64,000 nt of DNA, taken from NCBI RefSeq assembly GCF_963921235.1, contig NC_086097.1, forward strand, positions 28,584,001 to 28,648,000. Direction: 5' to 3'. Made by a program: the position numbers and the translations under genes. The notes below the pieces were generated by a model, which saw only the letters and a list, made by a program, of their open reading frames with translations, did not search any database and was not told where the DNA came from. This DNA is from Mobula hypostoma (taxonomy: Eukaryota). Positions 1 through 64,000 of this stretch are shown piece after piece; positions within the stretch are counted from its first letter, which is position 1, and each line of letters begins with the position of its first letter.

Positions 1-604
1 TCTCTACCAGTAAATGTTCCCCGTGCCACTGGCTGCAACACAAGCCCAAAGCATGATCGATCCACCCCAGTGCTTAACAGTTGGAGAGGGGTTCTTTTCA
101 TGAAATTCTGCACCCTTTTTTCTCCAAACATACCTTTGCTCATTGCGGCCAAAAAGTTCTATTCAAAAGGTTCAAAGGAACATCTAAACAAGCCTGATGC
201 ATTTTGGAAACAAGTCCTGTGGACTGATGAAGTTAAAATAGAACTTTTTGGCCGCAGAACTAGAAGCCTTTTGCAAAGAAGAATAGGCGAAAATCCCCCA
301 AACAAGAATTAAAAGACTCTTAGCTGGCTACAAAAAGCACTCACAAGCTGTGATACTTGCCAAAGGGGGAATTACTAAGTACTGCCATGCAGGGTGCCCA
401 AACTTTGCTTTGGGTCCTTTTCCTTTTTTGTTATTTTGAAACTGTAGAAGATGGAAATAAAAAAGTTTTCTTACTTAAAATATTAAAGAAATGTGTCATC
501 TTTAACTTTATGCCTTTTGGAAATCAGTTCATTTTTTACACACTTAGCTATTCACAGTAACAGAAATTTTGACCGGGGTGCCCAAACTTTTGCATGCCAC
601 TGTA
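1..604. mobile_element. Rearranged non-autonomous Tc1-like DNA transposon (right end)
   Basis: Plus strand gives KEHLNKPDAFWKQVLWTDEVKIELFG (Tc1 WTDE motif). Minus strand 1-163 gives FGRNEQRYVWRKKG..PTVKH/GGSIMLWACVAASGTG. Terminal ...gggtgcccaaacttttgcatgccactg+TA near 576-604, with an internal repeat of gggtgcccaaacttt near 392. Confidence 0.8.
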
Positions 605-1476
605 TGCACGTTCTTTGACAATAAATTTACTTTGAACTTTGAACAACACACTTTCGTCTTGGACTGGAGATAATTTCTGTTACACTGTGGGCAACAGGGA
701 ATAAGCAGGTGCACATTATTCACTCTTCATAATAATGGCTTTAACCGGTGGAACGAGTCTTTCAGTAATTTAGACATGTGCAATTGAGGTGAGATTGGAA
801 ATCTATCACCTTTCATTTACGATCCTAAAATTACCAGTAATGCTGCCTTTTCAATTCCTTTTCAGCTGAGTCAACAGAAGAAGTTCTGCTTCTTCTATGG
901 CACCTCTGCAGTTCCTAACCAATGAGAATGAGGCTTCAGAAATACCTGTAACCCAACACCGTATCTAGTTAACCACCGCTCAACCTCTGATTCAATGTCA
1001 TAATAATCAAGGAGTCGGTTTTCACACTGCTCAGACTGGAACAGCCTCCTGGTGCTGAGCTGCTGAGACTGAAGAAGCCGTTTCTGAGTTTCAGATTTTG
1101 TCTTTACATAGTGCCTTTCACTGTAGCACAGCTGGTTTTACAGCCATCTGCATCCTTCTGAAATGCGGCCAGCGTGGGAAACATGACAGATAATTTCCGC
1201 ACAGAAACGTCACTTGTGCGTAACCAAACTTTCTATTTCAGAGATGTTGGTTGGCTGAACGCAAAGGACAAGAAAGGAAAACTCCCCTGCTCTTCGGAGA
1301 ATATTAAGAAGAACCTGAGGGAGAAGCCACAGTCTAAGATGGGCTGAATGGCCTGTTTCTATGTCGCAGTGCTCTATGACTCTATTGCATTGGTAACAAC
1401 TGCATGGGAGGTCAGTTTGGGGTGGGGGGTGGGGAAGGTGGCGGTTCACTTTAACTTTTAAAATGAACAACCCAAC

Positions 1477-2321
1477 CTACAGCAGTAAGTTTGCAGATGA
1501 TACAAAGAAAGGTTGGTGATGTTTTGGATAGTGTAGAAAGTTGTCTGCTACAGCGGGACATTGATAGGAAGCGAGAGTTGGGCTGAGAAGTGATGAAGTT
1601 CAATCCAGAAAAGTGTGAAATGAGTCACTTTGAAAGGGCCAACTTGAAGGCAGGGTACAAGGTTAATGCAGAATTCTTAGCAATGTGGAAGAACTGAGGG
1701 CCCTTGGGGGTCATATCCATAGATCCCTCAAAGTTGTCTCACAAGTTGACAAGGTGGTTAAGAAGCCTTATAGTGTAAACAACAGGAATTCTGCAGATGC
1801 TGGAAGTTCAAGCAACACACATCAAAGTTGCTGGTGAACGCAGCAGGCCAGGCAGCATCTCTAGGAAGAGGTAGTCTGTTGGCCTTATAGTGTGTTGGCC
1901 TTCATTAGTCAGGAGATTCAATTCAAGAGCTGTAATGTGACTTTGCAACTCTATAAAACTCTGGTTAGACCATGCTTGGAGTAAGGTGTTCATTTTGAAT
2001 TGACTCATTATAGGAAGGATGTGTAAGTTTTAGAGAGGATGCAAAGGAGTTTTACTAGAATACTTTCCGGATTAAAGAGCATGCCTGAACAGGAAAGGTT
2101 GAGTGATCTCAGGATTTCCTCTTTGGTGCAAATGACGATGACGGGTGTGTAAGATGTTATGAGGCAGAGAGACAGCCAGTATGAGGACAGCCAGTGTCTT
2201 TTTCCCAGGGCAGAAATAGCTAACACAAGAGCATATAATTTTAAGGTGACTGGAGGAAAGTATGGGGGTGATGTCAGCGTAAGTCTTTTATATACAGCGT
2301 GTGGAAAGCTCTGCCTGGGAT
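1477..2321 (+). mobile_element. Old degenerate CR1 LINE fragment (RT C-terminal region), resuming at ~5558-5730 after the younger CR1 insertion
   Basis: Contains a KFADDTK-like sequence (aagtttgcagatgatacaaag) and typical CR1 3' sequence. Interrupted at ~2321 and continued after 5557. Confidence 0.7.
1777..1881 (-). mobile_element. Short Penelope-like terminal fragment with 12-bp target-site duplication
   Basis: gccttatagtgt at 1765-1776 and 1882-1893. The insert is nearly identical to 32270-32365. Confidence 0.7.
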
Positions 2322-5300
2322 CAGACAGATAAATGCGTGGCTGAGAGACTGGTGCAGGGGACAGGGCTTCAGATTCCTGGATCATTGGGATCTCTTCTGG
2401 GGGAAGTATGACCTGTTCAAAATGGACGGGTTACACCTGAACCCGAAGGGGACCAATATCCTGGCGGGAAGGTTTAAACTGTTAGGGAGGGCTTAAACTA
2501 ATTTGGCAGGGGGATGGGAACCGGAATGATAGAGCAGAGGAAGAGGAAAACAGAAATAAATCTAAGATAGTGAGCAGTAAGGATATCAGGAAGGACAGGC
2601 AGGTGATAGGGCAAATTTGCAGCCATTGGGATGAGTTGCAGTGCAATCAATGCAAAAAGTACCAAATACTGTTCTTAAGGTTTTATACTTAAATGCACGC
2701 AGCATAAGGAATAAGGTGGATGATCTTGTCGTACAGCTACAGATTGGCAGGTATGATGTTGTGGCCATCACTGAGACGTGGCTAAAGGATGCATGTCTCT
2801 GGGAGCTGAACGTCCAAGGATGGTGTGTTGGAAAGATAGGCAGGTAAACAGAGGGGGTAGCGTAGCTTTATTGGTAAGAAATGATATTAAATCATTAGAA
2901 AGAGGTGATATAGGATCGGAAGGTGCAGAATCTTTATGGGTTGAGCTAAGAAATCGCAGGGGTAAAAGGACCCTGATGGCAGTTATATACATGCCTCCAA
3001 ATAGCTGCAGTGATGTGGACTACAAATTACAACAGGAAATAGAAAAGGCTTGTCAGAAGGGCAGTGTTATGACAATTGTGGGGGATTTTAATATGCGAGT
3101 GGATTGGGAAAATCAGGTCGGCACTGGATCTCAAGAGAGAGAATATGTAGAATGTCTGTGAGATGGCTTTTTAGAACAGCTTGTTGTTGAGCCCACTGGG
3201 AATCGGCTGTACTGGATTGGGTATTGTGTAATGAACCAGAGGTGATTAGAGAGATTGAGGTGAAGGAACCCTTAGGAGGCAGTGATCATAACATGATTGA
3301 GTCCATCATGAAATTTGAAAAAGAGAAGCCGAAATCCGATGTGTCGGTATTTCAGTGGAGTAAAGGAAATTACAGTGGCATGAGAGAGGAACTGGCCAAA
3401 GTTGACTGGAAAGGGACACTGGCGGGAAGGACGGCAGAGCAGTAGTGGCTGGAATTTATGCGAGAAGTGAGGAAGGTGCAAGACAGATATATTCCAAAAA
3501 AGAAGAAATTTTCAAATGGGAAAAGGATGCAACCGGGGCTGACAAGAAAAGTCAAAGCCAAAGCTAAAGCAAAGGAGAGGGCATACAAGGAAGCAAAAAT
3601 TAGTGGGAAGACAGAGGATTGGGAAGTTTTTAAAAGCTTACAAAAGGAAAATAACAAGGTTATTAAGAGGGAAAAGATGAACTATGAAAGGAAGCTAGCA
3701 AATAATATCGAAGAGGATACTAAAAGCTTTTTCAAGTATATAAAGAGTAAAAGGCAGGTGAGAGTAGATATAGGACCGATAGAAAATGATGCTGGAGAAA
3801 TTGTAATGGGAGATAAGGAGATGACGGAGGAACTGAACGAGTATTTTGCATCAGTCGTCACTGAGGAAGACATCAGCAGTATACCGGACACTCAAGGGTG
3901 GCAGGGAAGAGAAGTGTGCGCAGTCACAATTACGACAGAGGAAGTACTCAGGAAGCTGAATAGTCTAAAGGTAGATAAATCTCCCGGACCAGATGGAATG
4001 CATCCTCGTGTTCTGAAGGAAGCAGCTGTGGAGATTGCGGAGGCGTTAGCAATGATCTTTCTAAAGTCGATAGATTCTGGCATGGTTCCGGAGGACTGGA
4101 AGATTGCAAACGTCACTCCGCTATTTAAGAAGGGGGCAAGGAAGCAAAAAGGAAATTATAGACCTGTTAGCTTGACATCGGTAGTTGGGAAGTTGTTGGA
4201 GTCGACTGTCAAGGATAAGGTTACAGAGTACCTGGAGGCATATGACAAGATAGGCAGAAGTCAGCATGGTTTCCTTAAAGGAAAATCCTGCCTGACAAAC
4301 CTATTACAATTTTTTGAGGAAATTACCAGTAGGCTAGACAAGGGGGATGCAGTGGATGTTGTATATTTGGATTTTCAGAAGGCCTTTGACAAGGTGCCAC
4401 ACATGAGGCTGCTTAACAAGATAAGAGCCCATGGAATTACGGGTAAGTTACATATGTGGATAGGGCATTGGCTGATTAGCAGGAAACAGAGAGTGGGAAT
4501 AAAGGGATCCTATTCTGGTTGGCTGGCGGTTACCAGTGGTGTTCCACAGGGGTCAGTGTTGGGGCCGCTTCTTTTTACATTGTATATCAACGATTTGGAT
4601 TATGGAATAGATGGCTTTGTGGCTAAGTTTGCTGACGATAGAGATAGGTGGAGGGGCCGGTAGTGCTGAGGAAACAGAGGGTCTGCAGAGAGACTTGGAT
4701 AGATTGGAAGAATGGGCAAAGAAGTGGCAAATGAAATACAATGTTGGACAGTGTATGGTTATGCACTTTGGCAGAAGAAATAAACCAGCAGACTATTATT
4801 TAAATGGGGAAAGAATTCAAAGTTCTGAGATGCAATGGGACTTGGGAGTCCTCGTACAGGATACCCTTAAAGTTAACCTCCAGGTTGAGTCAGTAGTGAA
4901 GAAGGCGAATGCAATGTTGGCATTCATTTCTAGAGGAATAGAGTATAGGAGCAGGGATGTGATGTTGAGGCTATATAAGACGATGGTAAGACCTCACTTG
5001 GAGTACTGTGGGCAGTTTTGGGCTACTTATTTAAGAAAGGATGTGCTGACGTTGGAGAGGGTACAGAGAAGATTCACTAGAATGATTCCGGGAATGAGAG
5101 GGTTAACATATGAGAAACGTTTGTCCACTCTTGGACTGTATTCCTTGGAGTTTAGAAGAATGAGGGGAGACCTCATAGAAACATTTCGAATGTTGGAAGG
5201 CATGGACAAAGTGGATGTGGCAAAGTTGTTTCCCATGATGGGGGGGTCTAGTACAAGAGGGCATGACTTAAGGATTGAAGGGCACCCATTCAGAACAGAG

Positions 5301-5557
5301 ATGCGAAGAAATTTTTTTAGTCAGAGGGTGGTGAATCTATGGAATTTGTTGCCACGGGCGGCAATGGAGGCCAAGTCATTGGGTGTCTTTAAGGCAGAGA
5401 TTGATAGGTATCTGAGTAGCCAGTGCATCAAAGGTTATGGTGAGAAGGCGGGGGAGTGGGACTAAATGGGAGAATGGATCAGCTCATGATAAAATGGCGG
5501 AGCAGACTCGATGGGCCGAAAGGCCGACTTCTACTCCTTTGACTTATGGTCTTATGG
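2322..5557 (+). mobile_element. Young, 5'-truncated CR1 LINE: end of ORF1 (esterase-like) plus full-length ORF2 (APE endonuclease + RT) broken by a few lesions
   Basis: ORF1 tail QINAWLRDWC..DGLHLN. APE motifs YLNARS, ITETWL, GDFN, SDHN. RT motifs GNYRPVSLTS, YLDFQKAFDKV, GVPQGSVLGP, FADD. C-terminus RRNFFSQRVVNLWN. Tail ttatggtcttatgg. Frameshifts at ~2820, ~3200 and ~4640; stops at 3159 and 3443. Confidence 0.95.
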
Positions 5558-6020
5558 ATGGTGACAGGGACAGATACATTTGGGACTTCTAAGAGAATTT
5601 TAGACAGGCACGTGGATGAAAGAAAAATGGAGGACTAAGTGGAAGGGGAGGGTTAGATTGATCTTGGAGTGGGTTAAAAGGTCAGCAAAGTATCATGGGC
5701 TGAAGGGCCTGTACTGTTCTATGGTCTATGGACGAACTAGCTTTCCATTACAAAGTTGTCTAAAGAGCTGAATATCGATCTCCCAACTCTCACTGAAGGA
5801 TCTGAACTCATATCTTATGATTCCAAGGACTGCTACTCAAGTAACAGAACAACCATGAAAGTCAGCTGCAGACACAAGCTGGAAACTCTCCAGACCTGAT
5901 GAGGGGCTTAGCCCAAAACATCGACTGTTTTTTCCCCTCCATGGATGCTGCCTGACGTGCTGGGTTCCTCCAGCATTTTTTGTGTGTTCTATGAGAATGA
6001 CACGCCAGTGGGATACTAAC

Positions 6021-6208
6021 AATTCCTGTCTGATCCTCCTGAGCTTTGCCTTGGTGTCCACCAGGTCGACTGCTAGATGCTGCCTCTCCCCCTTGTCCAG
6101 CGTCTCGCTGGGACTCGACGTATGTTCAGAAATCGAGCTATTCAAAGGGCTTGGAAGCAGCTGCTGTGACTGCAAGTAGTCACGGTCCTGGGTGAGCTCC
6201 ACGATTAT
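6021..6208 (-). CDS. CCDC88C: CCDC88C coding exon, equivalent to exon 8 (188 nt)
   Basis: ttggcag|ATA...GAATT|gttagt. Translates IIVELTQDRDYLQSQQLLPSPLNSSISEHTSSPSETLDKGERQHLAVDLVDTKAKLRRIRQEL, ending in phase 2. No further exon was recognised between 1 and 6020. Confidence 0.9.
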
Positions 6209-7237
6209 CTGCCAAAAGAGAAAGAAATTAACCATGTGGACTTCAGTGCTGATGCTTTGTTTGGTCAGGTGAAAGTCCAAAGGCCTTTCAGAGGCACATG
6301 TCCAGATCAGTAAATATGGAAAGGGCAGGAAAATAAAAGACAATGGAACGTAATTCTTGAGACTGAAGCAAAAGGCATTTTATAGATCTGGTTTAAAAAG
6401 CATGCACAATCAGAACTGGGTTTGTTATTGTTGGCATACATTATGTTGAGAAATTTGTTATCAGGAGCAGTACAGAACAATACAAAAATAGATGTCACAA
6501 TAAAAATACATACATGAAAAATAAATTAATGCAAAAAGAGACCAAAAATAGTAAGGATAGTGTTCATGGACCATTCAGAAATCTGATGGCAGAGAGAAAG
6601 AAGCTGTTTTTTGTTGAGTGTGTCTTCTCTCTGATGGTAGTAATGACAAGAGGGCATATCCTGGATAAGGATCCTTCATGATCGATGCCACCTTCTTGAG
6701 GCATTACCTATTGAAGATGCTCTTGATACTGGGGACTAGTGCCCAATGATGGGGCTGGCTGAACTTGCAGTTTCATGTAGCTTCTCCGATCCCATGCATT
6801 GGCCCTTCCATACCAGTCAGTGATACAACCAGTTAGAATACTCTCCACAGTACATTTGTTATTTGGTGACATACCAAATCTCCTCAAGCTCCTTATGAAA
6901 TACAGGCACTGGCTGTGTAATTGCATCAATATGATTTTATTTTATTTTATTGAGATACCGCGTGGAATAGGCCCTTCTGGCCCTCTGAGCCACGCCGCCC
7001 GGCAATTCCCCGATTTAACATTGGGCCCATGACAGGTCGGCAGAGATGTGGACATCCAGGAACTTTCAGCTGCTCACCCCTTCCACTACAGATCCTTTGA
7101 TGAGGACTGAACTGTGTTCCCTCATCTTCCGCTTCCTGAAGCCCACAATTAATTATTTGGTTTTACGAACGTTGAGTGCAAGGTTGTTGCTTAATGATTT
7201 AATTTAAATGAAATAAATAAAATGCAGCGTTTTATAG

Positions 7238-7707
7238 ATTCATAGAAAATAGGTGCAGGAGTAGGCCATTCGGCCCTTCGAGCCTGCACCGCCATTCAGC
7301 ATGATCATGGCTGATCATCCAACTCAGAACCCTGTACCAGCCTTCCCTCCATACCCCCTGATCCCTTTAGCCACAAGGGCCATATCTAACTTCCTCTTAA
7401 ATATAGCCAATGAACTGGCCTCAACTGTTTCCTGTGGCAGAGAATTCCACAGGTTCACCACTCTCTGTGTGAAGAAGTTTTTCCTCATCTTGGTCCTAAA
7501 AGGCTTCCCCTTTATCCTCAAACTGTGACCCCTCGTTCTGGACTTCCCCAACATCAGGAACAATCTTCCTGCATCTAGCCTGTCCAATCCCTTTAGGATT
7601 TTATACGTTTCAATAAGATCCCCCCTCAATCTTCTAAATTCCAACCAGTATAAGCCTTGTTGATCCAGTCTTTCATCATATGAAAGTCCTGCCATCCCAG
7701 GAATCAG
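7238..7707 (-). mobile_element. CR1 LINE 3' fragment
   Basis: ORF 7324-7695 contains RRLRGDLIETYKIL..NFFTQRVVNLWN. Nearly identical in part to 39945-40205. Confidence 0.85.
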
Positions 7708-7765
7708 TTTTTGCAGTTAATAATCAGTAACCAGAGTGGGACACCATGTTGCAGCCGGTAGAGGT

Positions 7766-8680
7766 GGTCACCGGAGGCTGGAGACTCATGGTGTTCCACA
7801 GGGATCTGTTCTGGGATCACTGCTCTTTGTGATCTTTATATGACTTAGGTGAGGAACTAGAAGGGTGAATTATTAAGTGTGAAGATGACATGAAAGCTGG
7901 TGGTGTAGAAGGGTGTCATAGGTTACAATGGGACAGTGATAGGATGCAGAGCTTAGCTGAGAGGTGACAAATGGGGTTCAATCCAGAGGAGTGTGAAATC
8001 GTACACTTCGGAAGGTCGAACCTGAAGGAAGAGTGCAAGGTTAATGACAGGATTTTGAGCAGTGTGGATGAACAGAGGGACCTTGGGGTCCATGTTCATA
8101 GATCCCACAAAGCTGCTGTGCAAGTTGATAGGGTGGATAAGAAGGTTTATGGTGTGTTGGCCTTCATTAACCGGGCGATAGAGTTTAAGAGCCAAGAGGT
8201 AAAGTTGCAGCTCTATAAAATTCTGGTTAAAACACTTAGAATAATGTGTTCAGTTCTGATCCCTTCATTGTAGAAAGGATGTGGAAGCTTTAGAGAGAGT
8301 ACCAGGATGCTGCCTGGATTAGAGAACGTCTTACGATAAATTGAGTGACGAGGGCTTTTCTCATTGGAGCAAACAAGGAAGAGAGGTGATTTGATAGAGC
8401 TGAACAACATGATGAGATGCATCTTATACACCTCAAGCGGACAGCCAGAGACTTTTTCCCAGGGAGGAAGTAACTAATACAAGGGGACATAATTTTAAGG
8501 TGATTGGAGGACAGTATAGGGGGAATGTGCTGCCAGGATGGTGGTACGTGCAGATACATTAGGGACATCTAAGAGACTCTTAGATAAGCACATGGATGTA
8601 AGAAAAATGGAAGCATATGATCTTAGAGTAGGTTAAAGCTTCATCAAAACCGAAGGGCCTGAACTGCACTGTACTGTTCA
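7766..8680 (+). mobile_element. Degenerate CR1 LINE (RT to 3' end)
   Basis: GVPQGSVLG-like gtgttccacagggatctgttctggga, then MGFNPEECEIVHFG..EQRDLGVHVH and the CR1 3' tail. Confidence 0.75.
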
Positions 8681-11651
8681 ATATTCGTAAGCATACTCAT
8701 TGAAGTGAATGTGGTCAGGAGCAATGTACAGAAAGAAAGATTTGCACGTCTATAGCACCTTCTCTGACCTCAGAGCATGTCACAGCACTCTCAAGCCAAT
8801 ATAGTGCAGCCACTGATGGTGGCTCAGCAGGAACCACCACACGGCCAGTCACAAACTCCCTGTTCTTTAAAAGCTTCGTGAATCATTAACTCATCTCTCC
8901 CTTCACAGATGGCTGACTTCTCTCAGGGCTGCGATGGAGCAGAAATAACTTGCTGAGTTATAAAGCACAGTGTTGTTTATAGAAACTGTGAGTGGTTTAG
9001 TGGGTGAATACTGCAGACTGAGAGGCAATGTAAGAAGATTGTTGCAGAACAACTCCCTAACAGGTTCCCCCTTTCAACCCTTCTCTTCTATCACCCAGCC
9101 ATCACACCCCTCTTGTGACCCTTCTCCTTCCCATTCTCCCAGGGTCCAAACTCCATTTCTATCAGATCCCTTCTTCTTCGGCCCTTTATCTTTTCCACCT
9201 TTCACCTGCCAGCTTCCCACTGAACCTACCCACCTTTCCACTCCCCTGGTTTCACCTCTCACACACCAGCTTCTACACCTTCCCCTCCCCCACCACTACC
9301 TTCTTATTCTGGCTTCTGCCCCATTCCTTGCCAGTCCTGAAGGGACTTGGCCTGAAACATCGACTGATTATTCCTCCATAGATGCTGCCTGACCTGCTGA
9401 GCTCCTCTGGCATTTTGTGTGTGTTACTCTGGATCTCCAGCATCTGCAGAATCTCCTGTGTTTATAATTCGTTCTCTCTTTCTCTCCCTCCCGCCCCCAA
9501 CTCCCTCTCCTTTACTTCTGAGTTATTCTTTCCCCTCCGTTTAGCTGATAGCTTTTTAATTCCTTACCATGTATTGTTCATCTCCTTCTCCACTGTACTT
9601 GGCGCTTGCTTGCCCATTCATCTCATTTACATCGAGCACAGAATCTACTGTGCCCTATAACCGGTGATCAGGAAGGAAAAGACACAGATTGTGGTGCGTG
9701 ATGGCCACATGTCATCACCTGCTTTGTAAATGGATCTCCATTCCTGAAGCAATGGAAGGGATTGCAGAAGGTGATTTATGTACAGAGGTGATTAACTTCA
9801 TTAGAAGAAAGGGTTCTGGATGAAGTCAGGTTGGAAAATAGCTCCAAATGACAAGAAGTGCTGAGATATGACTGTAAATATTCAGGGTGGCATGGCTGTC
9901 AGAGAATTGGGTTCAATTCCCACCTTTGTCCGCAAGGAGTTTGTACATTCTCCCGTGATGACATGGGTTTCCTCCAGGTGCTCTGGTTTCCTCCAACATT
10001 TCAAAGACATATGGGTCAGTAGGTTAATTGGTCATGTGGGTGTAACTGGGTGGGAAGGTCCTGTTACTATGCATCTTTAACTCGAAGCAGCTTTGTGAAC
10101 AGTTTTGTGCCCCTTATCTAAGAAAGGATGTGCTGGCATTGGAGAGGGTCCAGAGCAGGTTTACAAGAATGATCCAAGGAATGAAAGGGTTAATGTATGA
10201 GCTGTGTTTCATGGCTATAGACCTGTACTCGCTGGAAGTCTAGAAGAATGATGGGGGATCTCATTGAAACCTATTAAATATTGAAAGGCCTAGATAGGGT
10301 GGATATAGAGAGGTTATTTCCAATAGCGGGAGATTCTAGGGCCAGAGGGCATAGACTTAGAATAGAAGGACATCCTTTTAAACAAAAGAGATGAGGAGGA
10401 ATTTCTTTAGCTGGACAGTGGTGAATCTGTGGAATTCATTGCTACAAACTTGGAGGCCAAGTCATTGAATATATTTAAAACAGAAAACGATAGGTTCTTT
10501 ATTTATAAGTGTGTCAAAGGTTACAGAGAGAAGGCAGGAGAATGGGGTTGAGAGGAATAATAAATCAGCTATGTTGGAATGGTAGAACAGACTCAATGGG
10601 CTGAGTGGCCTAATTCTGCTCCTACATATCATAGTCTTGACCAAATTTCTTAGTGCATCACTGTGGTGCAGCTTGAGACACATGTTTGAACATGACCTTG
10701 GGAATCGTCTGTGTGGCGCTTGCACATTCTATGTGGGGTCCCCGGTGCTCTAGCCTCCTCCCACATCCCAGTGGAATTGAGTTATTATTGTGACATGTGC
10801 CAAGGTTAAAGAAAAGCTTGCCTTGCATACTGTACAGATCAATTCATTAAAACTGTGCATTGATATAGTACATGGTAAATCAAAAACAGAAGGCAGAGTA
10901 AAATGCTACAGAGCAACTGCGGCACAGGTAGCCAACAACATGCAAGGCCGTAACGGGGTAGACTGAGAGTCCATTTTATCAAACTAGGGAACCATTCAAT
11001 AATCTTATCACAGTGGGGTAGAAGCCGTTCTTGAACCTGGTGGCATTTGCTCTCAGACTTCTGTATCTTCTCTCGATGAGAAAGAATGTCCGAGGTGCTG
11101 AGGGTCTTTGATTTTGCTAGCTGCTTTATCAAAGCAGCAAGAAGTGTGGTCAGATGTGTGGGTTGGTAGGTTTGCTGGCTGCTGTTGGTGTGGGGATGAG
11201 TAATGGAATCATGAGATGGATCAGCGAGAGTGTGGGATTCTAAAGACATACGGGTTAGTGAGTTGTAGGTACGCTATCTTGGCACTGGAAGCATGATGAT
11301 CCTTCCGGCTGCCCCCTAGTACATCCCTGGACTGTGTTGGTCAAGGACACAAAGGATTTCTCTGCATGTTTCGATGTACATGCGACAAATAAAGCTAATA
11401 TTTTCAGCTATTCTTTGAGCTAATGTAGGATTGATGTAAATGGGCCGTTGAGAGTCAGCACAGATTCAGTAGGTCGAAGGGTCCATTTTTGTGCTGTGTC
11501 TCTTTATGACTTTATCACCTTTAGCAAGGTGGACATTCACTTAGTTTCTGCTTCAGAGCGATTAACTTCCTTCCGTCCTCTCCGCGTTGACCAAATGTGC
11601 TGGCAATTAAAATATTTTCCAATATTCTGATTGACGTGTGCACGTGCTCAC

Positions 11652-11792
11652 CTCTGAGTACTCATCCCGGTCGTCGAGAAGCCTCTTCAGATGAAAGACC
11701 ATTGATCGCGACAGGTTCTCCAGATCTTCTGCCGTCACTTCAGTCAGTTCCATCCACTGAAGGTCAAACACGTTCTCCTGGTTATGGGTGAT
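11652..11792 (-). CDS. CCDC88C: CCDC88C coding exon, equivalent to exon 7 (141 nt)
   Basis: ttgcag|ATC...GAG|gtgagc. Translates [47 protein letters not shown]. Confidence 0.93.
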
Positions 11793-13001
11793 CTGCAAGA
11801 TCGTAGTTTAAAATAAACCAAGTTACAAAACAGGAATATGAATCCAAGTTAATCAGAGTTATTATCATAGAGTCACAGAACACTACTGAACAGAAAATAA
11901 GACCCTTCGGGCCATTTCACCTTTCACCCTTAATCCATGACCTCTAGCTCTAGTCACACACAACTTCAGTGGAAAAAGCCTGCTTGCATTTACTTTATCT
12001 ATACCCTTCATAATGTTGTATACTTCTATCAAGTCTCCCCTCATCCTCCAAAGAATTTTGGCATGCTGACTGGCCTTAAGTCAGAGCAGTAAGTGTAAAA
12101 TTTGGGAAGTTATGACTGAGTTGTACAGAACACTGGTGAGGTTGCATTTGGAGTACTGTGTACAGTTTTGGTCACCTTGCTGCAGGCAAAGAGTGTAGAA
12201 TAGGATTTACAAGGGTGCTGTCGGGATTCAAGCAACTGAGGTACAGGGAGAAGTTGGACAGACAAGGACTTTATTCATTGGAGTCAAGGAGTCTGAGAGG
12301 TGTATAAAATCACAGGGGTGAATGCACCCAGTCTTTTTTCCGGGTTTAAGAAGATTTGCATTGCACCTGTCCATACATATACTTGTGCATGTGACAATAA
12401 ACTTTGATTTGGAAATCCACAGCCTAAACAAATAAAGGTGCAAGGGGGATCAGAGAGGTTAATGTAAAAGGTTACTGAGTAACACTAAGGGAGGAATTAT
12501 CCAATATTACCTTAATCACAAGGATTACCAAATACAATGGTTCTGATTTGGGCTTTGTATCACCTCATCTCTGGTCAATTGTAGATTTCATTAATTAATT
12601 TATTTAAAGATACAGCACGGAACAGGCCATTGTGGTCCAACAAGCCACACCACCCAGCGACACACTGATTTAACCCTTGCCTAATCACAGGACAATTTAA
12701 CTGACTTATTAACCCGTGCATCTTTGTTCTGTGGGAGGAAACTGGAGCACCCAGGAGAAAGCACGCGCACTCAGGTGAAGGACATACAAACTTTTTGCAG
12801 ACGGCATAGGAATTGAATTCTGAACTCCAAATGATAGTATCACGCTAACTGCCACTCTACCGTGGCACTCCCATGAGTAACGTGTTGTCAGGAAATTAAT
12901 TTGCAATCAGAACCACACACATTTCATCGACAACTGCATATACTGTATAATTCATCAGAGTACCATCTTACTGACAGCAGAGAGCTCTCATCAAGACTCA
13001 C

Positions 13002-13085
13002 CTCTTGTATGTGAGCAACAATGGCTGTCTGAGTTGTAATGTCCAACTGTTTGATCCGTTCAATGAATTCTTCCTTTCGTTCACA
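13002..13085 (-). CDS. CCDC88C: CCDC88C coding exon, equivalent to exon 6 (84 nt)
   Basis: aatcaag|TGT...GAG|gtgagt. Translates [28 protein letters not shown] (Hook domain end). Confidence 0.93.
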
Positions 13086-13391
13086 CTTGATTAGGTGGGG
13101 AAAAGAATAATTTGTTAAAATCGTTGTAATTCCTGTTCGAATCCTGCCCACTCTCTCCTCCCCCCTCCCAGTGGGCAGAAAAACCTGAAAGCACATACCA
13201 CCAGATTCAAGGACAGATCCAACCCCATTGTTACAAGTCTATTGAACTTAACACTTCAATCCTTGTAAAAATTTCTGACTATCCCCACCTCATAATTCTA
13301 CAAACTTCTTTCAGGACTCTCCTCAGTCTCCGACACTCCAGAGAAAACAACACAAGTTTGTCCAACCTCACCTTGTACTCATGCCCTCTAA

Positions 13392-14145
13392 AGGCTGATT
13401 TATACTTGTGCGTCAAATGTATGCCGTAGGTACGGCGTAGCCGCGAACCCTACGCTTTATCTACGCCCAACCCTACGCCGTAGTCTAACGCACACCTCTC
13501 CCAAAATGTAACTACACGTCGCGGCGACGCAGACCACAACAACTATGACAGGTCCACTTGGTAGCATCACATTTCCTCCTACGCTGCAATAGCTTCCCAT
13601 TGGGCGACTGAAGGGCAGGGAAGGAACTCTGGCTGCAATGCTTTCCATAAAGCTTTACAGAGCTCCGAAATTATGGCGGACCCTGTGCTTGACGCCAGTT
13701 TGTAGCTAGCTGCTACAGCCTGTTGACTTCCACCTGAAGCTAAAACTCGAATGGTGATTGCCATTCTCTGAGTATACTGTGCGTACACTGATGCGAAATA
13801 AATGGTTGGAGACGGTGAACCAAACCGTCAAATCTACCTGCCGACATCCAAAAATATTTGAAATGCATTTCCTCGTCCGTGTCTCTCAGTGGCCGGACAA
13901 GCACAGAAAATTCACCCTCCTTCAGTTTCAGTCGTCATTGTTTGAAGTTTGAGTTTCTTCATGTTGAGTTTCAACACGAAGAAACTCAACACAGTGGCAT
14001 AGAAACCCCACTGCCAACTAGCATTTTGGTGGTGAATTGCAGAGAGACGCAGACACACCAACGCACAAGTATAAATGCTTACAACGGCGTATCCCACTTG
14101 CGTAGGCTACAGCGTAAGCTAGTACACACAAGTATAAATTAGCCT
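13392..14145 (-). mobile_element. Non-autonomous PIF/Harbinger DNA transposon with a transposase remnant
   Basis: TIRs aggctgatttatacttgtg / cacaagtataaattagcct. TAA TSD at 13389-13391 and 14146-14148. The flanks rejoin to a CR1 sequence (atgccctctaatccag). Internal minus [48 protein letters not shown] resembles the Harbinger transposase HTH region. Confidence 0.88.
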
Positions 14146-16614
14146 TAATCCAGACAGCACCCTGCTGAACTCTGTAAACTCAGTCTCTCAGGCTGACTTC
14201 TGGACACCTTCCAGGAGGGTGAATCTACAAATTTTTGTCTTAGTTGTACTTTCTTGTAAAAAATTATAACTTAGGATTAACTTATGTTTTCCTTCTGAAT
14301 ACTGCTGATGTGATACTCTGTGCAGGTGACTCTGCCACAGGCAATTTTTACAGTGCACCTGTGCATACTTGTACTTGTTCATAAAACAATAAACTCATTA
14401 AAATCCCTTCTGCACTCTTTGCAAAACCTGCACATCCTTTCTATATCGAGGCAATCACACTTGCACAAAACACTCCCAGCTGTTAAGTATTTTAAAGACC
14501 AAGGTGAACATAATTTTAGATCATAGGGATATGGGGAACAACCCAGAAGATTAGAGTCATAGTCATAGAGTTCTACAACACAGAAACGGGCCTTTTGGCC
14601 CATCTAGTCCGTGCCGAACTGTTATTCTGCCACACTTGGACCATAAGCCAATTAATGAAGTTCATTTGAACCTACAATCCACTTGAGTGACAATGCAAGC
14701 CCAAGGGATCTTGTGGCTACTCCAGCCCTTAGACAAGAGACTACAGATGCTGGATTGTGGAACTGTTTGCTGCTCCTGCTTTTGTGCCTTCTGTGAGTAT
14801 GTTCCCCGGTCTGAGTATCGTCAAATTGGTTTGTTATTACCCCTCTGTCTGTATGGAATGTGGGGAGACATTTGCTGGCTGCCCCCAGCACATCCTCAGT
14901 TGTTAATGAAAACAGCATATTTCATTACGTTTCGATGCACGTGTGATAAACGAATCTGAATGCAATGAGGTACAGCGGACAATCTTGTCTTGCACACCGT
15001 TCATACAGATCAATTCGTTACATAGTGCACTGTAAACAATAACAGAGTGCAGGAGTAAGTGTTACAGTTACAGAGAAAATGCGTGCAAGTAGACCAGACC
15101 ACAGGGTGCAAGGTCACAATAAGGTAGACAGTGAGGTCAAGACTTTATATTAAAAACTGCGGCTGAGGAACTGTGGACTAGCAAGTTTAAAGGAAAACAA
15201 TATGCAATCCTTGTGCAGTGGCATGGGCTGGTCTAATATCTTTTCCAAAAATCCACCACAGGAAAGGACAGGCCAAAAGGCCTTTTCCTGTCTTATACAA
15301 TTGTGGGAATCTATGACTTAGCACAAATCCCTGTCGTCTGGGATTTACTTGCTTAGAATCCTTTTCAGTATCAAGCAAATGACAAGATTTTGTTCTCCTT
15401 TGAAGCTGTTTTTTGGTGATTCTGCTAATAACGCATGCTTCCATATTGCAGATTGGTTATACACAATTAGAGAGCAATAAATACATATTTCTCGCTGCCC
15501 CAGTAAAGCAGCCAGCGTAATGAAATACCCCGCCCACTCTGGACATTTTCTCTTCCCCCCCCTCCCATCAGGCAGAAGATACAAAAGACTGAAAGTACGT
15601 ACCAGGGGCACGAGGACAACTCCTACCTCGCTAGTAGGATGTGATGGATGCTTGACCTCAGTCTACCTCATTGTGACCTTGCATCTTATTGTTTACCTAC
15701 ACTGTGCTTTCTCTGTAACTGTGACACTTCATTCTGCATCCTGTTACTGTTTCACCTCATTCTACCTCAATGCACTGCGTAATTAATTAATCTACTTGAA
15801 CAGTATGCAAGACAAGCTTTTCACTGTACCTCAGTATACAGTACGTGACAATAATAAACCAATTCCAACATTACCACAAGAGCTATGCTACATCCACGAT
15901 CAGGAAAACCTGTTTAAATCTATTTCAAATTTTGTATCCAAAATTATGAGGGGTATAGATAGGGCAAATACAAGCAGGTTTTTTTCCCACTGAAGTTGGA
16001 TGAGACTAGAATGAGAGGTCATAGGGGTTAAGGGTGAAAGGTGAAATATTTAAAGGGACCCTGAGGGGGAACTTCTTCACTCAGAGGTTGGTGCGAGAGT
16101 GGAACACGCTGCCTGTGCACGTGGTGGACGTGGGTTCGAGTGCATCATTTAACAGACATTTGGATAAGTACATGGATCGGAGGGGAGTGGAAGGCTGTGG
16201 TCCAGTGTACGTTGATGGGACTAAACAGGATAACCGATTGGCATGGACTAGGTGTGCCAAAGGACCTGTTGCTATGCTCTAGTACCCTATGACTAAATCT
16301 GTGCTTTGAAGCCTATAACAGTCTGTTCTGCTGTCACACAACTTCCTGTAACAGGCGGTTTCTTTGGAATGTAACTATTATACTGTGGCAGAACTTTGTG
16401 TACCAGCAAAGGAAAAGCTCACAAACTATTCCCCCCCTGCACTGACTTTCATCCACACATCACAAATCTGTAAGCCCCAACCCGAGGTTGCAGAAGACTT
16501 TCTGAGGGATCAGACTCTCTCAACAGAATCTGTCGGGAGCCCAGAAGCACACCGGAGACAAATCCCATGCTGTCGCATTGCTCCAGGTCTAAGGGGCCAA
16601 GCAGAGCGACTTAC

Positions 16615-16673
16615 CTGCACAGCACAGCCCAGCATGAGTAACAGCACCTTCTTGATTTCATCCATGCTCTTTC
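16615..16673 (-). CDS. CCDC88C: CCDC88C coding exon, equivalent to exon 5 (59 nt)
   Basis: cttcag|GA...CAG|gtaagt. Translates (G)KSMDEIKKVLLLMLGCAVQ. The GKSM(D/E)EIKKV segment fits Daple rather than Girdin (EQGTEEVKKL). Confidence 0.93.
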
Positions 16674-18739
16674 CTGAAGGGGGAAGGAGAGGAAAGTATG
16701 TTGGTAAAAGACATTTCGCAAATGGAAGCTGCAAGCTTTCAATTAAGCATGCTTTGTAAAAGCCATCAGATGGATATGCAGTAAATAGTCAATTTGTTCC
16801 CATCATGATTTCTGTGCAAGGAATTCTGATGGAAAGGATTGTTTTGATATCACACAATAGAAAGAAACAGGAAGAGGAGGAGGATTATTAATAACCCCGT
16901 ATGTCCAAAGACCTTTCCCTGACCTCCTGAGGACAAGGAAGTGTTTTGATGGCTCCAGCTATCAGCGATCAGGTTTCAGTTCCCGCTGCTGTCTGTAAGG
17001 AGTTTGTACGTTCTCCCTGTGACTGTGTGGGTCTCCTCCAGATGCTCCAGTTTCCTCCCACACACCAGAAGCACAGTGACACTCACAGGCTGCCCGCAGT
17101 ACATCCTCAGGTGGAGTCAGTCGCTGACACATTTCACTATATGTTTCCATGTATACGTGACAAATAAAACTAACCTTTTAATGCTGGGATTGTGGCAGAC
17201 AATCTGTTCAGAGAAACATCCCAGCAACAAAAAAAAAATGGACCTGATACATTACTTCTAGTGAGGGATAAACACAAGTGAGAGCTCTGGTTTAACAAGT
17301 AATTTTAAAGACAGCTATCCTGAAAGAGGACAGTCACTGGGTACTTAGAACAGCACAGTACAGCACAGGAACGGGCCTTTTAGCCCACGACGTCTGTGCC
17401 GATACTTTTCTTCCATCATCTGACACCCTTATAAAGATCACGGGCACCGTGAAAGAAGAGCTCTCACCAATGCCTATCCCACAACTAAAATTGCTATAAG
17501 CAAATTACCTGATTTGGTATCGTGTCTTTTTTCTGTTTGTGGGATCTTTTCAGACACTCACCACTTTTTACATAAAAAGTTTACCCACACGTCTACTTTA
17601 AACTTTTTGTCTCCTAACTTGAGGCTAGGCCCTCTAATATTTGAAATTTATGCACAGGGAAGAGGACTCCATATGTTCTGTCTATAACCTCCGTGATTTT
17701 ATAAACCTAGATTCATCCCACTACATCCTGGGTTTTGTGCTCAATTCTCAGGACTGGGACTTGAAGCCACAACCTCCACATAGCCACTAGCTTCCCTACC
17801 ATTGAGGACATCTTCCTCAAGACAGCAACGCGTCCATCATTGAGAACCCTCGCCAACCAGGACATGCCCTCTCTCATTACTACCATCAGGGAGGAAGTAC
17901 AGGAGCCTGAAGACACACACTCAACATTTTAGAAACAAACTCTATCTCTCCACCATCAGATTTCTGTACAGTCCATGAATCCATGAACAGTACATTGCAA
18001 TTCTCTTTTGACCACCTTTATTTTGAAATTTAATTGTAAATGTTCATGTATTGCACTGTACTGCCGCTGCAGAACAACAAACATCACGGCATATATCAGT
18101 GACAACACAGTTGATTCTGGTTCTAGTGATGCACTGGTAAGTGTAGGCCCCTGGATAGGGCTGTAATTCTTACAGAGCTACCAAAGTGAGTAATGGAAAA
18201 TTTCACACTGGTTCACCTACGCCCAACATTGGGCAAAACAAGTCAAAGTAAAATGTTAAGCCAACAGCAACATTCACAGCTAGAGTGAGGTAGTTCACAC
18301 TATAAACAGTCCACCGTGACAACGGGTCCACCTTGCAACTCAAATCAACAGTGGCCTCTCTTTCCTTTCAACCTCACTTCCCCTACAATAAACCGCACCC
18401 CAATGGGCCAGATGATACTTCTCATTACTGCCATCAAGGTGGTGGTACAGGAGCCTGGGGGTGCACATTCAACATTCTAGACACAACTTATTCCTCTCTG
18501 CCATCAGATTACTGAACAGTCCGTGAACACCACCTCGCTACTCCTCTTTGCACCACTTACCTACTTATTGATAATTTATAGTAATTTTTACATTTCACAC
18601 TGTACTGGTGCCACAAATTTCACAACATACGTCAGTGATAACAATTAGAACGGCACAATAGGTTAGCGGTTAGCATAACCATTACTGCGCCAGAGACCAA
18701 GGTTTAAATCTGCTGCTGTCTGTAAGGAGTTAATATCTG

Positions 18740-19045
18740 TCTGAGAAAAGTCCTCTGGATCCACCGGCCAGAAGTCATCAGCAACACTGATCTATGGCGG
18801 GGAACACACTAACTACCAGAGGAAGAAGAATTAGGGAAAAGGTGATGAAGATGGATAGGGCACACGCCAAGTACCAACATCACCAGACAAGCGCCAACGT
18901 GGAATTCCCAGGGAAATCAGCCAAAGAACACCTGGCAACACGACCCTGAAAATGATACCAAGAAGATGGATCACACCTGGGGACAACTTGAAAGACTGGT
19001 TCAAGACATAACTCTGGCGAGCTGCTGTCGGTAGCCTTTGCCCCA
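18740..19045 (+). mobile_element. RTE-clade LINE 3' remnant inserted into a V-SINE
   Basis: Frame-broken LRK..WP..ISNTDLW, WIGHT, ITRQA.TWN.QG, PKNTW, TWGQLERL.QD, typical of the RTE C-terminus. V-SINE halves flank it at ~18650-18735 and ~19060-19290. Confidence 0.65.
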
Positions 19046-21912
19046 GTATGGACTTGACTGGCTGTATGGAGTTTGTACGTTCTCCCCATAACTACATGTG
19101 TTTCCTCCAAGTGCTCCGGTTTCCTCCCACATTCCAAAAGCACCTGGTTTGGGTTAGTAAGTTGTGGGCATGCTATGTCAGTGCCAGAAGCATGGTGACA
19201 CCTGTGGGTTGGATTGCGTTGGTCATTGACACAAAAGACGCATTTCACCGTATGTTTCGATGTACGTGTGATAAATAAAGCTAATCTTTAACTTTTAACT
19301 TGATTCTGATTCTCTTATTTCGGGATTGAGCAAGAGGCCTTGCTTGTATGTTCAGAGATAAACACCTTCAAGCAAACTTCCCCTCAGAGTTCCACGGTAA
19401 CAAAGAAAGGCTCAGCCTTCTGCCAACACACTAGTGTTGAAGAGGCTTCAAGTGGGAGAATTTGTTTACGGGGATCCATTGCTACAGCACCAATTAGATT
19501 AAACAGCTTTAAATCATCTCCGACACATGAAGGTTGCAACAAGATTGAATAAAAGGAAGCAAATTAGCATTACAGTTTAACAAAAATGAAGAGATTTGGC
19601 AGTTAACTAGTTTCCTGCGAAGACCAAGCAACATGTACATCCTTCAATTAAGGTCAAGGCAGCCTTTGGCTCACTTCTGTAATGCTATTTCCTGTGTTTC
19701 AGGCCTCGCAACCTGCAGTTACTGCCTCACGCCCAACAAGCAAGTCTTCTTGTGCCTAGAAAATAGAACATGAAACAGCACAGCACAGTACAGGCCCTTT
19801 GGCCCACAACATTGCACCAACATTTAACCCCTATTCCAAGATCTACAGGATCAGAAAAGGCTGCAGAGGATTATCAATTCAGAAAGCTCCATCCCGGGCA
19901 GCAGCCTCCCCACCATCCAGGACATTTTTAAATCCTATGCCCCATCCATCATTAAGGGACCCTCACTATCCAGGACATGTCCTTTTCTCATTCCTACCAG
20001 GAGCCTGAATGTTTTGGGAACAGCTTCTTCCCCTCTGCCATTAGATTTCTGAACGGTTCATGAACACATGAACACCACCTCACTATTTTGCAGTCTTTAT
20101 GCACTACTTTTTAAAAATATTTTTCTTATTGTAACGCATAGTAGTTTTTTTAATGTATTGTACTGTACTGCTGTCACATAAAAACCAAATTTCAAGACCT
20201 ATGTCAGTGATAATAAACTGATTCTGATTAATAAATCTAAGGTTGAATCTTGCATCAAGGCCAGAAAACCCAGCAGCTGAAGAGCTTAGGAAACCAGACA
20301 TCCATAATCACCTGTTCCTTCCAAGCAAAACACAGTTCGCCACATATCATGTCCCAATTTATTCAAATACTGCATAATAAATCATAATTTACCATCTTAA
20401 AGAATCAGGAACACAAGAACTGGGCCAGGCTTTCCTATGCCGTGTTCCATGGATGGAACATTTGCTGATTTTCATGACAGATTACTACAAAAAAACTTGC
20501 CTATGATTCTTGTACACCTCTATCAAGTCACCTCAGTGAAGGTATACAGAATTATGAAGGGTATAGATCAGGTAAATGCAAGCAGGCTTTTTCCACCGCA
20601 GTTAAGTAAGACTAGCGCTAGAGGTCATGGGTCAAGGGTGAAAGGTGAAATGTTTAACCTGTGGGGAAACTCCTTCGATGAGAGGATGTTAAGAGTGTGG
20701 GATGAGCTGCCAGAGGTACCAGTGGATGCAGGTTCGATCGCAACATTTAAGAGAAGATTGGGTAAGTACATGGAAGGGAGGGGTATGGAAGGTTATGGTC
20801 CAGGTGTGGGACAGAATAAAAGTTCAGCACAGACAAGCTGGGCTGAAAGGCCTGATTCTGGGCAGCAGTGTATGTCTTCATTAAGTGGCAAGTTGCAGTT
20901 TCCCACAGCACCACAGACCCAGGATCAATCCTGGCCTCCGGTACTGCTTATGCGGAGTTTGGATGCTGTCCGTGACCATGCGGATTTTCACTGGATCATC
21001 CGATTCTCGTTCCCCACCCCCACCACACACACACATCACAAAGACGTGCAAATTGATATGTCAGCTAGAAATTGCTTTCGGCATGTAGATGAGTGGCGGA
21101 ATGGGGGGGGTGATGAGAAGGTAGGGGGAATTTAAAAAATAGGATTAATGTAGGATTTTGTGACTGAGTGATTGATGGCCAGCAGAGAGCTGATGGGCTG
21201 AAGGGCCTGTTTCGGTGCTGTGTCTCTCTATGACTGTGTTGTCTCTCTATGTTGTCGGGACTTGAGGATCTGAACTACAGGGAAAGGTTGGATAAGGTAA
21301 GACTTTATTCCTCAGAGTGCAGAATGAGGGGAGATTCCATAAAGGTTTAGAAAAGTTATGAGGAATATAGATAGGGTAACTGGAAACAGGCTTTTTCCTC
21401 TGAGCAACACACATAAAACTTTGGAGGAACTCAGCAGGTCAGGCAGCAGGTCTGGAAATGACTAAACAGCCGATGTTTTGGGTCGACACTCTCCATCGGG
21501 ACCGGAAAGAGAGGGGGGAAGATGCCAGAAAAGGTGGGGGGGGGGGGGAAGGATGAGTCAGGAACTAGAGGTCATGGGTTAAGGGTGAAAGATGAAATAT
21601 TTAAGGGAACGTGAGGCAGAACTTCTTCACTCAGAGGATGGTGAGAGTGTGGAACGAGGTGCCAGTGTAAGTGGTGGATGCCAGTTTCATTTCAACACTT
21701 GGAAGTTTGGATCAGTACGTGGATGGTGGGGTACAGAGGGCTGTGGTCCAGGTGCAGGTCAATGGGACTAGACAGAGTAACAATTCAGCATGGACTAGAT
21801 GGGCCGAAGGCCCTGATTCTTACCACTGACTGCTGAGCTCAACCTGGTGAATCAGAAAACTGAATCAGACCTCAGACTGGTCGATTATTGCTTAAGGAAT
21901 GAAGGAACTCAC

Positions 21913-21982
21913 CTGAGAGTGGATCTTTAGCAATCATGAGTACATTTGGCAGAGTCATTACCACCAACTGTTGCAGACACTC
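21913..21982 (-). CDS. CCDC88C: CCDC88C (Daple) internal coding exon, equivalent to human exon 4 (70 nt)
   Basis: Minus strand attaacag|GAG...TCAG|gtgagt. Translates [23 protein letters not shown](G), matching Daple [24 protein letters not shown] as recalled. Phase joins the next exon. Confidence 0.92.
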
Positions 21983-22800
21983 CTGTTAATAAAACACATA
22001 GCAAAAATACCCTGATTACACAGAACACAGAACATTACAGCACAGTACAGGCCCTTCAGCCCACAATGTTGTGCTAACCTTTTAACCTGCTCCACGATCG
22101 ATCTAACCCTTCCCTCCCACATAACCCTCTACCATCCATGTCTACCTAAGATTTTCATAAACATCCCTAATGTATCTGCCTCTACCACCAACCCCTGGCA
22201 GCACGTTCCATGTACCCATCACTCTGTGCAGAAAAACTTACCTCTGATATCCCATCATATACTTTCCTCCAATCACCCTAAAATTAGACCCTCTATTAGT
22301 CATTTCACCCTGGGAAAAAATCTCTGGCTGCCAACTCGATCTACAGTATGCTTATCAGGAATGAAGTTCTAGTCAGTATATCAATCTGGCCAATATTGAC
22401 CACGTCTTAATAACCTCAAACTCTCCGTTGAGACATAATGTGAAGTTATCACACGGTGACACAAGGGGAAGACAAGCAATTTCCACAGCAGAAACAACCT
22501 CTTTTCTTTATCACATTCTATAGCGCCTTCACAAAATAATATTTCTTTTGTTCAAGTAATCTAACACTGGGCACGGTTTCTCCAGACATTTCCGTTAACT
22601 GCGGACATGATGACAGGGCTTATCTGTATACAACGGCTTACTAAGCATATTCCTGTTGAAAACTTTTTACAAATTGGCCTCTCTGCTGCTCAAAATGAAC
22701 AGGTCAGAAAGGCAAGGCTCATCACAGATGAAGCTAAACAATGTGCTAATGGAATTGGAAATGGGTTATTATTGTCACCAAGATACAGTGAGAAACTTGT

Positions 22801-23761
22801 TTTTCTTTCTTTTTAAATCTTTTTATTGAATAAGTATACAAAAGGGTAAGCCATATAGGTACTAATACACTGTTAGAATATAATAAAATTACAGGAGATA
22901 TTAATACAGAAAAAAAAGTGATACAAACAATGTAATTTAAACATAACATACTAAGGTAACATAATAGTATACTAATTTATATATATATATATATCAATAG
23001 AGAAAAGGAAAAAAAAACCCAAAAAAAACCCACTGTGCAACTAAACTAAAAGCAAAGCAAAGCAATGGGCTAACTTGGAACCAAATAGAGTTAAAGAACT
23101 TAAAATCACGTCCTCAAACCCGACCTCCATTAAAAACAGTAAAAAAAAAACAAGAAGGGTATATAAATATGGAGCAAAAACGAGAAGAAAAAAAAATTAC
23201 ATTAAATGAAAATATTGAATAAAAGATCTCCAGGTCTGTTCAAATTTAAGTGACGAATCATAAAGATTGCTTCTAATTTTCTCCAAATTCAAGCATAATA
23301 TCGTCTGAGAAAACCAAAAAAAGGTAGTTGGAGCGTTAAGCTCTTTCCAATGTTGTAAGATACATCTTTTCGCCATTAAAGTAAGAAATGCAATCATTCT
23401 ACGGGCTGAAGGAGAAAGATTACTGGAAATTTTAGGTAGTCCAAAGATAGCAGTAATAGGGTGGGGAGAGATATCTATATTCAATACCTTTGAGATAATA
23501 TTAAAAATGTCTCTCCAAAAAGTTTCCAGAGTAGGACAAGACCAAAACATATGAGTTAAAGAGGCTATCTGCCCCAGACATCTATCACAAAAAGGATTAA
23601 TATGAGAATAAAAGCGAGCTAATTTATCTTTGGACATATGTGCTCTATGAACAACTTTAAATTGAATTAGGGAATGTTTAGCACAGATAGAGGAAGTATT
23701 GACTAATTGTAAAATCTGCCCCCAGTCATCCACGGAAATGATAGACCCCAATTCCTGTTCC
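22801..23761 (-). mobile_element. 5'-truncated L1-clade LINE (ORF2 C-terminal CCHC region, 3'UTR, A-rich tail)
   Basis: Uninterrupted 184-aa ORF with CDRC..HMFWSC. AATAAA and A-rich tail on the minus strand. 11-bp TSD gagaaacttgt at 22790-22800 and 23762-23772. Confidence 0.9.
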
Positions 23762-25039
23762 GAGAAACTTGTCTTATGCTCTGTTCATACAGATCAATTC
23801 ATTGAACAGTGCTTTGTTGGATCACAAGATGCAGAATAAAGTGTAACAATTGACAAAGAAAGTGCAGTGCAGGTAGACAATAAGGTGCAAGACCATAATG
23901 AAGTAGATTGTGAGGTCAAGTGTCCATCTTATCATACTAGGGACTCATTCAATAGTCTTATAACAGCAAGATAAACACTGTCCTTGAGCCTGGTGGTATG
24001 GGCTTTCAGGTTTTTGTATCTTCTGCCTGATGGGAGAGGGGAGAAGAGAACTATCCAGGGAGGGTGGGGTCTTTGATTACGCTAGTCACTTTACTGTGGC
24101 AGCGAGAAGTGTAGACAGAGTCCGTGAAGGGGAGATAAATTTCTGTGAGGTATGAGGCTGTGTCCACAACTCTCTGCAGTTTCTTGCACTCATGGGCAGA
24201 GCGGTTGTCACAGCAAGCCGTGATGCATCCAGACAGCATGCTTACAATGGGGCATCGATAAGAATTGCCAATGGTCAATGGGGACATGCTAAATTTCCTA
24301 AGCCATTTGAGCAAGTACATGCTTGCTTGGGGCATTCCTTTGGATATCTACCATAGTAAAACTGATTATCTGATCTGCTCAGGAATTTGATGGCTCTTGA
24401 TATTGAAGAGAGCATGAGAACTGGACCTCTGAGTTTAAAAGGAGGGTGGAAAATAGGCTTCCAGTTAGCTAGATGCTGAACCTTCATGATTACTGTCTCA
24501 CGGGATAGTGATTTGCTGAAGTTTTACTGTAGCTTTTTCCCAGAACAGCACGTAGGATTCATAAAGAGAGCTTTTACCACACTGGCCTTCATAAATCAAA
24601 GTACTGCATACAGAAGTTATGTTGATGTTGAATAAGACATTGGTCAGGCCAAATTTGGAGTATTGTGTGTAGCTCTGGTAACCTATCTAGAGGAAAGATA
24701 TCAATAACAGAGTAAATTTACAAGGATGTTACCAGGACTTGAAGACCTGAGGTATAGGGAGAGGTTGAATAGGTCAGGACTTTATTTCCTAAAGCATAGG
24801 AGAATGAGGAGAGATTGGATCGAGGTATACAAAATATTGAGGGAATAGCAAGCAGGGTAGATTGAGGGTAAATGCAAGCAGGTTCTTTTCCCCACTGAGG
24901 TTGGGTAAGAGTAGAACTGGAGGTCATAGGTTAAGAACAAAAGGTAAACTATTTTCCCCTGCAAGTGAAACCTGAGGGGAAACCTCTTCACTCAGAGGAT
25001 GGTATGAGTGTGGAATGAGCTGCCAGCAGTAGTGGTGGA

Positions 25040-26045
25040 TTGAATTGAACTGAATTTATTTCTTATATCCTTCACATAAATGAGGAGTAAAAATCTTTAC
25101 GTTATGTCTCCGTCTTCATGTGCAATGAGCAATTTATAGTAATTGGTAATAAATAATATATACAACAGGACAGTCAATAGAGCGTAGAAATACAATTGTA
25201 TCAGCGTGAATTAATTAGTCTGATGGCCTGGTGGAAGAAGTCCCAAAGTCTGTTGGTCCTGGCTTTTATGCTGCGGTACCATTTCCCGGATGGTCGCAGC
25301 TGGAACAGTTTGTAGTTGGGGTGACTCGGGCTCCAATGATCCTTTGGGCCCTTTTTTATACACCTGTCTCTGTAAATGTCCTGAATAGTGGGAAGTTCAT
25401 ATCTACAGATGTGCTGGGCTGTCCATACCACTCTCTGCAGAGGCCTGCGATAGAGGGAAGTACGGTTCCCATACCAGGCAGTGATGCAGCCAGTCAGGAT
25501 GCTTTCAATCGTGCCCCTATAGAAAGCTCTTAGGATTTGGAGGCCCATACCAAACTTCTTCAACCGTCTGAGATGAAAGATGCACTGTTGTGCCTTTTTC
25601 ACCACACAGCTAGTGTGTACAGACTATGTGAGATCCTCGGTGATGTGAATGCCGAGGAACTTAAAGCTGTTCACCCTCTCAACCCCAGATCCATTGATGT
25701 CAATAGAGGTTAACCTGTCTCCATTCCTCCTGTAGTCCACAACCTGTTCCTTTGTTTTTGTGACATTGACGGAGAGGTTGTTTTCTTGACACCACTGTGT
25801 CAGGGTGATGACTTCTTTTCCGTAGGCTGCCTTGTTATTACTTGAGATTAGGCTAATCAATGTAGTGTCATCAGCAAATTTAATTAGCAGATTGGAGCTA
25901 TGGATGGCGACAGTCATGGGTAAACACTGAGTTAAGGAGGGGGCTCAGGACACAGCCCTGAGTTGAGGGGCAGAGGTGAGGGAGCCCCCTCTTACCACCT
26001 GCCAGCGATCTAACAGGAAGCCCAAGATCCATCTGCACAAGGCAG
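25040..26045 (-). mobile_element. Rex1/Babar-type LINE 3' part (RT)
   Basis: QGCVLSPLL, KFADDTT, FKFLGIHITEDL, KKAQQ..LRRLKKFG..ESILTGCITAWYG. Inserted inside a CR1 3' end. Confidence 0.8.
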
Positions 26046-26289
26046 GATGAAGGCTGAATTGCAACGTTTGAGAGAAGTTTGGGTAAGTACATGGATAGGA
26101 GGGGCATGGAGGACTATTGTCCAAGTGCAGGTCGATAGGACCGGGCAGAATAATAGTTTGGTATAGATTAGATGGGCTGAATGGCCTGTTTCTATACTGT
26201 CGTGCTCTGAGAGTCTATGACTCCTTGATTTAAGAGGACATTGTCCAAATAGGTGCAGCCGATACGTATGGAATGAAGCTCCGCACGGG

Positions 26290-26645
26290 TACACGCTCCT
26301 GATATATGGTCACCCAGTACAGAGGAGGAACGGATCACTCAGGTAGGCTTGCTCCTGCCATTCTCCGGTCCAGGTAGTGGGCAATCAAGGGCTCTGCCCA
26401 AGCCGACTGCCTGCCCCGCTTCCAGATATACATTCATGTCCGGGTGTCTTGGAGAGGGAGCATGCGACCTCTACGGGCAACATGGGCAATTTCCAAGTGC
26501 GGTGGGCTGGTCCCCCAGGGAATTGAGTGTGTTGTAGGCAATAGTTACTGTATTTTAATTTGAAATTGTAAATAATTTTGTAAATCCCCTGATCATTGTG
26601 TATATTTTGTCAGTGAATGAACTTTTTGGTTTTGTAAAAATAAAG
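26290..26645 (+). mobile_element. Tx1-clade LINE 3' remnant
   Basis: Frame-broken TLLIYGHPV.., DCLP.F..YI..RVS.., resembling the Tx1 ORF2 C-terminus as I recall it, followed by an AT-rich 3'UTR ending in aataaa. Confidence 0.5.
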
Positions 26646-27255
26646 GTTCAATCATACTGCAATCCTTGTTCTGTTATTGTTCACAGCATAGCAACCAATT
26701 GCCTGAATGAAACATTATCACAGGCAACAGGCAGAGAAGCAACAATGATCTTGCAAAATGATGCCAGTCGAAACTCCCTGACCTCTAAAACATCTATCAC
26801 AGTTAGTGCAAGGAAAATGTATTTTCTTAGAAGCAGACTTTCTAAAGTTCCTGAATTTACACAAAACGGAAGCTGCTGCATGTCAGATAGAGAGTAAGTA
26901 CCAGAGTCCTACAATCAGCAGTGAGGGAAATCTCCAGGCTTTGAGCTTCAGGTAGTATTCTAGATGGATCAATATCAGGCAACACACCATCTCCTGCTCT
27001 TCCATTGACATTGCTGGGGATTGCCTGCAGAGGGCTGTAGCAGCTCCATCACAGAAACAAGCCTTTGCCCCATCCAGGACATCTCCAAAAGATAATGCAT
27101 CAGGAAAGCAGCATCCATTGTTGAGGATTCTCACCATCAGGAACATGCCCTCTTCCCATTACTATTGTCATGGAGGGATACAGGAGCATGAAGGCACAGA
27201 GTCAACATTTTGCAGGCAGCTTCTTCTCTTCTGCCATCAGATGTCTACCACACAT

Positions 27256-27792
27256 AAACACAAAATACTCTGCAGATGCTGGGGTCAAAGCAACACTCAC
27301 AACACGCTGGAGGAACTCAGCAGGTCGGGCAGCATCCGTGGAAACGATGAGGCGACGTTTCGGGCCGGAACCCTTCATCAGGACTGAAGAGGGAAGGGGC
27401 AGAGGCCCTATAAAGAAGGTGGGGGGAAGGTGGGAAGGAGAGGGCTGGTAGGTTCCAGGTGAAAAACCGGTAAGGGGAAAGATAAAGGGGTGGGGGAAGG
27501 GAAGCAGGGAGGGGATAGGCAGGAAAGGTGAAGAAGGAATAGGGGAAAGCACAATGGGTAGTAGAAGGAGGTGGAACCATGACGGAGGTGGTAGGCAGCT
27601 GGGGGAGGGGGCAGAGTGACATAGGGATAGGAGAAGGGAGGGGGAGGGAAATACCGAAAGTTGGAGAATTCAACGTTCATACCCAGGGGCTGGAGACTAC
27701 CCAGACAGTATATGAGGTGTGGTTCCTCCAACCTGAGTTTAGCCTCATCATGGCAGTGGAGGAGGCCATGTATGGACATATCCGAATGGGAT
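27256..27792 (-). mobile_element. Penelope-like element 3' fragment (end of ORF plus terminal repeat region)
   Basis: Minus ORF HSDMSIHGLLHC..RLEEPHLIYCLGSLQPLGMNVEFSNFR resembles the C-terminus of the PLE GIY-YIG region. 15-bp TSD atgtctaccacacat at 27241-27255 and 27793-27807. Confidence 0.75.
27350..27386 (-). ncRNA. Minimal type-I hammerhead ribozyme motif (core intact, stem I mismatched)
   Basis: Minus strand cagtc-CTGATGA-A-GGGT(TCCG)GCCC-GAAACGTC-gcct. Confidence 0.55.
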
Positions 27793-28843
27793 ATGTCTAC
27801 CACACATTTCTTTTTTTGTGCACGATTTATTTATTTCCCTAATTTTTTTATCTATTTACTTATTTCCTATTCACTTGTTACTTAATTATTGTGCTTATAT
27901 CTTTGTGCTAAACTGCCGCTGCAAAACAACAAATTTCACATCATTTTAGTCAGTCATATGAAGTTTGATTATGGGTGGTACTAAGATGTGGTGAAGTCTG
28001 TTCACAATGTTTCATCAGGGGTAATGGTGGAAGCAGACAGATTGGTGGAGTTTAAAAGGCTTTTAGACAGATACGTGAATATGAAGGGGATGGAGAAAAA
28101 CGGATGAAGTACAGGAAAAGGACAGTATAAATTGGCATCAAGATTGGCACAACATGGTGGGCCGAATGGCCTTTCTTGTTCTATGTTTAAGGTGGTTAAA
28201 CTTGGGAATTCCCTCACTGGAAAGTCATTGAATGTCAGTGACCAAGTGCATTTAAAACAGATCCTGGCAGATCGGGCATCAAGGAACGTGAAGATGGAAC
28301 AGGAAAATGAAACCGAGATCGAGCAGGAAAATGAAACTGAGATAGAACATCAGATATGAATTTGGTGTCAGTTTATATTGTCAAATGTACTGAGATACAA
28401 TGAAAAGGTTGTCTTGCATACAGTTCATACAGATCAGATAATTCACACAAAGCATTAAGGTAGGATGAGGGAAAACAATAACAGAACCAGAATAAAGTGT
28501 AACAGTTGCAGAGTAAGTGCAGCGCAGGTAGACAAAAAGGTGCAAGATAGGGGCAACACTGCAGATAGTGCAATCGATTTACAACGTCAGCAATCATTGA
28601 TTCCCGCCACTCCTCGTGACCATGCGCGTTTCCTCCAGATGCTCTGGTTTCCTCCCACATTCCAAAGACATACCGGTTAGAATTAGTAAGCCCTGGGCGT
28701 GCGAGGTTGGCACAGGAAGTGTGGCGACACTTGCCGGCTGTCCCAGCACATTGCGAAAACAATGACACAGGTGATGCATTTCACTGCGTGTTTTGGTGTA
28801 CACGTGACAAATAAAGCTAATTTTCTCTCTTTAAAACAAGGTA

Positions 28844-28996
28844 CAGGTCGACCTTCACTAATCTGGCACCATTGGGACCTGAGGAGGGCCGGATTAGTGA
28901 AAATGCCGAACTACAGAAGGATCACATTAAGCATAACCAGTGCCGGATTATCGAAGGAACTGGATTACAGGTAGTTGCATTAGTGAAGGTCGACTG
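28844..28996. mobile_element. Tigger/pogo-like MITE
   Basis: TA + caggtcgaccttcactaat ... attagtgaaggtcgactg. The right TA is not preserved. Confidence 0.65.
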
Positions 28997-30014
28997 AAGA
29001 TTGTGAGGGCATTAGCTCATCTTATCATACTGGGGAATTTTTCAATAATCTTATAACAGCAGGGTAGAATCTGCCCTTGAGCCTGTTGTATGCTCTTTTC
29101 TATCTTTTGCCTAATGGACGAGGAAGGAAGGAAGGATATCCAGGGAACGGCAAAGCAGTCTTGAGGGGATTTATGGCCTACTTCTGCTCCTATTTCTTAT
29201 GCACCTACCCTTTGATATCCTTCAACTTCCTCTTTACCAAGGCACCCTGATGCCACACTGGGTCAAATGCTGCCTTGATGTGATGTGCAGTCACGCCCTC
29301 TTCACCTCCGGAAAACAGCCCTTTGCTCCATGTAACAGGGTCTGCACGCTGCTCCTGGAGCCGAGTAATATGTAACCCTTTTGTTTGTGTTCAAGTACCA
29401 TGAATTGTTTGATGGTTTGAAATTTGACCTTTGCAAATCGACTTTCTTAAACCTGTCACGGCAACATCAATGAGAACACGCATGCAGAGTTCAAGTCAGC
29501 ACAGGCTGGTGGGAGCCTCACCCCACCCTATCCTACAAACAAAGCACCATCAGTTCTACTGTCTAGATTAATCCTCGGATTCAGCACTCGGACCATGAAG
29601 AGAGACTAAAGAGCAACAGCAGTGGTCAGGAACTCTGCCTCAAGGAAAAGGCAACAAATAAATATTTGGCATAACTCTTTCCTTCACCTTCCTTCCTAGT
29701 TGTTTACAAGAATCCAGGCCAATATTTTAGAGCATTATCAAAGGAGTATTAGAGATATGTTTCAACCATCAAGCCACTGGCTAAGAACTCATCCATTAAA
29801 AGACCCTAAAATATCATATGAAATCCCCATCTGTGTTCTGGCTATATTTATTCAACAATGAACTTCCTACAAAAAAATTACAGTAAACCTCCAATAATAT
29901 GACACACTGGAGTCTTGGTTAGCATTGGATTAGCAAGTTCTCCGTACTATTGGACATTAAACCAAATGTTAATACTTAATATATTTATAATTCAATTTTT
30001 TAAGATGTATTTAA

Positions 30015-30350
30015 TAGGTGACAGGGAGGAGATACATCTCTGTTAAAGGAAGTGTAAGGTGTTCCTTCCCTCTGCTGGCCTGCCAGTCACCCCTGGGCAA
30101 GGTATATCACCTGCTTAGCACCCCCACCCTGATCAGGGTCACATGGAGCAGCTGGAACATATCACAAGTCCTAGTATGCGACCACTGACACCAGGCAATC
30201 TCTGAAGAGTATTGATAATGGCTGCTGGGATCACCCGCCTTGTAAGGACACTGGCCCAGAAGAAGGCAATGGCAAACCACTTCTGCAGAAAGAATTGCCA
30301 AGAACAATCATGGTCATGGCACATACAACTCGACACATAATGATGTTGAT
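30015..30350 (+). mobile_element. Short non-autonomous RTE-related (Bov-A-like end) retroelement; second copy at ~63400-63778
   Basis: Both copies share internal sequence. This one has gaaggcaatggcaaaccac..ttgccaagaa, similar to BovB/RTE terminal motifs, and an (ATG)n-like tail. Confidence 0.55.
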
Positions 30351-32265
30351 GACAGTATTTAAGCATAGCGTTAGAATAGAAGGATTTCTCTTTAGAACAG
30401 AGATGGGGAGGGATTTCTTTAGAGAGTGGTGAATCTGTGGAATTCATTACTACAGATATCTGTGGAGGCCAAGTCATTGGGAATATTTCGACCATAAGAG
30501 CAGAATTAGACCATTTGGTCTTCCCTAACATTCCATCATAGCTGATTTATTTTCCCTCTCAACCCCATTCTCCTACCTTCTCCCCCATAACCTTTGACAC
30601 TCTTACTAATCAAGAACCTATCAACCTCCATTTTAAATATGCCCAATCTTAAAGGAGAGGTTGATAGATTCTTGATTAGTAAGGGTAGCAAAGGATATGG
30701 GGAGAAAGGAATTGAGAAGAAAAATAAATAATGGTGATCAAATGGTGGAGCAGAGTTGATGGGCTGAATGCTTCTCCTATGACACATGATCTTATAATAA
30801 ATTTCCCCCTGGCAATTGGTAATTGATTTATTATTGTCAGCTGTATCAAGATGCAGTGAAAACCTATTGCTTGGTTGCCATTACATTATAATTACATCTG
30901 GCTAGTGAGAAGGAAACCGAATGTAGAATAAATTATTACAGTTACAGAGAAAGAGTATTCCAGGTAAGTAATAAGATGGAAGAGCTACCATGAACCTGCT
31001 GAGTTAGGAACCACCCCCCACCCCTCACCATCTCTAACCTCACTTTCCTTTCCAAATTTCTTAACGCTTTCGGTCTATTAGCATCAAGATGCAAGTTAGC
31101 ACTGGTGACATACTGCAATGCTTTGCAGGCAGCTTACAAAACTTCTAAATATACCTCTTCTGAACTACTCTCACTGCGATCTGCGGTCTGTATTTTCCCT
31201 TTAAATAACGTATTTTCTAATCATCTTAACGAACTAGCGATTTCACGATCTTCTGAAGGACTGTGCAGATGTAACTCTCAAGAGTGCAGGTTTGTCACCT
31301 CTAAGTGGATGAAGACACATTACTGTGGCCGACAGAGAGGAAGGAGGGGAGGACTCCAAGCCAGACTAAAATGAAGAGGCAAGAAATTTGCTCTACCCAG
31401 GACCGAGATATACCAGCTGGTTAAGTAATGTCACAGCCTTTCAAGCCCTGAATGAACCACAATCTGCTGAGGGCCAGGTCAGAGGCATTCAGTACTGGCA
31501 ACCAAGTAAAATACAAAGTCCCGGTACAATCTCCAAAAAGTCATCTCACATGCAAAGTGGCAATTCTAGACCAAACCTGAATCACTGAAGGATGCTCAAC
31601 AGCTATGGCAAGCCTTGAATGCCATCACATCCTACAAAGTGAAGCCAAGCAACACAGACGACAATAAGGCTTCACTCCCAGATGATCTCAATGCCTTGTA
31701 TGCTCACTTCAACCATCAAAACATGGAGGCACCTTTACAAACTCCCACAGCTCCTAACGATCCTGTGAGTTCAGTCACTGAGGCCCACGTGAGAACATCC
31801 CTCAGGAGGGTGAATCCACGAAAATCATCTGGTTCAGATGGAGTACCCGGCTGAATAACTAAAGACCTGTGCTGATCAACTGAGCGCTCACTGATATCTT
31901 CATTCTTCCACTTCAGCAGTCTGAGGTACCACCTGCTTCAAGCAGCTTCAATGATACCGGTGCCCATGAAGAACATGGTAATCTGCCTCAATGACTATCC
32001 TCCAGTAGCACTTACACCCACTGTGATGGAGGTGCTTTGAGAGCTTGGTGATGAAATACATCAGCTCCTGCCTGGGAAATGACTTGGATCCATTCCAAGT
32101 TGCCTACCGTCAATTCAGATCAATGCAAGGTGCCATTTCATTGGCTCTTCACTCAACCCTGGAAGATCTGGACAGCAAAGGTGCATATATCAAGATGCTC
32201 TTCATTGACTACAGCTCGGCAATCAATACTATCATCCTCTTAAAACTAATCAATAAGCTTCAAGA

Positions 32266-32750
32266 ACAAAAACAACAGGAATTCTGCAGATGCTGGAAAT
32301 TCAAGCAACACACATAAAAGTTGCTGGTGAACGCAGCAGGCCAGGCAGCATCTCTAGGAAGAGGCACAGTCGACGTTTCAGGCCGAGACCCTTCGTCAGG
32401 ACTAACTGAAGGAAGAGTGAGTAAGAGATTTGAAAGTTGGAGGGGGAGGGGGAGATGCAAAATGATAGGAGAAGACAGGAGGGGAAGGGATGGAGCCGAG
32501 AGCTGGACAGGTGATAGGCAAAAGGGGATACGAGAGGATCATGGGACAGGAGGTCCGGGAAGAAAGACGGGGGGGGGGGACCCAGAGGATGGGCAAGGGG
32601 TATATTCAGAGGGACAGAGGGAGAAAAAGGAGAGTGAGAGAAAGAATGTGTGTATATAAATAAATAACGGATGGGGTACAAGGGGGGGGTGAGGCATTAG
32701 CGGAAGTTAGAGAAGTCGATGTTCATGCCATCAGGACCGTCTCCACCTTC
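32266..32750 (-). mobile_element. Penelope-like 3' fragment with 11-bp TSD
   Basis: aagcttcaaga at 32255-32265 and 32751-32761. Minus strand ends ..[11 protein letters not shown], followed by a pyrimidine-rich UTR and the terminal repeat. Confidence 0.78.
32368..32403 (-). ncRNA. Minimal type-I hammerhead ribozyme motif
   Basis: Minus strand AGTC-CTGACGA-A-GGGT(CTCG)GCCT-GAAACGTC-GACT. Shows both catalytic boxes, stem II, stem I AGTC/GACT and a palindromic ACGT in place of stem III. Predicted cleavage after GUC. Confidence 0.65.
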
Positions 32751-33878
32751 AAGCTTCAAGACCTTGGTTTCAACACCTCCTTGTGCAACTGGATCCATCT
32801 TTTCCTCACTTGCAGACCCCAGTCAGTTCAGATTGGCAACAGCATTGCCTCCACAATCTCCATCAGCACAGGTGCACCACTAGCCCTATGCTCTGCTTGC
32901 TTTTTAATTATGACTGTCAGGCTAAGCACAGCTGTAATGCAATACTTAAGTTTGCTGACAACACCACAGTAGTAGGCCGAATTAAGGGTGGTGATGAATC
33001 AGCTTGTAGGAGGGAGACTGAAAACCTGGCTGAGTGATGCCACAACAACAACCTCTCACTCAGTGTCAGCAAGACCAAGGAGCTTTTAATTGGCTTTAGG
33101 AGGAGGAAACTGGAAGTCCACGAGCCAGTCCTCAGCAAGGAATCTGAGGTGGAGACAGTCAACAACTTTAAATTCCTCAGTGTTATAATTTCAGAGGATC
33201 TGTCCTGGGTCCAGTATGCAAATGCCATTGCAAAGACAGCACTTCAGCCAGAAGTTTGTGATGATTTGTCATGTCATCTAAAATCCTGACAAACTTCTAT
33301 AGATGTGTGATGGAGAGTATATTCACTGGTTGCATCAATGGCCTGGTATGGAAACACCAATGCCCTTGAAAGGAAAAGCTTCAAAAAGCAGTGGATTTGA
33401 TGACCCAGTCTATTGCGGGTAAAGCCCATCCCATCATTGAGAACATCTAGACAAGCACTGTCGCAGAAGAGTAGCTTCCATTAAGGACACCCACCATCCA
33501 GGCCGTGCTCTCTTCTCGCTTCTGCCATCTGAGAGAAGGTCCAGGAGCCTCAAGACCCACACTACCAGGTTCAGGAGAAGTTATTATGCCTCAACCATCA
33601 GTCTCTTGCACAGAGGGGATAACTCACTCACTCCATCATTGAAAGGTTCCCACAAACCATGAACTCACTATCAAGAACTCCACATCTCATGTTCTAATTA
33701 TTACTTGCAAATTTATTTATTATTATTATTTCTTTTTTTCAGCTTTCTTTCTGAATTTTCAGAGCTTATTGTCTTTTGCACATTGGTTGTTTGTCTGTTC
33801 TGTTGAGTGCAGTGTTTCATTGCTTCTATTGTGTTTCTTGTTCCTGTGAATGCCCACAAGAAAATGAAACTGTTTCTA

Positions 33879-33945
33879 TACACTGTGCAAGGGTCTCAGG
33901 CACACATATCTAGCTAGGGTGCCTAAGACTTTTGTACAGTACTGT
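33879..33945. mobile_element. Tiny palindromic Tc1-derived MITE remnant
   Basis: actgtgcaagggtctcaggcac ... gtgcctaagacttttgtacagtactg+TA forms an imperfect inverted repeat. Confidence 0.5.
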
Positions 33946-34594
33946 ATGTACTACTATGAACCTGTGAGAAGTTGACGGTCTCCTGGCAGAGCAAGATGTC
34001 CCTAAAAAATGCTGCAGATTGTCACAATCCACACTGCAGGAGTACGTACTGAGAGATGCACTGATGCTTGTGTCTCAAAGGGTCTGAGAGGAAGGACCAC
34101 AGCCTGGGTTCCTTCTGCTACCACACATGGAAAGGCTGAATCGGGTGAGACTCAGAAAATACAACTTAACTGTACAAAGCGGGCCTTTTGGCCCACAATA
34201 TAGTGCGGACCTCTTAACACTATTCTACAATCAAGCTAGCCATTCCCTCCTACAATACTTTCCACTTTTCTATCCATGTGCCTAAGACTCTTACATGTCC
34301 CTAACGTATCTGCCTCTACCACCAACCCCCAGCAGTGCATTCCAGGCACCCCACCATTCTCTATAAGACCTACCTCTGACAGAGTCAAAGAGCACTACAG
34401 CACAGAAACAAGCCCTTAGCCCACCTAATCAGAGCTGAACATCTCCACCATACTTTACTCAACTTAAAAGGATGTCCACTGGTTTTGGCTATTGTCATCC
34501 TTAGAAAAATGTGCAGGCTGTGCACTCAAATCTATGCTTCTTATAATGACAGCATTTTAAAGACCTTTGGACAGCTTTATGTATAGGAAGGGAT

Positions 34595-35084
34595 CATCAT
34601 CAGCATCAGCTACCATGCCCAGTTTGAGCTTTGACTGCCATGGCCCACACACTCCTGTTTCGGGTCAAGTGGATCAATTCATTGGTATTCATTTCCAGTT
34701 CTCTGGCTGCTGTCTCCATCATCATTTGTCTTTGTCTTCCTCTTGCTTTCTTCCCTTCAATCTTTCCCATAATTACCGTGCATTCTAACTCCTCTTTCCT
34801 AATCACATGTCCAATGAAGTTACATTGCCTTTTCATGATCTCATACATTATTTCTCTTTTTGTGTTTGCTCTGTTCATGGCATCTTCGTTAGATATTCAT
34901 TTCGTCTATGATGTTCTTTGCATCCTCCTCAAAAACCACATCTCTGCTGCTACAATTTGTTTCCTCATGTTACTAGATATTGTCTGACATTCTAAGCCAT
35001 AAAACATAACTGGATAAACGTACCATTTCAGTACTCTGAGGCGGGTTGTCATGCCTAGTTTGGTATTGGTCAGTATACTCATCA
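34595..35084 (-). mobile_element. 5'-truncated RTE-clade LINE
   Basis: ORF ..FIGHVIRKEELE...GKIEGKKARGRQR..RSVW. (ATG)n tail. 13-bp TSD tataggaagggat at 34582-34594 and 35085-35097. Confidence 0.85.
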
Positions 35085-38000
35085 TATAGGAAGGGATACG
35101 CAGGCAAATGGGACTAATTCAGTGAGGCAATTCCTTAGCATTTACGTGGAACGCTGCCACAAGAAATCAGCATCCATCATGAAAGGCTGTCACCATCCAG
35201 ACCACGCTGTCTTCTCACTACCACCACTGGGCAGAAAATACAGGAGCTTTAGGTCCCACACCACCAGTTTCAGGAACCTACAACCATCAGGCTCCTGACC
35301 AGCATGGATAACTTCACTCAGCACAACTCTGAACCTTCAGACCCACTTCCAAGGACTCCTTACAACTCATGCTTTCAGTATTGTTTCTATTTGTATAGCG
35401 TCTTCTTTTGCACATTAGTTGTTTCAGTCTTTGTTTAGGAATAATTTTTCATAAAAATTTATTGTATTTCCTTTCTTCTGTAAATGCCTGCAAGAAATTG
35501 AATCTCGAGGTAGCATATGGTAACATATATATACTTCAATAGTAAATTTTACTTTAAACTTTGAACTTGGTCAGCATGAAGTAGCTGGGCCAAACGGCAG
35601 TCACTCTGTGATCTTGCCAAATGGCTGATTCTGTGACAGCAAGTTTGGGTTAGAAGATCTATTATGGCAAGGACTTCCTTAAGAATTCCCAGTCACAGGG
35701 TTCAGATACTTTCAGATGAGAAACTTGGAAGTGGTTGAAGGAGTCCTTTTTGATGACTCCCACACATTGACTGCCAGTTTTCCTTAGTTCTATCCAGAGA
35801 TCAAAGTAACCAGTATTTACTGATCTGTCGTGGAATTGGGTTGAATCCAATATCTCTGCCAATTAGATTACAATGAATAGCTTGCAAAGAAAAACAAGTT
35901 AAACTTGCAAAAGAATCATTCATAACCTGGAAACAAACATTTGGGTTTTCCAGTTTGAGAAACAAAGAGAGTGCAAAACTCAAATAGTCTTTTATTGTTA
36001 CACCACTTGTTTCACCAGCATTCCTTCACAGTTCGAGATGTATAGCATGGAAACAGGCCCTTCAGCCCATCTAATCCATGTTGACTATCAACTGTGTAGG
36101 CTCTTCTGGGTGTACCTGTTTCACTTTCCAAAGATGTACGTGTTAGGATTAGTAACTTGTGGGCTGCTCCCAGCATGATCCTCAGACTGTGTTGGTCTTT
36201 GACACAAGCTGTGTATTTCTCTGTGTTTTGGTGTACATGTGACAAATAAAGCTTATGTTGGCTGCACTAATCTACGCCAATCTAATTTTATTCTCCCCCC
36301 CCCCCCATCAACTCCACCCAGATTCTAGTACTCACCTACACTCTGATGAAATGGCCACGTAATTTCAGAGGAAAGTGATTACACTCAACCTTGCTGGAGA
36401 TGCTTTGTGCCCAACACTTGTGGATTGCAAATGTTACTTCCTATTTACTAATCCATGCATGAACACTACCCAAAGACTAACCTGGCACATCAAGAATCTA
36501 AATTTCATTTCAACAAATGGAATTACCATTATATAATTAAGAAGTTACAAGGCAGCCAGGACTAAACACAAAACTCAGAGCATTATAGAAACATAGAAAA
36601 CCTACAGCACGATACAGGCCCTTTGGCCCACAAAGCTGTGCCGAACATGTCCATACCTTAGAACTACCTAGGGTTACCCATAGCCCTCTATTTTTCTGAG
36701 CTTCATGTATCCATCCAGGAGTATCTTAAAAGACCCTATCGTTTCCGCCTCCACCACCACCGCCAGCAGCCCATTCCACACGCTCACAACTCTCTGCGTA
36801 AAAAACTTAACCCTGACATCTCCTATTATAGATAGGATGTGGAATCTTTACAGAGAGAGCTGAGGAGATTTACCAGAATGCTGCCTGGATGAGAGACAAT
36901 GTCTTATGAAGATGGGTTGAGCAAGCTGGGGCTTTTCGCTTTGGAGCGGAGGAGGACAAAAGGTGACTTGATAGACGTGTACAAGACAATAGAGGGATAG
37001 ACAGAGTGGACAGACAGAGATGTTTTCACAGGGTGGAAATAGCAAATATGAGGAGGCACAATATTAGGGTGACTGGAGAAAAGTATGTGGGAGGGGTTAG
37101 TAGAAGCAGATACAGTAGGGATATGTAAGGGGCACATATGCACATGGATGAACATAAATGGAGGGAAAGAAGAGTTAGGTTGAGCTCAGCGGAGGTTTAA
37201 AAAGTCAGCGCAACATCATGAGCCTGTACTGTTCTATATTCATTGTAAGAATGATGTGTCATGACCCAACTGATCAGATTATGAGCAGCCAGTTGTCTTG
37301 GTAAATTCAATTTTACATCAGATAAGAGACTACCTCCAAGATGCTCTCTTCCATGGATTTAAATGCAGAACACAGTGATCTGTTATTCTAAGGCAAGAAT
37401 GCATTAAGGCATGCATCAGTTTTGCATAACTGCTTGTTCATACAAAACAAACAATTATTTAAACTTGTCCAAATTAGGAGCATTGAGAGAAGTTCGGTCA
37501 GTGAGTCAAGTCACACCCAGCTTCTGGGTTGGCAGGATGTGGCTTCAAGCACAACATCAGAATTTAAGAGAGACAAAAGATTCTGCAGATGCTGGAAAAT
37601 TTAAAATTTCAAGATTCAAGAGTACTTATCACATGTACGCTGAAACACAGTGAAATGCAATGTTTGTGTTAACAACACTCACAAAGTGCTGGGGAAACTC
37701 AGCAAGTCAGGCAGAATCTAAGGAGGGGACTGAACAGTCACCTTTCAAGCCAAGACCAGTCTGATGCTCAGAAATTAAGAATTTAAAAGAAAAAGAAAAT
37801 TCCATTCAAGTTAGTATTGCTGATGAGTATTTTGTATCCAGAGATAAAAGATTACAAGTGTTATTTGTCACTTGTACACTGAAACCTACAGTGAAATATG
37901 TTGCCAGTGTACAACACTTCCTCGGTTGACATCTTCCATCAAACTGTTTATTTCACTCCTTTTACATCTACCTTTTCTCTTAAGTATGTTTCTGGAACTG

Positions 38001-38370
38001 TCAGAGCTTGCGATTTACGGTTTGGAGATTGACTGAGTGATCTAGCATTTTGCTGTCTCCGAGAAGATTTCAGGAAGCGAGCATGAGTGGCTTCGAAGTG
38101 AAGAAGCTTAGAGACAAGGCATAAACCCACAACTGTATCCATTTCACTGATTAGAGCGTCCATTAATCGCCGATTAAAGCATCAAGGAAGATTGAAACAT
38201 TGAGGCAAATGCAGAAGGCGAGCGAGGATTTGGAGCCGACTACCTGCTTCTTAATTGTCGCAGTGACGGATCTCTCTGCTGCCGAGAAAGGAGACTGTGA
38301 GGTGGCTGCCTATCACTCGCTGCTCTGAAGGGGAGGCCTCTGTGTTCAAGTGATATCTCTCAATGCTGTA

Positions 38371-39184
38371 GGTTCAACAGAGAAGCTACCTCAGCTAAAT
38401 ACTCCTGCCCCACCTGGTCCGTATTTGCATCAACAAGAGGACTACATTACTTTACCAAAGTGCCAAGGATATTCAGATGTGTTAGTAATAGTTGACAAAT
38501 TTCCAAGATGGGCGGAAGCTATCCCAGCAATAAAAAAAACTACTACCACACACACACACAGACACACACACAAAACCAAAACTCTAATGAAGGACTATAT
38601 TCCTCGATGGAAATTGCCACGCCACAGTGACTCTGACAGGGAACACATTTCACTGGAAATGCTTGTCAAGAGTTATGTCGACTGATGAACACTGAATAGT
38701 CTTTTTGCTGCCCACATCATCCAGAGTCATCAGGACAGGTTGAAAGAATGAATGGCGTCATTAAACAACGACTGACTAAATATCATGAGGAAGGCGTACC
38801 ATGGCCTACAGCTCTTCCCTTGATACTATGCAGCATCAGGGCAGCCCCAGACAAGAACACAAAACAGAGTCCATTTGAAGTGGTGACAGGTTGACCTACG
38901 TCACTACCGGGAGCTCTCGATCTCAGATACGTTCCCTGTCAGATAGTTCAGTTGATTGCTGTGCAAAACTAACACAAGCTATTCAGTCTGCTGCTCAACA
39001 GGTTTCTGCTGCTTGGAGTGATCCATCGAAAGGAGGACAAACCAAGTGGGTCCTGGTCACGAAACCACATAAGGACCCTCAGGGAGCTCAGTGGGAAGGT
39101 CCTTACCAAGTATTGTCAATTACTAATTCAGCAGTTAAGGTAGAAGGTAAAAATAGGTGGATACACGCCAGCCACTGCAAATGA
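38371..39184 (+). pseudogene. Endogenous retrovirus integrase pseudogene (class I, gamma/epsilon-like)
   Basis: DYITLP..YSDVLVIVDKF.RWAEA.P, YIPRW.LP..DSDR/GTHFTG..HHPESSGQVERMNG.IK..L, W..ALP..L..IR..P....SPFEVVTG, then WEGPYQVL..T.SAVKV.G...WIHASHCK. D-35-E spacing is preserved after a frameshift at ~38640. Confidence 0.85.
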
Positions 39185-39468
39185 GCTGAAGTGACTCCAG
39201 ATTTAAGACAAGTACTGAGGGAACACTTCAAACACGAATATAATTACTGAACATTATTATTATAATCCACATTTTTGTGTTTGTTTAAAAGCGATTATTA
39301 CCAGCATAGCTCAAACTCATAAGCATTCCAAATGTATTCAATCATGATGCAGAACTATAAATTGGTTTAGCAGTATTTTGTGATTACTCTGTATTGTAGG
39401 TAATTCTGCCTCTGAATTTTCAGATGTGATTCTGCCAGGGTCTCATTATAGAATCAGAAGTGGGGGAC

Positions 39469-39924
39469 TGCTGGAAACCACTGTCCCTTCTTCAATAATA
39501 TTTTTTAATAAGATTTTTGACAGACTCCTGTGTTTTTCCACAGTCGCTGCCAGAAAGTGGTCTAGCAGCAAAGCTAACAGTTTATCACCTTCCTCGTTTT
39601 TCATTGGCTAAGTATTAGCACATTATCCACATGATACAATTGTTTTAATTATATAGCCTATGAATTAATTCATTCCCATCTAAGGCATTTCTTTTATCTT
39701 ACCTATAGAAGTGATTTATTTCTCAAAAGCGCCATCTCTTTATCTTATATCCTTGAGCATTACTTCCCCTCTTAGCATTGTTTCTCAGCTCTCTATTTAG
39801 TTTGCTCAGTATTTGTACGTTTGTTCATGCTCTAAAATAAACTGAAATCATGGAATTAAGACTGCTCGCCGTTTTTGACTCGCAGAAGAACCCTCAGGAT
39901 CAGAAATTAAACAGAGATCCAACA
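39469..39924 (+). mobile_element. Putative 3' LTR of the ERV
   Basis: Preceded by a purine tract agaagtggggga(c) at ~39456-39468. Ends TGctgga ... tccaaCA (6/7 inverted match). AATAAA at 39836-39841. Confidence 0.7.
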
Positions 39925-39944
39925 CTATTAAGCCCAGTGAAACA

Positions 39945-40205
39945 TAGAAATATAGAAACATAGAAAATAGGTGCAGGATTAGGCCATTCGGCCCTTCGAG
40001 CCTGCACCGCCATTTATTATGATCATGGCTGATCATCCAACTCAGAACCCCGCCCCAGCCTTCTCTCCATACCCCCTGACCCCCGTAGCCACAAGGGCCA
40101 TATCTAACTCCCTCTTAAATATAGCCAATGAACTGGCCTCAACTGTTTCCTGTGGCAGAGAATTCCACAGATTCACCACTCTCTGTGTGAAGAAGTTTTT
40201 CCTAA
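39945..40205 (-). mobile_element. CR1 3' end fragment
   Basis: Near-identical to 7240-7485. (catagaaa)n tail. Confidence 0.8.
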
Positions 40206-43200
40206 ACCATTTCTATTGACCGGAGAAGAAGGCAAGGCAGGTTATCGGTGCCCTAAAACCAGTCACTTTGGGCAGATGGGGCTTGTCAGCCATGGCTGGC
40301 AGGTCATCTAGGAGAAGGAAAACTCTGATCTCAAACCTCCACTGACTTGTGGCTAAACCCACTCCTGGGGACGGCGTTGGGAGTAAGCTTTGAGAAAGAA
40401 ATCCGGAGCTGGAGTCCCTAAGGCAATCCCACGTTGAGTTCAATGCTGACTGGCGACATCAAACTCTATCGGTCTCTGCCGTTCCTTTGGATTCATCAGC
40501 TGTGTGGAGAAGGGGAGCTTGCCGAATGGACAACAGCTTGTTCTCCATATCGTACTGCCCTGGCTTGCGTATCATGTAGATGGCTGGGACGCAACACTCA
40601 TGGTCGACCCTGAGTGACGGAGGGCCCCAAACAGAAATACCAGCATGTAATTACTTCATAAAAAGTGGTTTACAGTGCTTACAGTGCAATGAATGAAACA
40701 AATACTGACAGAACACATGCTGCTGAGTCCGTGAAGGTGAGAGTGCAGGCTGTGGAATCGCTTCAGTGCTGAGATAGTGAAGCCAGTTCAGGGGCCTGGT
40801 AACTACAGGGCAACAACTGTCCCTGAACCTGGCGGCTCTGACCCAAGACTCCTGCACCTCCCTCCCGCCCAATGGTAGCAGTAAGAGGAGAGGTGGAGGG
40901 GTCAAACGCAGGCAGATGGGATGGGCGCAGGTGCAGGATCTATCAAGATAACATGCAAGTTTATTTCGACTTTAGATTAAATTTTAATTTGTGATAGTTG
41001 ATCAGTGTAGGAAAAGGTGAACTTGGAGGGGTTAACATAGCTGCGATCCAGCCTGGAAACACACACTGAGCTGGTCTCTCCCCCTAAACTTATTCTATTC
41101 ATTCAGAGGCAAGGAACTGCAGCAAGAACCCATTAATCACACAGTCAAGTTTGCCTATGTACTGATTGACAAGACCTATAATCAGGCTAAACCTGCCAGC
41201 TTGTACAGAAAGACCTTCCAGCAGCACCAGACGGCTGTGAAAATTTGCCAAGACCTGCATCAGGGTGTAAACACGTTTACTTCAGGGTCTGGCGAAAACA
41301 GTCCAAGGCCAGTGTGCGGGTCTGCCTCACGGTAGAGGAATCAGACTGCAGGTCCTTGCCCGGCAGAGCTGGGTGAGAGATATTGCAACAACCTGATGCT
41401 ATGGCAACTTCCACTGTCTGTTGTAACTATAGACACAGAGAGAGAAACTGTGAAGCAATTAATCACATCAGTAGGGTGAGAAGTGATCACAAGCACATTC
41501 CAATTCATAATGTTGAGGAAACCACTCCAAACAGCTTCAAAAACATTCATGAGGAAACTAAGATTTTGTAATCAGATTGAAGAATTACAGAATAAAGTAG
41601 AAAATTATCTGTATTACTTCAAAGGTGTCATTGGACTAATCACTAGAGGTGATGATTCTAAGCACCTCCAAAGTTCAAAGCAAATTTATATAAATACATA
41701 GATGTCACAATATACTACTGTGAGAATCATTTTCTTACATTCACAGTAAAACAATGAAATTCAATAGAATCAATGAAAAACTACACACAAAGACTGACAA
41801 ACAACAAATGTGTAAATGCCAAACTTCAAATTTAAAATAAATAAATACGTGCAAAGAATATGAGTCTTTGAAAGTGAGTCCATAGGCTGTGGAATCAGTT
41901 CAGAGTTGGTGGATGAGGTTAAATCTGGTTCAAGAGCCTGATAGTTGAAGGGTAATAACTGTTCCTGAACCTGGTGGTGTGGGACCAAAAGCTCCTGTAC
42001 CTCCTTCCCGATGGCAGGGCCGAGAAGATAGCATGGCCTAAATTGTGGGGGCCTTTGATAATGAATGCTGCATTTTGTGGCAGTGCTCAAAAGTGGGCCA
42101 AGGCCTGCATCAGGGTGTGAATGCGTTTACTTCAGGGTCTGGCAAAAACAGTCCGAGGCCAGTGTGCAGGTCTGCCCCACGGTAGAGGGATCAATCGGAC
42201 TGCAGGCCCTTGCCCTGCAGAGCTGGGTGAGAGATAGGAATCCAAGTACCTCCAGGAAGTGAAGAAGCTAATGTCCCTGGTGCAATCACAACAACTTGGA
42301 GCTGAATGTTCTCAAAACCATGAAGATGCCTATCAACTTCAGGAGAAGTGTGCCTCCTCTCCACCCACTCATCATTAATACCTCTACAGTTGGCACCATT
42401 TCAGCATTCAGGTTCCTGGACATCATTATTCTGAGGTATATCTCATGTGGAAGAACCATTTCTCCTTCATAAACAAAAAGACTTGGCAGGGGAGTTCGAG
42501 GGTTCGATATTATCATTTAAAGAAAAATTGGATAGATATATGGACAGGAAAGGAATGCAGGGTTATGGGCTGAGTGCAGGTTGGTGGGACTAGGTGAGAG
42601 TAAGCGTTTGGCACGGACTAGAAGGGCTGAGATGGCCTGTTTCTGTGCTGTAATTGTTATATGGCTATATGTTATATGGGAGGTACTGCTTGTAGCAGTT
42701 GACCGAATTCCACCTTCCCCAGAACATACTAGTGCAATTCTACTCCGCCATCATGGAGAGCATCCTCACATCAGCAATTACATCTGGCTTGGGGCAGCAT
42801 CCTCTCTCAATATACAGAAGCTACAGTGAACTGTCAGGTCAGCAGAAAACGTCATTGGCTGCAGCCTACCACCACTGCAGGACTTGTGTATGTTCAGGAC
42901 AAAGAAGCCAGCAGGAAAAATCATTGCGGAAACTACCCACCCCGCAATCTACCTTTTCCAAAAGCTCCCTTCTGGAAAGCACTAAAGAGCTATTAAAACA
43001 ACAACCATACCATTTCCCCAATCTGTTCAGCCCCCCCTACCCCGCTCTATTTCCTTGTGAATGCACTGAAAACACTTTAAACCACTTTTTATTATGCTTG
43101 TGTTTCTGTATTTATACACATTTTATTCCAAGTCTATACTTTAACCCCCGACTTTATTTTCCATATAATTGAATGTTGTATATTGTTGCCTGCCCCACCA

Positions 43201-43739
43201 GCGCACCACAACAAACATTCAGGAGGCACTTGGACAGGCATATGGAGACGAAGGGTTTGAAAGGCCGTGGGCCGAACGCAGGCAACTGGGAGCGGCAGGG
43301 AGGGTCCTCAGTTCAGGATGGACTGGTTGGGTCGAGGCACCGGTTTCCGTGTTGTAGTACTGTACTCTGCTCTACTCTAGATCATCACCTGCGATGGGTG
43401 GCACAGAGTACTGTACTCAATCCAAGCTGCATTTGCTTATTATAGTTGCTTTTGATTAATTACATTTTGCAACCTTCCCCCTGGTCAGATTCCAGCTCAG
43501 AATCAGGTTTATTGTCACAGGCGTGTCACGAAATTTATCGTTTTGCGGCAGCACATTGCAATTACATTGGACCATAAGCAATAGGAGCAGAATTAGGCCA
43601 CTGGGCCCATCAAATCTGCTCCACCATTCCATTATCCCTCTCAGCACCATTCCCCAGAACCTTTGCCACCCTCTCATTCGTCTGAATGCCAGCAGGTACA
43701 GTCCCTGGCTATTCAATCTCTCCTCACAGGTTTTTTTAT

Positions 43740-44012
43740 TTTTATTGAAATACAGTGCAGAGTAAGTTCTTCCGGCCCTTCGAGCTGTGCTGCCCAGCAA
43801 CCCCCAATTTAACACTAGCCTAATCATGGGGCAATTCAAAATGACCAATTGAGCTATCAACCAGTACACCTTTGGGAGGAAACCAGAGCACCCAGAGGAA
43901 ACCCACACGGTCAGGGGGAGAACGTACAAACTCCTTACAGGCGGCTGCAGGAATTGAACCTGGGTCGCTGGCACTATAAAGTGTTGTGCTAACCACCACG
44001 GTACCGTGCTGC
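43740..44012 (-). mobile_element. tRNA-derived V-domain SINE (HE1-like); further copies at ~9885-10080, 12600-12870, 16950-17180, 28550-28825, 50780-51090, 54575-54855 and 59420-59680
   Basis: Conserved core GAGTTTGTACGTTCTCCCC..GTGGGTTTCCTC.GGGTGCTC.GGTTTCCTCCCA, with a B-box-like GGTTCAATTCC. Confidence 0.75.
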
Positions 44013-46247
44013 CCATTGAGGTTAACCCCCTCATCTCCGGAATCCTCCTCTGCACCACCTCTAGAGCTAGTCTATCTTTCCTCCAGCAACAAGAGTGGAA
44101 CCGCACGCAGTACTCCAGGTATTACCCTGCACAGTTGCAGCACAACCTCCCTGCTCCTAAATTCAATCTCTCTCGCAACGAAGGCCAATATACCATGTGC
44201 CTCTTTGATAATCCCTCTCGTGCTGAGACTGGCTCTGACTGAATGGTACAGCGAGTTCAAAGGACCGACTGGCTGACTCCAGCTGCTGTGAAGCGCATTG
44301 GAAAACCACTACTCGACAGGTGCTAAACAACTGCAAGTTTATGTTGCAGGAACCACCAATAGAAACCAGAATGGTTCAAAAGCAGAAATGGAATGCCAAA
44401 CATCAGTAATTGTACCTGTGACTGTGTTTAGCAGGTCACCAAACAATAAGACTTGGGTTCATTAGGTTTGAGTTTATATGGAATCGGTATTATTGGTGTA
44501 ACATTTCAGTTGACAAATGTTTTGGGTAATGGGATTGCATCTGACACATCTACAACATACTCGACCCATTTTTATTGCACCTTTACCAAAACTTGAGCAG
44601 GTACAGTTTCCAACAGCAAGCCTGCGGCCTGTCAAGTCATCAGAATTCTAAAGGGGGGGGGCGGGGGAGAAAGATACCAGAGTCTTGGTTAAAACTCTGA
44701 ACTTCGTATAGATTCTCCTCATCATAAATAGGTTCACCCCAAAAAATATCTTGAAGAGAAAGCTAAAAGCACTGATTTGTCACGGGTGTTGACTTGGAGC
44801 TGTGTCCGAGATTCAATTTCATATCCTGGACAGTGGATCTTTTAGAATGAGAACTTGTATCCGGACACAAGGATCCTGTTGAAGGGTCATGGTCCAAAAC
44901 TCTGACTGCCCATACTTCCTCCATAGCCTGAGCACCGAGTTCCCCCAGATCTATAGCCATCTGCAGTCTCTGCTGTGCCTCGCCGACACTAGAGGCAGTG
45001 GTATCAGCCAGGTGAAGGGAAGACATACAAAACCTCCAGACAGAGGAGCGGAGAGTCTGAAAGAGGATCTGAAAGTGTAAACTTAAAATAAGGAACTGTG
45101 GTAAACAAAACCTAGGTGCAGCAAAGATGCTCTGATCTGGAATGTACAGCCTGAAGGCAAGATAGAAGCAGACGGCTGCAACCTGCAAAAGGAAACGCAG
45201 TAAGTAGTTAAAGGGGGCACGGTGCAGAACCCCTGGGAAAGAACAGAAGGTAGGACCAGCAAACAATCTGCTGGAGGAACTCAGCAGGTCTATCAAAATC
45301 TGTGGGTTTGAAAGTCAAACCAGCGCAGGACTCAGTCATGGAGTCATAGAGCACTACAGCATCGAAGAGGCCCTTCAGCCCATTGAGTCCATGCTGGACT
45401 GTTTTTCTGTCTAGTCCCATTGACCTGCACCTGGTCCACAGCTCTCCATACCCCTCCCATCCATGTACTTATCCAAACTTATTTTAAACGTTGCAATCAA
45501 ACCCACATCCAATACTTCCACTGGCCGCTCGCTCCATACTCTCACCACCTTCTGAGTGAAGAAGTTCCCTCTCAGGTTCCCTTTCACTTTCACCCTTATC
45601 CCAACCTCAGCGGAAAAAGCCTATTTGCATTTACTCCATCTATATTCCTCAATTTTGTATACCACTATCTGATCTCCCCTTATTCTCCTACCCTCCAGGG
45701 TATAACTTACTCAACATTCACCTGTAACTTAGGTCAAGTCCTGGCGACAACCTTGTAAATATTCTCAGTACTCTTTCAATCTTATTGATATTCTTCCCAA
45801 TACTATGAACGGTGAGACACTAGGGAGAGCAATGGAACAGAAGAGACCTGGGTGTACAAGTGCACAACTCAATGAAAACAGCATCTCAGGTAGACAGGGT
45901 AGTGAAAAAGGAATTTAGCACGCAGGCCTTCATCAGTCAGGGCAAGTATACAGGAACTGGGACATTCTGCTGCAGTTACTATGGAGGCCACACTTGGGGT
46001 ACAATTTTGGTCAGCCATGATTGAATGCCAAACATACTCAGCCTTAATGGCTGAATTCTGCTCCTAGATCCTGTGGTCTTGATTAATATTCCAGCTGGGA
46101 TAAGGAACACACTTTGGACGGTCATTACAGGATTAGGGCGATTCAGAACCCCTGCTTGGAGAAGAACCCAGAGTCTATGCTAACGGAGTGCCACATTGTC
46201 CTATGTGTGCACTGAGGTGTTACACAGGAGTGGTAACTGCATGGTTC

Positions 46248-46863
46248 AGGCGGGAGGAGAGAGAGGAGCGCACTGCACGCATGCGCAGCCCTCCGGTGAA
46301 AAATAATATCGTACCTGTTAAATAGGGGCCGTGGACAATTCTGATTTGATGGAGAATGGACGTGAAAGCACAGAGGAACATCTGGAGAAAAATTTCTGAA
46401 ACGCTCGTTCGCTGCTGTCATTACTGCGTGGTCAGGAATCTTTCGGAGGGTAGGCCTCAAAATCCCCGGCTTTGCCTGCTGTTGGCAACCGAGGTTGAGG
46501 TCAAATCGTTTGGAGAGAGATGGCGCTCAGTATTCGGTGTCAGAGAGCTGATCAGAGCTCGAGGTTTTCAGATGACTCAGAGTCGGATTGTGGTCGGCAT
46601 GGCAGGGAGAGTTTTTCTTCCTTCTCCCATCTGCGTGAGATGTGGGACATTTGAGAGACTTTGAACTTTTACTGTGCTCATGGACTTCATCAAGTTATGG
46701 TATTGTTGCACTGTTGTTACAATTATGTGGTTTTGTCAGTTTTTTCAGTCTTGGTCTGTCCTGTGTTTTGTGATATCACACCAGAGGAAATATCGTATCA
46801 TTTCTTAATGCATGTATTACTAAATGACGATAAAAGAGGACTGCGTGTCTTCATAATCTAATA
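46248..46863 (+). mobile_element. ~600-bp non-autonomous retroelement with (TAATC)n tail; related to 51762-52443
   Basis: Shared 5' ggcgggaggaga and shared 3' ctaaatgac(g/a)ataaa..ggactg.gtgtc.tcataatctaat. CpG-rich. Confidence 0.65.
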
Positions 46864-49099
46864 ATATTGAAGAAAGACCTTAACTCTTCCTTTGAAATCT
46901 GGCTTCTCCCAGATTGCTGGCTAGTGTCTCACAGCTAATGAACTTGATTAAACTTTAGCACCACAGAGAACTTACTATTCCATTAACGAGGCAGTTGAGT
47001 TCATAGTTTATTCAGCAATCTGGGGTTGGGGGTCAGCTGCCCTGTGGTTCAATACCACGGCCTCTTGGGATCTCTACAAGGGCATCATCTGCAAGAGGAG
47101 ATGTGGGGCCAGGAGATGTTCACGTGTGTCCACACCAGGTTTTTCATACTATGGACATCCATCCATCATTACTAAGGCATCATGAAAAACCCTCACCATC
47201 TGAGACCTGCTCTCTTCCTGTTCCTGCCATCAGGGAGGAGGTACTCACTCGCAAATGAATCAGGAATAGCACCTTCCCCTCCCTCGGCTATGGGATTTCT
47301 GAATGGCCAGTGAACCCAAGAACGTTCCCTTAATTTTGGCACAATTTACATTGACTGTAATTTTCTGTCTTTGCACTGTAGTGCAGCTGCAAAACAATAA
47401 AAGCCAAGCCATCTAAGTCATGATGAATCTGAGAAATTTGGTTTCTTATTGTCACATGTACAAGAAAGAGTGAAAAGCTCGTCTTGTATACTGATCATAC
47501 AGATCAGATCATTACACAGTGCATTGAGGTAGAACAAGGTAAAAGAGTAACAGATTGCAGAATACAGTGTTACAGCTACAGATAAAGTCCAGTGCAGATA
47601 GACAATAATGTGCAAGATCATAACGAGGTTGATCATACCCTGGGGAAAGACTCATGATATAGGTGGGCCTTGATGGTCAGCGTGGATGTGATGGGTCCTA
47701 TGCTGTTTTACTCAATGGTAAACGTTTGCACTTTGTTGGGACTCACTGGGAAAGATGCTTCCCTGACCGCTCGCCGTCCATCCTAGCCAGTCAGGTGTCC
47801 TGCTGACCCTGAGAACCTGGTCTCCTGTCCATGGTTGACCAGTGCGTGGCCCCAGGCCCAGGTTTTCATCAGCTGACAAGGTCCCAACAGAGTGGCAAGG
47901 CCCTTGGATGAGCAGGTGGCAACCAGAGAAGGGGCCTGACTGCTGGCAAAGCCCTGCCCCCAGGCTCGAGCGTGCCCGATGCCAAAGCTGTCACAGCAGC
48001 TGAATGTTTGTGATATACAAACAGGATTGGTCATGAAAACAAATAGAAGTGTTAAAATATATTTTAAAGTTAAGCGTATTTAAACTGACAGATGAGTGAA
48101 AAGGCCAGCTGGGCAGCACGGCAGCTGGGGGTTTAAATTCATTTAAGTAATCTGGAATAAAACATTAATTGGTTGCCAAGAAACTACCAGGGTTGTTATA
48201 AACACTGATCTGGTTCACTAACATCTCTCAGGAAATCTGATCCTTTACCTGGTCTGGCCTGGGTTAACCCAGACACGCAGTAATGTCAAATCGAAGTCCT
48301 GCAACTGCGCAAATCAGCAATACAGCAGAAAATAATGGACCATGGAAATCAGCATCCCCTCCACGGACCCTGTCTTCACTTCTCGCAGCCAGGGTAAGCA
48401 AAGACCCCAGACATTACCTTCTCCCTCTCCCATCAAGCAGAAGATACAAAAGCCTGAAAGTATGTATGACCAGGCTGATTTATTCTCCCTCTCAACCCCA
48501 TTCTCCTGCCTTCTCTCCTAACCTTTGATGTCCTTACTAATGAAGAACCCATCAACCTCTACATCAAGTAACTTGGCCTCCACAGCCACCTGTGGCAATG
48601 AATTCCACAGATTTACCAGCCTCCGGCTAAAGAAACTCCTCCTCATCCCGGTACAATATTACGGAATACTTGAAAAGCAGCAGCTTACTTGAGGAAACAC
48701 AAAGCCAGTTCCAAATACTCAGCAACTGCGCTAAATTGACCCACTGTATCATAAAGAAAGGCACCCCCATCACAAAAGGTCACCAGAAGTTTTTCCTTCT
48801 CCTTTCACTGTCTTGTCCAATTTATGTACAAATTATATTCAGACGGATGCCTGTACTAACGTTGCCTACCATGTTGCTGTAAGCAAACTTTTTCCACTGT
48901 ACCTGTACCTCATTGTACTTGCGCACATAAACCTGGCTTGAATTGACTTGATAAAGGTGGCACCGAAAGAAATTAAAACTGATAAATAAAAATAATTATT
49001 AAAAGTGGGAGTGGGGATGGGGGAGGTGGGGGGGAGCAGAGCATGGGGCGGGGAATGTGGGGCAGGGGGCAGGGAGGAGGAGTGGAAGTTAGTTCTGCT

Positions 49100-49420
49100 T
49101 TTGATTTTTTTACATGTCAAAATAAACATTATTCATAACAAGTAAACTGTGCGATAGTTCACTTTCTTACGTTCATAGTTAATGTGTCATGTAGTGTTCT
49201 ACTATATTTCTTAAAATCAATACTACTGTTGCTATTCATGTGGCGTGGCCCTCTATTGTGGTACACTACTACGATAACTGAGGGGCTTCCCTGCCCCTCC
49301 CTCTCCAGTAGAGGAAGACCCCTACACTGTGGTCCTACTCCCACCGAGCCCCTGCCGTGGCTGCACCAAGCTTCTGTGCATCCCTCAGCAGGAACTCCTG
49401 CAGCCTGGAATGTGCCAAGG
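49100..49420 (-). mobile_element. Tx1-clade LINE 3' remnant
   Basis: Minus ORF segment LAHSRLQEFLLRDAQKLGAATAGARW resembles the Tx1 ORF2 C-terminus, followed by an AT-rich UTR. Confidence 0.55.
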
Positions 49421-49585
49421 CAGGAGAGGAGGCTGTGGACCGATGATGTTGGAATGGGAAGTTGAATTGAAATGGGTGGCCACTGAGATGTGAATAGAGT
49501 GAAGGTAGGCGACAAAGCGGTCCCCCTATGTTGGGTCTTACCAATGAAGAGCAGCCACTCTGGGGGAAGAGCGTAAGCCGTAGAT

Positions 49586-49791
49586 CAGGGGTCCCCAAAC
49601 TTGTGCGCACCGCGGACCGGTTTAATATCGACAATATTCTTGCGGACCTCGCGTGCATTCAAGTTCAACAGTGGGCGTGACAGGGAATAAGGAAAGGTGC
49701 AGCTGACTCATATCGGTTCATATCACCAAATCATATCGTTTCCTCGCGGCCCAGTAGCACATGCTCGCGGCCCGGTGGTGGGGGACTACTG
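49586..49791. mobile_element. hAT (Charlie-like) MITE
   Basis: TIRs caggggtccccaa / gggggactactg. Imperfect 8-bp TSD ccgtagat / ccataggt with central TA. Confidence 0.75.
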
Positions 49792-50548
49792 CCATAGGTA
49801 ACCAGCCACAACGTAACAGAATACAATAAAGAGGCGGATGAAAACATCCCCCCCCCCGCTCACTGGCGGTTGTTTCACATAATTAAACCATGTAAAACTC
49901 CACCCACCCAACACTAAACTCCATGAACATAACAGCTAGCCCTCTGGCCTGACAACGTCTGCACAATTAGATATGGCACTGGCCTCTCTCAACACACACG
50001 GTGCCAATTCATTCTCCAGAAGCTTGGGCACAGGCCAAGACCATGAAAATTAGACAGGGAAATTATTACACCAGGAAGTGAGACAAAGCCAGCAAACCAC
50101 AGGGGACAGATTTAAAATGTGCACATCAAACTTAATATTTAATTAAAGGATTTTGGCAATTTACTTGAAATACTAATTTATTTCTAATACACTCATCAGC
50201 CCCGTAAATTAAGCTCTGTTCACAAAGACTATGCGCTAACCACTCAGCATCTACTGTGCCCATGAAAACATTAATGAAAGGATGTCATGATCACTAATAC
50301 CAACCATCTACAACTCTACACTCATCTTCTCAGTATTATTTATTTACTTATTTTTTATTTACACAGTTTGTCTCCTTTTGCACATTGGTTGTTTATCAGT
50401 TTTTGTGTGTAGTTTTTCATGGATTCTATTGTATTTCTTTGTTCTACTGTGAATGCCTGCAAGAAGATGAAGCTTGCAGTTGTGTACATACATACGTTGA
50501 TAATAGATTTACTTTGAACTTTGAACTATCTGGGTGCAGCTGAGGCAT

Positions 50549-50735
50549 CAACACCAACTGGCCAAACAACATCTATCGAAGAACGTCAACACCAATTGGC
50601 CGAACAACATCTATTGCAGAACATCAACACCAAATGGCCGAACAACGTCTATTGCAGGACATCGACACCAATTGGCCGAACAACGTCTACTGAAGAACGT
50701 CAACACCAATTGGCCGAACAATGTCTATTGCAGGA
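50549..50735. repeat. 38-bp minisatellite, ~5 copies
   Basis: Units start at 50549, 50587, 50625, 50663 and 50701. Consensus caacaccaattggccgaacaac(a/g)tctattgcagaac(a/g)t. Confidence 0.9.
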
Positions 50736-51761
50736 TACAGTGGAGGCAAGGACTGGGAAGAGGGAGATATACTAGAAGGTGATATGGATAGCATTAGCGC
50801 AATGTTCTACAGCACCAGCTGTAAAATCGGGGTTCAATCCCCATCACTGTCTGTAAAGAGTTTGTATGGTCTTCCTGTAACCTCTGGGTGTTCCGGTTTC
50901 CTCCCACATTCCAAAATTGTACAGTTTAGCATAAATAACCTGTGGTCATGTCATGTTGGTGCTGGAAGCATGGTGACGATTGCGAGCTGCCCCCAGCACA
51001 TCTTCAAACCATGTTGGTTGTTGACACAAACAACATATTTCACTCTATGTTGCAAAGTACATGTGACGAATAAAGCCAATCTTAATCTTATCTCACTTTC
51101 AACACATGCTTTTCCATCCGAGGCTGCAGTAAGTGAGTCACATCAGCATGAATTCGGGGGTTCCTTGCTCTGGGGCTTTGCACAGTTAACCTTGCAATCT
51201 GTTGGCAATAGTCCCTTCACTGACCCAGAGATCAGGATCCAGCAAACCTGATCCAATGTAGTACAAGTTTGTAGGAAAATTATAAAACAGGAGAACACAT
51301 TCAATCTCATCTCACCATCCTGGCAGGATAGAATTATCCGCCAATCCCATTACACACCTATTTAACACATTTTATTGATAAATAAATTTTCTATATATTT
51401 CGGTGAAGCAGTCAACATAATCAAAGACCCCACCTTTCCATCCTGAAGATTCCCTCCCCCAACGGGCAGAAGATTCAAAAACCAGAAAGCACATATGACC
51501 AAGCTGTTATGAGACTAATAAGTAGCTTGCCAGTACGATAAGATGGACTCTTGTGCTCACAATCTTCACATTCTTGCAGTTTACTTGACGAAACTCCAGA
51601 GGTGACACCCAGCCTGGACATTCTCTCCTCTCCCCTCTGCCAACGGGTAGAAACGACAAAGCCTAAAAGCAGGTGCCATCTGGTTTAAGGACAGCTTCCA
51701 GCTGACATAAGGTACTGAATGGCTCCCTAGTGCATGTGACAATAATAAACTAATTCTCAAC

Positions 51762-52443
51762 GGGAGGCGGGAGGAGAAGATGGCGGCGCGACGCAGCTCA
51801 CAGCGGCCACTCCGGTGGTGATGTCTGTTACTTGTCAAGTAGGGTGCTGTACACAATCCTGATTTGATGGATACAGATGCGAGAGCATGGAGGAACATCT
51901 GGTGAAACTTCTGAAATGCCTGCTTCGCTGCTGCTGCTACTGTGTGATCCAGAATCTCCAGAGGGGAAAGCCCAGAGTCCTCAGCTTTGCTTGTTGCTCG
52001 GCGGCCGGGGCCGGGTCGAAGCGCTCGGCAGAGGATGGTGCTCGGAGAGGCTGTGTGGGAGGCTCGAAGTTTTCAGACAGACTCAGAGTCGGCTGTGGTC
52101 GGGTGCTTACAGTGGTGCTGCATCGGCAAGTTTGCGGCGCTTGGAGGTTCATGGCAGGGAGAGTTTCTCCCTTCTACCGTCTGTGTGAGATGATGAGGCT
52201 ATCGGAACTTTGAGACTTTTTTTTTACCATGCCCATGGTGTGCTCCTTATCAAATTATGTTATTGCTTTGCACTGTTGTAACTATATGTTATAATTATGT
52301 GGTTTTGTCAGTTTTAGTCTTGGTTTGTCCTGTGTTTTCTTGTGATATCATTCTGGAGGAACGTTGTATCATTTTTTAATGCATGCATTTCTAAATGACA
52401 ATAAATGAGGACTGAGTGTCCTCATAATCTAATCTAATCTAAC
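51762..52443 (+). mobile_element. ~680-bp CpG-rich non-autonomous retroelement with (TAATC)n tail
   Basis: Homologous to 46248-46863. Tail taatctaatctaatctaa. Confidence 0.65.
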
Positions 52444-55400
52444 TCACAGGGGTTCTGAGGTGGCTAACAGGGCCAATACTGGAACTGCTAACTCTGCTGC
52501 AGGTGACCAAGTTTAGACAGGCTAGGATTTTATTCCTCGGAGCATAGGGGTCCAAGAGGCAATCTTATCGAGGTGTATAAAATCACAAGGATGAATACAC
52601 TCAGTCTTTTCCCCAGGGTTGGGGAATCAGGAAATAGACGGCATAGATTGAAGTATAGAGGGGAGAGACTTAATAGGAACCTGAGAGGTAACTTCTTTTT
52701 TGCACAGAGGATGGAACATATGTGGAATGAACTGCCAAAGAAAGTGGTTGAGGGAATAACAACTCTTAAAGAACAGTTTTGGAAATGGTTTACTATTGTT
52801 GATACAGTATCATTTTAGTTAGGTACAAAGGTTTAGGATCAAGGACCTACTTTATTTGCCATTAATATTTACATGCATTAGGAATTTGCTGTGGTGTGTT
52901 GGTGCTACATACAACAAAAAAGGTTGTGGGCCAAACTTTGGCATATAGAACTTTGAAAACAAGCCAACAAGGTGCTCATTAACGGTTGGGCCGAAGGGCC
53001 TGTTAACATGCTGTATAACTCAATGAAGGGAGGCAGGAAGTGCTTGAGGTGTAGTTTGTGAGGTGGTTTGTTACTTACGTTGGGCTTCTGCGTGCTGGCA
53101 GTGAGAAGGCTCAATGGTCTGGTTCCAGTTCAAATATCCCTCCACCACTCGAGATACTCACAGGCCAGGAGGAGCTGGTGGTGAGGTCACTTGGAATATT
53201 GCTTTCAGCTCTAGTTACCTCATTATAGGAAGGAGCTGGAAGCTTCAGAGCGGGAGCGGAGGAGATCTCCCAGGATGCTGCCTGGATTAAAGAGCATGTC
53301 GTATCAGGATAGGTTGAGTGAGCAAGTGTTTTTCTTTCTGGAGCAGAGGATAAGAATTGACTTGATAGAGGTGTGCAAGGTGATAAGAGGCATATACTCA
53401 GTGGATTACCATAGACCTTTTCCCAAGGCAGAAATGGCTAATATGAAGAGGCACAATTCTAAGGTGACTGGAGAAGAATTTTGAGGGAGATGCCAAAGGT
53501 ACTTTTTTTTAAAACACAGAGTGTCGTAAGTGCATGGAGCACCCTGCCAGGTGATGTTGGAGGCAGAATATTAGGGACATTTAAGAGACTCTTAGATAGG
53601 CAGACAGGAAAATGGAGGGCTATGTAAGAGGGGAAGATTAGATTGATCTCAGAGTAGGTTAAAAGGTCGGCACAACATCGTACACTGAAGAGACTGTACT
53701 GTGCTGTATGTTCTATGGGTCATTACACATTTTTTCCAAGGAGGCTTTGAAAAAAAGCCAATAAGGTGCACATTAACAGCATTTTTATTGGCTTCCTCTG
53801 CAACATGTGCATGCGAGGGAGACAAAACAATTGTGTCGGCTATGGTTGTTTGGCAGGAGCTCATAACAACCTCGACACCATGGACACTGGGTGGTATAAA
53901 GTCACATCCTGCTCCAGGGTCCTGAAAGACTGGCATGGTCGAGGTTGCCATGGATACATTTCTGCTGTAACAGACAACCCTTCTTCCAGGTAGACAAAAC
54001 TTCAGTGTTCAGGCTGAGCAGCACTGGATATAAATACAGCAAAAGCATTTGAAATATTCCACTGCTGGCTGTCCAGAAAAATTCTGTGGTACTCCAACTT
54101 CAACTAAATTCTTCAGCTTGTGTAAAGAAGTTTGCATAGATGGCAAAGCACAGTAATAGTTGTTAGTTTGTTAGTTGTGTAGGGGGCTGGGCCCTGATTA
54201 TATAGTGCTATGGTTACAAGGATTATGAGAGACACTCACAGAAGTGCTGTTACTGCTTCTTCCCGGAAATTACTACAGGGCATGAGCTGTAAGGGGAGCT
54301 TGGACAAACTTGGCTTGTTTACTCTGCAGCAACGAAGGCTGAGGAGAGACCTGACAGAGGCTTAATAGATTATGAGAGGTACAGGTTGGGGAGACAGTCA
54401 GCATCTTTCTCCACAGGATTGAAATGTCTAAGTAAAACCAGAAAACATAGAAGAATGAGGCCATTCGGCCCATCGAGTCTGTTCCATCGTTGTATCATGG
54501 CTGATTCATTATCCCACTCAACCCCCATTCTCCTGCATTCTCCACCGTTACCTTTGAAGCCCTGCAAACCTTGGGCGCCACGGTAACGTAGCGGTTCGCG
54601 TGACGCTATGACAGCGCAGGACGTTGGAATTCAGTTCCGACGTCTTTTGTAAGGAGTCTGTATGTCCTCTCTATGGGATGCTTGGGTTTTCTCCCGGTTC
54701 TGCAGTTTCCTCCCACAGTTCAAAGACGTACCAGTTGGTACATTAATTGGTCATTGTAAGTTGCCCTGAAATTAGGCGAGGGTTAATTGAGGGTTTCTGG
54801 GTGGCTCAGCTCTAAGGTCCATTAGGGCCCATTCCGCGCTGTGTGTTAATAAATAATCAAGAACCTAGGAGGCTAGGGACAGCAGATGCACAAAGATTTT
54901 ATGATATTAGCACCAAGATGTACACCTTAAAACTGAACTCCTGAAGGACCGGGATACAATGTCCTTTGAATAGCAATGGTGACATGCCCTCTTCGTGTCA
55001 ATACCATCAGGGAGGAGGTACAGGACCCTGAAGACCCACAATCAATGATCTTGGAACAGCTTCCACCACCAGATTTCTGATTACAGTCATGAACCTGAGA
55101 ACACTACTTTTCTCTTTCTGCACTATTTATATGTGTGTCTTACCGTCATTTACAGCAATCGCACAGCACTTCTGCTTCATGACAGCACACACAAAATGCT
55201 GACAGGTCTCATCACGTCAGGCAGCATCGTTAGAGGGGAACAAACAGTCAACGTTTTAGGCCAAGGCCCCTCATTGAGATAAATTTCATGACCTGTGTCA
55301 GTGATAATAAACCCGATTCTGATTTGAGATACTGGCAGCAAAGATTTGAAAGCCAAACTCACACGGGATTTGCAGTGCAATTAACCAGAAAAGCACAAGT

Positions 55401-57711
55401 CACTACATCTGCAGATAATAAGGACAGAGGCTAGGGTGTCGGCAGTGGACATGCTGAGGCAGGCATTTGAGAGGTTATGGGGATAATGCATGTTGCAGGT
55501 ATGTATGGTCAGGAAGCTGTATTTGCCAATGTTTGCTGCAGCTTGAGACTGCATCCACACAGGGGAAGAGTAGTTGGGGTCCACGATACAACGTGGGAAC
55601 TGCCTTGACTTTATTCCCTGCAGCAGGCGTTTCATCCTGGGAATGAAAGGGTTAATGTACGAGTAGCGTTTGATGGCTCTGGGACCATACTGGCTGGAGT
55701 TCAGAAGAATGGGGGTGGGTGGAATCTCATTCAAACCTACAAAATATTGAAAGACCTAGAGAAGATGCTTCTGTTAGTGGGGGAGTCTATGACTAGAGCA
55801 CACAGCCTCAGAATACAAGGACATCCCTTTAGAATAGAGATGAGGAGGAATTTCTTTAGCCAGAGGGTAGTGAATCTGTGGAATTCATCGCCACAGATGA
55901 CTAATGGAGGCAGAGTCACTAAAGTGGAGGTTGATGGGTTCTTGATTAGTAAGGGTGTCAAAGGTTATGTGGAGAAGACAGAAGAATGGGGATGAGAGGG
56001 ATAATAAATCAGCCATTATGTAATGGCGGAGCAGACTCGATGGCCTAATTCTGCCCCCATGTCTTATGGCCTCATTCACCAACAGTATTTCTCACCCAAC
56101 ATATGAACGTATCATTCCAAGACATTACTATGTCACTTATAGCAAGCTTTATGTTTTTGCACTGCAAAACAACAAATTTCCTGTCACCTACATCAGGGGT
56201 AATAAACCTGAATCTGATTCCTGTTCCCAGTCTGTTATTATTTTTATATCAAAATATTGTAAAACTTTATTCACAATAAAATATTTACCGGAATAAACCG
56301 TGTATCTCTTTCATTCTTACGTTTATAGGCAATGCATTACGTAGTTATATTCCTTAAAACCATTGCCACTCATGTGACCCCCTGGAGTGGTACACAACTA
56401 CAATAATCAGTAATCACCGGCATTAATAATAGCATCATTATTAAATGGCTCTATGCAAACTGACCTATATCACGTCAGGACCCCACATTAAAAGTACTTT
56501 GGGAAAGTTCTTGAAGAAATGCAATGCTCTAGCTCAATAAGCTCTAGTTTCAAAACCCTTGGGAAACCAAGAACTCAACATTATGCATGCCTGCAGCAAC
56601 ACTGGCAATCCTACACATCTCACTTGTTTCCTCATTAAATTCCACAGTTTGCATAACGCACTATGCAAAACGGATGCAAATGCCAACAGACACTCTGATT
56701 TCCATGTTTGATCCTATTCACGTTGAGCGAACTGTGCTGACACTGTGATGTTGTCCCAACCTTGAATGAATCAAGAGTAAACAGGTTGGGTGCACTGGGT
56801 CCCTGTCGACCGACTCCTGTGGGAAATGTACACTCGTGGCTACAAAGAGCAAACAGTCTGCTGCATCGATAGCTGAGGGTTACAACAGTACCAATGACTG
56901 CAATACAATACCAGACCCACAGCAACAGAGTTGAGATCTCCCTTCCTTCCTTAATGCTCCAGACAACCGCTCATTTCAAGAGCAGGATACTAATATGAAG
57001 GGTGGATGGGATTTTCCTTCCTTTCTTGGTTAGATCACACTTGGAATATTGTGTTCAATTCTGGTCACCTCTTATAGGAAGGATATAGAAGCTTTCGAGA
57101 GGGTGCAGAGGAGAATTACTAGGAAGCTGCCTGGACTAGAGTGAACTTTTCTCTTTGGATTGAAGGAGGATTAGAGGTGACTGATAGAGATGTACAAGAT
57201 GATGAGTTGCACAGATCAAGTGGACAGGCAAGCTTTTTCCCAAGGCAGAAATGGCTAATATAGGGAGGCATAATTTTAAGGTAAATAGAGGATAGTATGG
57301 AGGGAGGTTCAAAGGTAAGTTTGTTACAGAAAGTGATTGTTGTGTGGAAATCCCTGCCGTGGTGGTGAAAGTGACAGATACATTTGGGACACTTAAAGAG
57401 ATTCTTCAATAGGCATATAGATGATAGAAATATGGAGGGCAATGTAGGAGGGAAAGATTAGATTGGTTAGAGTAGGTTAAAAAGTCGGTACAATATACTC
57501 AATGTTTCTCCCATAGTCCACTCTCCTCTCCTACCAAACTCCTTCTTCAGCCCTTTAACTCTTCCCACCTATTATCTCCCAACTTCTTACCTCACCCTCC
57601 CTCCCCCATCAGCCAGTCTCACCTATCACCTGCCAGCTTGTACTTGTTTCTCCCCTCCTCACCTTCTTATTCTGGCTTCTTCCCCCCTTCCCTTCCAGTG
57701 CTGATGAATAG

Positions 57712-58221
57712 ACCATAAGATAAAGGAGCAGAAGCCGGCCATTCGGCCCATCGCGACTGCTCCGCCAGTTTATCATGAGCTGATCCATTCTCCCATTTAG
57801 TCCCACTCACCATAACCCTTGATGCACTGGCTACTCAGATACCTATCAATCTCTGCCTTAAATACACCCAATGACTTGGCCTCCACTGCTGCCCGCGGCA
57901 ACAAATTCCATAGATTCACCACCCTCTGACTAAAAAAATTGCTTCGCGTTTCTGTTCTGAATGGGCGCCCTTCAATCCTTAAGTCATGCCCTCTCGTACT
58001 AGACTCCCCAATCATGGGAAACAACTTTGCCACACCCACTCTGTCCATGCCTTTCAACATTCGAAATGGTTCTATAAGGTCTCCCCTCATTCTTCGAAAC
58101 TCCAAGGAGTACAGTCCGAGAGCGAACAAACGTTCCTCATATGTTAACCCTCTCATTCCTGGAATCATTCTAGTGAATCTTCTCTGTACCCTCTCCAACG
58201 TCAGCACATCCTTTCTTAAAT
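57712..58221 (-). mobile_element. Young CR1 3' fragment, same subfamily as 2322-5557
   Basis: ORF 57797-58207 is almost identical in protein to the end of ORF 4611-5465. 8-bp TSD atgaatag at 57704-57711 and 58222-58229. Confidence 0.9.
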
Positions 58222-58777
58222 ATGAATAGTCTTGGCCTGACTGTTATTCACCTTCATAGACACTGCCCGACTTACTGAGTTCCTCCAGGATGAATGCCTG
58301 CAGATACACCTGAGGTGGTACTGAGAGGGGTTACGTCTGAGCCTGGTTTAGTAACTGCTCTGCTCTGGACTGACGGAACTAGCAGAGAGTGGTAAACACT
58401 GTCCAGTCCATCACAAGTTCATCACTTCCTTCCATCCAGTTCATTGTTACCATGGATTGCTTTGGGGAGATTAATGCCATCGCCAAGGATGCCTCCCACC
58501 CTGGACATTCCCTGAAGATACAGACTCAAGAACAGTTTCTTCCCCACTGCTGTCAGACTTCCGAACTTTCACATCCATTGCCAGTGGTGCTGCCACGTTC
58601 TCAGACTCTTCCATTATTGTCACGTAGCAGTTCTTTTTGCACCAGAGGCAACTTATGGTGGAGATAAAGGTAAGGATCTTTTTCAAAAGTCTTATCCTCT
58701 TTTTTCCTGCAAAGACTGGCTTAATGCAAGAGGATTATTTGATGTTTCTGTCTGTTCTTGACGGAGTTCAGAAGGAT

Positions 58778-59015
58778 GTTGGGGACGGGGAGGGAATGTC
58801 GACTCAGACATGAGAGGCCTGCGTCGGTCAATTTCATGCCTTACAAGGCGCAGATTGGAAGTCTGTGTGGGGCGCCACTCCTTGCACAGACTAGAGCAAC
58901 GTGTGATTAAGTGCCTTGCTCAAGGACACAAACACGCTGCCACAGCTGAGGCTCGAACTAGCGACCTTGAGATAACTAGACGAACGCCTTAACCACTTGG
59001 CCACGTGCCCAACAC
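58778..59015 (-). mobile_element. tRNA-derived SINE (non-V family) inserted into a CR1 fragment
   Basis: Minus-strand head gggcacgTGGCCAAGTGGttaagg..GTTCGAGCC (A/B boxes), then gtgtccttgagcaaggcacttaa. Confidence 0.7.
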
Positions 59016-60029
59016 ACATGAGGGAGATCTCATTGAAAGACCCAGATGGGGTGGACATAGGGAGGATGTTTTCAATAGTAGGAGGGTCTAGGATCTGAGG
59101 GCACAGCTTCAACAGGATAAAGAGATGTCCCTTTAAATCTGAGATAAGGAAGAATTTCAAAGAGGAGAGAATCTGCAGATGCTGGAAATCCAAGCAACAC
59201 ACACAAAATGCCAGAGGAACTCAGCAGGCCAGGCAGCATCTCTGGAATAAAATACAGTCGATGTTTCAGGCCAAAACCTTTCAGCAGGACAGGAAGGGTT
59301 TCTGCCCAAAATGTCGACAGTGCTTTTTTCCATAGATGCTGCCTGGCCAGCTGAGCTCCTCCAGCATTTTGTGTGCCTTGCGTTGGTAAGGAAGAATTTC
59401 TTTAGCCAGAGGATGATGCCTCGTGGTAGCGTAGCAGTTAGCTTGATGCTGTTACAGTCCTCTGTAGCACGAGTTCATACATCTTATCCATGGAATATGT
59501 AGGTTATCTCCGGGTACTCTGGCTTCCTCCCACAGGCCAAACACGTACCGGTTAGAAGGTTATTTGATCATTGTAAGTTGTGCCATGATTAGGCTAGGAT
59601 TAAATCAGGACTTGCTTGGCACTGTGGCTCAAAGGGGCAGAAGGGCCTATCCGTGCTGTATCTCAATAAATAAAGAAATAAAATCTGCTGAATTTGTTGC
59701 CACAGAGGACAGAGGCCAAGTCGTTGTTACTTAAAGCGGTGACTGATACGTTTTTAATTGATAAAGGGGTTAAAAGTTTTGGGAGGAACATGGAAGAACA
59801 GTTTCGGTCGTTACATTATAGACAGGGTGTGGAAGCTTTACAAGATGGTGCAGAGGAGATATACTAGGATGCTGCCTGGATTTGAGAGCATGTCGTGTGA
59901 GGATGGTTGACTGAGCTGGGACTTTTCTCCTTGGAGCGAAGGAAGATGAGAGGTTACTTGATAGAGGTGTACAAGATGATAAGATGCACAGACATAGTGG
60001 ACAGCTAGCACCTTTCCCCAGCATGCAAC

Positions 60030-60768
60030 AGACTGCTGGTGAATCTCAGTGACTTCTGGCTGGTGGCGGATGAAGCAAGGGAAACAACAAAATACTTTGT
60101 TAATCACTCTTTTTCTGGTGAATGATCATCGCAAGTAATGGTCCGTAACTTCCCTTTGGACTTGGAGGCAATTAGATGTGGCAGAACTGAGGCAAGGCGA
60201 GACAACAGGCCTGTCACCGAGAGCAAGGAAGACCCGGGGTTAGATCGATTTAAGCACCAGGCCGAATGGGAAAGGTCGGTACAGGCCAAATCGAGGCAGT
60301 GGGGTCCAAGCCCCAAAACTTATCGATGTGACAGACCCGATGTTTGGATGACGATTTAAGCACCAGGCCGAATCCGAAAGGTCAGGTACAGGCCAAATCG
60401 AGGCAGCGGGGTCCAGGCCCCAGAGCACACCGAAGCTAATGAACCTGACGCTTGGATGACGATTTAGGCACCGGGCCTGATTGAAAAGGTCAGGGTGTCG
60501 GGGCTCGAGGTGAGGGATGGGCCAGTTCAGATTGCTACTCGGCTCCGTGCTAAACTAAGGGTCTGTTGACGGACTCTCTTTGTGGACTTCAGTTCAAAAC
60601 GCTATTTGCTTGTGTTAATTGTTTGCATGATTTGTTTATTTTCTCCCCACATTGGGTATTTCTCAGTCTTCTTTTTTAATGGGTTCTTTTGGGTTTCTTT
60701 GTTTCATGGCTGCCTGTTAGGAGACGAATCTCAAGGTTGTATAATGTATACATACTTTGATATACTTT
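60030..60768 (+). mobile_element. Non-autonomous element with an internal ~107-bp tandem repeat and a Rex1-like tail
   Basis: cgattta(a/g)gcacc units at 60246, 60352 and 60460. The 3' end gaatctcaaggttgtata..catactttgat is shared with other Rex1-type tails in the window. Confidence 0.5.
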
Positions 60769-63700
60769 AAGGTGATTTTGGCAGATAGGAAAGGGGAGAC
60801 ATGAGAGGGAGTTTTATTCGAATAGAGAGTGGTGTGTGTGGAGGCAGATACATGAAGGATAGCTAGGGACTTTTGGATAGGCACATGGAAGGAAGAAATC
60901 TGAAGGGGTAGAAATCTGAATGTGGGAGGGAGGGTTAGACTGATCTTGGAGTAGGTTAAAAGGTCAGCACAACATTGTGGGCCTAAAGCCTGTAGAGTTC
61001 TAACGGTACTGAAAAAGTATCATCCATTATCGAGTGGTGAAGCAAACTCCATGAGCTGAGAGGCCTAATTCTGCTCCTATATTTTACGGTCCAAAACTAA
61101 ATCATCAGTTCTTATCGCAAGGTACACGCCTCCACTGAGGTCTTGAAGGAGTTAAATTAACTCGGCTGGCAAACTGCTGAGTACAACCTTTGACATTACC
61201 GACTTTGCACAGATTATCTCCGATTCCCAGAGGTGTCCGGTTTCCAATAAAGTATTCACCTAGATCCTGTTTAGAAACGCTATTCTGCAGAGCAGCTTAC
61301 ATGTAGAACAGCCCCGAGTTCAGCTGTTGTTTGAATCATCTGCCAACGATGTGTGATGTAAGGCCCGATAATGTTACAGCACAGGCTCTTGCCCAGATGT
61401 AGGCTGGAACCCAGAGCAGGGACCTCATTTCTCTATCGTTTTGAAAGCACAGGTCTTCGTGTTACAATAGCTGTGTAGCTTCTAGGTCACAAGATTGTAT
61501 CACACATCTTGGCTGGAATCGTGCTGGCTCTAAATTAGTCATAGTGACTACATTTCAAAAGCATTTCAAAGTCTTGTAACACCTTAATGAGACGAACTTT
61601 CAGTGTTCTAAATTTCAGTAAGTTTGGAGCAAAGAGAAAGCAGGTGATCCTCACACAGTGAAGGAATGTCTTTAGCCAGAGGGTGGTGAATCTGTGGAAT
61701 TCACTGCCACCAACAGTTGTGGATGCCAAGTCACTGGGTGTGCTTAAAGCAGAAGTGGATAGGGACTTGATTAGTAAGGGTGCTAAAGGTTATGGGGAAA
61801 GGGTTGAGTGAGATAGTAATTCAGATTTGATGGAATGGCAGACCAGACTTAATTGGAAAAATGGCCCAATTCTCGCTCTTATGGTTTATGTTTTATTTAG
61901 CCTCAAGTGCCCTATCCAAAACTGCTCTCACCACCTCATTTTACCTGTCCAAGCTATTGTCAGCTCAAGCACTGAGCAATATTGCTCTCTTGATTACCCC
62001 ACCACCAGGGACTGCCTCCTTATACCCAAGTGAGGATTACCCCAATCCTCATTCCTCCATACCTTAGCCAGAAGCCCACTCGTATTCCGCCCCAATGTCT
62101 TATTGCCTACAACTTAACGCTGTACCTGTGTGTTTAAAGCACTCTCCCTCACTGTATTCTCTTCCAGCCCTCAATTCCTCACCAACTCTGGCTTTAGGAG
62201 GCATGAGAAAGCACAGATACTAGAACTTAGAGCAAAATGCCAGAGGAACTCAGCGAGTCAGTGTGGAGGAAAACAAAGAGTTGACATTTTGGGTTGAGAC
62301 TCTTTACCTGGACTGAAAGATGGAAAGGAGAGTAATTGGGCAGTGCAGGTTCACTGGGCTCGAAGTCTCAGTTACTGTGCTGTATCTCTAACTAAATAAG
62401 TTAGTTTAGCCAGTGTAAAAAGGCGGAGGGAAGGGGTCTGTACACTGCTCTGTGATGCTGGGCTGGCGGTGGGAGATAGACCCAGGTGGTTTTCTCCATA
62501 GACACTCCCTGGCCTGTGGGGTTTTTCCAGCATCTCGTATGTTTTCACCAGGCAGACCCCTTCTCTTACTAACACTTCCACCGCATCACAGACTGCCATC
62601 TCCTTAGTCATCTCTGGAATGGGCAGATGGTCTGAGGAAAGATTGGACAGGCAAGGCTTGTGTCTCCTGAACTTTAGAGGGGTGGCAGGGGATGTGACTG
62701 AAACTCAAGATCTCGAGTGGCCTCTGTACGGTGGAGAGCAGGATAATGAGGGCAGATGATATGGAGGTATGCAAAATTATGACGGGTAAAACTAAGGTAA
62801 ATGCAGGCAGCCTTTTTCCCCTCAGGTTGGGTGAGAGGCAGGTTTAGGGTGAAAGGTGAAACATTTAAGGGGAATCTGAGGGGGAACTTCACTCAGAGGG
62901 TGGTGACAGTGTGGAATGCGCAGCCAATGGAAGTGGTAGATGCAGGTTTGATTTCAGCACTTGAGAAATTTTAATGGGTACATGGATGGATTAGAGAGGG
63001 ATGGAGGGCTCTGGTCTGGGTGCAGGTTGATAGGACTAGGTAGAACTAGATGGGTTGAAAGGCCTGTTTCTGTGCCGTTGTACACTATTATTCCAAGGTA
63101 TTTCTTTTGTGAGGGAACATGTGGAGAACCTGTTTAAAAGGAAACAGCCTAGTAAGCAGGTGAGATGATTTTTTTCCCTATCAAGAGCGTTGGGATTCTT
63201 TGTCAAAGAACAGTGGAAGGGGGTCTCTGAATGTTTGGAAGGGAGAGGGATACTTGGTAGGCAAGGGAATAAGAGGTTATCTGAATGAAGTAGCAGAGTT
63301 GAGGCTACTATTAGATCAGCCAAGATCTTGTTAAATGAACTGATAAGCTCAAAAGGCACTCTCATGCAGTATGAAATTTAAACCCAATTTAACACTGATG
63401 GGGTGATGGAGGCGGGGTAGAGATATGGCTCTACCAAAGGAAGTGTAAAGTGTTCCTTCCCTCGCTGTCCTGCAAGTCACCCTTCAACGAGGTGTAGCAC
63501 CCACTTAGCCCTCTGATCAGGGTCATGTGAAGTCATGGGAGCAGATGGTGGATGGTCGTATGAGCAGCTGGTGCCCATCACACGTCCTGGTTATGCAACC
63601 ACTGACACCAGGCAGCCAATCTCTGAAGACTATTGATAATGGCTGGGGTCATCCATCTTGTAAAGGGACTGCCCAGAAGAAGCACTGACAAACCAGTTCT

Positions 63701-63814
63701 GTAGCAAATTTGCCAAGAACAATCAAGGTCATGGAAAGACCATGATCGCCCACGTCATACGACACGACGCATAATGAATAAACAGACATCGAAACATAGT
63801 GAAATGCATTTAAC

Positions 63815-64000
63815 ATACACAAAATGCTGGAGGAACTCAGCAGGCCAGGTAGCATCTGTGGAAAAGAGTTCAGTCGAGGTCTTTGGCCAAGGCTCTCCAT
63901 CAGGACTCACTGGGTGGGTCCTGATGAAGGGTCTCAGTCCAAATAGTCGACTGAACTCTTTTCCATAGATGCTACCTGGCCTGTTGAGTTCCTCCAGCAT
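63815..64000. repeat. Fold-back (head-to-head) Penelope terminal-repeat derivative; similar structure at ~59190-59376
   Basis: atgctggaggaactcagcaggccaggtagcatct...agatgctacctggcctgttgagttcctccagcat, with arms of ~85 bp around a short spacer. Confidence 0.7.

What the first reader, a model, noticed from the sequence alone, without database searches (positions are those of the whole stretch)
32368..32403. Intact minimal hammerhead ribozyme core in the sense strand of the CCDC88C intron
Seen: on the minus (host-transcribed) strand, AGUC-CUGACGA-A-GGGU(CUCG)GCCU-GAAACGUC-GACU, i.e. both catalytic boxes, stem II, a 4-bp stem I and a palindromic ACGU in place of stem III. Established: Penelope-like element terminal repeats carry minimal type-I hammerheads thought to cleave as dimers. 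Inference: this TSD-flanked insert places a potentially self-cleaving RNA in the host pre-mRNA.
Basis: partly seen in the sequence, partly recalled or inferred. Interest (0 to 1): 0.72.

Follow-up and report, generated by a model that had tools for sequence, protein, structure and literature searches.

The report
Penelope retroelement hammerhead in Daple intron
The motif is the small hammerhead-ribozyme sequence carried at the end of a Penelope-like jumping gene, one of tens of thousands of identical copies in this ray-like genome, which happened to land in an intron of the Daple gene; it is a known kind of element with no sign of an effect on the host gene.

Summary
Minus-strand 32403-32368 is a minimal type-I hammerhead: both catalytic boxes, an extra A, a 4-bp stem II, a 4-5-bp stem I and an ACGU palindrome. 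It lies in the 3' pseudo-LTR of a 5'-truncated Penelope-like element (Neptune-type linker; relatives encode RT plus GIY-YIG) of about 466 bp. The insert has an 11-bp target duplication and sits inside a decayed LINE in the 79-kb third intron of CCDC88C/Daple, on the sense strand. The exact 36-mer occurs 32,886 times in this genome, so about 0.4 sense copies are expected in this intron by chance. Copies decay almost neutrally: 624 variants at core A's against 855 at four non-core sites. There is no stem covariation beyond shuffles. A lone copy is predicted to fold with its catalytic boxes paired to each other, and published PLE minimal hammerheads are inactive as monomers, weak as dimers or protein-assisted. 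Verdict: a real new member of a class described in 2014, most likely a passive passenger. This scan noted the same kind of motif before, twice in this genome and in three other genomes.

The parts
32368..32403 (-). Minimal type-I hammerhead motif (stem I 32403-32400 with 32371-32368; CUGACGA 32399-32393; extra A 32392; stem II 32391-32380; GAA 32379-32377; ACGU palindrome 32376-32373; C17 32372)
32270..32735 (-). 5'-truncated Penelope-like element copy, about 466 bp, differing from the family majority at 9 positions
32697..32735 (-). Last 12 codons and stop of the element's GIY-YIG endonuclease frame ([12 protein letters not shown]); longer copies continue upstream into the endonuclease and RT
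32306..32696 (-). 3' UTR / pseudo-LTR body that holds the hammerhead; matches both 419-bp direct repeats of the near-full-length copy L063
32270..32305 (-). About 35-nt 3' 'tail' typical of Penelope-like elements: 34 of 64 young copies end at its far end, 22 of 64 end 25-50 nt earlier
   Evidence: tail definition from PMC8557442 passages
32736..32750 (-). 15-nt filler at the 5' junction, not matched to the family; origin unexplained
32255..32265 (.). Target-site duplication, left copy (11 bp)
32751..32761 (.). Target-site duplication, right copy (11 bp)
31400..33600 (+). Decayed LINE reverse-transcriptase region that the element interrupts (limits approximate; the frame reads ..KLINKLQ into [15 protein letters not shown] across the insert)
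21983..64000 (-). Part of CCDC88C/Daple intron 3 (about 79 kb; it continues beyond the window to exon 3 at C1:28,685,426)
21913..21982 (-). CCDC88C/Daple exon 4 (70 nt), the next exon downstream of the motif

Best explanation
The motif is the minimal hammerhead that a young, very abundant Penelope-like retroelement (Neptune-type) carries in its pseudo-LTR. This copy arose when the element's GIY-YIG endonuclease nicked the target and its RT copied only the last 466 nt or so of the element RNA, leaving a tail and an 11-bp duplication inside an old LINE in Daple intron 3. Shown: sequence, boundaries, family and copy number. Inferred from PMC11167929: the insertion chemistry. In the parent element the motif probably acts on the element's own tandem transcript, as a double hammerhead in which two ACGU palindromes form stem III, or with help from the element's protein (inferred from published PLE work, not tested here). 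In the host pre-mRNA this single copy most likely stays folded in an inactive form, is spliced out with the intron and decays by mutation.
For: Longer copies continue upstream into a GIY-YIG frame (PF01541 E 5e-4) and an RT frame (RVT_1 E 3e-5); both Pfam scores lie below the curated cut-offs. L063 has pLTR-ORF-pLTR structure with 419-bp repeats 3.49 kb apart and a CX5CxxC linker. Inverted partner copies occur in many loci, and 17 of 34 tailed copies have an adjoining 11-17-bp direct repeat. There are 32,886 exact copies against 0 for the reversed control, and 89,573 relaxed cores against 216. Expected sense copies: 0.38 in this intron, 1.2 in the gene. Changes concentrate at CpG sites, including catalytic G8 in 5 of 58 copies. 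Variants at core A's number 624 against 855 at four non-core A/U sites, on 36,060 exact 34-mers. Only 2 of 13 family copies in the window keep both boxes. Monomer MFE is -11.0 kcal/mol with the two boxes paired to each other, against -7.0 for the hammerhead shape; the double hammerhead scores -11.5 against -22.0 for two monomers; stem I and II probabilities are 0.02 or less in four contexts of 91-601 nt. Published: S. mansoni minimal hammerhead monomer inactive, dimer low (PMC4209133); the Anolis PAc hammerhead needs protein and no RNA-seq ends were seen at its cut site (PMC11167929).
Against: No cleavage assay and no raw stranded RNA reads were available, so 'inactive in the host transcript' is inferred. 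Core A's vary at 0.73 times the rate of the control sites (p 2e-9); this is a small but real deficit that could reflect selection on source elements or sequence-context mutation rates. Nearest-neighbour energies ignore Mg2+, core tertiary contacts and protein chaperoning. The 15-nt 5' filler is unexplained.
Confidence: 0.9

Rival explanations
1. The motif cleaves the Daple pre-mRNA at a low rate in trans, pairing with one of the many identical hammerheads in other nascent RNAs or helped by the element's protein, but with no consequence, because the flanking exons stay held on the polymerase and splice anyway.
For: The sequence is intact and identical to 32,886 copies, so partners are plentiful. 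ACGU is self-complementary. The PAc hammerhead cleaves when its protein is added (PMC11167929). Hammerhead cleavage inside an intron did not stop splicing in work summarised in PMC2995048.
Against: The active dimer is predicted to be about 10 kcal/mol less stable than two misfolded monomers and about 19 less than the inactive duplex. Dimers were only weakly active even in cis (PMC4209133). In PAc, the minimal active template needed the first 172 nt of the ORF; this copy keeps only about 100 nt past the cut site.
Confidence: 0.07
2. A domesticated, regulatory intronic ribozyme that affects Daple splicing or output, like the conserved amniote intronic hammerheads (RECK) or the CPEB3 ribozyme.
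For: It is sense-oriented, intact and inside an intron. Domesticated intronic hammerheads exist (PMC6155905 passages).
Against: The insertion is young (9 differences from the family majority), so intactness needs no selection. Its presence is expected by chance. It has no stem III, and minimal PLE hammerheads lack the tertiary contacts (PMC6155905). It is nested in another dead transposon.
Confidence: 0.02
3. A chance hammerhead-like sequence, or a non-LTR retrozyme (tandem non-autonomous repeat) rather than a PLE end.
For: Rfam has no hit. The isolated 51-mer folds no better than shuffles (z 0.19). No covariation above shuffles among 20 copies.
Against: The descriptor finds 0 hits in 200 of 200 simulations. 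The motif sits at a fixed place in the pLTR of RT + GIY-YIG elements and matches the published minimal-hammerhead layout, including the extra nucleotide and palindrome (PMC4209133). Tandem Repeats Finder lists no array here.
Confidence: 0.01

Closest known systems
Minimal hammerheads (min-HHR) in pseudo-LTRs of metazoan Penelope-like elements (Cervera and de la Pena 2014, PMC4209133)
   Same: Type I; both boxes; extra nucleotide between 9 and 10.1; short helix I; no helix III, with palindromic 15.2-16.2; lies in the pLTR; mostly dispersed single motifs from truncated copies; reported from Xena, Poseidon and Neptune elements of fishes.
   Different: Stem II is 4 bp and closed by G10.1.U11.1 in the dominant young subfamily (55 of 58 copies); a C11.1 pattern has 7,392 copies. 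Copy number (32,886 exact, 89,573 relaxed) is well above the 4,000-9,000 the paper reports for coelacanth and Xenopus, though the search methods differ. I saw no cartilaginous fish in the two of four parts read.
Neptune clade of EN+ Penelope-like elements (definitions from PMC8557442 passages)
   Same: Single RT + C-terminal GIY-YIG frame, CX2-5CxxC linker, pLTRs, inverted 5'-truncated partners, 30-40-bp tail, hammerhead in the pLTR.
   Different: No tree was built, so Neptune versus Nematis, which share the linker, is not resolved. No strong microsatellite targeting is evident at the 3' junctions printed.
PAc (Poseidon of Anolis carolinensis), PMC11167929
   Same: Hammerhead at the pLTR-ORF junction; tail made by two RT start sites; model for protein-assisted cleavage.
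   Different: Different clade (this family has the Zn-finger linker). The PAc start codon lies at stem II, whereas here no ATG lies in the open frame at the motif.
Conserved intronic hammerheads of amniotes (RECK and others; PMC6155905 passages)
   Same: Type-I hammerhead in an intron of a protein-coding gene.
   Different: Those are conserved across species and carry tertiary contacts. This one is a young, massively repeated transposon end without stem III.
Non-LTR retrozymes (bioRxiv 10.64898/2026.07.22.740005)
   Same: Type-I hammerhead related to PLE pLTRs.
   Different: Retrozymes are tandem, non-coding units. This copy is single, 5'-truncated and ends in the coding frame of an autonomous PLE.

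Membership tests
PLE minimal type-I hammerhead | CUGANGA and GAAA boxes with an NUH cleavage triplet | tested here: met
PLE minimal type-I hammerhead | Helix I of 4-5 bp and a helix II | tested here: met
   73.8% and 89.9% of cells paired across 20 copies
PLE minimal type-I hammerhead | Unpaired nucleotide between 9 and 10.1 | tested here: met
   A32392, in 58 of 58 young copies
PLE minimal type-I hammerhead | Palindromic 15.2-16.2 in place of helix III | tested here: met
   ACGU at 32376-32373
PLE minimal type-I hammerhead | G10.1-C11.1 pair (highly conserved, not invariant) | tested here: inconclusive
   Pair kept as a G.U wobble here and in 55 of 58 young copies; G-C in 7,392 copies of a related pattern and in 9 of 20 aligned copies
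PLE minimal type-I hammerhead | Located in the pLTR of a PLE | tested here: met
   L063 direct repeats
PLE minimal type-I hammerhead | Compensatory changes in the stems | tested here: inconclusive
   Covariation score 0.203 against shuffled 0.203; 264 of 500 shuffles as high; 1 two-sided change. The copies are related, decayed insertions, so power is low
PLE minimal type-I hammerhead | Self-cleavage as a dimer or with protein | not testable with these tools
   Needs an in vitro assay; folding only
EN+ Penelope-like element | Single frame with RT followed by a C-terminal GIY-YIG endonuclease | tested here: met
   L060 593-aa frame: RVT_1 E 2.8e-5 and GIY-YIG E 0.011, both below the curated cut-offs; relatives carry the same two families
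EN+ Penelope-like element | pLTRs, inverted partner copies and a 30-40-bp tail | tested here: met
Neptune clade | CX2-5CxxC linker between RT and endonuclease | tested here: met
   3 of 3 frames examined: L038, L060, L062; shared with Nematis
Neptune clade | RT phylogeny places it in Neptune | not tested
   No named reference PLE proteins were held; the 120 hits listed carry no clade names
Non-LTR retrozyme | Tandem non-coding units, each with a hammerhead | tested here: not met
   No tandem array; the copy ends in PLE coding sequence
Domesticated intronic hammerhead (RECK type) | Stem III and tertiary contacts that allow monomer activity | tested here: not met
   No stem III
Domesticated intronic hammerhead (RECK type) | Conserved at the orthologous intron position across species | not testable with these tools
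   No related genomes are held; the copy is young

The most novel reading that the evidence does not exclude
With about 33,000 identical and about 90,000 box-intact self-complementary hammerheads, this genome may have enough of them in nascent RNA for trans double-hammerheads or element-protein-assisted cleavage to cut host introns genome-wide. That would be a measurable load that has shaped where sense copies survive, and the G.U closing pair of the dominant young subfamily would be an attenuating change that let it expand. Nothing here shows this; it is only not excluded.
Probability: 0.05. Interest if true: 0.65.

Novelty: new member of a known kind. Interest (0 to 1): 0.12.

Why it matters
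As a single locus it matters little: it is one passenger among tens of thousands. The family is of modest use. What PLE hammerheads do is still open (PMC8557442 says they may simply parasitise PLEs), and a genome with about 33,000 identical young copies gives unusual statistical power for two tests: sense versus antisense survival in introns, and pooled cyclic-phosphate end mapping at C17.

Tried and rejected
Rfam: no match; this is not evidence against a minimal hammerhead. Isolated folding: no excess stability (z 0.19 and -0.41 for the two short segments). A first idea that many copies share a fixed 5' end (a non-autonomous unit) was rejected: the shared start is only where this copy is truncated, and the others continue into the endonuclease. 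A HOOK_N search found other loci but not this gene; an ESM Atlas query on a mis-set part of an exon frame gave only hits under 0.9; gene identity came. The substitution contrast (core non-CpG 2 of 581, rest 284 of 12,807) was set aside as biased by how the copies were picked. On 20 partner copies not picked directly, core was 1 of 200 and flank 16 of 1,078, too few to decide; the genome-wide counts replaced it. For the covariation alignment, 19 of 27 diverged copies plus the window copy were used; 8 with little recognisable motif were left out. RNA: no RNA holder listed. Four contig sets were laid; they cover the motif region, but contigs cannot show strand, ends or level and the sequence is multi-copy, so they say nothing on cleavage or expression of this locus; the joints table was cut (256 rows not shown). 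A spliced pLTR intron was considered: a pyrimidine tract and CAG lie just 5' of helix I, but the family has no GT donor at the stop codon and no matching joint was among the 15 rows shown. The 15-nt filler was not matched to the family; the one hit within 2 mismatches (L042) was not pursued. No solved structure matched the element protein. Only 2 of 9 wanted regions around long copies could be fetched, so full-length structure rests on L063. Lunse et al. 2017 (dimer cleavage) was not held; only its title was seen, in a reference list. Searches for hammerhead + Penelope + shark and Penelope + stingray + transposable elements found no paper describing this family; subscription papers and supplements were not seen, and the supplement of PMC4209133 may list cartilaginous-fish motifs. 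A sequence look-up in earlier findings returned nothing.

Full report
Observation. In hammerhead numbering C3 is 32399, an extra A at 32392 precedes stem II (G.U, G-C, G-C, U.G, loop CUCG), the GAAA box is followed by CGU so that ACGU is a palindrome, and C17 is 32372. A descriptor that demands both boxes, an NUH triplet and both stems finds only this site in the window and nothing in 200 of 200 Markov simulations. Rfam has no match.

Host context. An exon frame at 6020-6208 matches Daple/CCDC88C, best in stingrays (94% to the Hemitrygon protein), so the genome is ray-like; it has 3.48 Gb. That protein maps four exon pieces to the minus strand of the window. Exons 1-3 lie beyond the window, exon 3 at C1:28,685,426-28,685,536, and exon 4 begins at window 21982 (sequence). 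The motif is therefore on the sense strand of a 79-kb intron, 10.4 kb before the acceptor.

The insert. An 11-bp direct repeat at 32255-32265 and 32751-32761 brackets about 485 bp that interrupt a decayed plus-strand LINE RT frame. An uninterrupted LINE copy in L032 has the two flanks abutting with an 11-nt overlap, and contigs of public runs join across the site, for example 32254 to 32751. On the minus strand the insert has a 15-nt filler of unknown origin, then the last 12 codons of a frame ending [12 protein letters not shown], a pyrimidine-rich 3' region, the hammerhead and about 100 nt more. Family copies that reach further upstream continue into a GIY-YIG endonuclease and an RT; the Pfam scores are below the curated cut-offs, but 1,062 proteins match the frame, and many of the 120 listed carry the RT family, some also GIY-YIG. 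L063 shows the whole layout: two 419-bp direct repeats 3.49 kb apart, each with the hammerhead, around a frame broken by frameshifts in that copy. Three of three endonuclease frames examined carry a CX5CxxC linker, the mark of Neptune and Nematis in PMC8557442 (passages). Many loci hold an inverted partner. Of 64 young copies, 34 end at the tail end, 22 end 25-50 nt earlier and 8 end elsewhere (the search query favoured tailed copies). Seventeen of the 34 tailed copies have an adjoining 11-17-bp repeat; 12 have none in the DNA held, 4 have only 9-mers and 1 is offset. These are the hallmarks of Penelope-like elements.

How common it is. The exact 36-mer occurs 32,886 times (reversed control 0); a relaxed two-box pattern occurs 89,573 times (control 216); a C11.1 pattern 7,392 times. 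One exact copy per 106 kb gives an expectation of 0.38 sense copies in this intron and 1.2 in the gene. The window holds 13 copies of the family's end region, 9 sense and 4 antisense; 2 of 13 keep both boxes, and the second, at 27357-27381, has a mismatch in stem I. The copy in question differs from the family majority at 9 positions, so youth explains why it is intact.

Selection. Among 58 young copies, changes cluster at CpG sites, including catalytic G8 in 5. Genome-wide, on 36,060 exact 34-mers, freeing four core A's adds 624 matches and freeing four non-core A/U sites adds 855. The ratio of 0.73 is significant (p 2e-9) and counts somewhat against pure neutrality; it may reflect source elements that tolerate non-core changes or context-dependent mutation. 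Hundreds of core-broken copies show there is no strong selection after insertion. Across 20 copies of several ages the stems are 82% paired, far above slid registers, but covariation equals shuffles (264 of 500 as high).

Mechanism. Shown: anatomy and origin. Inferred: activity. The lone motif is predicted to pair G5-A6-C7-G8 with C15.2-G16.2-U16.1-C17, locking both boxes (-11.0 against -7.0 kcal/mol for the hammerhead shape). The double hammerhead scores -11.5 against -22.0 for two monomers and -30.3 for an inactive duplex, and in 91-601 nt of context the stems have probabilities of 0.02 or less. These energies leave out Mg2+, tertiary contacts and protein. PMC4209133 (parts 1-2 of 4 read) reports no activity for a Schistosoma minimal monomer and low activity for dimers. 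PMC11167929 (parts 1-2 of 4) found the Anolis PAc hammerhead cleaves only with the element's protein, is not needed for insertion in vitro, and leaves no RNA-seq ends at its cut site. PMC2995048 (passages) summarises work in which hammerhead cleavage inside an intron did not block splicing, whereas a fast HDV ribozyme did. The most likely picture is a motif that serves the parent element's tandem RNA and is inert in Daple pre-mRNA.

Comparison and novelty. It meets the sequence and position features of PLE minimal hammerheads, with a G.U in place of the usual G-C closing stem II. It is not a retrozyme (no tandem array; preprint 10.64898/2026.07.22.740005, part 1 of 5 and a term search read) and not a RECK-type domesticated ribozyme (PMC6155905 passages). 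Two literature searches found no description of this family in sharks or rays; subscription papers and supplements were not seen. Earlier notes of this scan report the same kind of motif twice in this genome and in three other genomes; I had reached this reading before seeing them and do not count them as evidence. Verdict: a correct catch, a new member of a known kind, low interest at this locus; the very large young family is a good system for testing what these hammerheads do.

Noticed in passing
window 32427-32406 (minus): A branch-like sequence, pyrimidine tract and CAG lie 2-3 nt 5' of helix I; in some older copies the CAG runs directly into helix I. In D. virilis Penelope the intron end maps to the 5' end of helix I (PMC4209133). 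It may be an element intron acceptor, and a cryptic acceptor on the sense strand of the host intron.
   Followed up: partly
L063 1060-2049 (+); window 32403-32270 (minus): One reading frame stays open through the hammerhead and tail into the element's N-terminal region with no ATG at the motif; the C7 and U11.1 variants of the young subfamily are both third-position changes in that frame.
   Followed up: partly
window 32736-32750: 15-nt filler between the target duplication and the truncated 5' end, not matched to the family.
   Followed up: partly
window 59151-59403 and 63781-64000: Two head-to-head inverted pairs of older hammerhead-bearing PLE ends, the typical 5'-inversion structure; both have decayed cores.
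   Followed up: partly
window 1775-1925 (minus): A young copy (98% over 95 nt) truncated just 3' of the cleavage position, so it keeps the tail but no hammerhead.
   Followed up: partly
window 27254-27830 (minus): An older-subfamily PLE end with endonuclease C-terminus and a hammerhead with both boxes and G10.1-C11.1, but a mismatch in stem I; same strand as the finding, 5 kb downstream in the same intron.
   Followed up: partly
window 2775-5552 (+), 57710-58222 (-), 7233-7485 and 39951-40203: A fairly intact LINE (RVT_1 E 4.6e-25) and near-identical 3' fragments of related LINEs (92-94% alike).
   Followed up: no
window 23197-23784 (minus): L1/Tx1-like LINE C-terminal fragment with a zf-RVT hit (E 1.9e-6); the clade label is recalled.
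   Followed up: no
window 50546-50730 and 28292-28349: Tandem arrays of 38-bp (4.9 copies) and 24-bp (2.4 copies) units.
   Followed up: no
G000:C22:57.58-57.78 Mb and C82:14.38-14.43 Mb: Two paralogous CCDC88 loci found with the Daple protein.
   Followed up: no
L048 985-4940 (minus): Two long open frames (671 and 682 aa) that look like an LTR-retroelement gag-pol beside a PLE copy; label from inspection only.
   Followed up: no
protein hits P0088, P0092: NCBI ray gene models named for ordinary genes contain several hundred residues of this element's RT, suggesting mis-annotation or exonisation of PLE sequence.
   Followed up: no
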